This document shows positions 1 to 64,000 of a stretch of DNA of 64,000 nucleotides, piece by piece. The notes under the pieces were generated by a model, which worked only from the letters and a program-made list of their open reading frames with translations, was not told where the DNA came from and ran no database searches. Source of the DNA: Blastocladiella emersonii ATCC 22665. Lineage: Eukaryota > Fungi > Blastocladiomycota. The first letter of the stretch is position 1, and each line of letters begins with the position of its first letter. Both the position numbers and the translations under genes were made by a program. The stretch lies in the NCBI GenBank assembly GCA_025594325.1, contig JANHCV010000007.1, positions 1,953,171-2,017,170 of the forward strand, given 5' to 3'.

Positions 1-3000
1 TCGGGGGTGGTTAGTTCACGTACGTATTCGAGCTCCACCTCGCTCGCCCACTGGGTTGGCCACCGGGCCGGGCGGCAGGCACTCTGCTCCCACTGCTCGG
101 GCCCGCGACCGCGTCCACTGGCTTCGCTCGCCATCCTTTGCCCACGATCACACTCGCCGCTAATCAGCAACATGACCGCCGCCGGGTCGACCAAGGCAAA
201 GCGCGGCAACATGGCCGCCGGGTTGACGATCAAGGCGAAGAAGCAGCAAGCAACATGGCCGACCGCCGGGTCCTGGACCTGCGTGTGGTCGACGCGGCGG
301 CGACGCGCGAGACACGGGCGCTGTCGTGGCGGCGGTGGCCGTTCCAAGGCGCGCGCGCCTCGTACGCGGGAGGAACGAGCGGCGGGTCGCCCGACGTTCA
401 TGAGCTCGCCGTCCGCGAGCTAAGCTAGCTCGTTGCGTCCGTGTGATGTTCCCGTCCGGCGCGCGCCCAACCTGTCGTCGCCCGCGATCGCGATCGTGCC
501 CCGCGACGGCGCGCGCGCAAGTTCGGGAGTTCGGCATGCCGACCGCCGCCGAGCTAGCTGGTTGACGAGAACGAAGATCCCCCACCCGACTCGCGTCCTG
601 CGGTCGGCCGACCTCACGCGCATCGCCACGCATCGCCAAGAAGCGGGGCGGTCCGCGGCGAAGGAGCCGTCGGTCGGCGCTGTTTGGCGTCGACCTGCTG
701 TCGCGCGAGGACATGAGCTCCGAGGAGGACGGCGATGTGGCCGGCACGAAGTATCACGGCTTGGGCGCCACCAAGTACGCGAGATGCGCGCCGAGCCGCG
801 CCGAGCCGCGCCGAGCCGCGCCGCGCGGAAAAGGGTTGCCGATGCTGGCACGCGTCCAAGAGGGACCTGGCCCGACGCGACGACGGCAGCATAAAGTAGA
901 AGCGGGGCCGGCTGCCAGGATGAGCCGCGGCACGCAGCGGCGCTCGAGGACGGCGACGCTCTCGCCGGGTAGCGGGGAGCATGTTTGGACGCATCAAAGT
1001 TGAGTGAGCATGGACGGCGACGGGTTGAACGCAAGATCAAGCAACCACGGCGCCCGCCGCCAGGCTCGCGAGCGACCGAGCCAAAGCGTGCTGCTGCTGG
1101 CACTGCTCCGGGTGGCAACGATCCAAGGGGCGGCGGCGGCGGCTTACGACGGGTGTGCAGCTGGCGTGTGCCGGCACACGCGGGGCAGCGGCAGCGGGCA
1201 GAGTGTCGCGTGCGCGCGGGACGGCCATGCCACCGACCGCAGCCGGCAGCCGCTCCAGCACAACGGCCGCAGCGAGGGAGCGAGCGAGCGCGGACATCAC
1301 CACCACCGCTCACGCTGCAGTCTGACACCGTAGGAGGGAAAGTGCAGGGCAGGGTGCGGTCGGCGAGGGGGCGATGCTTGCGCGCGAGGGCAAGTCGCTC
1401 GGGGTTTGGCGCGCCCCGCCAGCGACAACAAGCGACGAGGTCATGCATGGGTCATGGGCGCGTGGTGCCGCCGCGGCATGTGCGACGTGTTGATGTGGTA
1501 GACATGGATGCGTTTCATGGAGTGGGGAGGTTATATAGCGGTTCATGATCAGGCGAGAGAGCGAGGACCGCGCGCGGCGACGAGGCGCCCTTTATACTCC
1601 TCCGCCCGCGCCCCTGCTGCCTGCCACGCGGCGGCCACCGCCACCGCCACCGACAAGGACTCTGGCGCTCTGACGCAAGCAGCGAGCGGCGAGCAGCGAG
1701 CAGCGAGCAGGATACGGCGGGGTCCGAAGCCGAACCACCGCCGCGGCGGCCTCGGCTGCGGGCGACTGCAGCTCGCCGTGGGAGGTCGTCGGTTGGCGGC
1801 GCGGTCGCTTGGCCCGTGGTACACAGGTCACACCCGACTTGACAACGACGACGAACAGGCTGCGCACGCATCTTGGACCACCGGGTCGACCGCATGGGTG
1901 AGGTCGATCGCGCCCGCGACGCCGGCATGGCTCGCGAGCCGGGACGACCGACCGCGGCTTCGCGAGCACACGCACCCGCGCGCGCTCGCGAGCGGCGAAT
2001 ACAACGACGCGGGAACGTTTGAGCGGCCAAGCGTCAGGTTCGGGCGAAGGCATCGTAAGGCATCGTAAGGCTGCGGGCGCGGCACAGCAGCACGCACGCC
2101 CGGCGCGGCCGTTTCGATGGCGTTTCGCCGCCCCGTACGCTTACCAGCCAGCGTGACGGCCGAGACGTTCGTTGCTCAGCTGGCCGGCCGGCTGCGTCCA
2201 CGGACATGCCGACGTTGATCCCACAGCTGCGCCGCGCTCGCTCGCTCGCTCGCCCAGGGCGGCGACGTTCGGGGGCGGCCCACACCGAGCCGAGCGAGAA
2301 TCTCGGAGGTCGTCGGTGCGCCCAGCCGCTGCTGCAGCGGGCGCGCCGCGCGAGGAAGAAACGAGGGCCAGAAGCCGCGGACACATAAAGTACAAGCCGA
2401 GAGGTAGCTGTAGCGAGAGACGACGGACGGGCCTGCTGGTAGTCCGCGACGGGGGCGGCGACAGCGGATGGCGCGCGCGCCGCTCGAGCTCCGACCGTCG
2501 TTCCGACTTTGGGGGAAGAAGAGGGCGTGTGCGAGAGGGAGCAGCAGCTCGGCACCAGCTCGGCAGCGACGACTCGACTCGACTCGAGGTGCGCCGAGTT
2601 GGGGAGGGCAGGGCGAGCTGATTCGAAGCAGGGTCCGCAGCGTCGAGGACGGGCGGTGGTCAAGGGCGATGGCGCGCAAACGACACTCGAAGCGGTGCAC
2701 GGCCGTGAGCGGAAACGTCGGTCGGCGCGACTGGCGGGGGCAGCAGGTCAGGTCGGGACGCGGTGGGGCAGAGCAGGGCGACGCGCGCGTTGATGTACAC
2801 ACGGAGGGAGGAGTGGCGGCGATTGGGGGCGACGGCGCGGACGTGCGCGTGCGAAGGCCGTCGAGCTCGCGGGCGAGGGCAAACGCGCTGGCTGGTTGGC
2901 ACGTAGAGCGTGGAGTGGTGGTGGTGGCGGCGGCGGGCAAGCGCGGCGCGGCGCGGCGCGGCGCATGCGACAGCACCCGCTCGGCCACATGTATACGGAA

Positions 3001-4224
3001 CGAGGAGAGGACCACCAGCTGTGCTGCTGTTTGACGCCGACAGAAGAAGGTTGCTTGCTGCAGCGCTCAAGCGCGAGAGCGATGCCATGGGGCGAGCAGC
3101 CCGCGGAGCACGCTGCGGGCGAGGTTCATGCGATTCCATCAAGTTACAGTGCCACGTCGTGCCTTGCCTTGTTGACGTGCACATGGACATGGAGGTGAGC
3201 GGGGTGCCTGACCGACCGACCGAGGCCGCGCCACGCCACGCGGTGGCCATGGCGCCGTGGCCGCCGCGCTGCGCGTCCTTGTCAGCTGACGGCGACTGAC
3301 GCGTTGCGGGGCGCGCTTCGGGAGGGATGGGGAGACGTGAGGAGGCCAGAGCCTTCTTCTTCTCTCTTCTCCACCGACTGCCGCCCCATGCACCATGACC
3401 ATGAAAGCCGATGCAACGTGATAACTTGATGCAACATCACGCCGGACAGGCCCTGACGCGGATCGGCGCCGCCGCGAGGTGCCCAGCCGCATCTGCTGTA
3501 CCGCTACTACTGTACGACTGAGCTGAGCGTCAGTCGGACTGCTTCGTCAGCTATGCAGCTCGTCCGTCCCCGTCGTCCTTGTCGGGAACGCCGCCTTCCG
3601 CTTGCCGTGCTGCCCTACGTTAGTCGCATGCAAAGGTTTGCTTTGGCGGCGGGCCCCCGCTAGCCAGCGTCCCTCGCTCGCTCGCCTCGTTCCGGTCCCC
3701 CTGTCGCCCCACGCCGCCGATCTGCACTGCCGAACCTCACCCGACCACCGCGACCGCTTCGTCGTCCTCGCCGGCCACCTGCTCGTCCCCCGCTGGCATG
3801 CATTCCCGAGCCGCACGACCTCCGTTCGAGCCGACCTACATGGACGTGCTCACAGCCTCGGCAACTTCATGGCGGGCCAGGTGAGTCGTCGCCACACGCG
3901 CACGCGCACGCACGAGCGGGGCCAGCGTTTGGTGTGCGCGCGGGGCGCGCTTCGGGATCCGCTGCTGCTCGTCGGCCGCAATCGCCGCCTTTCGCACCTG
4001 CTGCTTTATGACCTCGCGCTTTCGTAGCCTAGCCCAGCTGGCGGGCGGCTTGCTGCTTCGCGAGAGCATGGATGCTGCCGCCTCGCTCAACCGGCGGCCA
4101 CGGCGGCGGTGCCCCTCGCGTCGCCGTCCTTGACGCGCGCGTGCACCCGCCGTACCGCGTTGTTGATTCACGCTTTTGCCGCGCGGCCCGAGCGAGGCCC
4201 TAGGATGCGTCCGTTGCTCAGCGT
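1..4224. repeat. Copy 1 of a ~4.2-kb non-coding repeat block (may extend left of the window)
   Basis: Matches 49213-53436 at offset 49212. Six-frame ORF translations of both copies are identical and spot-checked nucleotides match. No recognisable protein domain. Confidence 0.95.
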
Positions 4225-4412
4225 GTACACACGCGCGAGGTGAGCGTGCGTGCGTGCCGACGGCGAGCCGAATTCGCGCGGTCTACTAACTACCCTCCCC
4301 GCCACCCATGCCGACACTCTGACGAGACCGAGTGAGCGGAGGCACGCACGCGTGGTGATGATGATGTGCGGCGCCTTTGTTACGACGCTCGGGCCAGAAA
4401 GGCGCCTGTCTG

Positions 4413-4876
4413 GACTTGCGCGCGCTCGCGCGCGTGCGCCACGATGGCGCGGCGGGGGACGCTGGCCGCCGCCCGGCCCAGCCAGCCCGCCGCCCACCGC
4501 CCGCCGACTTAGACACATGAATTCAACTCCCAAAAACAATAATTCTTGTTTATCACTGAATCGTGATCAGGGACCCTCGGGAACCCCAGAAATGCAAAAA
4601 TCCCCGAGTCAAAGCATGGGGGTGTTGAGATCGTGTTCGGGCGCGCCGAGGCGAAAAAGTTTTTCACTCGCGGCCGTCGCGACGAGCTCGCGGCGCGGGT
4701 GGGCAATTCAAGCACGTAACGCTCAATCTGGCAGCTCCCGACCTGTCTCGGATCTGGCTCAAACTTTGCACGTAATCTTCTGATATATCATGAGATATTT
4801 TAGACTAGTGAACATAATTTTACGGCGTCGTTTGACGGCCCTGCACGCATCGGGGGTAGTTAGTTCACGTATTCGA
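4413..4876. repeat. ~460-bp relatively AT-rich terminal-like repeat 'A', copy at right end of block 1
   Basis: Highly similar to 48777-49243 (identical 68-aa ORF translations at 4509-4715 and 48872-49078; a few substitutions such as atgagatatt vs atgaaatatt). Its 3' end also matches window positions 1-30. Confidence 0.85.
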
Positions 4877-5197
4877 AGTGCGCGCTGGTTTTGCTTGGCA
4901 ATCGTGGCCAGCGACTTCCCCGTCGCTTCTCCCATCACGCCCATTTCATCGACAGCGTTGAAGCGATCCCGCAGACCATACCACGGGCTGATACTGGTTC
5001 CAGAGCGTTCCAGTAGCCCAACGACGACTCCCTTATGGCTCATCAAAGGCCGTTTTCAGTGATACAACTCGACTCCTCAGTCCGCGAGCAGGTGAACAAC
5101 CGACAGCGGGCAGAAGGTCATTTAAGAAAACTCGTTATACATTCCACTCTCGTCACCAAAGATCCGGCGCAGCACACGCCATTCGGGGGCACACGAC

Positions 5198-6720
5198 TTA
5201 GTCGACGATGAGCTCCTTGTCGACCTGGGCGTAGTTGGCGAAGAAGGCGGTGAAGAGCTTGATGGCGTCGGTGATGTCGTGGGTGCCGGCCTGCTCGCGG
5301 ATCGAGTGCATGGACAGCTGCGGGTTGCCGATGTCGATGGTGCGGAGGCCGAGCTTGCCCGAGAGGATGGGGCCGATGGTCGAGCCGCACGGCGAGTCGT
5401 TGCGGACGGCAAACTCCTGGAGCTGGACGCCGGCGCGCTTGGCCATGTTGCGGAGGAGCTGGCAGGTCGGGGCGGTGGTCGCGTAGCGCTGGTTGGCGTT
5501 GTGCTTGATGACGACGCCCTTGTTCATCTCGGGCGCGAGCTCGCCGCAATGTTTGTCAGCGAAATTCGGGTGGAGAGCATGCGCCATGTCTGCGGAGATG
5601 AGGAACGACTTCTGCATGGCCTCCTCGAAGGCGGACGAGGACGAGCCGTGGGCGTCGCGGGACACGCCCGAGGTGATGCGGCGGAGCGCCGACTCGAGCA
5701 TGTGGCTGTCGGCACCGTAGGCCGAGAGCGAGCCGACCTCCTCGTTGTCGAACAGGGCAACGACCGCGACGGCCTCGTCGGCGTCGACGGCGGCCTGGTC
5801 GGCGGCGTGGTCGAGGATGGCCGACAGACCCGTGAAGGACATGACGAGGTTGTCGCAGCGGGGCGCGAAGACGTACTCGCTGAGGGCGCCGCCGATGACG
5901 GCAGGCTGGGTGTCGAAGAGGCACAGCTCGACGTCGGCGACGTGGGCGGGGTCGCAGCCGATGCGCTCGGCGAGGGCGGTCAGGAGCAGGGTGTGGTGCT
6001 TGGGGGCGTCGTCGCCCGACGGGGTGGCGATCTTGTTGAGCTCGGCGGCGGCGGTCGAGCACAGGACGGGGAGGAGCTGGTTCTCCTTGTTGAAGGTGAA
6101 GCCGTCGTTGACGCCGCGGTCGAGGTGGATGGCGAGGGTCGGGACGCGCAGGATGGGCTCGGCGATCTTGACGAGGTGGTGCGAGGGCTTGGCGTCGGCC
6201 GACTCGGGCTGGACGATGACGCGGCCGGCGACGCCGAGGTCGCGGTCGAACCACGTGTGCCACAGACCGCCGCCGTAGCACTGGACGCCGACCTGCATGT
6301 AGCCGGCCTTGGTCTTGCGCGAGATGGGCTTGAGCTTGAGGCAGGGCGAGTCGGTGTGGGCGGCGACGATGCCGAAGCCGTTGCCGGGCACGAACTTGCC
6401 ACCGACGACGAAGGCGACGACGGACGAGGCGTTGCGGGTGAAGTAGTACTTGCCGCCGGGGACGAGCGAGCCGTCCCAGCACTCGCGCTCCTTGAGGGCC
6501 TTGAAGCCGGCGGCCTCGAGGCGCTTGCGGGCCTCGGCGACGGCGTGGAACGGCGAGGGCGACGCGTTCACGAACTCGAGGAAGCCGCGCGCGGCGGCGG
6601 GGACCTTGGAGGCGGCGTTGGCGGTGATCGACTATGAACGGGAGGGTTGGGAAGCAATGAGGGCAGCAGGAGGTCAGTACGAGGGCGGTCCATGCGGCCA
6701 TGCACCCCAACAAACGACAT
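5198..6720 (-). CDS. APE4: Aspartyl aminopeptidase, peptidase family M18; join(6720..6706, 6631..5198)
   Basis: Motifs SPSPFHAV, AAHTDSPCLKLKP, WFDRDLGVAGRV, PTLAIHL, DNEEVGS, SADMAHALHP, GSTIGPI, LSMHSIRE. The ORF-track start at 6571 is a GTG; an in-frame exon 1 (ATG TCG TTT GTT GGG) is joined by a 74-nt GTGCAT...CTGAC...TAG intron. Confidence 0.95.
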
Positions 6721-7272
6721 CTGCCGACAAACCTTGCCGACCACGACGGAGACGGGTCCTGCAGGATCGCCGGCCGCACAAACGAACGAGACGGCGGGGA
6801 GCGCCGGGACCGCGACCTCGCTGCCGCCGTACAGGGCGCGCGAGCCCGGCTTGATCAGCGGCGCGCGCTCGTCATCCTCGCGGCGCGTACGAGACGCAGA
6901 CCGAGAACGCGGCATGCAGCACACGAGCGAGCGCAGGACCGACGCAGCGGCGGAGGGCAGCGAGGTGCGGCGGGCGCGATGTCCGTGGGCGGACGCGGCC
7001 GCAGGCTTCTCGGCGTCGGATACATGTGCAGTCATGGTGCGGTGTGCGGCGGGTGCGTACCATGGCGGGGAGGAGACGGGTTGGCCGCTGACGGGGAGCG
7101 AGCGTGCGGATCGGCGGCGGCGGCGACTTTGACCGCCGCGACCTTTCGTTTGCGCGGAGTCGGGTGGGCCCGCCGGTCACGCGGGGACGCCCGATGGCCC
7201 CGGTCGTGGGCCCGGTCAGCCCTCCCTCGCTTCCGCTATGGTACGCTGTCAAGGAACTGTATTGCTTCAGAA

Positions 7273-10176
7273 TCAGACGTTCTCGGCCTTCGCGGACATC
7301 TTAGCTCGCTCCTTGATCTCCATGGCAAGCCGGGTGTCGCGGTTGCGGCTGGCCTCGATGATGCGCAGGAACTCGGCGGGCGTTGGAATCCCACCAACTC
7401 GCTGGGCGAAGGCCGTCTTGTACGCCTGGATGACGCCGCGCGCGGTCGCGTCGACCTGCTCGGGCAGCGTGCTCTTGGGGTCAGTGGAGCGGCGCGCCTG
7501 CCGCTGCGCGTAGAAGGCGACGAGCGACGCGATGCTCTTCGGGTACGCCTTGCGCGACGCCACGTACTCGAGGAACAGGTTGTACGCCGACAGCTGCGCG
7601 GCGAGCGGCGCGCCGTGGACGCGCTCGGTGCGGGCGGTCCAGTGCTCGCCGCGCTGGGGCGAGTCGCGGTAGTCGACGGTCCAGGGCCGCAGCGTCGCCG
7701 GGCAGATGGGCGTCGGCAGGCCCGCCGTCGTGAAGCCCGGCGCGTACCCGTAGTTGCGCACCGCTACGACGGGGCTGTTGCCCGAACGGCGCAGCTCGGC
7801 CGGCGGCAGGAACACGCTCCCGACGCGCTTGCTCGGGTCCACGAGCTGCAGCAGGTCGAGGATGCGCGGCAGCGGGAGCACGTCCAGCAGCCACGCCAGC
7901 GGCGACGCGGCCGCCTGCTCGGGCGTGCACGGCCCATCGACGAGCACGACGACAGCGGGCTCGCTGGTCAGGGGGACCGCGGTCGTGGCCGTCGCCGTCC
8001 CTGCAGCACGCGTCGTCGCCGCGCCGCCGCCACCCGACTTGGCAGCGCCACCACCGCCCATGGCGACGTGCGGGATCACGAGGTGGTTCTGGTACAGCCG
8101 CGCCACGTCGAGCTTGAGCGCCGCCACGTCCTGCTTGCGCGACATGAGGTACCCGAACACGCGCAGCACGCGGATCCGCTCGTCGAGCACGTCTAGGCCG
8201 GCCACCGCCACCACCTCGCCACCACTGCCGCCGCTACCGGAAGCGGGAACGACGGGGTACTGCAGCACGTCCTCGACGAGATGGCGGAGGTGCGCACCGA
8301 TCGGGTACCACTGGCGCAGCCGCTCCTGCGCATACTGCTCCGGGTCGGCGGCAAAAAGCTGCGTCGCACCCGTCAGCGAGTACCACAGCGCCGCCGCGAC
8401 GGGCGCCTTGAGCACCGGATAACCCGGCTGCCCCGACAGGGCAATGTTGGTCGCGTACATGGGGTGCTCAAAGCGGCAGACGAGGTGCGCGCGGAACGCC
8501 GCCATGAACGCCGCGTTGTCGGCGAGCTGCGGGACGCGGCGCTCGCGGATCGCCAGATACACGGCCGCGAGCCACAGGTGCGGGTTGCCGAGCTTGACGC
8601 CGCGCGTCGCCATCTGGCGCACGACCCACGTCCCGAGCTCGACGTGCTGCGCCGCCGTGCCGAGCGGGATGCACCCGACGACCGTGCGCCGGGTGTACGG
8701 CGACACAATGTCCTTCCACCGGTACGCGCCGCCCGCCGCCGCCTCGTTGAAGAGGCCGGTGAACGCGGCCGACCCGATGGCGTGGTCGAGGCGGTCCACG
8801 AGCCGGTCGACGAGCGCGGGGTACTTGAGGATGTTGAGCGGGCAGTCGGTCACGTCGTCAATGACCGCCGTGTCGGCGCCCTCGAGCACGCCCAGCGTGG
8901 TACCGCCGCCGCCCGCACCGCCCCCGCCGTCATCGGCAAAGGACGCTGACTCGGTGATGAGCAGGACCGGCGTCGTGTCGTCGTCGAGCATGATCGGGCA
9001 CTCGAACCGCTCGTCGCTGCCGCCACCCGACGCTGCGGCGGCCGCCGACTCGCTCGCGTCAGCGACCTCGGCGACGGGCACCTCCGACTCGGGCACCGTG
9101 GCGAGCCCGGCGCGCGTCGCGCGGTGCGACTGCAGCGTGTCGAGGCCAAACGACGACACGGTGCACGCCTGGACGAGCTTGGTGATGCAATCGCCGACCT
9201 TCTTGGCGTCGTCGGCCGAGTCGGCGATCCCGTAGAGCAGCTCGCGCGTCGCCGCAACCGCCGACTCGTAGTCGCCCTCGCGCAGCGGGTCGAGGATCGG
9301 GTGAGGGTAGCGGTGCTGCGACGACGACGACTCGGCTGCGCCTGCGTCCCCAGAAGCGGACCCGCGGCGGTGCCGCACGGACTCGGCGGCGGCGAGCTTG
9401 CGCGCATTCTCCTGGGCAATCACGTCGAGCAGGCGCTTCTGCAGCTTGATGAGCTCGTCGCGCAGCTTGGTGTTGGCGCGGCCGAGGTTCTGGACCACAA
9501 TGAGCTTGCGCAGCTTTTCGTACTGGATGAAGAGCTCGGCGGGCGTGCGGATGGCGTCGAGCACGCCCGAGCCCTCGACGGCGACGCGCGCGCAGCCCTC
9601 GGCGAGCACCGCGTCGTTGTGGCGGATCAGGAAGTTGGCCGAGCGCGCAAAGGGGGCGACGACGGACAGGTCGGCGGGGAACCGGCCGAACAGGCACGCC
9701 TCGACGTCGGGGATCCCGCCCGGGATGGCGGCCAGCTCGCGGTCGCACCGCTGCACGCAGGTGCGGTCGATCTGGCCGTCGGTGATGATGCACATCTTGA
9801 TGACGTTGAACCGCGCGCGGTTGCGGGTGATGTATCGCGCGACACACGTCGGGTCGGTCCCGCTGCGGCTGTTCATGCGCTCGATGTTGGCGAGCAGCTG
9901 CTTGTGCGACGTCTCGAGCTCCTACACGGCGTCGCGCACTCGGGTGTCAGTCCCCGATCGTCATGCCAGCGCGACAGAAGGGCTCGCACGCACCGAGGTA
10001 TCCCAGCGCAGGACGCGCAGCGCGCCGCCGTACAGCGAGCGGTACTCGTCGAAGCGCTCGCCGACGCGCTTCCAGTACTCGCGCTCGTAGTTGGTGCTGC
10101 CCGAGTCGTCGACGGCGAACAGCACAATGTCCTCGACGACGCCGGCGGATACTGGCGGCTTGCGGTGGGCGACCAT
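7273..10176 (-). CDS. ~940-aa protein with N-terminal vWA (MIDAS) domain; join(10176..9994, 9921..7273)
   Basis: Exon 1 encodes VLFAVDDSGST (DxSxS). A 72-nt GTGCGT...CTGAC...TAG intron (9993-9922) restores frame to SGTDP and CIITDGQID (MIDAS T and D). Strong GC3 codon bias throughout. Confidence 0.8.
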
Positions 10177-10221
10177 GGTGTTGATTCGTGTGATTTGTTG
10201 CGTAGACTGCGTAGCTTGCGT

Positions 10222-10225
<4 letters not shown>

Positions 10226-10274
<49 letters not shown>
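10226..10274. repeat. (AG)~24 microsatellite just upstream of the vWA gene start
   Basis: Perfect AG run seen directly, about 50 nt 5' of the ATG at 10176. Confidence 0.95.
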
Positions 10275-10277
<3 letters not shown>

Positions 10278-10519
10278 CGATCGCGATGCGGTCAGCGTTG
10301 CGGTGCGGTGCAGCCCAGCTTCCACGGCCCGCGGCAGGGACGCCTATTTGAGGGCGCGCGCTGCGCCACCGGGCCACCGAGCTGACTCGATTCCCTGTCG
10401 ACGCGTTCCATGCGCTCGCATCATCGACTCGAAGAGGTAGTCATACCGTTCTTCGTAGTTGCCTACGTGACGGGCATCCGCGTGGGTGGGACGAGAGGTG
10501 ACTGGCTAACTGAGCGACG

Positions 10520-10874
10520 CGATGGTCATGCTGATCAAGTCCTTCCGGCAACATGTCGGGCGCGCCGGGCAGGAGAGCGAGCGCGACGAGCCCATGGACG
10601 TGGGCCGGCCGTTCATGGACGTCGGGCGACCACCACCGCCGCCGCCCATGCCCACGCCGCCGTCGAGGATCGACATGGGACGGCCGCCGCCGTTCATGGC
10701 GGCGAGCTGCTGCATCTCGCGCATCTCGCGGAGCTCGCGCTCGCGCTCGAGATCCGTCATGCGGGACGCCTGCGACTGCGAGTCCATGACCTCGGCCTGG
10801 TACTCGTCCCACCGCAGGTGCTTGATCTGCGAGATGTCGAAATACTCGTCCTCCTCGCGAACGAGGCGCACCTC
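10520..10874 (-). pseudogene. Duplicated fragment of the chitin synthase last exon
   Basis: 10561-10874 matches 15204-15517 with about 5 differences including a 1-bp indel ([30 protein letters not shown]...). It is fused to a more diverged piece, KDLISMTI vs KDFINMTI. Confidence 0.9.
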
Positions 10875-11201
10875 GCCCTTCCCGCCCTTGATCCGACGCG
10901 ATGACCCCCACTTCAAACCTGACCACGAATGCGATGAATATGTCGGCCGTGAAGCGACCACGATTACTCGCGAGGGTGCGAACGACGCGCGGTATAGACG
11001 CGCCACAACTACGCGTTGCATAAAGCACGTGCCCCGCGCTGCACCTCGCCTCAAGTCGCCGATCACGCTCGCTGCACGAGGAACCACCATTTGGATTTGC
11101 ATCGCAGTAGACCATGTGGAGAATTCAGAATATCGAATCTACTGACTTTGAACACAACGAAACAAGGTGAGAGAGAGGAGGGAGGGGAGGTGTGGCTGAA
11201 C

Positions 11202-14200
11202 TTAGGAGTCAGCGATCCGCGCGCGCTTGACCGTGAGCGACTCGGTGTCGCTGTTGCGCTTGAGGTCGGGCGACGCCATTGAGCCAGATGCCGGCGTCTT
11301 GTTGGTCTTGAGCATCGGGTGCTGCACAGGCGTCGCCGTGTTGCTGGACACGCGTGAGATGGTCTTGGCGACGGCGCCGTGGCCTGGCGTCGAGTGGACG
11401 ATGGACCCGTCGTCGTGAACGGCGAGGATCGCGCCGTTACCGGCGCCCGTGTCGCAGTCGTACCCGAACCCTTTGATGGTGACCCGCGCGACGGGGCGGC
11501 CCGCGGCGAGCACGGCCTCGATGCGCTCAATCAGACGCGCGAGGCGGACGTTCCACTCGGTCTTGAGCTCCTGGGCCACGACGGGGAACCCGTCCTTGTC
11601 GAGCTCGCCGGTAAAGGACGACTTGACCTTGGACCCGTCCGCGGCGCGGTACGCGTCCGTGTTGACGCGGATCACGACCGTCGGCACGCCAAGCGAGCTG
11701 TGGGTCAGAAAGACGCGCAGGATCTCGTGCCACGCGTTGTAGGACTGGTGCTTGTTCTCGTCGGCCTCGACGACCAGGGCAAAGCCGGTGGGCTCGAGGC
11801 GCAGGTCGGGCCGCTTGCGGCACTGGAACACGCCGACGGCCTCGTTGCGGATCACCTTGAGGTGGGGATGGCGCTTGTCAACGTGGTCGAGGACGTACTT
11901 GACGACGGCGCGCTCCTTGGCGCAGCACCACTTGTGCACGGCCTGCTCGGGGTCGGCCGTCGCGTCGCAGTCGGCACAGAACCCGTCAATCTCGGCGAAA
12001 CCGATGTTGAGGCGCTGCTTGGGCACCTTGGTGAGGCACATGCCGTCGCCGCGGCACTACCAGCACGGGCGCGGGTGGTTCTTGTGCGTGCACAGGAACT
12101 GGCCGCCCTCACACTCGTCGTGGCGGCAGATGCGGCGCTGGATCCCGTGCTTGCACACGTTGGGCCCGCCGCACGGCCCGCAGTCCTTGACGAACCGGGC
12201 GTGGACCCAGCAGTGCTGCATGAACTGGGGCGAGCTGAAGCGGTACAGGTTGGCGCCGATGTCGTAGTACTGGCCGTTCTTGCGGGCGACGATCTGGATG
12301 TCGCTGACGCGCGGGTACATGTGCGTGTGCGGGATGATCGCGAACGAGCCCTCGGGCTTGTCGCGGCGGAGCTTGCTCTCGATGGCGCGCGCCGTCGTGC
12401 CGTCGAACAGCTTGGGACCAACGGCAACGAAAATGCCGTCGTGGTCATGAAGGCGGCCGTCGTCGTCTACCATTTCGACGAGGTTGCACACGGCCGACTC
12501 GGGGGAGCCGTTGAGGTCGAGGAGGTGGAGGAAGGCGTCGACGGGAGTGATGTTGTCGGGCGTGATGTTGTGCTCCTTGGTGGTCGAGCGTGCCAGCGGC
12601 GAGCTGGCGACGTGAGCAGCGGCCACGTCCTTGGTCTGAGCGACGGGCGGGTTGTTGATGAGCGTCTGGACGACTGCGGCGGCCCGAGTCGGCGACAGGC
12701 CGATCTCGCCGATGACGCGAAGGTTCTCGGCCGTCACGTCGATCTTGAGGTCCTCGGTGAGGGCGAGCTTGATGGCGACTCGCTGGGGTTGGTGATCGAG
12801 GTCGACTGCTCGACGAGGAACGAGGGCAGGGGGGCGGCGAGCTTGCCGACGGGGTATTCGGTCACTTGACGTGGTGCGGGTTGCCGCCGAGGATCTGGAC
12901 GGCGCGCCGCACATTGCACAGGTTGACGTTGGCCATGTACTCGGCCGCGAACTTGGTGCTGGCCGCCGAGTGGTCCACGCCGGCCTTCTTGCCGAACTCG
13001 CACTTTCACCCGCTCTCGATGACGCCGCAGTGCTGCAGCACGCGCGCCAGGCGAACCCCTTGTTGCGGTCGGGGCGGCTGATCAGGATGCGGAGCTTGCC
13101 ACCGGTGATGAGCTTGGTGCCGAGCGCGACGCCCGCTTGCCACCGGTGATGAGCTTGGTGCCGAGCGCGACGCCCGCTATGTCGACGTCGTCCTCAGAAT
13201 CGTACTGCGGGTGCAGGAGCATGGCGATGGCGAACGCCTTGGGGCCGTCGGCCTGGATGTCGCCGGCCTCGATGGCGGCCTTGAGCTCCTTCTTAATCAG
13301 CTCCTCGAAGGCCTTCTTGGCCTTGGCGCGAGCGTCGCGGCAGCGACGGCAATCGAGCGTGCGCGAGTTGAGGCACATCGACTTCTGCGCAAAGATGCCG
13401 CCGTAGTCGTTGTTGGCCGTTTGAATGTGCTACTTGGAGACGCGGATCTCGATCGGGTCGTACGCGTAGCCGCCCACGACGCGCGCAAAGTGGCGGCCAC
13501 CCGTGATGTGGGTGCGACGGTTGGCGGCCGCGAACAGGCCAAAGACGTGGGCGTTGACCGTCTTCATGTTGGGGTATAGGTTGATCAGCAGGTCGATGGC
13601 GCGCGGGTCGGGCGTCGAGTACACGACCTGCACGGCGTCAAACGTGTAGACCATCCACCAGTGGACGACGAGGTTGGCGAGCATGGCCTGGAGGGCGAGC
13701 TTGGCGTACACGGTGTCGCGGTACAGGTCGACCTTCATGGCGGCCTTGGTGAAGGGGTTGTCCTTGGGGGCGGTGGCCACGTGCTTGAAGTAGGCCTGGG
13801 CATCCCTCTCGTCGGCTCGACGACTCGGATCTTCTCTATTAGTGTCGGGGCGGGGGCAAGAGCGTGAGCGCGATCGTGGGCGTGAGCGAAGGCGAAGGCG
13901 ACAGCGAGTGCTAGCGACTGGCACCCATGCGCGACGGTGAGACGGGGGAGAGGGGTTCAAGAAACATACGGATGGCGGGGAAGTCACTCGACACCTCAAT
14001 CTTAGTGATCTCGGCGCGGGACTGGACGACGCGCGCGTGGTCACCCTCGGGCAGGCCGTTGAGGGAGAGTTTGGCGACGCGCGTGGCCACCTTGATGCAG
14101 TCGGCCGAGGTCCCGTTGGTGAGCTCTGTGCGTTTGCGGCTCGGTAAGCATGAGCTCCGCCGCCACGCGCGATCGGTACGAGGCTGCGGAAGCGTACCAA

Positions 14201-14458
14201 GAGCTTGGCTGCGTCGAGAAGCGTCATGTCGTCGACGTCGTTGGCAGGAGACGGGCCTAGCGTGAGACGATGCAATGTCAGTCTTGAACCCGCAATAGGC
14301 GGGTTCCCAAACGTACCAGCAGGACTGTTGCCGCGGCGGCCGTCGTCGTTCAGGTCGTCACCACAAGCGCGGCTACGGGCCAGGGCCGCAACGCAGGCTA
14401 GACAACGTGCGAGGGGAGTGAGATCCAACGCTGCCATCGCGGTCGCGATGAGCCACAC
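11202..14458 (-). pseudogene. Disrupted ~1000-aa gene ending in Cys/His Zn-ribbon repeats and a PD-(D/E)XK-type endonuclease (giant-virus-like family)
   Basis: C-terminus CKHGIQRRICRHDECEGGQFLCTH...RPDLRLE..LVVEADENKHQSY..VVIRVNTDAY..EWNVRL. ORFs 13430-14458, 13082-13378, 12057-12914 and 11202-12041 link up across in-frame TAGs (13430-32, 12057-59), a TGA (13006-08), a 41-bp duplication (13095-13176) and frameshifts. Intron-like segments at 14197-14126 and 13969-13836. The 5' limit is uncertain. Confidence 0.7.
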
Positions 14459-14974
14459 GGGCGCGTACCACGGTATGTGGGAGTGTCGTCCTGGGTCTCG
14501 GACGAGGTCGTGTTGGTCATGGTTGACGAGGGCTGCGTGCAGAGCTGGTTGATGACTCGGCGAGGGCAGCGGGAGAGAGCGGGCGCAGGGCGGGGGGCGC
14601 GGGCGGCTGTTGAATGCTCGTCGCCGCGTCGCGACTCGCGTCGGCGCGCCGGTTTCGACGCGTTTTCAGCGCAAGCGCGCTCGCTTGACATCATGGCATC
14701 AACTCACATAGACGTTGTTGCCCTTGGGGACGGTTCTTTGAGAGAGGAGTGTCGTCGGCGACGCGTTGTTGAGGGCCGTCGCGTCGCGCGACGCGACTCC
14801 GCGCTCAAGCCACCAAGGCCGGCGCCCCTGGCCGTCAACTGATCGCTCGCGTCGCTCACCGACAGCGCTCTCTCGCAGGACGAAGAGATAGGTGGAGAGT
14901 GTGAATTGAGAAATACTACAGGATGTGATAGTGGAACAGGAACATGAACAGGAACGCGTCGCCGTCGCCGCCGC

Positions 14975-17900
14975 CTACATGCTGTCGCGGAGCGCGGCGT
15001 CGATCGTCATGTTGATAAAGTCCTTGCGCGACGAGAGGTCCACGCCGAAGAGCGCCGACAGCTCTTCGCGGACCTGCTTCTTGGTGATGCGCATCAGGTC
15101 GGCCGACCGCAGGATGCGGTGGATCTCGTTGACCAGCTCCGCGTCCGTCGGCATGCCGAACATGGGCGCCGCCGCGGGCGCGATCGCTGGCGACATGTTG
15201 GGCGCGCCGGGCAGGAACAGCGAGCGCGACGAGCCCATGGACGTGGGCCGGCCGTTCATGGACGTCGGACGACCACCGCCGCCGCCGCCAATGCCCACGC
15301 CGCCGTCGAGGATCGACATGGGACGGCCGCCGCCGTTCATGGCGGCGAGCTGCTGCATCTCGCGCATCTCGCGGAGCTCGCGCTCGCGCTCGAGATCCGT
15401 CATGCGGGACGCCTGCGACTGCGAGTCCATGACCTCGGCCTGGTACTCGTCCCACCGCAGGTGCTTGATCTGCGAGATGTCGAAATACTCGTCCTCCTCG
15501 CGAACGAGGCGCACCTCCTTGCTCTTCTCGTCCTTAACCTGTCGCACGATGCCCCAGCTAAAGTCATCTCCATCATGGGAATGGCAAGGTCGGAAGAGGT
15601 GTCCGGGTCGACGAGGTGTTGGGTGTCGATCGGGTCCGACGATGACGCAAAGTTAGGACTCGACCCGAGCGCGACGGAGCACGATGACGAGCGTACCCTG
15701 CCGCCAGAAGGCGTAAAGGGGAAGGTAGAAGCCGTAGATGGGGATCGAGAGGATGTCTACAAGTGGTCGAGGTCGGGTCGAGTTGAGGTGTGAGTCATGA
15801 GTGAGGTCATCGCTCGAGTGGCGCTCAGGCGTCATCCGAGTGCCATCCGCCAGACTCGTGCGTGCGGCCCATAAGCGCCATGATCCGCACGCTGGGTGAC
15901 GTGTTGGTGGTACGTACAGATGAGCATCCAGACGACGTGGGCAAACTCCTTCTTGAGGATGAAGACGATGGCCTGGAGGCCGTACATGGCGGCGATGAGG
16001 ATGAGCGAGATCATGACCAGGTTGAGGCTCTGGTCCTTGACGATGGCGTTGACCGTGAGGTAGATGAGGTCTGCAGGTGATCGTGGAGGGCGCGTCAGTG
16101 GGTGAGTTCCAGCGGGTAGGTGGGGGTTGGGGTGGGTCGGCCCACGACCAAATTCCGACCGCGATCACCTCCCGGTGAACCCAGACAAGTCAGGATTTCG
16201 AGGCACGTACATCCGAGGTAAACGACCATGGCGGGCTGCAGCAACGTAGCTGCCAGGTCCACGGCGACGACGAATCGCATGGAGAAGCAGCAGAAACCGC
16301 AGAGGTCCTTGATCCACACGAGCTCGACGAGGTTGTGGAAGGTCGAGTTGATCCAGCGGCGACGCTGACTGATCAGGACCGAGAACGTCTCAGGCGCGAA
16401 CGTGTAGGCCAAGGCCGACGGCGTGAACTTGGTGCGCATCGACGGGAAGGTCTTGAGGATCAGCGTGGTGAGGAACCGATCCTCGCCGAGGTGGAGCAGG
16501 TTCTTCTTGTGCAGCGTGTTGACGCGGCAGTCCGAGTACTCATCGACGATCGAGTCATGGCACAGGAGCGGCTTGCCCTTGTTGGCCGAGACGATGCGGT
16601 ACATGCAGAAACACCTACGAGGCGGTCATGCTACGCGTCAGATACATCGATCTCGGTCGGCCACACCCGTGAAGCCACCATACCCAGGGAGACAGGTCAC
16701 CGAACCGAACAGCGACTCGAAGGCCTACAAGGGTGAGGGGCGACGTGGAGCGACGTGAGCATTTGTCTGACGTGGGCGACGACAATAGGCGAACGACGAG
16801 CGAACGACGAGTGCGCGTACCTTGGCGAGGTGATGCGAGATAAAGTACTCGTAGGGCTGGATCATGGTGATGACCGACGACTTCTCGTTCATCATCTTGG
16901 TCTCGCCGCACGCGCCGATGATCTCCGTGTCGGTCATGCAGAAGGCCACGAGCTGGGTGAGGGCCTCCTCGGCGACCGTGGTGTCGGCGTCGATCATGAG
17001 GCAGTACTCGTACCACTTGGGGTCGACGCCGATCACGTTCTGGATGTGGTGGCGCAGCTCGAGCTCGAGCGGCGACATGGGCTTCTCGTAGTGCAGGTGG
17101 TTGAGGAACCGCATGAGCATGATTTGCGAGTCGCGCTTGCCGCGGTTGCCGGGCCGCTGGGTCTCGGACGGGCGGCCGCACTTAACGAGCACCACGTACG
17201 GCACGAGGTGGCCCTCGTACTCGTACAGGCCCGAGTACACCTTGCCCATGTTGTGCTGCTTGGAGCCCTCGCCGACGGCCTGGTACGACAGCGGCTCGGG
17301 GTCGACCGACGGGTCGACGCCGAGGAGGTCGAGCACGATGCGCGGCGTGGGGCGGTCATTGCCGCGACCGACGATCATGCCGTCGCAGATCAGGAGCATG
17401 AGCTTGCGCTTGTCGTCGTACTTCATGGCGGCGATCGAGTTGATGGTGCGCGACATGGACAGCTCGTCCTCGGTGTAGCAGGGCACCTGGATCATGACGA
17501 ACTTGTCCATCTTCTCGGGGGTCTCGGACCCGCCGCGGAGCTGCAGACTGGCCAGGAACTTGAACAGGATGATGCTGCACAGCACGACGGACATGGCGAG
17601 CAGGATGTAGTCGGCGTACAGGCACTTGATGGTCTGGCGCTCGTCGACGAGGCCGGCCGTGAACAGCGCGTTGAAGCAGTCGCGGATGGCCGCGTTGCCG
17701 TTCCACACCTTCATGAACTGCTCGTCGTCGGTGAGGTCGACCATGCCCTTGCTGGCCTGGTTCGAGATGTACGTGTCGATGTTGAGGGCGTCGGGGCGGC
17801 CCGAGAAGTCGAAGGCGAGGAACCGCTTCTCGTTGGCGTTGTTGCTGGCCTTGACGTTCTGGTAGTAGTTGGTCAGGTCGTACACGACGCCCTTGACGAT

Positions 17901-20807
17901 GATGCGGTTGATGGGGAAGTCCTCGTAGCCCCAGCCGGCGAGCACCTCGGTGGCGGGGATGGCGACGAAGCCCTGGCGGAACGTCTTCTGCGACAGCCAC
18001 GAGTTGAGGCGGCTGGCGAAGGCCGGGTCGGACCGCAGCTTGTTCTCGTGGCCGGCGGCGATGGCGAGGGCGCCCGTCTTGTTGGGGTTCTTCTCGTCGA
18101 GCTTGAGCGTCTTGTCCTTGACGAGCGTCGGGCAGTAGTCGGCGGGCGTGCGCGGGAACCCGGACGTGATGTCGGTGCCCGTGAACTGGCGCAGCTGGTC
18201 ACGCGTGTGGTACGGCGTGGTCGAGACCACCGACAGCTGGTTGAGGTCGTAGACGATGCCGTAGGCCGACGCGTACATCTTGTTCTTGATGCTGAGGTAG
18301 TCCATCTCGTTGGCCGAGAACAGGTCGCGGCGCGGGCAGATGACGAGGCCGGCGCCGGCAATGACGAACAGGACCGCGGCCGAGAACAGGAAGATGAGGA
18401 AGCAGATGACCACCTTCTCGCGCCACGCCATCTGGACGTGCTTGTCCTTCATGCGGCCGAGCAACGACAGCATGAACGACGGGATCCAGAACGTGAGCAG
18501 CCAGACGAAGGCGACCCACCGGCGGCGCGACGGCGACGCCTTGGGCTCCTCGACGGTGCGCGGCACGTCCACGTTGGGGTCGAAGCCGTCAACGGCGTCG
18601 CGCATGATGGCGTCGTGCGCCGCGGCGGACCGGCTGCCCGTGCCCGAGAACCCGGCACCGCCGCCGCCACCCGACCCGTCGAGCTTGGACAGGCCCGAGT
18701 AGCCGTTCGCGATGGAGAAGCCGTCGTACATGGAGTTGTTGTCGGACATGTACGTCTCGTCCTCGGACACGTAACTCGCGCCGTCGTCGAAGGCGGCAGC
18801 CGCGCCGCCGCGCTTGGCGGCGCCGCCGAGGCCGACCGAGTACTGCGAGCCGGTGGCGTCGTCGTTGCGCTGGGCCTTTTTCCACTCCTTGTAGCGCTTG
18901 AGGTCGCGCTCGAGCAGGGCGACGGCGCGCCACGTGAGCCACACCGAGTCGCGGCCGAGGACGTGGTCCTCGACGCCGACGCCGCGGAGGAGCATGTCGA
19001 CGCGGTCGCGGATCGGGCGGGACTCGTCAACGCCGCGTGACACCATGAGGGCACCGTACCGGGCCACGACGCGCGCGAGGGTGGCGCGGACCGGGAACCC
19101 GGCGGGCGAGCCGAGCGCGGCCTGCAGCGGCTGGGCCACGGCGTTGGCAGCCTGGGCAGCGCTGGCCGAGTTGCCGCAGTAGACGAGGAACACGTTGGTC
19201 TCGGCCACGTCGCCGAGGAGCTCGGTGAGCGACGACTCGTGCTCGTCGATGAGCGTGGGCGGCGCAGCGGCGGCGTCGTCGGCCGAGGCGTCAGCGCCGG
19301 CGGCCGCACCCTTGCGCGACTTGCGCTTGATGGACGACTTGCGCAGGGGCTTGGCGGGGACGTGGGCCTGCGCGGCGGCGGCCTGGGCGACGGCCTTGAG
19401 GGCGAAGAGGCCCGAGACGAACTCGTTGGTGCACTGGGTGCGGAACAGCTGCACGACGTCGAGCGAGATGCGCTCCACGTTCTCGGCGGCGTGGCGGCGA
19501 CGGATGGCGCGGGTGTCGGGCTCGGCGGGGACGCCGAGCTGCAGCGGGCGCGCGGAGCCAGCGTCGGCCGAGTAGTCCTGCACGAGGCCGTGGAGGTACT
19601 CGGCGGTGAACTTGTCGAGGCGGTGCTCGGTCAGGTTGGCGAGGGCGGCCCACAGGCCCGAGCCGTTGGGGTTGGTCGGGGTCGGGTCAACGGTGGGCTG
19701 GGCGCCGGGGAAGGCGAGGACGTTGACCATGGTGTGGGCGGCGTCGCAGTGGAGGCGCGAGTTGATGAACTCGGTGAGCCAGGTGAAGAGCAGGGCGTAG
19801 AGGGTCGAGGCGAGGTGGGCCGTGTACTCGGTGGCCTGTGCCAGATTGTGAACGATGGTGCACTTGTCGACGCCAATGTAGCCCGTGTGCGAGAGCAGCG
19901 AGTCCTCGAGGGCGGCGGGGGCGATGCCGAGCAGGCCGGCGACGAACTCGAGGTGGTCGCGGTTGCGGACACGAGTCTCGGGCTCCTCCGTGTCCTGGTT
20001 CTTGGCCTCGACGAACTGGATCTGGCCGAGGTGGAGGACGGCGGCGAGGACGGCGAGGACGTGCGACTGCGACTTTTTGGACAGGCCGAGGGTCTTGAGG
20101 GCGTTGAGGAACTTGCCAAAGTTGTCGGCGTCGGAGCGCTCGATGACCTTGAGGCCGGCGTGCAGGTAGTCGTAGTGGGCGGGGTCCGGGTGCAGCTTCC
20201 AAGCCTGCTTCTGCTCGGGGGTGGCGCCGGCGAGCAGGTAGTAGAAGATGTGGAAGGAGCGCTCCTCGGCGGGGACGCGGGTGACGCGGGCCTTGTCGAG
20301 GGCGAACTCGAGGGTCTTGGCGCCGACGATCTTGTGCTTGTCGTCGAACTGGATCTCCGTGTACTGGCCGAAGCGGGTGACGTGGTTGCAGGTGGCGGTC
20401 TGGGCGGTGCCGAGGGCGGCGAGCACGGTCTGGGCGGCGGTGATGCGGTGGTGGACCTTGTGTGCCTTCTTGGAGGAGAGGGCGTTGACGTGGTTGAGGA
20501 AGAGGGCGACCTGCGACTGCTTGTCGACGCCGCCGTCGCCGCGGAAGACGACCGTCTGGCTGGCGGCCGAGATCTTCATGGCGGCGAAGGCGCGGGCGGC
20601 GAGGGCGGCGAGCGCGGTGGGCTCCGTGTCGACCTCGACGCCAATCTCCCAGCCGCGGGCCTTGGCAACAAACTCGTCGACGTCGCGGTCGAGGCGGTCG
20701 CGCACCTTCTTGGTCCGCGCGGCGTGCGCGACCGTGTCGACGGCGAGGACGCGGCCGGCCACGGGCACGGCGGCGCTGGCCGCGGCCGACGCGGACGACG
20801 GGTCCAT
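14975..20807 (-). CDS. CHS: Chitin synthase with N-terminal myosin motor-like domain, cytochrome b5-like region and DEK-C tail (class V/VII type); exons 20807-16821, 16724-16684, 16614-16211, 16070-15918, 15756-15697, 15567-14975
   Basis: [81 protein letters not shown], and DEK-C ([19 protein letters not shown]). Five GT-AG introns restore the frame. Confidence 0.95.
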
Positions 20808-21526
20808 GGTTGCTGGAGGGTGGGGGTTACGCTACGAGAAGGACGCGCGCGGCTGAGACATGAGCACTCTGGCCTGAGACACTCTGCATCGAGGCGCCAC
20901 CCGAGCGAGCGGTGGTCGCCGAGCCGCGATGCACGCACCTAGAAGCGCAATGGAAGCGCAATGGCGACTGTGCGAGGGCACGACAGCAGCGGGAAGTTGG
21001 GAGTGCTCGCGCGCGCCGTGGAGGGCGGGAGCGGGTGCTGCGGCGAAGGGCAGGCGCGGCGAGAGTGCGAGCGGTGCGTTGCAAGGAGTGCAGAGATGGC
21101 GGTGCGCCGAGCGGGGAGCGCAGCGGGAGAGGGGGCTCGCCGGTTTGCGCAGACGCAGAGCGAGGGGTGGCGTGTCCGAGGAGCGCTGTTCCTTTCTCGG
21201 TCGAGGCGAGGCGGAGCCGCTGCGGTCGGTGGTGCGGGCTGCGGCTGCCGGGTGCTGCGATGAACAAGAATCCGAGGCCGTCGGCGAGCGCGAGGGCGAG
21301 GGGGTTCCCGCGGGCGAGTGCTTGATGCGTGGTCTACGAGCCGGTGGTGGCGGGGACTCGAGGGCGAGGGAGAGCTGAGAGGATGGGATGGGAGCGGCGC
21401 GAGCGTGAGGCCGAGCCGCTGGCTGGCGCCGCCTCTTCATCAGCAGCCGACAGCGATCGGCGGCTCGCAGGGAAGGAGAAAATAACCTAAACCACCCGTC
21501 ACCTGACGCCTGTCCAACCAGCCCGC

Positions 21527-21560
21527 ACCTGGCGTGATTGCGCGACGCGTCTCGCACCGC
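21527..21560. promoter_or_regulatory. 34-bp element, inverted copy of 28465-28498; contains ACGCGT
   Basis: Reverse complement gcggtgcgagacgcgtcgcgcaatcacgccaggt vs gcggtgcgagacgcgacgcggaatcacgccaggt (32/34). A regulatory role is inferred only. Confidence 0.5.
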
Positions 21561-21675
21561 CGCGCCGCTGCGAGACACTCGCCACGCGGGCCGAAGCGAG
21601 CCTGCAAGCGAGCCCAAGGTTGTTGTGTCACAATACACTAGGAAACATTTGTAAAAACTCTCAGCTCCTCGACAC

Positions 21676-24600
21676 TCACTCGTCGCGCGACCGCGGGAAC
21701 GGCTTGATGCGAATGCGCAGCGCCGTCGCCGACGCGCCTGGCGCTGGTGGCGGGACCGGCGGGTCGTACGCGGCGGGAGGGTACCCCGCATCGTGCGGAC
21801 TCGGCCGCGTCGGGAGCGGCGGGAGCGACACGTGCTCCTCGTCCTCGTCCATCATGACCTCGGACTCGTACGACTCACGGCCGTGCGCCAGCGGCTGCTG
21901 GTGCTGCTCCTGCGCCGTCAGAGCAGGCGCCGGGTGGTACTCGCCCTCGAGCCGCGGCCGCTTGGCTGCGGGCTGGTGGTAATCGGCCGCCGCCTCGTCC
22001 GTCGCAGTCCGCGTGGGCGCGGGCGATGAATCCGCCGTCGAGTCATACCCGGCGTACGCGTCCGCGTCGAGGTCGTCCGTCTCGTCGCCATCGTCGATGC
22101 GCGCCGGCGCCGCCACCATATGCCCGAGCTGCACCACCTCGGGCCGCACGCCCGCGTCCGCCAGCGCCGCCGCCATGGACTGCGACACGTGCGGGCCGAG
22201 CCCAATCGCCTCGGCAATCGTCATCCCGCCGCCGCCCGACGTGGGCCGGGACGGCGGCCGCGGTGGAGCCACGGGGGCGGGCAGCGGGGCGTCGGCACCC
22301 GTGAGCGCCGCAATCAGCGGCGTGATCGTCTGCGGGAGCGGCGGCGGCCGCACCGCCGGGGTCGTGTTGCCCGTGTGACTGGATGCGGCCCGCGAGTGCG
22401 GCGGCTTGCGCGGCGACTTGACCAGCACCTCCGACTCGAGCACGGGCACCCGCGCCGCGGCATGCGCGCCGAGCTTGGCGCCGACCGTCTCGAGGCACGC
22501 CCAGTCGGCCGCCGGATCGCTCGCGTCGAGCCCGCGGAACACGTCTGGGTCGGCGAGCTGCACCACGATGCGCTTGGTCGTGCCGTCCGCCGCAACCGCC
22601 TCGATCGTGACCGTGGCGCCGGGACCCGACGCCGCGTACCGCGCGCGCTGCTGGTGCGCCATGCGCGCCGACTGCTGCGGCGACGGCGCGCGCGACCGCT
22701 TGCCACCGGCCAGCGACCCGTCCAGCTCGAGCATCGACGACGGCTGCCCGCGCCCGATCCGCGTCGGCCGCTCGTCCGCCTCGGCGAGAAGCAGCGCCGC
22801 CGAGGGTGAGACGGGCGCCACCACGCTGGCCGTGTCGCCCGAGAAGGGCGGGTACACGGTGGTGAGCGGCGGCGGGATGTAGCCCGGCGGAATGTACTGC
22901 GACGGGTCGGCCTTGAGCATGTACCGCGGGTTGACCAGCTGGCACAGCGACTCGATGCGCTTGGTCAGCACCGTCTCCTTGGGCCACGGCAACCCGTTGA
23001 TGGTCCCCGCGGCGGACGCGGTCGGCGCCACGGCGGGCGCGGCACCGGCCACGGCGCGGTACGACTCGGCCAGGGCGTAGAACTGGAACTCGGGGTCCTG
23101 CACGATCGCCTCGTACCGACCGTACCCGTGCTTGGCGATCCCGAGCAGCAGCGTCTTGTCGTGGGCGCCCGACTGCCACCAGTCGGGGAGCCCGGCCGCG
23201 CGCTTGGCCTGGCCCAGCACCTTGTCGAGGTGCGCGTACGGCAGCACGTGCGACCGCAGGAACTCGAGGAACTCGATGCGCTTGAACAGCTTCTTGGCCT
23301 TGTCGAGCGTGAACTCGTCGTCGCCGTCGAACCGGTCGCGCGGCCGCTGGCACGGCACGCCCGTGACGCGCGCCAGCTCTGCGTCGAGCAAAAACTTGCA
23401 CTGCGCGACCGTGTGGTAGTAGTACTCGTCGAGCGCCTCGTCCGTCTTGTGCCCGAGGTTGGCCGCGTCCTTGATGGGCTCCCAGTCAATCACCTGGCGT
23501 CGCTCGACACGGCGCTCGAGCCGCCGCTCCACGCGGTGCTGCGGGGCCGCGGCGCCGGCACCGCCGTCCACGTCCATGGCGTCGGGCACCTCGACCTCGA
23601 CTTCCACGTCAAACTCAATGTCCATCTCGCGCAGCTGGATCCCGAGGCAGCACGTGGTGCGGTAGAAATCCGTCCGCTCGCGCTTGTTCCACCGGTTGGC
23701 GCGAGCCGTGGCAGCCGCAGCAGCCGCCGCAGACGCGCGGTCCTGCTCGGCCGACACCGCGGCGGCGTGGCGCTGCGCCTTGGACTGCTGCTGGTGCTGC
23801 GCGGCCTGCTGCGCGGCCTGCTTCCTGCGCTCGCGGACCAGCGTGCTGACGACGCGGCGCAGCCGCGCGCCGATCTCGGACTTGGACGGCCACGCGTACA
23901 GCGTCTGGTCCTCGGGCCCGTCGCCGGCGGCGGCGAGCTGCGCGGGATCCTCGGGCGCGTCGTCGTCCTCGTCGTCATCGTCGTCGTCGACGTGCGTGGC
24001 CGACATGCTCTTGCGGCCCTTCTTGGACGCCTTCTGCAGCTCCTGGAACGTGGCCGGGTCGTAGCGGCGCAGCGAGAAGGCGAGGTCGCGGTCGCGGCGC
24101 ATGGGCTTGAAGACGTGGTACCCGTGCTTGACGATGCCGATCAGCAGGTCGCGGTCCTCGTCGCAGCCCCACCACGGCGCGGGCGGGCGCGACAGCGTCG
24201 GGACCACGAGATCCCGCTTGGCCTCGGCCACGTCGCGCGGCACCAGGTCGTACACCTGCTTGAGCAGCGTGAGCCGCGACACCATGAACTTGACCTTCTT
24301 CTCGACCGCCTCCTTGTACTCGCGCGGCGCCGCGATGAGGAACGACCGGTACTCGGTCACCTGGCGCGGGGTGGCGCCCTCGAACGGCAGTTCGTGGCCC
24401 TGCGGCAGGCAGTACGGCTCGACCTTGTCGCGCAGGATCGCCTCGATGTCGGCGATCGCCGCCGCGTCCTCGTCGGGGTTGAGCTTCGAGATGACGAACC
24501 GGAACAGGTCGCGCGCGCACGGGATCACCTCCTGCACCGTGCGCCGCGGGCACGCCGCGAGCACGCGGTCCCAGTGCCACACGCCAAACACCATGAGCCG

Positions 24601-27600
24601 CCGCTCAAAGTACAGCTTCTCGGTCGGCGACCACTTGTTGACGAACTCGGGGCCATTGGCGCCGGACGCGTCGCCGAGCCCCGACGCGCCGTCGCCGTCG
24701 GCCGTGTGGCCGAGCCGGCTGCCCGCGCGGCGACCCGCGCCACTGGCGGCGCCCGCGTCGCTGCCGGTGCCGTCCTCGTGCTCCTCGAAATCGGTCTCGT
24801 CGTCGTCGTTGCCGTCCTCGAGCAGCGGGCGCGCGTACCGGCCGAGCCCCGTCGGGCCCGACGCGATGGCGCCGGCGCGGACCGACTCCTTGAGCTGCTC
24901 GGTGGCGCGCGCGTGTGAGCGGCGCTGGCGCGGCTCGTCGAGGATGAGCGCCTGGCGCGCGGCGGTCTCAGCGTCGACGACCTCGAGGTCGGCCTTGGAC
25001 GCGAGCTTGTCCCAGAAGAGCGGATCGTTGACGTCGATCTCGACGTTGTCGGTGGCGGACGCGAACGTGGCCTTGGAGAAGATGGACCCGGCGTTGGCCG
25101 AGGCGTCGTGACGGATGACCGTGGCGCGGCGCTCGAGGATCTGGTCAATGTCCTCGTCGCAGAAGGCCGACGAGTCGGCGTCGTCGAGGAAGGCGCCGTA
25201 CGCGCCCTTCTTGAGCAGCTCCTCGACCTCCTTCTTGGACAGCTTGGTCTCGTCGGCGGCGGGCGCGCCGCCCATGGCGCTGTTGGCGTCCATCTTCTGC
25301 AGGATCGCCTTCTCGAGCCCGAGCTTGAGCCCGGCGCGGTCAAACATCTCCTTCTCGTACGTGTTGCGCGTGATGAGGCGGTAGATTTGGACGGGTTTCT
25401 TCTGGCCGATGCGGTGGCACCGCGCCTGCGCCTGGAGGTCGTTTGTCGGGTTCCAGTCCGAGTCCATGATGACGGCCGTGTCGGCGGCCGTGAGGTTGAT
25501 GCCGACGCCGCCGGCGCGCGTGCACAGCAGGAACACGAACGACTCGGAGCCCTCGGCCGAGAACCGGTCGATGGCGGCCTGGCGGTCGGCGCCGCGCACG
25601 TGGCCGTCGATGCGCTCGAAAAAATACCGCTGGCCGCGCAGGTAGTCGGCGAGGATGTCGAGGCACTTGGTCATCTGCGAGAAGATGAGCACCTTGTGGC
25701 CGCCGGCCTTGAGCTTGCGCAGCAGCTTGTCGAGGAGCACGAGCTTGCCCGAGGCCTGGATCATGCACTGGTACTGGGCCTCGGCGCTGGCCGCGGCATT
25801 GGCCTCGTGCACGATCACGTCCTCGGCGCCAGCGAGCAGGTACGGGTGGATGCAGCACTTGCGCAGCTCCATGGCGACGTTGATGAGCGAGGGCAGTGCG
25901 TCGCGGCCCTTGGTGCCCTTCTTGAGCATCGAGAAGTTGCGCTCGAGGATGGCGCGGTACCACTTCTTCTGGATGTTGGTGAGCTCGACCTCGATGACCG
26001 TCTCCTCCTTGATCGGGATCGACTTTTCCACGTCCTCCTTGAGCCGGCGCAGCATGAGCGGCTTGAGCAGGAGCTGCAGCCGCTCGACATCGGCCGAGGT
26101 CTTGAGCGAGCCGTACTGGGCGAGGAACGCCTTCTCGTTGGGGAACGCGTCGGGGTCGAGGAAGTTGAGCAGCGCCCACAGCTCGTCGATCGAGTTCTGC
26201 AGCGGGGTGCCCGTGAGCAGGACGCGGTGGTCCATGGCGAAGCCCTTGAGCAGCTCCGAGATCTTGGACGACTTGTTCTTGAGCTTGTGCGCCTCGTCGA
26301 GCACGCACGCGCGCCAGAAGATGGGCCGCAGCTGCGCGGCGCCGGCCATGACCATCTCGTAGGTGGTGATGAGCACGTCGAACTTGAAGACGCCGGGCAC
26401 GGGCGCGCCGCGGGCGTCCTTCCAGTAGAACTCGGTGTCGACGATCAGGTTGCGGGCGGCGGCGTTGCCGTGGTAGACGATGGCGTTCATGTTGGTCCAG
26501 TTGCGGAACTCGCGCTCCCAGTGCGGGACCGTCGACAGCGGCGCGATGACGAGGAACGGGCCCATGACGCCGTACCGCGAGTACAGCTCGTGCAGGAAGG
26601 CGACCGACTGGACCGTCTTGCCGAGGCCCATCTCGTCGGCCATGATGGACGACTGGCCGCGGATCCAGCAATGCACGAGCCAGTTGACGCCCTCGAGCTG
26701 GTACGCACGCAGCTGGTTGCCGTTCTTGAAGTCGGGCGACTCGGTGTAGGGCACAAACGACTGGCCGGTGCCGGGCCCGGGGCGCACGACGGGGCCGGCC
26801 ATGGAGCGGCGCTTGGCGTCGTTGACGGCGCGGCGCGAGAGGAAGTCGGCGACAGCGTCGGGGTCCCACTCGTCGCAGTCCTCCTTGGCCTCCCAGGAGG
26901 CCTGGTCGTAGGCGAGGTTCTCCCACTTGACGAGGTAGTAGATGGCGGCGGACCCGTCGTGGGCCGTGGCCTCGCCCTCGTCGAGGATGCGGTCGACGCG
27001 CAGGTAGGCTGGGTTGAAGCCCTCGTCGCCCCAGTGCGAGGTGGCCACGCCGTTGGCGGCCTCGGCGGCCTGCTTGTCGAAGAAGCGCTTGATGCGCTGG
27101 CTACCGTTGGTCTGGGCCTCGATGACGCTGGTCGGGACCCACTCGCGGTGCATGTACGACAGGTTCTTGTACTTGACGAGAAACTCGTCCTGCGCGACGT
27201 GCGGTGAGTCCGGGTCGGTGGGGTCGGCGGGCGCGGTGACGGTGCGGTGGACGATGATCTTCTCGACCACGCGGCGCTCGAAGAGGGCAAAGGGGATCTG
27301 GACCGTGTCGTAGGGCACGCGCCACGAGGTACCGGGCGGGGCGTAGAAGCCCGTGGAGCGGCTGCTTGTTGAGTTGGACGCGGCCGAGGAAGATGCGGCG
27401 GCGGCGCGGCGAGACGAGGAGCTGGTGGCAGCGGCGGATGCGGGCGTGCGGCGGCCCGAGGCGGACGAGGACGAGGTGAGGTCGTCGGCGTCGTACTCGT
27501 CATCATCATCGTCGTCGTCGAGGCGGTCGCCACGCGTCATGCGGGCGCTGGCCTGGCGCGCAGCGGACCGGCGGCCGCTACTGCTACTGGCGGTGGTCGA

Positions 27601-28255
27601 GGCGGGCATGGGCGACTTGCCGGCGACACGGGAAGCCGCAGCCGCGAAGCGTGTGGTCTTGCCCGCGACGGCACCGGGGCCAGAGGCGACACGGTGGTGG
27701 TAGGGCTCGGACACGGCGTCGATCTCCTCGTCCTCGGTGGCATTGTCGTTGTCGTCGGAGAGCGACGAGAGGGCGTCGGCCTCGTTGTCCTCCTCCTCGT
27801 CGTCGGTCGAGTCGGTCGGGCGTGAGGAGCGCTTCCGCTTGGCCGACGAGCGCGGGGCCGCGGCGGCAGCGGGTCGCTTGGCGCGGTTCGCGGCGGTGCG
27901 CGAGGACGCGCGGTGTGGTGGCACGGGGAGGTCGGCGAGGACAGGATCCAGGTCCATGGGCGCGGGCGGGTGGTGGTGGGTGTAGGGGTTGGCGGCAAAG
28001 TAGCCGGCGCTGGGCGAGGCGGTTGGGAGCGGCGGGGCCGGAGCGGGAGGGTAGGCCGCGGGACTCACGACGTGGTGATGCGGGAGGTGGTGGCCGTGGA
28101 GGAGCGGCGAGGAGGCGGCGCTCGACGGGTCCGAGGCGGGCGCGCCGTAGTACGGATATTGGTGAGGATAGTCGCCGCCGGACTAGAGGTTTGGTGGGAG
28201 TTGGTGATGGTCAGCGATAGCACGGGCGCCAAGTCGGGGACAGCAAGCGCACCAT
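21676..28255 (-). CDS. CHD: Chromodomain-helicase-DNA-binding remodeler, CHD6-9/Kismet-like; join(28255..28253, 28182..21676)
   Basis: Two chromodomains (EFLVKYKNLSYMHREW; YLVKWENLAYDQASWE), SNF2 ATPase (ADEMGLGKT, VLDEAHKLKN, LTGTPLQN, SDWNPTNDLQAQARCHRIGQ), two WW..D..LL.GI.KHGY motifs. The ORF-track start is a GTG; an in-frame ATG-only exon is joined through a 70-nt GTGCGC...CTGAC...TAG intron. Confidence 0.92.
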
Positions 28256-28464
28256 GGTCGCGGAACGGTCAAGTCGCGTGCGGGGGTGCCGGCGAGGGCA
28301 CGCGAGAGGAGTGCGAGTCTAAGCGAGCGGACAAAGTGAGGACGTGTTGTTGGATGAAGATCAAGGTGTTGGGGAGCGTACCGAGCGGGCGAGCAGGCCG
28401 GTCGAGTCGAGGGCGGCGCGGGTCGCGCTTGGTGCCGCGGACAGCGAGGGCGAGGCGCACGAAC

Positions 28465-28498
28465 GCGGTGCGAGACGCGACGCGGAATCACGCCAGGT
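28465..28498. promoter_or_regulatory. 34-bp element about 210 bp upstream of the CHD start, inverted copy of 21527-21560
   Basis: 32/34 identity to the reverse complement of 21527-21560. A regulatory role is inferred only. Confidence 0.5.
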
Positions 28499-28986
28499 CA
28501 GGCGCCGGTCGGGTCAGTCTGCAAGCCGGTCAACTCTACAGCGTGGCCGAGCCGAGGGTGAGAATCCAACCCAGCGTGCATGAAGCGCCGAGCGGATCGG
28601 CCTCGAGCGAAGCGCACCGGCGGGTTCGGGAGGAGCAGAGGGCCTCTCCGTGCGGCGTGGAGGGCTCGCGCGGGAAGTAGTGCTCGCAGCGAAGACGGAC
28701 GGGACGTGGGTGCAGAGTCACCGCGGACACGGGCGGGCAGCGAAGAGCAGCCGGCGGAGGCGGTGGCCGAGGCGGCAAGCAGGGCGGCCGGAGGGTGCAC
28801 GACACTGAGGTGGGAGACTGGGCCGAGCGAGGCGCGCCGTCGTCGTGGTCGCAGAGGGAAGCGGGAAGGCCGGCGTGCGTTCGCCGTCGTGGGTCGCAGT
28901 TGCGGTCGCAGCGATGCAGGGTGGGAGATGCAGCGCAAGCTCACTCGGCAGCGGGGGAGGGGGTGGACGGCGAGCAGAGCGGGCGT

Positions 28987-29019
<33 letters not shown>

Positions 29020-30582
29020 GGGACGAGGGACGGCCGTCGTCGTCGCGGCGTGCCCGCGGCATCGCCGTGCGACGGCTCAGCTCACCCGCCGCCCTCGGCT
29101 CGCCGCCTTTTTCGCCCCGATCCGGCCGCCACGCGTCGCGCTGAACCTCAGCATCGAGCTAGAATCACTCTCCGCCGTGCCACGAGCACCGGGCGATATC
29201 CTGGTGTATTTAGGCGCCATTCCCGCGTATTGGCGGGGCATGCGGGGTATCCGGATACGGCGGCGGGCCCATGGCAACGCGGCGGGCGGGTGCGGCGTGA
29301 GGCGCGCGCACACGCCCACCGCGGCGCACGCGCTCAGGGCGACGACGGCACGGCGGGGCGGCGGCGGGCGCACGGCACCGCGTGGCGTGAAGTCGCGTGA
29401 GCGTTCCCGCCGGCGCGGCGCCCTCCCGCGCTTCTCCACGGTGACGGCGTGGCGGCGCTCGCCGGTTCCCAGAGCCGCCTCGTGCAGGATGACGCTCAGG
29501 TCGTGGCGCGCGTTGCTCCAAGTGCGAGCGAGCGGCGGCCGTCGGTGGTCGCGCTGACGGTGTGGAGGAGTCCCGTGTCCGAGCCTTGAAAAGGCCCAAG
29601 CGCTCGCGTCCGCCACTTGGTGCATCGGCCGCCTGGGGGGCACGGCGAGTGCAGCGACGATGGGTGGCGGTGCCGCTGCGTGGTGAGGTCGGCCGAGCGC
29701 GTCGCAGCTTGTCGCCGCTCCACTTGATCGCCTCACGCAGACGAGCGACGTGTTGTGAGGTTCGCTGGCCCGCGCGACCCGCCCGCGTCTGGGCAGGCGC
29801 GTCTCGCACGCCCAGCGAGCGGGCAGCGCCGGCGCGACGTCGGCTCGGGGCGTGCAACGCGCCCTCCGCGTGTCCCGCAGCGAGGTATCTCCTCCACGAA
29901 GTTGGAGCGCTTGCGTCCGCCACTCGCCGCATCCTCTCATCGCCCGCGTGGACCGAGCGTCGCGACGCTGCACAGCGCGCTGCCTCGAGCTCGGCGCGTC
30001 TCCACTCACCGACCGCGATGACTCGGCGCTAGCTCCAAGCGCGGCGCCGATGACTGTGCCGCACAAGGCGGGCCGCGGCCGGTTGTTCGCCGCGTCCCGC
30101 TCCGTCGCTTCAGCCCGCCCGCACGCGTCCAGCCCGAACGCGTCCCTGGTCGTCGTCTCCTGAGCGGCGCAACGCGTCCATCGCCCGCGGCTGCTGACCA
30201 CGGTCCCGACGGAGGCTCACGTCGGCGGCTACGCGGGGCCGCTGCAGCGACCATGGCCATGACCACGACGCGCTCCTCTCGCAGATCAGCGATGGATCGC
30301 GCAAGGGCAGGGACGGGTGGCGCTGCGCGAGCCGGGCAACCGATCGGGCTCCCGCGCGATTGCCCGCGGGAGCCGCCGTCCCCGCGCCCGTCTCCCCTCC
30401 CCCCTCCCCTCCCCTCCCTCGCCGCGATCCGCCCTCCCTCCCCTCCCTCTCGCCTGCCCGACACTCACGTATCCATGAATTCGCACCGGCCCTGAGCCCG
30501 ATCGTCGCTCCCCTTGCTCCCTGCTCGCACCGTGCCGCCGCAGCCCGACCATCCCCGCGCAACCACCACCATCACCACCGCC

Positions 30583-33500
30583 ATGGCCGGCACCTCCCCG
30601 CGCCTCCCGCCGGCCTCGCCTGCCGCACCGGCGTCGACCGCCGATCCCGTCTCCCAGATCGCCGACAACGTCGCCGTCCCGCTCGTCGCGCCGCCGCCCG
30701 CCGACGACCGCGACCGCGATCATGCACCATCAAAGTCCGTCAACAGCAGCGCCGAGTCGCTCGTCGCCAAGCGCTCGGCCCCGACCGCTGCCGCTGCCGA
30801 TTCCGGCGCCGAGTCGGTCTCGCAGTCCACGTCGCCGATGCTCGCCGCCAACATCTTCTCGCGCCTGTGCGGCCCTTCTCGCCCTTGCTCCGTCCATGAA
30901 TCGCCCCGCTCACCCCACCTCGCACCCTCCACTAGCTGGTACTCGTGGTGCACCCCGCTGATGCGCGCCGGCTACCACCACCCGCTGCAGGAATCGGACC
31001 TGCTCCCGCTCGGCGAGCCCTTCGCCGCCGACCGCGCCCTCGCCACCTTCCTCGGCCACTTCCGCACCACCCTCGCCGCGTGGCAGACCAAGGTCGGCCT
31101 GCCCACCGCGACGGACCGCAACCCCGCCCTCCACGTCCCCGCGCCGCACCGCGTCCCGCTCGCCGTCATCCTGCGCGCCCTCTACCGCTCCTTCGGCACC
31201 ATGTGGGTCGTCGCCGGCGCCCTCAAGGTCCTCGGCGACGCGACCGCCCTGCTCATCCCCGTCTGCGTCGCCCGCATCGTCGCCATCCTGTCCGATTGCC
31301 AGGCCAGCTTCGCCCCCGCTGCCGCCGCCGACCAGCCTGAGCACTACTGCAACGCCAACGCCGGCTTCGTCACCGTCGCCCTCATGTTCGCGTGCCAGCT
31401 CGTCTCGAGCGTCTCGACCAACGCCTTCTGGCACCTGTCCATGTTCACCGGTCTGCGCGTCCGCACCGCCCTCGTCACCGCCATCTTCGACAAGGCCCTC
31501 AAGCTCAGCAACGCCGCCCGCGCCGCCGAGTGGAACGTCGGCAAGGTCGTCAACCTCGTCTCCACCGACTGCTCGCGCCTCAGCGACCAGGCCGTCCCCT
31601 TCTTCCACCAGCTCTGGACCTGCCCGCTCCAGGTCACCGTCGCCATGATCCTCATGGTCAACTACATTGGCTGGGCCGCCCTCGTCGGCTTCGGCTTCCT
31701 CGCCCTCTTCGTCCCGCTCCAGGGCCGCGCCATGGCCGCCATCGCCGTCATGCGCCGCAAGTCGCAGCGCATCACCGACCGCCGCGTCAAGCTCATCAAC
31801 GAGCTGCTCCAGGGCATCAAGATCGTCAAGCTGCTCGCCTGGGAGCGGCCCTTCCTCGCCAAGGTCGAGGCCGAGCGCGAAAAGGAGCTCTACTACGTGA
31901 CCCGCGTCGCTGTGTGGAAGTCGGCCGTCGTCGGCGTCGCCATCGCCGCGCCCGCCATCGCCGCCGTCTGCGCCTTCTCGACCTACGCCGCCTTCCACCC
32001 GCTCGTCCCCTCGCTCGTCTTCGGCTCGCTCTCGCTCCTCAACCTCGCCCGCATGCCGCTGTGGCAGATCCCGCAGGCCTACGCATACCTCCTCGACGCC
32101 CAGGTCGCGCTCCGCCGCATCACCAACCTGCTCGTCGCCGCCGAGTCCGAGGCCATGCCCACCGTCACCCGCTCCGACGACCCGAACCGCCCCGCCATCG
32201 CCATTGACGCCGCGTCCTTCACGTGGGAGCTCACCGGCGCCACCGGCCCGGTCCCTCCCGCGGCGCCCAGCTCGTCCGAGAAGGAGAAACTCGGCGCGAG
32301 CGACTCGGTCGTCGCGCTCCCGCTCCCGCTCCCGCTCCCGACCTCGTCCGCCGACGACGCTGTGTTCATCCGTGACCTCGACCTGCGCATCCCCAAGGGC
32401 GCGCTCGTTAGCGTCGTTGGAAAGGTGGGCTCCGGCAAGAGCTCCCTGCTCAGCGCCATGATCGGCGAGATGGAGCGCGTCGCCGGGTCGGTCGCCATTG
32501 ACGGCCGCGTTGCGTACTGCCCGCAGATCCCCTTCATCCTCAACGACACGCTGCGCGCCAACGTGACTTTCGGCGCGCCCTTTGACGAGGCCCGCTACAA
32601 CGACGCCATCTACTACAGCGCGCTGCACCGCGACCTCGCACAGCTGCCCGGCGGCGACGCGAGCGAGGTCGGCCAGCAGGGGCTCGTCCTGTCGGGCGGC
32701 CAGCGCGCCCGCACCACCCTCGCGCGCGCCCTCTTCGCCTCGCCGTCAATTCTTCTCGCCGACGATATTTTGGCCGCCCTGGACCAACATGTGGCTGCGT
32801 TCGTCTTCCACAAGTGCCTGCGCGGCCACCTCGCCGGCACCACGCGCGTCCTTGCGACACATAATTTGGCCTATGCGGCGCAGTGCGACTTGGTCCTTTA
32901 CCTGGAAGCCGGCCGCATTGTCGAGCGCGGCACCATCGACGAGATCATGGCCCGCGGCGGGGCGGCCGCCGACCTGTTCCGCGAGTACGCGCACGGCGGC
33001 GCCCAGGACGCCGTGACCGATGCGGGCGCGTCTCACGGCGCTGATTCCGACCCGGACCTCGAGCTCGAGGGCGCGCCGTCCGCTACCGCCCCCGCCCCCG
33101 CCGCGATCGCTCCCGCCGACGAGCAGTTCAACGGCGAGGCCAAGCGCACCGGCGCCACGCTCACGTCGACGGTCGCGGCCGCCGACACCCAGCGCGGCAA
33201 GGTGACGACAACCGAGGAGCGCGAGCTCGGCGCCGTACGCGCCGAATACTACTCGCGCTACGTGGCGTATGCGGGCGGGTGGCTCGTCGCGAGCCTGCTC
33301 ATCGCGTTCGTCGCCGTGACGCAGGGCGTGCGCATCGTCAACGACATTGCCCTCGTGTGGTGGGCCAACGACACGTTCGGCTGGACGCTCGACGCGTACA
33401 TTGGGTTCTACGTCGGCCTCGGCGTGACGCAGGCCGCCATCACGGTCGCGAGCAACGTTGTGTTTGTGTACTCGGGGGTCGTCGCGTCGCGTCACCTGCA

Positions 33501-35061
33501 CCAGGCCGCGGTCCGGCGTCTCGTCTACGCGCCGCTGTCGCTGTTCGAGGGCACGCCGCTCGGCCGCATCCTGAGTCGACTCAGCAAGGACGTGGACGTG
33601 ACCGATTACCTGCTCATCGACAGCTTCCGCATGGCGCTGCGCTCGCTGACGGTGCTGCTCTCGATCGTCGGCATCATGATCAGCGCAACGCCGTTTGTCG
33701 CGATCGTGGTCGGCGTCCTGCTATTCGTGTTCTATTACGTGCAGCGCTTCTACCGCGCCACCTCGCGCGAGCTCAAGCGGCTCGAGTCGCTCTCGCGGTC
33801 GCCGCTGTACGCCGAGGTCGGCCAGGCCATGGCCTCGACGGGTCTCGCAACGATCCGCGCCTTCGGCGAGCAGGACCGGTTCCGCGCCCGCGTCGCCCGC
33901 CACATGGACCGCAACAACCGGCCCTACTTCTTGTCGTTCACGGCGGCTCGCTGGCTCGGCGTGCGCATCGAGCTGCTCGGCGCCACCGTCACGACGGCGT
34001 GCGGCCTGTTCGCCGTCCTGTTCCGCACCTCCATCTCGCCGTCGCTCGTCGGGCTCACGCTCAGCTACGCCCTGCAGATGACCATGATCCTCAACAACAA
34101 CGTGTTCCAGATCGCGGAGGGCGAGAGCCAGATGAACAGCGTCGAACGGCTCGTGTACACAGCCACCAGCTCTCCACAAGAGCGCGGGACGCCCGGCGAC
34201 GTCGCGGACCGGGCTGCGCGCGGGGAACCGCCGCTCGACCTGGTCGCGGTGCCCGCCGAGTGGCCGTCGCGCGGCGAGATCGTCATCGACAACCTGCAGC
34301 TCGCGTACGGCAACGGGATCCCGGTACTGCGCGGCCTCACGATGCGCATCCCCGCGGGCGCACGCGTCGGGGTAGTCGGCCGCACAGGTGCGGGGAAATC
34401 GTCTTTGCTATCGGCGCTCCTGCGCATGGTGGAGCCGACGGGCGGGTCCGTGGTGATCGACGGCGTCGACGTGTCGCGCGTGTCGCTGCACGACCTGCGC
34501 TCGCGCATCGCCGTGATCCCGCAGGAGCCCGTGCTGTTCGAGGGCACCGTGCGCGAGAACATTGACCGGTACGGCGAGTACGACGACGCGGCCGTGTGGG
34601 ACGTGCTCGAGCGGGCGGGCCTGCGCGACACGGTGGCGGCGCTCGACGGGCGGCTCGACGCGTACGTTGGCGAGAATGGCGAGAACTGGAGCCTCGGCGA
34701 ACGCAGCTGCCTGTGCCTCGCGCGCGCCATGCTCGTTGCCCGTCGCATCGTCTGCATGGACGAGGCGAGCGCGGCAATCGACCTGGCGACCGAGCAGACG
34801 ATCCAGGAGTCCATCCGGTCCGGGTTCAAGGACGTGACGGTCTTCATCATCGCGCACCGCCTCAACACGGTCGTCGATAACATCGACTTTGTGGCGTACC
34901 TCGAGGGCGGCCGTGTCGCCGAGTTCGCCCCGCCGCACGAGCTGCTGCAGCGTCCCGACTCGCTGTTCCGCGCGCTCGTTGACGAGACGGGGCCCGCCAG
35001 CGCTCAGGTCCTGTACCGTATGGCGGCCGAGTCGTACGCGAAACGGAGGTCGTTCGATTGA
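30583..35061 (+). CDS. ABCC/MRP-family (Yor1-like, no TMD0) ABC transporter; probable in-frame intron 30867-30935
   Basis: TMD-NBD-TMD-NBD. NBD1 GKVGSGKS, LSGGQRAR, ILLADD; NBD2 GRTGAGKS, NWSLGE, CMDEASA. ELKRLESLSRSP and RWLGVRIE motifs. Removing the 69-nt GT-AG segment gives IFSRLWYSWCTPL. Confidence 0.93.
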   Translation: MAGTSPRLPPASPAAPASTADPVSQIADNVAVPLVAPPPADDRDRDHAPSKSVNSSAESLVAKRSAPTAAAADSGAESVSQSTSPMLAANIFSRLCGPSRPCSVHESPRSPHLAPSTSWYSWCTPLMRAGYHHPLQESDLLPLGEPFAADRALATFLGHFRTTLAAWQTKVGLPTATDRNPALHVPAPHRVPLAVILRALYRSFGTMWVVAGALKVLGDATALLIPVCVARIVAILSDCQASFAPAAAADQPEHYCNANAGFVTVALMFACQLVSSVSTNAFWHLSMFTGLRVRTALVTAIFDKALKLSNAARAAEWNVGKVVNLVSTDCSRLSDQAVPFFHQLWTCPLQVTVAMILMVNYIGWAALVGFGFLALFVPLQGRAMAAIAVMRRKSQRITDRRVKLINELLQGIKIVKLLAWERPFLAKVEAEREKELYYVTRVAVWKSAVVGVAIAAPAIAAVCAFSTYAAFHPLVPSLVFGSLSLLNLARMPLWQIPQAYAYLLDAQVALRRITNLLVAAESEAMPTVTRSDDPNRPAIAIDAASFTWELTGATGPVPPAAPSSSEKEKLGASDSVVALPLPLPLPTSSADDAVFIRDLDLRIPKGALVSVVGKVGSGKSSLLSAMIGEMERVAGSVAIDGRVAYCPQIPFILNDTLRANVTFGAPFDEARYNDAIYYSALHRDLAQLPGGDASEVGQQGLVLSGGQRARTTLARALFASPSILLADDILAALDQHVAAFVFHKCLRGHLAGTTRVLATHNLAYAAQCDLVLYLEAGRIVERGTIDEIMARGGAAADLFREYAHGGAQDAVTDAGASHGADSDPDLELEGAPSATAPAPAAIAPADEQFNGEAKRTGATLTSTVAAADTQRGKVTTTEERELGAVRAEYYSRYVAYAGGWLVASLLIAFVAVTQGVRIVNDIALVWWANDTFGWTLDAYIGFYVGLGVTQAAITVASNVVFVYSGVVASRHLHQAAVRRLVYAPLSLFEGTPLGRILSRLSKDVDVTDYLLIDSFRMALRSLTVLLSIVGIMISATPFVAIVVGVLLFVFYYVQRFYRATSRELKRLESLSRSPLYAEVGQAMASTGLATIRAFGEQDRFRARVARHMDRNNRPYFLSFTAARWLGVRIELLGATVTTACGLFAVLFRTSISPSLVGLTLSYALQMTMILNNNVFQIAEGESQMNSVERLVYTATSSPQERGTPGDVADRAARGEPPLDLVAVPAEWPSRGEIVIDNLQLAYGNGIPVLRGLTMRIPAGARVGVVGRTGAGKSSLLSALLRMVEPTGGSVVIDGVDVSRVSLHDLRSRIAVIPQEPVLFEGTVRENIDRYGEYDDAAVWDVLERAGLRDTVAALDGRLDAYVGENGENWSLGERSCLCLARAMLVARRIVCMDEASAAIDLATEQTIQESIRSGFKDVTVFIIAHRLNTVVDNIDFVAYLEGGRVAEFAPPHELLQRPDSLFRALVDETGPASAQVLYRMAAESYAKRRSFD

Positions 35062-35121
35062 TTGATGGCAGTAGTGAGAAAATAGCATCTGTATCATTAT
35101 CATTCGCGGCGTCAGCGTTTC

Positions 35122-35553
35122 TCACACGAGTACGGCCGAACCGTCGGCGAAGAGCTTGGCGAGGCGCGTGACGTAAAGGGATCGCTTGTCAGGTCGGATG
35201 AGTCGCTGACTAACAAGCACGCCAAAAATGTAGACCTCGAGCAGTGCAACGGCGGGATCGACATTGTGGCGGCCAGCGCCGAGGAGCGGCATCAGCTGTT
35301 CGTACCCAACTACACGGGCGGCGACAAGGCGTGGGTGAGCGGCCGTGACCAAACGCGCAAGGCCTTCGAGCTCGGGGGACGAGGTTCGCGCGCTCGAGGC
35401 GCCGGTCGCGGCGGACGTGCGAAAACCAGCAGCTGCGCGCAAGGACGGGGCCGGCTGAGGTCGAGGCGTTTGTGTCGCGCTCGAGCCGCAGTGCGCGCTC
35501 TCGCCGACGCGCGGGGGCGGCTCGAGGTCGAGCGCGGGTTCCTCTGCTTCCAT
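35122..35553 (-). CDS. Possible small hypothetical protein, divergent from the kinase
   Basis: ATG-initiated 143-aa frame whose C-terminal half reads as globular (LLEVYIFGVLVSQRLIRPDKRSLYVTRLAKLF). No recognised motif. Confidence 0.3.
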   Translation of the reverse strand: MEAEEPALDLEPPPRVGESAHCGSSATQTPRPQPAPSLRAAAGFRTSAATGASSARTSSPELEGLARLVTAAHPRLVAARVVGYEQLMPLLGAGRHNVDPAVALLEVYIFGVLVSQRLIRPDKRSLYVTRLAKLFADGSAVLV

Positions 35554-35634
35554 TTGGGACTCGTCGTCGCAGAGCCGCACCGCAAGCGGGCAGCCCGGCG
35601 TGTCTCCCCCCCCCCCCCGACGCGCCGCGCCACT

Positions 35635-35665
35635 CACGTGACGCAGTCACGCGACGCGTTGCGCC
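35635..35665 (+). promoter_or_regulatory. CACGTG plus GACGCGTTGCGCC (MCB-like core) upstream of the kinase
   Basis: Seen about 110 bp before ATG 35773. The same 13-mer with a neighbouring CACGTG occurs at 45376-45396. Function is inferred. Confidence 0.35.
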
Positions 35666-35772
35666 GCGCGCCGCGCCGCGCAGCAAACTTGCCGCCCTCC
35701 GCCTTCGCCTTCGCCTTGGGGCCGGAGCGTCTTCGCAGCCACCTCGACTTTTTGCACTCTGCCTTACCAACC

Positions 35773-37919
35773 ATGGAACTCGATGCACCCGTGAGGCGCG
35801 ACCGTGCGGACCCCGAGGTTGGGCGGGTCAAGGCGCTATATGATTTTGTGTGCGAGCTCGACCAGGGCGGGACCGGCACGGTCCACGAGACCAGATTCAA
35901 GGCGACGGGCAATCTCGTCGCGTTCAAGGTGATCAAGCGCAATCCCCCGCGTAACGCGTCGCAAATACGGTGGCAAACGCGGAACGAGCTCGCGGTCCTG
36001 GCGGCCGTCCGCCAGCACCAAGGCGGCGGCCATGGACACGTACGCCTATTGGCGCTTCTCACTGGGCCCCTGCCCCCGACTCGACTAACGCCTGTGGCCT
36101 TCCTCTCCCGCTACCGCTACCGCTACCGCTACCGCGCCCCACGTTCACGTCTACGTCCCTGTTTTCGACGCGCTCGTTCGCGCTCTGTAGCCAAACGTCG
36201 TCCAGGTGTGCGACGCGATCGTGACGCGGAGCAACGTCTACATTTTTCTCGAGCTGTACGTTTCCTGTGTCACGCCGCGTGTGCACCTCCGCTCCGCTGA
36301 CATTGTCCCGCGCAGTGCTCGTGGCCGGGATCTCTACCGTCGCGTCCAGAGGCCACGACTGGGCCCTTACTCGGAGTCTAGTTCCCGCCTGATCGCGTAC
36401 CAGCTGCTCCGCGCCCTCGAGTTCTTGCACGGAATGGGCATCGTGCACCGCGACATCAAGCCCGACAACATCCCCATTGAGGGCGATGCCGCTTCCGACG
36501 AGCCGTACGTCCGACTTGCCGACTTTGGGGTCGCTCACCACGGGGCGATCGGCGACCGGATGACGCTGGTGTGGTACGTTCCCCCCGCTCGTCAAGCGAT
36601 GCACGCGGCAAAGAAAGACCCTCGCTGACGCATGACGTGACCACACCACCCGCCCCTCCCTCCCTCCATCCCTTCCAGTGGCACCCTCGGCTACATGGCG
36701 CCGGAGGTCCTCCCTGCAAGCTTGACCACGAGCGCGGCCACGGAGCTTGAATACGGCGCGGCGGTCGACAGCTGGTCGCTTGGCGTCACCCTCTACTACC
36801 TCTTTCGAGGTGCTTACCCGTTCGAGTGCGGGAATGACCCGGTCGAGTGCGGGAAAGACCGCAAGGAGGACAAGTTTGCGCTTCGGGTTCTCACGACTGG
36901 TACTTGTGCTTTCGATTGCCTGCGCGAGACCGAGGCGGCTTGGTGGTCGACACGCCACCATCAGTTGCTCGAGCTCAAGTCGATGGTGTCGGGACTGCTG
37001 TGCGGCGACGCGAGTCAGCGGTACGTTGTTGCGCCTGACCACGGGCTACCGCGATGCGTTCGTCCGTTCGTCCGTTCGTCCGTTCGTCCGTTCGTTCGTT
37101 CTGACCATTGTCTCGTCGTTCATCGTCCCCGTCGTCTCCCTTTTTCGCGATACCTTTTGCTGCCTCGCGCATGCACGTAGGCTTACGATGACCGGCGCAC
37201 TCCAGCACCCGTGGATCGACTCGCATATCACCTCGCTGCGAGACACGTACGATGCCCTTACGCCTCACCGGAATACCTCTCATGTCGCACCACAGCAACT
37301 CGGCCGAGTCGCCGATGCCATCGCGGCGCTCCCCGCCGACGCTGACGCCGGCGATGCCGGCCAGGAGCTCTCTCATCTATCTCATGCGCTGCCGCCGCAT
37401 GGCCACCCGCTGCTCGTGCTGCCTGCGGGCGCGGCGCCCGCGGACGGCTTCATGGCCACGGCAGCGGTTGGAGGTGCGCCCGCCCTTGCGCCCGCCCTTG
37501 CACCGCTCGCGGACGCGACCACGGGCACGCCAGTGGAGGACGCTTCCACGTGGGCCGTGGTCTACGACTCGCAGTCGGGCAGCGCTATTGGGGTGGCTCC
37601 ACCGCCGCCTCCGCCCGTGGCGATTCCTGTCGAGGAAACGGCCATGACCACGACCACGACCGCGGACATTCCAATGGAGGAGGATGGTTCCACGTGGGCC
37701 GTGGTCGTCGATCCGCGCACGGGCCTTGATATCGCGGTGGCCCCAACTGCGGCGGCTCATGTCGAAGATGCGCCGTCGGCCAATTCGACCCCACGCCGGC
37801 ACGACCGTCGTGCTCCCGGACTCTCAGTCGAGCCAGCTTGGCTTGACGGCGGCACCTGCTTCTGGCCCCGTGATTCAGCGGTACTGGATGAAGTCGCGGG
37901 CGCCGATTCGCAAAAGTAG
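35773..37919 (+). CDS. Ser/Thr protein kinase, CAMK group; exons 35773-36039, 36191-36255, 36316-36573, 36679-37020, 37181-37919
   Basis: VAFKVI, RNELAVL, HPNVVQV, HRDIKPDN, LADFGVA, CGTLGYMAPE, VDSWSLGV, RLTMTGALQHPWI after removing four GTACG...AG introns. The Gly loop lacks its first Gly (ELDQGGTGTV). No FHA domain. Confidence 0.88.
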
Positions 37920-40832
37920 CCGGGCAACGTCGATACGCGCTTCCCGTGACGCGGCCGCGCAGTCGCCCCGACTTGTGGCGGCACAGCGGCCTCATGGAGG
38001 AGCGTCGCTTGCACCGCACCTAGGTCAGCAGCACCAAGTCCAGCACCAGCACCTTTCGCAGCACGCGCAGCAACCGTCTCCGCCCGACTTTTGGCTGGGC
38101 TCGATCCTCTCTGCCTCGCCGCCGCTCAGCAACGCAATGGGCTCGAGCTCGGCCAATCCGGGCGCGAAGTACGTCCAGGACCAGTCTGGCGGCGCCGGCG
38201 TGGCCTCGAACGTCTTCGCCGCCAGCCAAGCGTCCGTGGCAACGGGATTGGCGTGGGACCTGTCGCCGATTCAGCACGGCCCCGTCAGCAACAACGAGTT
38301 CTCGCTTGTGTTCGCGGGATCGACCTCGGCGGCTGCATCCACGCAGTTTGCCATGTCCGACCGTGACGCGCGCGCCGAGTAAAGAGCCCGCCCAAAACAA
38401 TGGGAAATACACTTGACCTTGCGTAACTTGCGGTGGGCAGTGAAGTGAGTGTACTGAGCGTTTCCTTCCTTCACGGCCCTTGTCCTGGAGACGCTGGCGG
38501 GCGATCAAATCCATTCGGGCATGAAGCTCAACCATGTTGTATTGCTGCAACGGTAAATACGGCTCGCGGTGGGCCTCACCACCTCACCCCTCAGTTGATG
38601 GACACCACACGAGCGCGAGATCTTTCAAGAATGCTGTTGCGATGATGGAACGCGGGGAGCTCGCACTGCATACCACGCCGTCCTCGACGCGACCCGTGTC
38701 CGCCAATCGCGCGAGGCCGCGGGACCACGACGCGAGGCCGAGGAACAAAAGTGCAAACAAACAAACTCGGGCGCAAGGTTTTGGCGAATCCGCGCGCAAA
38801 GCCGCCGCCGGGCGAGAGCCGGAGGTCGCACGACGAGCTGCAGTCGTTGGAGCAGCAGCTCTCCGGATGCCGGGAGACCGACCGACACGGCTTATTTACT
38901 TACCAGACACGCAGTGCCAGCACGAAGATAAACCCGATGCCGGGGCACACAAGCGACAAGCTTGACCGTCGCGACGTGGGAAGCCACACAGCGGTCGGCG
39001 ATTTGGCGATGGATTCGACCAGCACGTTGGGCAAGGAAGCAGCGAGAGGGGGACCACAGCCAATTCGTGAAGCAGCTTGTCGTGCGTGCGCGGCGACAAG
39101 TCCGGGTGATCGCGCGCGCGGTGCGAGGCCCAATCGACTTGGACTGGGAGGAAAGTAAGTGAGCTGGAGGCAGATAGACAGCGACTCAACGCACGGCGCG
39201 TCGTGGAGGACGAGGCGGAGCAGCTTCCGCGGTGCACGCGGGGTGGTCGCAGGCGCCTCGAGGTACGGCCGGGTCGTCGGCAACGGCCCGATCCGCGAGG
39301 GCAAAGTCGATGGCAGCAAGGCGAGCGAGGAGAACGCCAGCCGCAGTCCTCCTGGTTGAGGCGAACAAGCGGTTTGCTGTGCTGCCGGGCGGATGCCGTC
39401 CGAGTGCGAGTGCGAGCGCGACGCGTCGCTGTCGCTGTCGCTGCAGAGAAGACGAGAGGTGGCGACGTGTCCGACGCCGGCTCAAGAAAACAAGTGGCGC
39501 GCCCGCGGCGAGAATCGCATCTAGACCGTCGAGACCGTCGAGACCGTCGAGACCGTGTGGCAGGCAGGGCGCGGATGCAGCGCAGGTGCGACAAAGTTGA
39601 CGCAGTGGCATGATGTTTCATGGGGTGGTGCGGCGGCATCATGATACATTGGGTCATACATTGGCGCTTTGCGGGGGAGCGGGGATCGCGTGCGGCGGAC
39701 GAGCGCCTCTTGTACCGCCGCCGCCGCCACCTCGCTGCCGTCGCTCGCCAGGCACAACAGCACCGCGGCCCGGGGAGGCTTGGGACTGACGGCCGTTGAC
39801 ATAAAATAGAAGTTGAAAGGCTGGTCGCTGGGCGAGCGCCTCGAGACCGCGCAGGCGGCGAGCCCTGACGCACTTGGTCACGCACCGCGCCGCTCGCCGC
39901 GGTGATGCTCGGCGACCATGAGACCGTCGCCGTCTCGCGCGCGCGCGCGGGAGCCGCCGTTCGGGAGCGTGAGCAGCAGCGGTTGCGGCCAAGGTGCGGC
40001 TCGACCAGGGCGACGCGGCCGCGGGAGATCGACGTGGCCTTGGCGAGTACACGGCGCTGCGACGTGAGACACGAGAACTTGGCCTCAGGGCGTCGGTCGC
40101 CATGACGAACTCGCAGGCCGAGTGGTGGCCGCCGCGGGCGAACCGGGCGAGCAGGGTGTCGCGCACCGCGGCGCCGCGGATGCCCCTTGACCCGGACCAG
40201 CTGCTCTGGCCGTTGACGAGCGAGCTTTCGACGCCGCGGTCGCGCATGGCGCGTATGGCGCGCGAGATCGTGAGCGAATTGAATGATCGAGCCAAGGAAG
40301 GCGCGAGGGTCGCGGGGAGACAGTTTTGTCTCCGGCGCCCGGGCTCACGTGGTGGCGCGACGCCGGGAGACACGAGCCGGTCGCTCGCACGGCGATCGCC
40401 CCCTCGGAGTCCCGGATCCGTCCCGCAGGAGTGCTCCCGCCAAGCGCGCGCCCGCGCAAAACAAGCTGCCAGCCAGCCCCTGATCCGCCTGCCCTGCCAC
40501 CGAGCCTGGAAGCTGCCGCGCCGCGCCACGCCGCGACCCGCCGCCGCTGCCGCCGCCCTTCCCCTCCTCCGCCTCTCCCTCCCGAGCGAGCTGCACCAAG
40601 CTACTGCCGCCACTAGCGGCACCACCGAGCCACTGCCTGTACACGGCGCACCACCACCACCACCAGCAGCAGCAGCCGCCGCCGCTCCAGCGCGACGACA
40701 AGGGTATGCGTGCGGCGCTGCCCCAGCGATTCCACGTGTGCTGACGCTTCTCGTCTCCCTCCTCCCTCCTCCCGCGTCTAGTCGCCCTCCGTTTCTCGAC
40801 CCCACAACTGCTGCCTGCCAACTACCTGCGCC

Positions 40833-43694
40833 ATGGCGTACGTCCCGTGCATCGTGATCCTGCTGGCGGTCCTCCGAGCTCGGAAGACGCCCGACGACGA
40901 CCACGCCTTTGAGGACCAGCTGATCGCCTGCCTCGACAAGCTCGGTTCGGAGCTCGCCGACGAGAAGGTGCCGACGGTGATCGCGCTGCTCGACTCGCAC
41001 GCGATCCTCATCATCGCCGACTTCTACGCCGCGGGCCTCCACCTCCCCGTGCTCGCCACGGCCCGCGACGCGGCTGCCGCCGAGCGCGCCATCTCGACGT
41101 GGTACGGTGGCGCGCTCAAGCACATCAAGGACCTGCCCGACCAGAACAGCCTCCGCCAGACGCTGCTCGTGTGGGTCCGCGAGATGGCCGAGGTGCACTT
41201 CAGCATCTCGGCTGACGCTGCGCGCGGCGCGGGTACCAGTGCCGGCGGCGCCGACGCTCCCGGCGCGACGACAAGCTCATCGCCGACCTCGCCGACGCCC
41301 ACATCTACGATCCGCGCCGTCGTCGTCGACATCTGGCACCGGCTCGCCAAGCTGGCCTCGTCCGCGCCCCATCTCTCCGAGACGCAGCGGGAACAGGCCG
41401 CGCTCAAGTGCCTCGCCGACGCCGGGCCCTACCTGAACAACGACGCGGCCATCTGCGCCATGCACGACCGCGCCGTTCTTCGGCACTCGACCTTCTACCG
41501 CGAGCCCTCGGAGACGCTTGCGCTCATCGCCGGCTTCGACCTCTCCACCGCCTTCCCTCAACCCAGCATTGCCCTCGAGCTGGTCCTCGACGGCAAGCCC
41601 GACTGGCGCGATCCCAATTTCCAGCTCGCCCGTCTCTACCTCTTCGTCAAGACGTGGATGGGCGCTGCTGACGTGTTTCGCGACCGTGCCGACGAGGGCG
41701 CCGCCGCCGTCACGCGGGACCGCGCCGCCGCCCACTTAAACGCGGCCTGCGTGCTCGCTCCGACGTGGGAGAAGGCCCACCACTTCACGGCCGAGTTCTA
41801 CTACTCCTGGGCCGCCATCAACGCCGAGGGCAACACCGAGAAGCTCATGCAGACCATCAGCCCGAACGCGCCCGACTTTTTCGACCGCCTCGCGCGCCTC
41901 GAGCGATACTTTGCCTTCTGCGGTCGGTCGCTCCTCCTCGGCTCCCGGTACGCCGACCAGTCGGTCCCGGTCCTGCTCCAGCGGTGGATGGACCTGGCCG
42001 ACCCCGACCCCAACCACAACCCCACGCCCGTGATCGTGCCGTCCCTCGACCCGTCCCTCGATGGCGACGGCGTCACCGAACAGCGGCTCGAGGCCTTCCA
42101 CCGCGTCCATCCGCACGTGCGCGCCGCCGTCACGCGTGCCCCGGCGGACACCTTTGAGCCGTGCATCGAGCTGCTCGTGTCGCGCCTGACCCACGGCCAG
42201 AGCGTGGTCTTCAACCTCATCAAGCCCACGCTCGTACGCTCCTTCAAGGCGTACCCCGAGGGCCAGTCGTTCTGGAAGTTTGTCGCCTCGCTCTTCTCGC
42301 TCGACGACTTCCGGCGCATCCGCGCTGAGGAAGTGCTGCACGCCGTGTGGGCCGCCGACGACTCCGAGGACAAGCAGCTCACGCTGCTGACCAAGACCAT
42401 CATGGCCATCTCCAAGCAGCTCACCACCATCGCCGCCAAGGAGCACTCCAAGGATCGCGCGGGTTCCTTCCTGCTCAGCGTCACCCACCGCCGCTTCACC
42501 AAGGTCATCCCGATCGACGCCGCGGCCATGGCCAACGGGGCTGTGCTGCTGAACCGCTGCAACGTGGTCGTCCCGACGGCCGAGCTGATCACGCCCACCC
42601 TGCCGGGCGGCCCGCACTCGTCGCAGTCGCAGGCCCGCAGCCCGTACGCGACGCCCGACTTCCTGCGTGCGGCCGATGACGAGTACGAGGTCATCTCGAC
42701 CATGTCGAGGCCCCGCAAAATTGCATTTCGCGGCGGCAGCGGCACCACGTACACGTTTCTGATCAAGGGCGTCGACGACCCGCGCAAGGACGCGCTCGTC
42801 ATGCGTGTCGCGCAGGCCATCAACCGCATCCTGTCGCGCAGCGCGGTCGCACGCGGCACTCACCTGCGCATGCACGACTACGCCGTGATCCCGCTCAGCG
42901 ACGTCACCGGCATGTTCGAGTGGATCGCGACGCCGACCGTCGCGCTCCGCGAGGCGATCGTCAGCCAGTACGTGTCTGCGCTCCGCGCCAGTCTTCCCGC
43001 CAACCCTCATCCGTCGGGCAGCGCGGAGCAACTCGCCGAGTTCGAGAGACGGGTCCGCGCGCACGCGCCGGCGCGTTTCGGCGAGTGGTTCGACAAGGAG
43101 TTCTCGTGCCCCGCGGCTGCGCGCCAGGCGTTTCTCCAGTCGACGGCCGTCAGCAGCATGGTCGGCTACCTCCTCGGCATCGGCGACCGCCACCTCGGCA
43201 ACATCCTCGTCAGCAGGCTCACGGGCGAGGCGATGCACATCGACTTCGGCATTATGTTCAAGGAGGGCAAGCGGTTCAGCACGTGGCCCGAGCAGATGCC
43301 GGTTCGCTTGACGCAGAACCTTGTGCAGGCGCTCGGCGGCGTGGAAGAGGGGTCCGTGTTTCGGCGCGTGTTCGAGTCGGTGCTCGAGGTGTGCCACAAG
43401 AACGCCGAGTTGATTCTCGCGGCCGTCGATCCCATCCGCCACGACCCCATCGCCAACTGGCGGCCCAGCGTCGAGGAGGTGGGCGACGACGGCAAAACCA
43501 AGAAGCGCGTGCGCGTCATCTCCAGCAAGTCGACGAGGGTGGCGGTCAAGCGGGGCTGCCGCGAGTACCACAAGATCGAGTTGCGTTTGGCCAAGTGCCA
43601 CGCGCCGGAAGCGCAGGTGGACAAGCTGATTCGGAAGTCGACGGACCCGGAGCGGCTGGCGCGCGGTATCCGCGGACTCGAGGCATGGTATTGA
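40833..43694 (+). CDS. Truncated ATR/Mec1-like PIKK (partial FAT + kinase + degenerate FATC)
   Basis: WEKAHHFTAEFY, YADQSVPVLLQRWMD, VSRLTH, IKGVDDPRKD, GYLLGIGDRHLGNILV, MHIDFG, PEQMPVRLTQNL, HDPIANW, QVDKLIRKSTDPERL. A possible upstream intron at about 40704-40781 means the true start may lie further 5'. Confidence 0.85.
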   Translation: MAYVPCIVILLAVLRARKTPDDDHAFEDQLIACLDKLGSELADEKVPTVIALLDSHAILIIADFYAAGLHLPVLATARDAAAAERAISTWYGGALKHIKDLPDQNSLRQTLLVWVREMAEVHFSISADAARGAGTSAGGADAPGATTSSSPTSPTPTSTIRAVVVDIWHRLAKLASSAPHLSETQREQAALKCLADAGPYLNNDAAICAMHDRAVLRHSTFYREPSETLALIAGFDLSTAFPQPSIALELVLDGKPDWRDPNFQLARLYLFVKTWMGAADVFRDRADEGAAAVTRDRAAAHLNAACVLAPTWEKAHHFTAEFYYSWAAINAEGNTEKLMQTISPNAPDFFDRLARLERYFAFCGRSLLLGSRYADQSVPVLLQRWMDLADPDPNHNPTPVIVPSLDPSLDGDGVTEQRLEAFHRVHPHVRAAVTRAPADTFEPCIELLVSRLTHGQSVVFNLIKPTLVRSFKAYPEGQSFWKFVASLFSLDDFRRIRAEEVLHAVWAADDSEDKQLTLLTKTIMAISKQLTTIAAKEHSKDRAGSFLLSVTHRRFTKVIPIDAAAMANGAVLLNRCNVVVPTAELITPTLPGGPHSSQSQARSPYATPDFLRAADDEYEVISTMSRPRKIAFRGGSGTTYTFLIKGVDDPRKDALVMRVAQAINRILSRSAVARGTHLRMHDYAVIPLSDVTGMFEWIATPTVALREAIVSQYVSALRASLPANPHPSGSAEQLAEFERRVRAHAPARFGEWFDKEFSCPAAARQAFLQSTAVSSMVGYLLGIGDRHLGNILVSRLTGEAMHIDFGIMFKEGKRFSTWPEQMPVRLTQNLVQALGGVEEGSVFRRVFESVLEVCHKNAELILAAVDPIRHDPIANWRPSVEEVGDDGKTKKRVRVISSKSTRVAVKRGCREYHKIELRLAKCHAPEAQVDKLIRKSTDPERLARGIRGLEAWY

Positions 43695-44466
43695 GTCGCG
43701 CGAGGGGATGCGGGGATGCGGGGATGCGGGGATGAAGAGAACGGACAGGGACGGACGGCAATACACCATTGATCTGCCAATCCATCAACTCTCGTTGGGT
43801 CCACTCGGTCCGCGCTCAGAAGCAAGAGGAGCAGCAGGCAGTGCCCGTGAGGCAGTGCCCGTGAGGCAGACGCCATGTGCAACGGCCGGCGAAGCAGCGG
43901 CCGCGAGCGGAGCTGGTAGAGAGAGAGGGTCGAGAGGGCCGAGTCGCAGGCAACGGATGCCGCCGCGCGGTGCTAGATAGATCTCAGCAGCGGGCGGCTC
44001 GTCGCGCACCAAGTCAAGTGCGGACGGACGCCGCACGGCGGGGAAGCTCACGCTCGGATGACGGTCGCAGGGCGCCGCCGACGCCGGCGCGCGCCGGCCG
44101 GGCTCGGCAGACGACGGGTGTGTTCTGAGATGGCGACTCCATCATCGATTATCGCATGCTCAAGTGTTCCATGGTTGCTCTACTCCATATTAATGCGTGT
44201 TGAGGCGAAGGGCGAAGAGAGAGAGAGCGAGAAGGCCTCCGAGGCGACCGGCGGGCCGTTGAGCCGCAGCGAGCGCCCAGGCGAGCGCCTCGCCCCGGTC
44301 GTTCACCAAGCATTGACCCCGACTCCTCGTCGACGCAGCACGGAGGACCCAACTCCATGCAACGAGGCCTCCTGTGCCGCGCCTGCCGTTCCGCGCGTGC
44401 CGTTTCGTCCGTGGTCCTCAACTCGCACAGCCCGTCGTGAGCGCGCTCCAGCGGCGGCACCACTCT

Positions 44467-44550
44467 CGAGCCCACTCGCGAGCCCACTCGCGAGCCCACT
44501 CGCGAGCCCACTCGCGAGCCCACTCGCGAGCCCACTCGCGAGCCCACTCG
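44467..44550. repeat. Minisatellite (CGAGCCCACTCG)x7
   Basis: Seven perfect 12-bp units counted directly. Confidence 0.95.
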
Positions 44551-45375
44551 CTTACCCTGACCTTGGCCGCTTGAGCGAGTGAGAGGCCTCAATTTGTCCG
44601 CGGTGAGTGAATCGCACACGCACGGGACCCTCGCGGTCGCTCGACTGGTTTTGCGATCAGCGGCACGCCACGCCGATCGCGCCCTCGGCCTCCTCCCTCC
44701 GCGCGCTCGCCGGCTGCCCCCTCCGCTCCCGCCTCCTCCCGCTTGCCCTGCGACTATACGCACGAAAACAACCGGACTCGGTTGCCTCGCTGTTGCAATG
44801 GATCAAGACAAGTTCAATTCCCTTCGGGCCCGCCTCGAAACGCAGGTGAAGAAGAAGACGGCCATCGCGCACGCCGTGGCGAGCGCAGCCAGCGCGCCGT
44901 TGGAGGAGAACACCTTGGTGCGGCCGCCGCAAGATGCGACTCGTGCACGCGCTACGGCGCCGCAGCCCGCTCACGGCAGTGCTGGCGACGGCCAGGGCGC
45001 ACAGCAGCAGCCGACGCCCCAGTGAGCTGGCCTGCCTGCATCGGGCAGCATCGCGAAGGGTGAGTGGTACGCGACTGCTGCAACCAGCTGCAACTCGAAC
45101 GAAGCCACCCTACTGACCGCACAGGCTTGATCGCGCCCGTCATCATCATCATCATCATCATCATCCCTCAGCTCGCAAGCGCCGTTGCTCATCCCGCACC
45201 CGGCCGATCCCCTCGCGCGCGCTGGCTGTCGTGGCCGCACGGCATGTGTTGCTCGATGAAATGCACCATCTTGTTTCCTCGAACCGTGGCCGCTCGCTCG
45301 CTCGCTCGTTGGCTGAAGGGTCCGTCCGCTCGCACGTGAGCGCCGAGAGCGCAAGGATCGGCGCCAGGCCAACGT

Positions 45376-45396
45376 GACGCGTTGCGCCACCACGTG
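45376..45396 (+). promoter_or_regulatory. GACGCGTTGCGCC plus CACGTG upstream of the BRCT gene
   Basis: Identical 13-mer to 35653-35665, about 140 bp before ATG 45525. Function is inferred. Confidence 0.35.
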
Positions 45397-45524
45397 GGGA
45401 GCGCGTCCAACCCGAAACTCTTTGCGGCGAAGTCGGCGAAGACCGCTCTCCCCCCTCAGTCAATGTGTGGAAGTGGAATAGCTGGGGAGCCCACTCGATG
45501 CATCTTGCACCTCGCGCTGCGAAC

Positions 45525-46820
45525 ATGAAGCCTAATGCAAAACCGACGACGGCTCAGGCCGCGACCGCCGCCGCGGCGCCCGGCCGCGCCCGCCCCTACT
45601 CCGACGCATTCGCCTCTCTGGTTCCGGACGCGGACCAGGAACAATACCATGGTCACGGCGACGCCGTCGATCCCACGGCATCCAAGCGGCGCAGGCGTAA
45701 GCGCCGTGCCGGCGCTCGCAGCCCAGAGCCCGCGCCCGCCGCGCCTGCCGCTGCGGCGCACGTACTCGCAGCACCAGCTGTCGCACCTGGTCCCGCGCCA
45801 GAGCCTGATGCCATGGACTTGGACCCGCAGCCTGCCGTCTGCGATGCGCCGCCCAGGTCGGTCGCGACGCGGTTCCGAGTCGCGCTTGTGGGCTTCCCGC
45901 CGGAATCCGCCGCGCGCTACGCACGAGATACGTATTCTTCTGGATCGTCGTCTCCTGCTCCCTCGGCGTGGGCCGAAATCGACGCTTCGCGCGCCTTCTA
46001 TTTTTTTTTCCGCCCTCTTGCCTTTCCAGCAGCACCTGAAGCTAACGTGCCCTCCGCCGCGCCTTGCCCCACAGATGGAGCACATTGGCGGCGTTCTCGT
46101 GCATTTGGATGACGAATGGAATCACGCTTACATTACCCACGTCATTGCCGCACTGCCGATTCCATCCGCCGCGTGCCTCTGCGCCGTGGCCGCCCAAGTT
46201 TGGCTCCTGACGCCCCAGTACCTCGACACATCGACCGCCGCGGGCTACTTTGTCGGCGAGTCGCCTTTTGCCTGGTCCGCACTTTCTCGTAAGGAGCTCG
46301 CCGCCGTCGCCACCGAACACGCCTTCAAAGCTGCCCTGTCGCACGCGCCAGTCTCGGCCACATTCAAGATTCAGAACCTGTCCATGGACACGGCTGCAGG
46401 TGCGTCAGCGCATTTCCTGGGTGGCCGTTTTCGACTCTTGGATGAGCTGACATGGCTCGAGCTGTTACTGTAGCCATGTCCGACATTGTGGGTCGGATCA
46501 CCGCCGCTTCCAAACACTGGGGCGTGTCCATCAACGGCGCTGGTGCGGGTCCAAGCGCTCGCAAGGGACCCTACGAGGGCCTGCGGCTTGTGGTGCTCAC
46601 CGACTCGGCCACTGCAGACGTCGAATACCGCCGCCAGCTCACCGCCGGGGGTGCAACCGTTGCCAACGAGTGGGCGCAGGGCGCCATCGACATGATCCTG
46701 CGGCACAACCGCGCGCTCCCCGACGAGCTCGGCGGGATCAGATCGGCGCGGAACCGCACTTGCGTTGCGTCGGCCTTCGCAACTTCCGCCCTTTTCGCCA
46801 GCAGCGGGTGGCCTGCGTAA
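45525..46820 (+). CDS. Tandem-BRCT protein resembling TopBP1 BRCT7-8; intron 46400-46473, first splice junction unresolved
   Basis: RFRVALVGF...HIGGVLV..ITHVIAAL..CAVAAQVWLLTPQYLDTSTAAGYFVGESPF, then AASKHW...GPYEGLRLVVL..EYRRQLTAGGATV. Intron GTGCGT...CTGAC...TAG restores frame. The putative intron 45932-46074 is one phase off, so a frameshift or other exon is possible. The 3' end may extend to about 47026. Confidence 0.65.
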
Positions 46821-47379
46821 ACTCTGGTGTCGTCGAGCGGTTCCCCCGTTGCCTTGTGTCCCCGCGAGCGGATAGGAATGGATCAATCATATTGCACATC
46901 ATCTCATCCCGCGGCCCTCCTTCAGTTCAGTTTGCGCATCCTGTACGAGATGATCGATTTTCGTGGCGGAGGGAGCGGATGCAGTCGGTTCGCGTTGCGC
47001 CACGAGCGGGTCGGCGGTTTCCTTGAGCCGCTGAGGGCTGATCCTTTGTCGAGGGGCAAGGACAGCTCCCATCGCCGTCGCAAGCGATGGCCGTGCCTGC
47101 CCAGATCTCAACCCCGACAAACTGGACAGTGCTGATCGTTGGTCGTGTGGGCTGTCGCGCGAGTCACCACGCCCTGCTCCTAGACCTCCTCTGTATTATC
47201 GAGGACCAATGCAGCCTACGAACCGACCGCGGAGGCGATCGCAAGTGCAAGCGACGGCGCAGGAACGTTAGAGCGGCCGAGCGTTGAGTTTTGGCGATGA
47301 CGCCGTAGGCCGCGCGGCGCGCGCCGAGCGAGAACTCAAGGTCGCGGACCCAGCTGCAGCGGGCGCGCCGCGCGAAGGA

Positions 47380-48710
47380 GTAACGGGGACACATAAAGTA
47401 CAAGCCAAGTTTGGTGCAGCGAGAGACGACGACGGGCCTGCTGGTAGTCCGCGACGCCGGCGGCGGGTGGCGTGGCGCGCAGGGCGGCCGGAGGTCTGAG
47501 CGTCCTTGGACTTTGAGAGGGAAGAAGGCGTTGTGTGAGCGGAAGCAGTTCGGCACCGAGGACTCGACTCGACTCGACTCGACTCGAGTCCAATCGACTC
47601 GAAGTACGCCGAGTTGGGAGGGGCAGGAAGGGCGAGGTGCATCGGAGCAGGCTCCGCAGCGCCGATAAGCGCGACGCGTGCAACAGCAACAGCAAGAGCA
47701 ACCGCTCGGAGACTGGCATACGGGGCGAGGAGACGACCAGCTGCACTGCTGTTCGAAGACCGGCGGGCGGTTGCTGCAGCGCGCCCAAGCGCGTTAGAGC
47801 GGTGCGGAGAGCGACCCGCGGAACACGCTGCGGGAGAGCTTCATGTGATTCCATCAAATTACAGAGCTGTGGCATGCCGAGTCGACACTCAACATGGTCG
47901 TGTGGACATGGACATTGACCAGGGTCGGTCGGTCGGTCGGTCGGTCGGTGGCCATGGCCGCCGCGCTGCGTGCGCGTCCTTGTCAGCTGACGGCGGCTGA
48001 CGCGTCGCGACGTCGTCCCTCACGACGGATCGGGCCCTCCAAGCGGGCCGAGCCTTCCTCCTCCTCTCTCTTCACCGACTGCCGTCTCACGCACCATGAG
48101 AGCCGATGCAACGTGATAACTTGATGCAACGTCACGCCGGACGGGCCCTGACGCGGACCGGCGCCGTCGCGAGGTGCCCAGCCGCATCTGCTCTACCGCT
48201 ACTAGTGTACGGCTGAGCTGTGCTGAGCTGAGCTGAGCTGAGCTGAGCTGAGCATCAGTCGGACTGCTTCGTCAGCTCTGCGGCTCGCCCTTCCCCGTCG
48301 TCCTTGTCGTCGGAATGCCGCCTTCCCGCTTGCCGTGCTGCCCTACATTAGTCGCATGCGAAAGTTTGCTTCGGCGGCCGGCTCCGCAAGCTAGCGCCAC
48401 CCGCTCGCCTCGTTCCAGCCCTCCTGTCGCCCCACGCCGCCGATCCGCACTGCCGATTCTCGCCCGCGACCACCGCCTCCGCTTCGTCGCCATCGACAAC
48501 TCCATGGCGGGACGGGTGAGTAGTCGTCACCGCACGCACGCATGAGCGAGGTCAGCGTTCAGTGTGCGCGCGAGGTGCGCCGTCGCGCGTCGACCGCCCG
48601 CGGCTCGGTGCGCTTCGGGATCCGCTGCTGCTCGTCGGCCGCGCTGGCGCTGGCGCCGCTGCCTTTCGCGCCTGCTGCTTTATGACCTCGCGCTTTTGCA
48701 GCCTCGTATC
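47380..48710. repeat. Older, diverged paralog of the right half of the 4.2-kb block (about 2375-4030)
   Basis: Collinear patches, e.g. acataaagtacaagcc, gggcctgctggtagtccgcgac, atgcaacgtgataacttgatgcaac, cttcgggatccgctgctgctcgtcggccgc, with many indels and an expanded (CTGAG)n. Confidence 0.85.
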
Positions 48711-48776
48711 TTGCTGCTCCGCGGCACGGGGTGCTCGCGTCCACCACCGCGTCAAGTCAGGACCACGTTGACCGTT

Positions 48777-49243
48777 AGACTTGCGTGCTCGTGTGCGCGC
48801 GTGCGCCACGATGGCGCGGCGGGGACGCTGGCCGCCCCCCGCCCGGTCCAGCCAGCCCGCCGCCCGCCGACTTAGACACATGAATTCAACTCCCAAAAAC
48901 AATAATTCTTGTTTATCACTGAATCGTGATCAGGGACCCTCGGGAACCCCAGAAATGCAAAAATCCCCGAGTCAAAGCATGGGGGTGTTGAGATCGTGTT
49001 CGGGCGCGCCGAGGCGAAAAAGTTTTTCACTCGCGGCCGTCGCGACGAGCTCGCGGCGCGGGTGGGCAATTCAAGCACGTAACGCTCAATCTGGCAGCTC
49101 CCGACCTGTCTCGGATCTGGCTCAAACTTTGCACGTAATCTTCTGATATATCATGAAATATTTTAGACTAGTGGGCATAATTTTACGGCGTCGTTTGACG
49201 GCCCTGCACGCATCGGGGGTGGTTAGTTCACGTACGTATTCGA
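48777..49243. repeat. Second copy of the ~460-bp repeat 'A'
   Basis: Highly similar to 4413-4876; runs directly into copy 2 of the long block. Confidence 0.85.
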
Positions 49244-52200
49244 GCTCCACCTCGCTCGCCCACTGGGTTGGCCACCGGGCCGGGCGGCAGGCACTCTGCT
49301 CCCACTGCTCGGGCCCGCGACCGCGTCCACTGGCTTCGCTCGCCATCCTTTGCCCACGATCACACTCGCCGCTAATCAGCAACATGACCGCCGCCGGGTC
49401 GACCAAGGCAAAGCGCGGCAACATGGCCGCCGGGTTGACGATCAAGGCGAAGAAGCAGCAAGCAACATGGCCGACCGCCGGGTCCTGGACCTGCGTGTGG
49501 TCGACGCGGCGGCGACGCGCGAGACACGGGCGCTGTCGTGGCGGCGGTGGCCGTTCCAAGGCGCGCGCGCCTCGTACGCGGGAGGAACGAGCGGCGGGTC
49601 GCCCGACGTTCATGAGCTCGCCGTCCGCGAGCTAAGCTAGCTCGTTGCGTCCGTGTGATGTTCCCGTCCGGCGCGCGCCCAACCTGTCGTCGCCCGCGAT
49701 CGCGATCGTGCCCCGCGACGGCGCGCGCGCAAGTTCGGGAGTTCGGCATGCCGACCGCCGCCGAGCTAGCTGGTTGACGAGAACGAAGATCCCCCACCCG
49801 ACTCGCGTCCTGCGGTCGGCCGACCTCACGCGCATCGCCACGCATCGCCAAGAAGCGGGGCGGTCCGCGGCGAAGGAGCCGTCGGTCGGCGCTGTTTGGC
49901 GTCGACCTGCTGTCGCGCGAGGACATGAGCTCCGAGGAGGACGGCGATGTGGCCGGCACGAAGTATCACGGCTTGGGCGCCACCAAGTACGCGAGATGCG
50001 CGCCGAGCCGCGCCGAGCCGCGCCGAGCCGCGCCGCGCGGAAAAGGGTTGCCGATGCTGGCACGCGTCCAAGAGGGACCTGGCCCGACGCGACGACGGCA
50101 GCATAAAGTAGAAGCGGGGCCGGCTGCCAGGATGAGCCGCGGCACGCAGCGGCGCTCGAGGACGGCGACGCTCTCGCCGGGTAGCGGGGAGCATGTTTGG
50201 ACGCATCAAAGTTGAGTGAGCATGGACGGCGACGGGTTGAACGCAAGATCAAGCAACCACGGCGCCCGCCGCCAGGCTCGCGAGCGACCGAGCCAAAGCG
50301 TGCTGCTGCTGGCACTGCTCCGGGTGGCAACGATCCAAGGGGCGGCGGCGGCGGCTTACGACGGGTGTGCAGCTGGCGTGTGCCGGCACACGCGGGGCAG
50401 CGGCAGCGGGCAGAGTGTCGCGTGCGCGCGGGACGGCCATGCCACCGACCGCAGCCGGCAGCCGCTCCAGCACAACGGCCGCAGCGAGGGAGCGAGCGAG
50501 CGCGGACATCACCACCACCGCTCACGCTGCAGTCTGACACCGTAGGAGGGAAAGTGCAGGGCAGGGTGCGGTCGGCGAGGGGGCGATGCTTGCGCGCGAG
50601 GGCAAGTCGCTCGGGGTTTGGCGCGCCCCGCCAGCGACAACAAGCGACGAGGTCATGCATGGGTCATGGGCGCGTGGTGCCGCCGCGGCATGTGCGACGT
50701 GTTGATGTGGTAGACATGGATGCGTTTCATGGAGTGGGGAGGTTATATAGCGGTTCATGATCAGGCGAGAGAGCGAGGACCGCGCGCGGCGACGAGGCGC
50801 CCTTTATACTCCTCCGCCCGCGCCCCTGCTGCCTGCCACGCGGCGGCCACCGCCACCGCCACCGACAAGGACTCTGGCGCTCTGACGCAAGCAGCGAGCG
50901 GCGAGCAGCGAGCAGCGAGCAGGATACGGCGGGGTCCGAAGCCGAACCACCGCCGCGGCGGCCTCGGCTGCGGGCGACTGCAGCTCGCCGTGGGAGGTCG
51001 TCGGTTGGCGGCGCGGTCGCTTGGCCCGTGGTACACAGGTCACACCCGACTTGACAACGACGACGAACAGGCTGCGCACGCATCTTGGACCACCGGGTCG
51101 ACCGCATGGGTGAGGTCGATCGCGCCCGCGACGCCGGCATGGCTCGCGAGCCGGGACGACCGACCGCGGCTTCGCGAGCACACGCACCCGCGCGCGCTCG
51201 CGAGCGGCGAATACAACGACGCGGGAACGTTTGAGCGGCCAAGCGTCAGGTTCGGGCGAAGGCATCGTAAGGCATCGTAAGGCTGCGGGCGCGGCACAGC
51301 AGCACGCACGCCCGGCGCGGCCGTTTCGATGGCGTTTCGCCGCCCCGTACGCTTACCAGCCAGCGTGACGGCCGAGACGTTCGTTGCTCAGCTGGCCGGC
51401 CGGCTGCGTCCACGGACATGCCGACGTTGATCCCACAGCTGCGCCGCGCTCGCTCGCTCGCTCGCCCAGGGCGGCGACGTTCGGGGGCGGCCCACACCGA
51501 GCCGAGCGAGAATCTCGGAGGTCGTCGGTGCGCCCAGCCGCTGCTGCAGCGGGCGCGCCGCGCGAGGAAGAAACGAGGGCCAGAAGCCGCGGACACATAA
51601 AGTACAAGCCGAGAGGTAGCTGTAGCGAGAGACGACGGACGGGCCTGCTGGTAGTCCGCGACGGGGGCGGCGACAGCGGATGGCGCGCGCGCCGCTCGAG
51701 CTCCGACCGTCGTTCCGACTTTGGGGGAAGAAGAGGGCGTGTGCGAGAGGGAGCAGCAGCTCGGCACCAGCTCGGCAGCGACGACTCGACTCGACTCGAG
51801 GTGCGCCGAGTTGGGGAGGGCAGGGCGAGCTGATTCGAAGCAGGGTCCGCAGCGTCGAGGACGGGCGGTGGTCAAGGGCGATGGCGCGCAAACGACACTC
51901 GAAGCGGTGCACGGCCGTGAGCGGAAACGTCGGTCGGCGCGACTGGCGGGGGCAGCAGGTCAGGTCGGGACGCGGTGGGGCAGAGCAGGGCGACGCGCGC
52001 GTTGATGTACACACGGAGGGAGGAGTGGCGGCGATTGGGGGCGACGGCGCGGACGTGCGCGTGCGAAGGCCGTCGAGCTCGCGGGCGAGGGCAAACGCGC
52101 TGGCTGGTTGGCACGTAGAGCGTGGAGTGGTGGTGGTGGCGGCGGCGGGCAAGCGCGGCGCGGCGCGGCGCGGCGCATGCGACAGCACCCGCTCGGCCAC

Positions 52201-53436
52201 ATGTATACGGAACGAGGAGAGGACCACCAGCTGTGCTGCTGTTTGACGCCGACAGAAGAAGGTTGCTTGCTGCAGCGCTCAAGCGCGAGAGCGATGCCAT
52301 GGGGCGAGCAGCCCGCGGAGCACGCTGCGGGCGAGGTTCATGCGATTCCATCAAGTTACAGTGCCACGTCGTGCCTTGCCTTGTTGACGTGCACATGGAC
52401 ATGGAGGTGAGCGGGGTGCCTGACCGACCGACCGAGGCCGCGCCACGCCACGCGGTGGCCATGGCGCCGTGGCCGCCGCGCTGCGCGTCCTTGTCAGCTG
52501 ACGGCGACTGACGCGTTGCGGGGCGCGCTTCGGGAGGGATGGGGAGACGTGAGGAGGCCAGAGCCTTCTTCTTCTCTCTTCTCCACCGACTGCCGCCCCA
52601 TGCACCATGACCATGAAAGCCGATGCAACGTGATAACTTGATGCAACATCACGCCGGACAGGCCCTGACGCGGATCGGCGCCGCCGCGAGGTGCCCAGCC
52701 GCATCTGCTGTACCGCTACTACTGTACGACTGAGCTGAGCGTCAGTCGGACTGCTTCGTCAGCTATGCAGCTCGTCCGTCCCCGTCGTCCTTGTCGGGAA
52801 CGCCGCCTTCCGCTTGCCGTGCTGCCCTACGTTAGTCGCATGCAAAGGTTTGCTTTGGCGGCGGGCCCCCGCTAGCCAGCGTCCCTCGCTCGCTCGCCTC
52901 GTTCCGGTCCCCCTGTCGCCCCACGCCGCCGATCTGCACTGCCGAACCTCACCCGACCACCGCGACCGCTTCGTCGTCCTCGCCGGCCACCTGCTCGTCC
53001 CCCGCTGGCATGCATTCCCGAGCCGCACGACCTCCGTTCGAGCCGACCTACATGGACGTGCTCACAGCCTCGGCAACTTCATGGCGGGCCAGGTGAGTCG
53101 TCGCCACACGCGCACGCGCACGCACGAGCGGGGCCAGCGTTTGGTGTGCGCGCGGGGCGCGCTTCGGGATCCGCTGCTGCTCGTCGGCCGCAATCGCCGC
53201 CTTTCGCACCTGCTGCTTTATGACCTCGCGCTTTCGTAGCCTAGCCCAGCTGGCGGGCGGCTTGCTGCTTCGCGAGAGCATGGATGCTGCCGCCTCGCTC
53301 AACCGGCGGCCACGGCGGCGGTGCCCCTCGCGTCGCCGTCCTTGACGCGCGCGTGCACCCGCCGTACCGCGTTGTTGATTCACGCTTTTGCCGCGCGGCC
53401 CGAGCGAGGCCCTAGGATGCGTCCGTTGCTCAGCGT
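49213..53436. repeat. Copy 2 of the ~4.2-kb block
   Basis: Apparently identical to 1-4224; patchy similarity continues to about 53540. Confidence 0.95.
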
Positions 53437-54066
53437 ACTCACGCTCACCTCGCGCGTGCGTGCGTGCGTGCCGACGGCGAGCCGGATTCGCGCGGTCGAC
53501 CTCCTCCTGCCCGTGTCCAAGTAGGTTCTCTGACGAAGCTGAATGCCCACACTTGCCCCAAGACCGCATTTATCTAAGCAAATGGCCACGGTAGCTGCTC
53601 GGGGTGGAGAACGGGCACGGCCCGACGAGCCGTACGGGCTTGATCGTGGCAACGGCGACATTTATGCGCTCGGGCAGGCATTTCGCGTGGCCCGTGGTCG
53701 TGAACGGGTGGCGTGAAAACTGGCATCTTGCCCCATGCGCGCGCGGCGGACAGAAGAGTGCGACGTGGGGGACGGGAAACGCGTCGTCCTAGATAGAGCT
53801 CGAGCATGGTAACGCACTGGTACTCGAGTTTTGCGTCGGTGGCATCGAGCGCGTCGCGAAGGACGCCGGCGAACGTTACGGTGTAGTCAGATTCTCGGGG
53901 GGAGCGAGCGTCCGAGCGAAGAGACCGCCGCCAAACTTCGATCACGACCTGCCACTGTCCCGAGTTTTAGGCTTGCGCTCAACTCGGGTCAACGAAGTTG
54001 ATCAGAAAGCGAGGACGGTCGACATAAAGTAGAAACGGGGCCGCTGTGCGCGCATGCGACTCGAGT

Positions 54067-57000
54067 TCAGCGCAGGCGGGGGCCTTGGCCGCGAACCACT
54101 CGCGCGGGAGGGCCGCGTTGAAAACAGACACCGCTCCTGTATCGCTCGGGTACGCGGCGCGGAAGCGGCCGAGGAAGTCGGTGCCGGCGTCGCGGAGCGC
54201 CGTTTACGGCGGGCGCGGCGCGCGGAGTGCGCAGGTCGAGCGCGAGAACGAGCTTGGTGACGAGCACGATGGAGCTGAGCGCGAGGAGCCCGCGGACGAT
54301 GGCGGGGTCCACGGTCCAGTGGCCCGAAGGGGCGTCGACGGCCGTGAGCGCGTCGAGGCCCGCGACGAGGGCGATGACCGGCGCGAGCGCGCGGCGTTCC
54401 GTGACGACGAGCTTGTACAGGTTGGCGGCGTACCCGACGGCGCGTTCGGCCTGGTTGTGATGGATGACGTGCGAGCGATTCCTGAGCACCTTGGCCGTCG
54501 TCGTCATGAGCGCGACGAGGCGGAGGTGGTAGACGGTCACCGCGTCGACGAGCGGCTTGAAGGCGACGCGCGGGGTGTCGGCGATGGGCGGCAGCACGAC
54601 CACGTCCTCGGACACGGGGATGTGTGCGTGGCGCCACGACAGGCCCATGTCGCGGAAGTGCTTGGGTCAGCCAACGCCCTCTTGCGCACCTGCAGCAGAG
54701 TCGACGCCTCGTGCATGGTGAGCTCCGCAATGAGCTCGGCGAGCGGGAGCGGGACCTCGGCGACGCGCGCGAGCTGCGCCGAAAGGGACAGGATCGGGCC
54801 GAGTCGGGCGTCGCGGTACGCGGGCGCGGCGGCGAGCTGCGTGGCGCACGGCTCCGGGTAGTGGTGGAGCGCGTGGCCGAACGCGGACGTGGTGGGCGCG
54901 GGGAGGTCGGGCGTGTTCTGGTTGTTGGACAGCGCGTCGCTCTTCTGGGTGATGATGGGCAGCAGCGGCTCGGGACCGCCGCGAGGCGCGCGCGGAGCCA
55001 CTCGATGGTCGGGTTGGTGGACATGTCGTTGTCGCGGATCTGCAGCGCGAGGCGCACCTGCAGCAGCGAGCTCGAGGCTTCCCTGCAGCTGGCGCATGTA
55101 GTGGTAGCTCCATGAACGCGAGCCCGAGGTGGATCCAGGCGAGACCGAGCTGCTCAAGGTTCGACGTCGCGGTCGAGACAATCTCGGTCGCGCTCGCGAT
55201 CCGCGTTGCGGGCACGTCGCGGGCACGTTGCGCAGCAGGTGCATGCGGGCGGCAACGAGGTCGCGCTAGAGCGCGGTGAGGTCGAGCTGCAGGTTGAGCT
55301 TGTGCTGCACGAGGCACTGCGACCACATGGACCACGCCCACAGGAGGACGGGGAGCGCGGCGTGGGCGTCCCCCAAAACCGCGGAATCGAGCATCGCGGC
55401 GGCCATGCCGGCCTCGAGCGCGCCGAGGAGCGGGTACAGTGGCACGACGAGTGGTGCAGGAACAGCGGCGGGTGCGGGACGACTTGACCCTCGTTGACGA
55501 GCTCGGCGGGGACGGCGGCGAACCCGCTCATGACGGCGTCGTCGGCGTCGAGCCCGTGGTGGAGCATGCAGGCGGGCGCGACGGCGGCTGTAATGAACTC
55601 GCGGGCCGCGTGGCCGCGGGCGAACCGGGTGAGCATGGGCTTCTGCAGGGCGGGGCCGCGAATACCCTTGACCTCGAGGTGGTGCGGGGACGGGAGCGGG
55701 TGGAGCGCGACCGTGGCGGCGGCGGCGGCCAGGCTGCCCAGGAACTCGCGGCACGCGTGCACCGCGCCGCGCGTGATGGCGCAGGCGGACAGGCGGGCCG
55801 CGGCGGCGGCGGGGATGTGCGTGGTAGCGGGCGGCAGCGCGTCCTCGCCAGGGATCGGCTGGCCAGCCCCCTTTACGTCGCGGCGCGCGATCGCCCAGGC
55901 GGTGAGCCCCGCGACGCAGCGCTCGCGGCTCGCGTCGCAGTTGGCGCGCAGCTCGCCGAGGTCGAGGCGCTGCAGGTGCAGCAGGTCGGGGCCGAGCAGC
56001 GCGTCGATCAGCACGCCGGCGGCGGGGTTCAGGGCGGCGTCGTGCTTGGCCGCGCCGACGGACGTGAGCTGGCTGAGCCACGACTTGACGATCTGGTCGA
56101 GCGTCTCGACGCGCTGGTCGTCCATGTGCTGGCACTGGAACCAGTGGAACGGCGTGTCCACCTGGCGGCACGAGCAGCGGGGCGCCATGTCCAGCGCTTC
56201 GCGGCACGTGCGGCAGCGGGTCTCGAGGTCCTCGCTCGCGATGCACGCGGCGTCGCCACAGTTGGGCACGGCGATGCGGCCGACCGAGTGCAGCGACTCG
56301 CGGCACGGCAGCTTGTTGGCGAGCGCGCGCAGGCGGAAGGACGTCTCCTTTTTTTTTTTTTTTTTTGTTGTCTGGTCGCGCGAGGTGCGGCGCGCGAGCG
56401 GGCGCGACCCGCCGTGGAGCGCGAGCGCGGTCGCCTCCCAGTCGAGCTCCTCGACCTGGGCGGCGGCGGCGTTCGCGGCTGCTACAGCGGCGGCTGCAGC
56501 ATCGGCGGCGGGTGCAGGCTCGGGCGACAGCGGTGGCGGCTGCGCGAGCGCGAGGTGCGCCACGTTCGTTGCGAGCACCGCGTCGCGGCACTCGGCCTGC
56601 GCGAGGTCGCGCATGAACTTGCGCGGGTCGCCGCCAATCTCGTGGTCGAAAAAGGCGGGGACGTGGTGGAGGTCCGACTCGGTGCGCGTGCGTTTCGAAA
56701 AGTACGCGTCCGAGGCGGGCGGCTGGTTCGCCGCGGCCTTGGCGGCGCGGTCGGCGACGTTGTTGGGCGTGGTCGGGTCGTCAGCGTGGCCGCGGGCCCA
56801 CGAGAAGGTGACCGTGACGTTGCGGTCGCGCAGCGCGAGGCGGAGCGAGGACCACAGGTCGCTCAACGCACACCGGACGCGCTGGCGCACCGTCGCCGTC
56901 GGCGAGAGCTGCGTGCGCGCGGCCTCGATGGCGGCCTGCGAGTCCGAGTAGATGTGCAGCGCGGTCCCGGCGGCGACCTGCAACACGGCGAGGACGAACG

Positions 57001-60000
57001 CGTGGATCCCGGCGCGCGTTGACGAGAACGGGCCGGGCGGGAGCTTGGCGGCGGCGATGTGGCCCATGCAGTCGTCCGTGACGCCGTTGGCGGCCGCGCG
57101 GCAATCGGCAGCAACGCGCGTGGCCGTGTCGTAGCCGTCGGGCAGCGGGAAGACGGCGGCGGAGCCCGCGCGCGCGACGCCCTCGGGGCCCGGGCGGTCC
57201 ACGTAGTACGAACCGTCCGTGTACGCGATGACGACGTTGCCCGGGGTGGGCATGATCTCGAACCCGACGGCGCGGACAGGATTGACGAGCGCGGCGGCGG
57301 GGCGGGGGCGGGTGTGGCGGAAGACGAGCGGCGGCGCGCCGGCGGGCGCGGGCGGGTCGTCGTCCATGGGCAGCGCGGGCGGGTACATTTCCTGCCCGTG
57401 GCTGATGTCCGTGATCTGGGCGTGGTTGCGGTTCGCCACGTCGAACAGGATCTGGGCGACGTGGCGGTCGTCGGCGTTCATGCGCGCGTTGCCGGTGTCC
57501 GTGAGCGGCACGCGGAACTCCTTGACGAACTGCTGCACGTCCTTGGTTTCCATGCGGCGGAGCATCGGCAGCGTGTACTTGCGCCCGATGAGGCCATCGT
57601 CGTTGTCGGGCGGGTACTCGAGCAGCGTCTCGAGCGTGTACAGGGGCAGCCACCGGATCAGGTTTTTGGTCCAGACGCAGTCCTGGCTCCTCTTGCCGCG
57701 CACCGTCATGTCGGGCGCGACGAGGACCGTGGGCGTGCAGTTGCCGGCGACGATGAGGTTGTAGTTGCGGCGGCGGTCCACGATCGACATCTTGCGCCGC
57801 TGCATGAGCAGCAGCAGGTTGTCGAACCACACGCACGGCAGCTGGTTGGACATGGGCACGAGCGCGAGGTCGGGCCACTCGAGCGGCGAGAACGCGCACT
57901 GCGTCTGGAACTGGAGGATGCCGAGCTTGTAGCGCGCAGGCACGCCGTGCGGGCGCGGGTCGTTGAGCAGGTCGCACAGGTCGGTGACGTGCTGCTGCGT
58001 GATCAGGTCGGCGAGCGAGTGCAGGCCGATGATGTCGCGGTCGTGCAGCATGGCCGTGAGGAACGTGTTGGGCAGCTTGTACTTGCGGCGCACGAGCGCG
58101 CGCGCCGACTGGCCGATGCGGTCAAGCTGCGCGAGCGACGGCACGCGGAACAGCGAGCGGTACGCCGCGGCGGTGAAGAAGACGGCGTTGAGCAGGTACA
58201 CGGCGGCCTTGCCCGTGATGCGGCGGTCCTTGAGCAGGGCGAGGCACGTATTGGCTGCTTCGCGGCCGAGCATGGCGTGGTCAATGAACACGCCCAGGTA
58301 GCGGGACGGCTTGCCGACCCAGGGGACGGAGACGCCGCGCACGACGATGGGCGCGTTCCGCGGGTCGTTGGGCCCGCCCGTGAGCGCGCCGTCGGCCCAC
58401 TTGGAGAGCATGCGGAGGACCGCACCCTTGGCCGGGTTCGCGTTGATGCGCGTGAGCTCGTTGAAGTCGTCCACGATGTCGACGATGCGTTGCAGGTGGT
58501 CGCGGTCCGATGCATAGAAAACGGCGTCGCCCATGTAGGCGACGGCGGCGACGCGGAGCCTGTCGAGCTGGCGGTGCGACGCGCGAAACGTGAACGGCGG
58601 CGCCGCAAACCCGCGGTTGGGCCCGACTTGGCGCAGCCCCGACCCAACCTCGAGCGTGATGCCGAACCCGCGCGCGTCTTCGTCGTGGTCGGCGTCGCCC
58701 GTCTTGACCGTCTCGACCGTGAGCCGGTTGACATCGCACAGGCACACGTCGTAGAAGAGGTTCCACAGCAGCGGCGACCCGACGGCGCCCTGCGGGAACC
58801 CGCGCTCGATGCGGACCTCGTCCGACAGGCCGTACGCCGTGAGCACGCGCGCCGTGCGCCCGTGCAGCATGCCGTCAAAGTAGAAGTCGACGAACTCGGA
58901 CGGCAGCCGGATGCGCCGCATGGCGCGCTTGAGGAGGGCGTGCGGCAACGAGTCGAACGCCTTGGACCTGTCCTCGAAGGAGGCCCACAGTGGAACGTCC
59001 TCGATGCGCGCCTTGGGCGCGGCGGCGTGCAGGATCGCGATCGGCGTCGTCGTGTCGGTGCCCGGGATCGCCGAGTACCGCGCGCCCTGCATGACGTCGT
59101 GCTCGCGCAGGACCGGGTGCAAGCGCTCGAGCAGGATCTTCATGAGCACCTTGGACGCGGTCTCGAGCAGCGTGATGGGGCGCGAGTTGGTCGCGTTGCC
59201 CGTGAACCCAGCGCTCGTCTTGGGGATCAGGTAGATGAGGCCCGTCTTCCACAATGCGGGCGCGGACCGCGTGCGCAGGCACGCCGCGAGCAGGGCGAGC
59301 AGCGCCGTGTGCGTCTTCTCGCCGGCCTGCTCGAGGAGCCGGACCGTGAGCCCGGTGCCGCCGGGCGCCTTGTCCTTGCCCGACGCGGCGAGCACGTCGG
59401 CGAGCTCCTTGTGCGTCGGCGCGGCCATGAGCATGTTCCACACGTTGTCTTTGATGTGCTGGAGCGGCGCAAACACGTCCTGCCACCGGCCGGGCAGCGG
59501 CCGCGCGTTGGGGTCGCCGCCGTCGCCGTCCTCGCAACAGCAGAACCAGCCCTGGACCTGCTCGGCGATGACGCGCTTGACCTTGGTGGGCTCGCGCGTG
59601 GTGGTCGGGCCGTCACCGGCGTCGCTGTCGTCCCCGTTGCCGTCGCCGTTGGGCGGGGCGGGACACTGGACGTGGTCGACGGTCGCCTGCGCGCGCCTGG
59701 TCCGCGTCGCCGAGTCGATGAAACAGCGCAGCTTGTGCTCGAACTGGTCGTCGCGCGCGTCGGTGCGCTCCTCGATGCGGCGGCGGGCCGCGTCCATGTC
59801 GCACGCCGCGCGCGCCGCGATGATGACGCACGTGGTTGTCGCGGGCGAAATTGGCCGCGACCATGCGGTCGAGGAGCACCACGAGGTTGTCGCTGCTGAC
59901 GCGGAGCGGCGCGAGTGCAGGGCTCTGCGCGCTCCAGTCCACCCACGCGGCGAGGAGCGGGCGCCACTGCGCAGTGTGGGGGCGCTCGACCAGGCGGTTG

Positions 60001-60700
60001 GTGGCGGGAGCGATGCGCATCGCGTGGGGCACGAGCGGCGGCGAGGTCCTTGAGCGCGAAAAAGGCGTCGCCTTCGGGCGCGCCACAGACAATCACCGCA
60101 TGCTCGGCGTCTGCGACCGCGAAGTACTCGGCGAGGAGGTGCGCGACAAACCAGCGCGCGCGCAGGATGGGGACGGGCGAGTCGACGAGCGCGTGCAGTG
60201 GACCGCGGGGACGTGCGCGAGCAGGCGGTGCGTGACGTGGAGGACGGCCTTGAGGTTGGCGTGCGCGGCGGGCGACCGGGCAACGGCGCCGGGGGAATCG
60301 CCGCCGAGGAGGTGCAGGGCGACGCAGTCGGTCGGCGGCGCGGCATCCACGTCCATGGCTAGAGAGAGAGGGGGCCGAATTCGGACGTCAGGGACGAGTT
60401 ATGTGGCGGATCGCGCGCGCAGCGAGCGTACCGTTGGCATCCTCAGACGCACCGCTGAGCGAAGCGGTCCGGCGGCGCTTGCCGGGAGCCGACTTGGCGG
60501 GGCTGCGGGAGGGCGACTCGTTCTCGGTGCGGCGTGCACGATACGAGCGGCGAGGTTGAGGACGAGCGGGCGGCGCGCGGCGACCACGGCGCGGGTGAAG
60601 CGCGGGTGAAGCGCGGGTCGACAAGCACGGCGGCGAGCACAGCTGCGAGTGCAGTGATGAGGGCGGCGCGGACTCGGGGAAAATGAAGCGAGGGTGGAGG
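54067..60700 (-). mobile_element. Pseudogenised non-LTR-type RT gene: RT + RNase H + Cys/His Zn finger with long N- and C-terminal extensions
   Basis: RT: IYLIPK, RPITLLE, FEDRSKAFDSL, GFPQGAVGSPLLWNLFYD, YMGD (expected YxDD). RNase HI: YTDGS, STRAGIHA (E lost), YSDSQAA, WARGHA, NNVADRAAK. Zn finger C..C..DTPFHWFQC. Frameshifts near 60200, 60050, 59840, 55490, 55215, 55090 and 54660 (positions approximate); TAG at 55266. The 5' limit is approximate. Confidence 0.85.
60359..60431 (-). other. Canonical 73-nt spliceosomal intron upstream of, and in frame with, the RT ORF
   Basis: Donor GTACGC, branch CTGAC, pyrimidine tract, acceptor TAG. Splicing gives ...SEDANA-MDVDAAPP in frame. The size matches other introns in the window. 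Confidence 0.7.
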
Positions 60701-62199
60701 GAGTGTCCGGGCCAGGCGCAGCTGTCTCACTTGCGGCAGCGGCGAGGACGGTGCAGGCAAGGTGCAAGTTGCGAGAGGTGAGTGCGAGTAGGGAGCACAC
60801 AAGGAGGTGTAGGTGCAGGCACAGAGCGGCGGCGGCGGGAGCGGGTCGCACAACACCAGCCGAAGAGGCTCCTGCCACTTCAATCGCGAGGCCGCGCAGC
60901 TCCTCGTTCCCTCTCCCTCTTCACTCCTTCTCCCTCCCCCCCTGGCTTGGAACGCTGCCACACTCTATGCAACTTGTTGCGAATGATACATGACCTCTCT
61001 TGCTGCAACTTGTTTGCCCTTCCAATGAGACCACGGCGCTGGCCCTGCGCGTTGGGGCGGAACCGTGCGTTGCCGCGTGTACACGGCGCACCGCGGGATG
61101 AGGGCAGTATCGCGTGCGGGACATGGCGCAATCCGCCAACCGTCCGTGAGACAAGGTGGCGGCGTTCGCCGCCAAGACGGCGGGTCGCTCGTTCCTGCTG
61201 CTCCCCGCTGTGTCTACGCAACCATGATACGGCAGCCCTCGCTTGATATCGACCGGGAGTGCGAGCCCGCGGCGCGCACAGCGCTGCGCGACGGGGCTCA
61301 CGCAGGCCGCAGTTGCGCGCCCGCTGCGCCGCAACAAAGCGCGCTCGCCACGCACCTGATCAACCAGTACCCGTCGCGTCGCCGTCCCTTGCAATCGCGG
61401 CCGTGAACCCGCCTCACCCGCTCGCTCGCTCGCTTGTCTCGTTCGCCTGCGCGCTCGTCCCGCCGCCCACGGGCGCGGTCCATTGTTGCGTGTACAGGGA
61501 CCACGTTCTCGTCGCCCTAGGTCCCGCTCGCGCTCGCCGTGGCGCACGTGCCCGTCACACCGACCGCGCGGTGCATCTTCCCGCGCGCACCCGTCGCGTG
61601 ACGCGAGCTCGCCCTGCCCATGTGCTTTTCCCGCCGCGTGCGCCAACTGCCGTCGCGCCCGTCACACCCGTCTGCATGCGCCATTCACCACCGCGTTTGA
61701 CCCATCAGTGCGCGCAACGCCCGCACGCGATTCGACCGAGCGCGTGCAGGGACTGTGCTCGTCGCGTTGTATACGGGAGTAGCGCTGAGGGCAGTGCAGC
61801 GGTGCTGTTCGATGCCGCGTTGCTCGCGGGCATCGCTCCGCCAGCGGTCGTGGTCGTGGGCGTGTCGCTGCTCTTGCGCGCTTATTCTTATCGCGCTTGT
61901 GAGCCCGCGCATATGACTCGCCTGCTAGGTCGACCCGTGCACCCGATTGCGTGACCCGCGCGCCACTGCCATGGCCGTCTGCCTTGATTGCGACTGTGAG
62001 TCCGCCGTCGCGCCGCAAATAGGACGCAATTTGGACAGAGCGCGCGGCGAGTGCGCCCTGAAGCAGCAAAGAGCTACTCGACCTCACGTCAGCCGCGCCG
62101 CGTCAATAGCGAACTGCGTTGCAACCACGCGATCTTCGTGGCGCAACTGCTTGCCGCGTCGCCGGGTGTGTAGATATGCTCCTCCTCGCCCCGCGGCCG

Positions 62200-64000
62200 T
62201 CGCGATTGGACTTGTGAGCCTCTGAGAGCTGTTGTAACGGGATCGGAGACGCTGCATGCGCGACCAACACAGCTGCCTTACTATCAGTCAACTGCTGCAG
62301 CTCAGTACCAGCATCTGCGCCGCGCCTGGCCTCATAGCGGCGGATGTGTTCGCAGCCACGCCCATTAACTTGCAGCGCGTGTGCGCGCTCATCAACGAAT
62401 GCTACAACTGTCACGCGTCCCTATCTCGCAATGCGGTATTGGCGAACGCTTGCGCACTAAACGAACGGCGCGGAGCATCTTTACGCGATTTCCTCGCTGC
62501 TTGGATACGCAAGAGCTGAGCGGGATCACGCGCTCACAGCGCATCTGCGCCCCACACGCCGCGCTCACGCAGCAAATAGAAGCCAGAGCGAAGAGAGAAA
62601 CTTATAATACGGGGTTTTAACGGGGCGTTGATGCCTCAGAAAACGTGTGGGACGTGGCCTGGGATGACGAAGGGGATCGGACCTGGTCAAAGTGCATCTC
62701 AAACCCACGCGCAACGCGAGTCCAAGTGTGTATGGAGCGCGTCATCAACGAGCCAAAACGCGGCCAGAAAGCACAGAAAAGTTGCGCTGGGCAACAAGAG
62801 AGCCATGGGTCGGTCTTGCGCGTGGGAGATAAGCAAAACGTGATTGCAAAGTTCTGCACGCACGCGCGAATGTACACCTCGCGTTTTAAACTGTAGACTC
62901 TTGAGCTGGACGATGGGCCTCTGAGTGGCGGTGCAGACAGTCCATAAATTCTTCAAGACTGCATGACGGATGTAATGCAAGGGGGCTTAAAAAATCGGAC
63001 TTGACAAGAATACGTTGCAGAGCAAGTCAAGGCGGATAAGTGTAGAAAAAGAAAATAGCCACACGGTGCCAGCAATCAACAAGAAGTCGTACTGGGCGAA
63101 GGGAAGGGTGTGAAACTTAAACATAAATAAGGCAAACCGAGTGCTGCGGCGCAAGCGGACTCAAGCAATAATGAGGATTGTGAAGAAATCCCCACGAATC
63201 ATCATCAATGAACCCGCAATACGATACAAATGACTGTCCACAGATAGAACCTGTGCAGAAAAAGGTCGGCGTGGTACGACTTGGTTGCGAATTGCATGAG
63301 TAGCATATATCGTAGACTTGATGCTTCATGAATCCGGAATACCACGACAGCAATCAATGCAAGTGGTAGAGGAGAATAGAAAACGAGAGATTAGAGCAAA
63401 AAACAATGAAATAACAACGCCAAACACACTTTTCAAAATGAACGGCGGAGCGTGGTGAGGATTTCACAGTTCCGACTGCACAATCGTCATGTGTATAATA
63501 TTATAAATGCGCGGCTTATACATTGAGTGTATTTGTAAAGCTGGATCACGAAAAAAGGGAATCTGCCTGAGAAACAATTAATTCAAAATCGTCGCAATTA
63601 CTTTTTCCCCCAGAATCATGTTTTCGCAAGATCTTTTGATGCAGTCCTACCCAATTAAATACGGAGGATCCGAATATGTAATAAAAGGTGGGGTGTGCCA
63701 GCGCGAAATGGCGAGATCTCGGGGTCGGTGTTCGGGCCGCGAAACCAGTTGGGTACTCAGGAGCCCCCCTCTAGACTTGTCCGATTCGGTTTTTCTCGGT
63801 GTTGGATAATATGTTGGGGGTGGGCGCATCTTTTACCCCTTGAACAGTTTCAAAGTGCTATAACATTTTATCGAGAACGGGGCCGAAAACCGGTCCGGCG
63901 ACTCGCGCTCGATGACGGTTATCGGGTCCCGCGGCCCGCAGTTTTGGGCGGGCGCCCGCGGTATGTTCATACAGTATGTGCGCACCGTTCATACGCATCT
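62200..64000. other. Lower-GC island, probably decayed coding or mobile DNA followed by a terminal-like segment
   Basis: Clear drop in GC with A/T runs. A minus-strand frame from about 63350 to 62700 is broken by few lesions but carries no recognised domain. Confidence 0.4.

What the first reader, a model, noticed from the sequence alone, without database searches (positions are those of the whole stretch)
35773..46820. Co-oriented kinase / mini-ATR / TopBP1-like BRCT trio: a possible clustered DNA-damage checkpoint module
Seen: three consecutive plus-strand genes within 11 kb encode a CAMK-type kinase, a PIKK with ATR-diagnostic motifs, and a tandem BRCT pair resembling TopBP1 BRCT7-8. Established: TopBP1/Dpb11/Rad4 activates ATR/Mec1, which signals through CAMK-group Chk kinases, and these genes are normally unlinked and much longer. 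Inference: all three are short, divergent paralogs next to repeat-rich DNA, so they may form a lineage-specific or mobilised miniature checkpoint, decoy or defence module.
Basis: partly seen in the sequence, partly recalled or inferred. Interest (0 to 1): 0.75.

Follow-up and report, generated by a model that had tools for sequence, protein, structure and literature searches.

The report
Clustered truncated ATR, Chk2, TopBP1 paralogs
Near a chromosome-arm end of the water mould-like fungus Blastocladiella emersonii, three neighbouring genes are shortened, fast-evolving extra copies of the three core DNA-damage checkpoint genes (ATR, a Chk2-type kinase, TopBP1), which sit full-length on three other contigs; such a linked "mini-pathway" has not been described, but whether the genes are expressed or work together is untested.

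Summary
The window is the last 64 kb of contig 19 of Blastocladiella emersonii ATCC 22665.

The three consecutive plus-strand genes at 35773-46820 are each the nearest paralog of a canonical checkpoint gene elsewhere in the same genome:
- **Kinase:** a 5-exon kinase whose closest relative is the FHA-kinase (Chk2/Rad53 type) on contig 21. All four kinase-domain introns are shared and the FHA domain is absent.
- **PIKK:** a 953-codon intronless ORF, colinear with the FAT-kinase-FATC end of the 2149-aa ATR on contig 1. It sits inside the Blastocladiomycota ATR clade on a 7-10x longer branch.
- **BRCT gene:** a tandem BRCT pair paralogous to the C-terminal BRCT7/8-like pair of the TopBP1-like gene on contig 18. 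It shares two intron positions with that gene, one of them a rare AT-AC intron.

All three keep the 3' (C-terminal) module and lack the N-terminal recruitment modules. Both kinases keep their catalytic motifs. The BRCT pair has lost the Ser and Lys that read phosphate.

Catenaria keeps the neighbouring CHD-ABC block but has no trio beside it.

Joint function is inferred from this non-random linkage only. No RNA data were available, and a co-folding test gave no answer. The kinase and BRCT genes also show eroded codon bias. The scan's other notes cover this same stretch only.

The parts
35773..37919 (+). FHA-less Chk2/Rad53-type kinase paralog. Five exons: 35773-36039, 36191-36255, 36316-36573, 36679-37020, 37181-37919. 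The product is 556 aa. The 3' end is uncertain: the NCBI model continues to about 38382 in another frame.
   Evidence: Pfam Pkinase hits on the exons. Splice sites were read from the DNA. The model is in frame with no internal stop. The nearest own-genome paralog is C21:1069873-1070268, at 84 bits against 44 or less for any other kinase. Identity is 38% and 32%, and the FHA exon has no match in the window. All 4 introns share position and phase with the contig-21 gene. VAIK-Lys, alphaC-Glu, HRD, DFG and APE motifs are present, read from the translations.
40833..43694 (+). Mini-ATR: a 953-codon open frame encoding most of FAT, the kinase domain and a degenerate FATC only. The NCBI model H9P43_006584 (985 aa) adds two small 5' exons from about 40.64 kb.
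   Evidence: It aligns colinearly with residues 1060-1909 of the contig-1 ATR open frame at 29% identity, E 1e-91. There is no N-terminal ATR similarity elsewhere in the window. It falls inside the Blastocladiomycota ATR clade at 99/100 support, with a branch of 4.2 against 0.4-0.6. GC3 is 0.91 and codon usage is host-like.
42750..43463 (+). PI3/PI4-kinase catalytic domain of the mini-ATR (aa 640-877). The ATP-binding Lys, DRHxxN and DFG motifs are kept.
   Evidence: Pfam 1.1e-42. Motifs were read in the BLAST alignment against the canonical ATR.
42114..42377 (+). HEAT_ATR (ATR-type FAT-proximal repeats), aa 428-515 of the mini-ATR.
   Evidence: Pfam PF23593 at 30.2 bits, cut-off 27. The own genome has only two other matches, in the ATR on contig 1 and in a 2368-aa open frame on contig 5 that I take to be TOR from its length only.
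45525..46820 (+). Stand-alone TopBP1 BRCT7/8-like tandem BRCT gene. Exon 1 is 45525-45927 (basic, low-complexity tail plus beta1-alpha1 of BRCT-a). The AT-AC intron is 45928-46072. Exon 2 is 46073-46399. The GT-AG intron is 46400-46473. Exon 3 is 46474-46820. The product is 358 aa. The NCBI model H9P43_006585 (223 aa) starts at 46075 and lacks exon 1.
   Evidence: PDB TopBP1 BRCT7/8, 8.6e-7. Paralog on contig 18 at 39% and 35% identity. Junction DNA of both paralogs. Local tblastn at 7e-20 and 2e-8. In frame with no stop under the AT-AC model. The positions equivalent to TopBP1 S1273 and K1317 are Val and Ala.
35635..35666 (+). CACGTG plus ACGCGT-containing 13-mer upstream of the kinase. The same 13-mer lies at 45376 upstream of the BRCT gene.
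   Evidence: The motif is not specific: its 11-mer core recurs at 3298, 30168 and 52510 and in other loci, and CACGTG/ACGCGT pairs are generally enriched.
30514..35061 (+). ABC transporter (context). It is the last gene of a CHD-ABC block that is conserved in Catenaria, and the trio begins about 700 bp after it.
   Evidence: Pfam. Catenaria locus L041 has CHD(-)...ABC(+) but no kinase, PIKK or BRCT match within 10 kb downstream.
49213..53497 (.). 4.3-kb repeat (context). A second copy at 1-4283 is 99.7% identical. The family lies mostly near contig ends.

Best explanation
SHOWN. The three genes are partial, DNA-level duplicates of three B. emersonii genes that lie on three other contigs: the ATR gene, the Chk2/Rad53-type FHA-kinase gene and the TopBP1-type BRCT scaffold gene.
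- Each duplicate keeps only the 3' half: the catalytic FAT-kinase-FATC core, the kinase domain, or the last BRCT pair.
- Each has lost the N-terminal part that ties the canonical protein to damage sensors: the HEAT solenoid that binds ATRIP, the FHA domain with the N-terminal region ahead of the kinase domain, or the N-terminal BRCT pairs.
- They lie head-to-tail within 11 kb, at the edge of a conserved CHD-ABC block, in repeat-rich contig-end DNA.
- They are single-copy.
- No copy was found at the syntenic Catenaria locus. No short ATR was found among the Catenaria, Allomyces or B. britannica proteins in the searched collections.

INFERRED. Linkage of paralogs of three direct partners cannot be chance, so the set was assembled or kept because the products act on one another.
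- The mini-ATR is an active apical kinase that cannot be recruited through ATRIP/RPA.
- The BRCT pair no longer reads phosphopeptides. It serves as the mini-ATR's adaptor or multimerising activator, as the AAD-BRCT7&8 unit of TopBP1 does for ATR.
- The FHA-less kinase is the effector.
- Together they would form an auxiliary, sensor-independent branch of ATR-type signalling.

MY ODDS. Paralogy and architecture about 0.9. Some joint function, now or in the past, about 0.55. This particular active-cascade wiring about 0.35.
For: Organism and gene identities.

Mini-ATR:
- Pfam and PDB matches.
- Colinear with the ATR C-terminus.
- The canonical ATR has M-HEAT, FAT, HEAT_ATR, kinase and FATC domains.
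- The nearest proteins among 1.8 billion representatives are the blastoclad ATRs, in the order B. emersonii, B. britannica, Catenaria, Allomyces.
- Tree support 99/100 for placement in that clade.
- Intact 953-codon ORF with GC3 0.91.

Kinase:
- Nearest paralog is the FHA-kinase on contig 21.
- 4 of 4 introns conserved.
- Catalytic motifs intact.

BRCT gene:
- TopBP1 BRCT7/8 is the best PDB hit for both the window copy and the contig-18 copy.
- Paralogy and shared introns.
- The contig-18 gene has N-terminal twin-BRCT pairs.

Open reading frames:
- 556 and 358 stop-free codons where about 12 and about 8 stops are expected at this GC content (plus arithmetic).

Lineage specificity at the locus.

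Literature:
- BRCT7&8 is needed for the AAD to multimerise and activate ATR, while BRCT0-2 only recruits (PMC9257406).
- S1273A and K1317M abolish phosphoserine binding (PMC13440399).
Against: - No expression data: no RNA run was listed.
- The kinase and BRCT genes have eroded codon bias (GC3 0.74-0.79 against 0.93-0.97 in their parents and 0.91 in the mini-ATR). This fits weak selection or decay.
- The BRCT pair lacks both phosphate-binding residues, and no AAD-like similarity was detectable in its tail.
- The mini-ATR FATC is below Pfam's cut-off.
- Co-folding gave no answer.
- The shared promoter motif is not specific to these genes.
- No ortholog is available to measure selection.
- The timing of the duplication is unresolved: a polytomy, basal to the blastoclad ATRs.
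Confidence: 0.5

Rival explanations
1. Relic or by-product. The three partial duplicates accumulated in duplication-prone contig-end DNA. Only the mini-ATR is still maintained, for a function of its own. The kinase and BRCT genes are drifting toward pseudogenes, and there is no present-day joint function.
For: - GC3 is 0.74-0.79 and the codon log-likelihood is near zero for the kinase and BRCT genes, against 0.91 and 0.51 for the mini-ATR.
- The phosphate-binding residues of the BRCT pair are lost.
- The cluster lies between copies of a repeat family found near contig ends.
- A retroelement lies nearby.
- No relative carries the set.
Against: - All exons, splice sites (including a rare AT-AC intron) and catalytic motifs of the kinase are intact at only 32-38% identity to the parent. 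That is not expected after long neutral drift.
- Random duplication does not explain why exactly three direct partners of one pathway lie adjacent and co-oriented.
Confidence: 0.25
2. Decoy or damper. The truncated proteins act on the canonical pathway rather than as their own cascade, for example by titrating substrates, activators or partners of ATR, TopBP1 and Chk2. This would tune or silence checkpoint signalling at particular life-cycle stages, such as the rapid synchronous nuclear divisions or sporulation.
For: - All three lack the recruitment modules but keep the modules that contact partners.
- The BRCT pair cannot read phosphate, as expected of a non-signalling competitor.
- BRCT7&8 mediates TopBP1 multimerisation (PMC9257406), so a free pair could poison multimers.
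Against: Both kinases keep every catalytic residue, which a pure decoy does not need. There is no expression or interaction data.
Confidence: 0.15
3. Captured cargo. A mobile element or virus picked up 3' fragments of the three host genes, evolved them rapidly, and was later fixed or endogenised here.
For: - All three are 3' fragments, co-oriented and tightly spaced.
- They are very fast-evolving (branch 4.2-5.3).
- They are absent from relatives.
- They lie beside repeats and a reverse-transcriptase ORF.
Against: - No transposase, helicase or viral hallmark lies between or beside the three genes.
- No relative was found in IMG/VR.
- Introns are retained with host-type splice signals.
- GC content and mini-ATR codon usage are host-like.
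- The flanking 4.3-kb repeat is a dispersed contig-end family, not a pair of element termini specific to the trio.
Confidence: 0.07

Closest known systems
ATR/Mec1/Rad3 (canonical; here H9P43_001269 on contig 1, 2149 aa)
   Same: The FAT, HEAT_ATR, PI3K-type kinase and FATC order is the same, and the catalytic Lys, DRHxxN and DFG motifs are kept. The mini-ATR falls inside the Blastocladiomycota ATR clade.
   Different: It lacks the whole N- and M-HEAT solenoid (about 1150 aa), and so the ATRIP-binding region. The FATC is degenerate. The branch is 7-10x longer. It is a second copy beside a full-length ATR.
TopBP1 BRCT7/8 and the engineered minimal activator AAD-BRCT7&8 ('Junior', PMC9257406)
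   Same: It is a tandem BRCT pair whose best structural-database match is TopBP1 BRCT7/8, preceded by a disordered tail with a basic patch. It is a paralog of the C-terminal pair of the genome's TopBP1-like gene.
   Different: It is stand-alone, with no BRCT0-6. The S1273 and K1317 equivalents are Val and Ala, so canonical phosphopeptide reading is unlikely. No AAD could be recognised.
Chk2/Rad53/Cds1 FHA-kinases (here the contig-21 gene)
   Same: The kinase domain is its nearest paralog, with 4 of 4 shared intron positions, CAMK-group affinities and intact catalytic motifs.
   Different: It has no FHA domain and no N-terminal region ahead of the kinase domain. Instead it has a roughly 230-aa low-complexity C-terminal tail with a duplicated peptide motif.
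Rozella allomycis 934-aa ATR-like protein (EPZ33635.1)
   Same: It is an annotated natural protein with only FAT, HEAT_ATR, kinase and FATC. Its gene is 3.1 kb with no room upstream for HEAT repeats.
   Different: It is not sister to the mini-ATR. It has no kinase or BRCT neighbours. Whether Rozella also has a long ATR was not tested.
mTOR-deltaN (FAT-kinase 'FATKIN' crystallisation constructs, e.g. 4JSN)
   Same: It shows that a PIKK reduced to FAT-kinase-FATC can fold, and from my own knowledge be active. Its size is similar, about 1170 aa (listed).
   Different: It is an engineered fragment of TOR, not a natural gene and not ATR.

Membership tests
ATR subfamily of PIKKs | PI3K/PI4K-type catalytic domain with the ATP-binding Lys, DRHxxN and DFG motifs | tested here: met
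   Pfam PF00454 at 1e-42. Motifs are aligned to the canonical ATR.
ATR subfamily of PIKKs | ATR-specific FAT-proximal repeats and placement within the ATR clade | tested here: met
   PF23593 at 30.2 bits, cut-off 27. Human ATR is the best PDB hit by 22 orders of magnitude. Tree support is 99/100.
ATR subfamily of PIKKs | FATC domain | tested here: inconclusive
   PF02260 scores 21 bits against a cut-off of 25.3. The tail aligns to the canonical FATC but the terminal motif is altered.
ATR subfamily of PIKKs | N-terminal and middle HEAT solenoid (ATRIP-binding, UME/M-HEAT) | tested here: not met
   The ORF starts about 70 aa into the FAT domain. There is no similarity to the ATR N-terminus anywhere in the window.
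Chk2/Rad53/Cds1 kinases | CAMK-group Ser/Thr kinase domain with catalytic motifs | tested here: met
Chk2/Rad53/Cds1 kinases | FHA domain N-terminal to the kinase | tested here: not met
   The FHA exon of the contig-21 gene has no match in the window. A genome-wide FHA scan gives no hit in the window. Only about 700 bp separate the ABC stop codon from the kinase ATG.
Chk2/Rad53/Cds1 kinases | Common descent with the genome's FHA-kinase | tested here: met
   It is the nearest paralog by a wide margin. Four of four intron positions and phases are shared.
TopBP1/Dpb11/Rad4 scaffolds | C-terminal tandem BRCT pair of the BRCT7/8 type | tested here: met
   PDB phmmer gives 8.6e-7 with both repeats colinear. 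It is a paralog of the contig-18 C-terminal pair. Pfam BRCT models do not reach significance on the window copy.
TopBP1/Dpb11/Rad4 scaffolds | N-terminal BRCT pairs (BRCT0-2 and the twin-BRCT type) for recruitment | tested here: not met
   The gene spans only 1.3 kb. The N-terminal exon is a low-complexity tail. The contig-18 gene has these pairs.
TopBP1/Dpb11/Rad4 scaffolds | Phosphate-binding Ser (S1273) and Lys (K1317) in BRCT7 | tested here: not met
   The alignment to TopBP1 puts Ala at K1317. The beta1-loop reads V-G where the contig-18 copy has S-G. The role of these residues is from PMC13440399.
TopBP1/Dpb11/Rad4 scaffolds | ATR-activation domain (AAD) | tested here: inconclusive
   AADs are short and poorly conserved. 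Only low-complexity alignments were found between the N-terminal tail and the contig-18 protein.

The most novel reading that the evidence does not exclude
A naturally evolved, genetically linked 'minimal checkpoint cassette'. In this reading a sensor-less ATR core, a non-phospho-reading BRCT7/8 adaptor and an FHA-less Chk2-type effector were assembled by partial duplication from three chromosomes. They were then kept together as a unit because they signal to each other independently of RPA/ATRIP/9-1-1. They might respond to a different cue, such as telomere or subtelomere state or a life-cycle transition, or act as a selfish or protective module.
Probability: 0.25. Interest if true: 0.85.

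Novelty: new variant of a known kind. Interest (0 to 1): 0.72.

Why it matters
Signalling pathways in eukaryotes are almost never encoded as gene clusters, and ATR, TopBP1 and Chk2 are textbook examples of large, unlinked, single-copy genes.

A natural set of their bare catalytic and adaptor cores, linked within 11 kb, would be useful in three ways:
- It would be an experiment of nature on which parts of ATR, TopBP1 and Chk2 suffice for signalling. It parallels the engineered mTOR-deltaN and TopBP1 'Junior'.
- It would be a case study of how a pathway can be duplicated and rewired piecemeal.
- It would offer small, tractable proteins for biochemistry and structure work on ATR activation.

If the kinase and BRCT genes prove to be decaying, the locus still documents how contig-end DNA collects and erodes partial paralogs.

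The work also corrects three public gene models: an ABC-kinase chimera, and a missed first exon behind an AT-AC intron.

Tried and rejected
- **PIKK as the 3' end of a normal ATR: rejected.** There is no ATR N-terminal similarity in the window, and a full-length ATR lies on contig 1.
- **Expression: could not be tested.** The look-up of sequencing runs listed no RNA run.
- **Complex prediction:** mini-ATR residues 230-953 with the database BRCT protein P0160 gave 'no answer'. This is neither for nor against binding.
- **AlphaFold2 of P0160 without an alignment:** mean pLDDT 34.5, unusable, so no fold search was done.
- **Pfam does not see the BRCT repeats of the window copy**. Identification rests on phmmer against the PDB and on own-genome paralogy.
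- **First word-based protein search of the PIKK:** it returned only the protein itself, probably swamped by low-complexity words. The exhaustive representative search replaced it.
- **Synteny through B. britannica:** it failed because the best ABC match there is only 43% identical on a 7.8-kb contig. Catenaria was used instead.
- **Shared 13-bp upstream motif plus CACGTG:** it is present, but its core and the CACGTG/ACGCGT pairing recur at other promoters, including the ABC gene and unrelated loci. It is therefore not evidence of trio-specific co-regulation.
- **AAD-like homology between the BRCT gene's tail and the contig-18 protein:** only low-complexity matches.
- **Viral origin:** no relative in IMG/VR.
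- **U12 and U6atac snRNAs:** not found. This search is weak and does not show absence.
- **Telomere repeat (AAACCT)n of the genome paper:** absent from the window, so 'subtelomeric' is inferred from the repeat family's position near contig ends.
- **Rozella's short ATR as a relative of the mini-ATR: rejected** by the tree.
- **Spliced models:** all searches were made exon by exon or with proteins returned by the database (P0160, P0161). Exons were concatenated only inside one script to count codons, stops and GC3.
Full report
**Source and context.** The PIKK open frame is identical to NCBI protein H9P43_006584 of Blastocladiella emersonii ATCC 22665. The window is G000:C19:1953171-2017170, the last 64 kb of a 2,017,170-bp contig in a 32.65-Mb, 21-contig assembly. 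This is the PacBio HiFi assembly of PMC9730499, which was annotated with funannotate. That paper mentions neither ATR nor checkpoints. GC content is 62-73% over most of the window. The neighbouring genes are ordinary:
- a myosin-chitin synthase (16728-20807, minus strand);
- a CHD remodeller (21679-28068, minus strand);
- an ABC transporter (30514-35061, plus strand);
- a reverse-transcriptase/RNase H ORF (55157-60346, minus strand).

**The PIKK.**
- The frame 40833-43694 encodes 953 aa. Pfam gives PI3_PI4_kinase (1e-42), HEAT_ATR (30.2 bits, cut-off 27) and a sub-threshold FATC.
- Human ATR is the best solved-structure match at 9e-57. ATM and TOR score about 1e-34.
- The genome holds a canonical ATR on contig 1, H9P43_001269 of 2149 aa. 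Its last exon alone is 1913 aa and carries M-HEAT_ATR, FAT, HEAT_ATR, kinase and a strong FATC.
- The window protein aligns colinearly with residues 1060-1909 of that exon at 29% identity, E 1e-91. The ATP-binding Lys, DRHxxN and DFG motifs are conserved.
- Nothing else in the window resembles the ATR N-terminus. The gene is therefore a FAT-kinase-FATC-only second ATR, not the tail of a long one.
- In an exhaustive search of 1.84 billion representatives, the best hits after itself are the ATRs of B. emersonii, B. britannica, Catenaria and Allomyces, in that order. No other short relative ranks between them.
- A maximum-likelihood tree puts it inside the Blastocladiomycota ATR clade with ultrafast bootstrap 99 and SH-aLRT 100. 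Its terminal branch is 4.2 substitutions per site against 0.4-0.6 for the canonical genes. Its exact position in the clade is unresolved, or basal to the canonical blastoclad ATRs.
- Its codon usage is that of well-maintained host genes: GC3 0.91 and a log-likelihood of 0.51 per codon, against 0.54 for the ABC gene.

**The kinase.**
- Reading the DNA gives five exons with canonical GT-AG introns in consistent phase and a 556-aa product.
- The Gly-loop (first Gly replaced by Asp), VAIK Lys, alphaC Glu, HRD, DFG, APE and the C-lobe Asp and Arg are all present.
- Single exons hit Rad53, PDK1, CaMK1, MNK, SnRK2 and PhK-gamma in the PDB. That places it in the CAMK-type group with no specific assignment.
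- The decisive result is the own-genome search. The exon 2-3 frame matches C21:1069873-1070268 at 84 bits. The next best kinase scores 44 bits.
- The contig-21 gene has an FHA domain directly upstream of the kinase domain. That is the Rad53/Chk2/Cds1 architecture.
- Identity is 38% for exons 2-3 and 32% for exon 4.
- All four introns that interrupt the kinase domain lie at the same codon and in the same phase in both genes. The copy was therefore made from DNA, not from mRNA.
- The FHA exon has no counterpart in the window. Only about 700 bp separate the ABC stop codon from the kinase ATG.
- A second, more distant FHA-kinase lies on contig 3.
- The public model H9P43_006583 (1808 aa) fuses the ABC transporter to parts of this kinase and skips kinase exons 1 and 4. 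I treat it as an annotation chimera.

**The BRCT gene.**
- Pfam finds nothing.
- phmmer against the PDB gives TopBP1 BRCT7/8 as the top hit for exon 2 (2e-5) and for the database protein H9P43_006585 = P0160 (8.6e-7). In the latter, both BRCT repeats align in order. The next hits are KKT4, SLF1 and MCPH1.
- P0160 starts at the Met at 46075, which aligns with residue 25 of the BRCT7/8 construct (7cmz chain numbering). The first strand and helix of the fold are therefore missing from the public model.
- They are encoded upstream, in the frame that starts at the ATG at 45525.
- The own genome has one paralog, at C18:1103749-1104353 (39% and 35% identity; 8e-14 and 3e-6).
- That paralog is the C-terminal BRCT pair of a long gene with N-terminal twin-BRCT pairs and a long disordered middle. 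Its BRCT exon also hits TopBP1 BRCT7/8 best (1e-10). I call this gene TopBP1-like on the strength of that architecture.
- In both paralogs the first BRCT exon cannot be joined to the second in frame by any GT-AG intron. In both, an AT-AC intron does it and gives the expected spacing. The 5' sequence is ATACGTA, which is the local GTACGT donor with A in place of G. The intron ends in AC.
- The second intron is GT-AG in phase 1 in both copies.
- The model is then 45525-45927, 46073-46399 and 46474-46820, giving 358 aa with no stop.
- The contig-18 copy keeps the S-G of the beta1 loop and the Lys aligned with TopBP1 K1317. The window copy has V-G and Ala at these positions.
- S1273A and K1317M abolish phosphoserine binding in human TopBP1 (PMC13440399). 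Canonical phosphopeptide reading is therefore unlikely for the window copy.

**What the three have in common.**
- Each is the nearest paralog of a canonical checkpoint gene on a different contig (contigs 21, 1 and 18).
- Each retains the 3' part of its parent and lacks the 5' part.
- Each is 30-40% identical to its parent.
- Each is single-copy.
- They are consecutive genes on one strand (locus tags 006583-006585), with intergenic gaps of about 2.9 kb and 1.8 kb. A codon-usage scan finds no further gene in those gaps.
- With roughly 10,000 genes in the genome (PMC9730499), adjacency of paralogs of three direct partners is not a chance event. This is reasoning, not a computed value.

**Age and place.**
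- In Catenaria anguillulae the ortholog of the ABC gene again lies downstream of a minus-strand CHD gene that is 64% identical to the window's CHD. The 10 kb beyond it hold no match to any exon of the trio.
- The Allomyces locus shows neither CHD nor the trio.
- The trio therefore sits exactly where conserved microsynteny ends.
- A 4.3-kb repeat occurs at 1-4283 and again, 99.7% identical, at 49213-53497. Its other copies lie mostly within about 50 kb of contig ends on contigs 2, 5, 6, 11, 17, 18 and 21.
- No telomere repeat is present in the window. 'Subtelomeric' is therefore an inference.

**Signs of unequal constraint.** The canonical ATR, FHA-kinase and TopBP1-like exons have GC3 of 0.93-0.97. 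The mini-ATR has 0.91. The kinase has 0.75-0.79 and the BRCT gene 0.74, with codon log-likelihoods near zero. Even so, the two weaker genes have 556 and 358 stop-free codons where about 12 and 8 stops would be expected at this base composition. They also have intact splice signals. They have been under protein-level constraint for most of their history, but may be weakly expressed or recently relaxed.

**Function.** Nothing here measures it.
- No RNA run was listed.
- Co-folding of the mini-ATR core with P0160 gave 'no answer'.
- The promoter motif noted by another first-stage note exists. It is a common promoter feature in this genome.
- The literature makes a joint role plausible. In Xenopus extract the AAD plus BRCT7&8 is the part of TopBP1 that activates ATR. 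BRCT7&8 acts by multimerising the AAD, and BRCT0-2 serves only for recruitment (PMC9257406).
- My preferred reading is an auxiliary ATR-type branch uncoupled from the usual sensors.
- The main rivals are a decaying relic set, a damper of the canonical pathway, and cargo of a mobile element. For the last of these I found no positive sign.

**Comparison with known proteins.** Short ATR-like entries exist in databases.
- The Rozella allomycis protein (934 aa; FAT, HEAT_ATR, kinase, FATC) is encoded by a 3.1-kb gene with no room upstream for HEAT repeats. It is not sister to the mini-ATR and has no kinase or BRCT neighbours.
- The Phytophthora 'PIK-L4' model spans 9 kb for 979 aa and is probably an under-called long gene.
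- I found no paper describing a truncated ATR paralog or a linked checkpoint-paralog set. The library searched is limited.

- Spliced models were searched exon by exon by reference, or through proteins that the database returned. The joined step was left out of all searches and folds. Exons were concatenated only inside one script to count codons, stops and GC3.
- No reads tool was used on the window.

Noticed in passing
window 45928-46072; L039 (G000:C18:1099000-1108999) minus strand, between the FRIAISGL and IQQLGGEF exons: Both the window BRCT gene and the TopBP1-like gene on contig 18 need an AT-AC intron (5' ATACGTA ... AC 3') at the same position to join the first BRCT exon in frame. The public annotation missed the exon in the window copy. 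U12 and U6atac snRNA searches of the genome found nothing, so it may be a U2-type AT-AC intron.
   Followed up: partly
window 30514-38382: NCBI model H9P43_006583 (1808 aa) is a chimera of the ABC transporter and the kinase. It reads past the ABC stop codon and skips kinase exons 1 and 4.
   Followed up: yes
window 1-4283 and 49213-53497; also 4413-4871 = 48778-49234 (96%): A 4.3-kb non-coding-looking repeat occurs twice at 99.7% identity, 49.2 kb apart. Its other copies (81-97% identical) lie mostly near the ends of contigs 2, 5, 6, 11, 17, 18 and 21, which marks it as a subtelomere-associated family.
   Followed up: partly
window 35635-35666, 45333-45396, 40346-40363; L039:9960-9982; L040:6727-6753: CACGTG lies within 30 bp of ACGCGT (an MluI-box-like motif) upstream of the kinase and BRCT genes, and also upstream of the canonical TopBP1-like and FHA-kinase genes. 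Such pairs occur 4 times in the window against 0.9 expected, and in unrelated loci too, so this is probably a general promoter architecture.
   Followed up: partly
window 37560-37830: The kinase's C-terminal tail carries two copies of a roughly 22-aa peptide (ED-A/G-STWAVV-x-D ... IGVAP/IAVAP) in otherwise low-complexity sequence. It may be a docking motif.
   Followed up: no
L041 (Catenaria anguillulae MCFL01000028.1:157934-183294) against window 21679-35061: CHD (minus strand) followed by ABC transporter (plus strand) is conserved microsynteny between B. emersonii and Catenaria. In the ATR tree B. britannica groups with Catenaria rather than with B. emersonii.
   Followed up: partly
G000:C3:1351213-1352178: A second FHA-plus-kinase gene lies here. 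It is much more distant from the window kinase than the contig-21 gene, and could be a Mek1- or Dun1-type paralog.
   Followed up: no
window 55157-60346 (minus strand): A 1730-aa RT/RNase H ORF has strong host-like codon usage (score 760 over 1459 codons). No endonuclease or integrase was seen by Pfam.
   Followed up: no
window 44460-44551 and 37057-37101: A perfect-looking 12-bp tandem array (7.7 copies) lies between the PIKK and BRCT genes. An 8-bp array (5.6 copies) lies inside kinase intron 4.
   Followed up: no
window 62001-64000: The last 2 kb of the contig drop to 52% GC, against 62-73% elsewhere, and carry no telomere repeat.
   Followed up: no
L043 (Rozella allomycis KE561047.1:127099-146169): Rozella allomycis encodes a 934-aa ATR-like protein with FAT, HEAT_ATR, kinase and FATC only, in a compact 3.1-kb gene. 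This is an independent natural N-terminally short ATR.
   Followed up: partly
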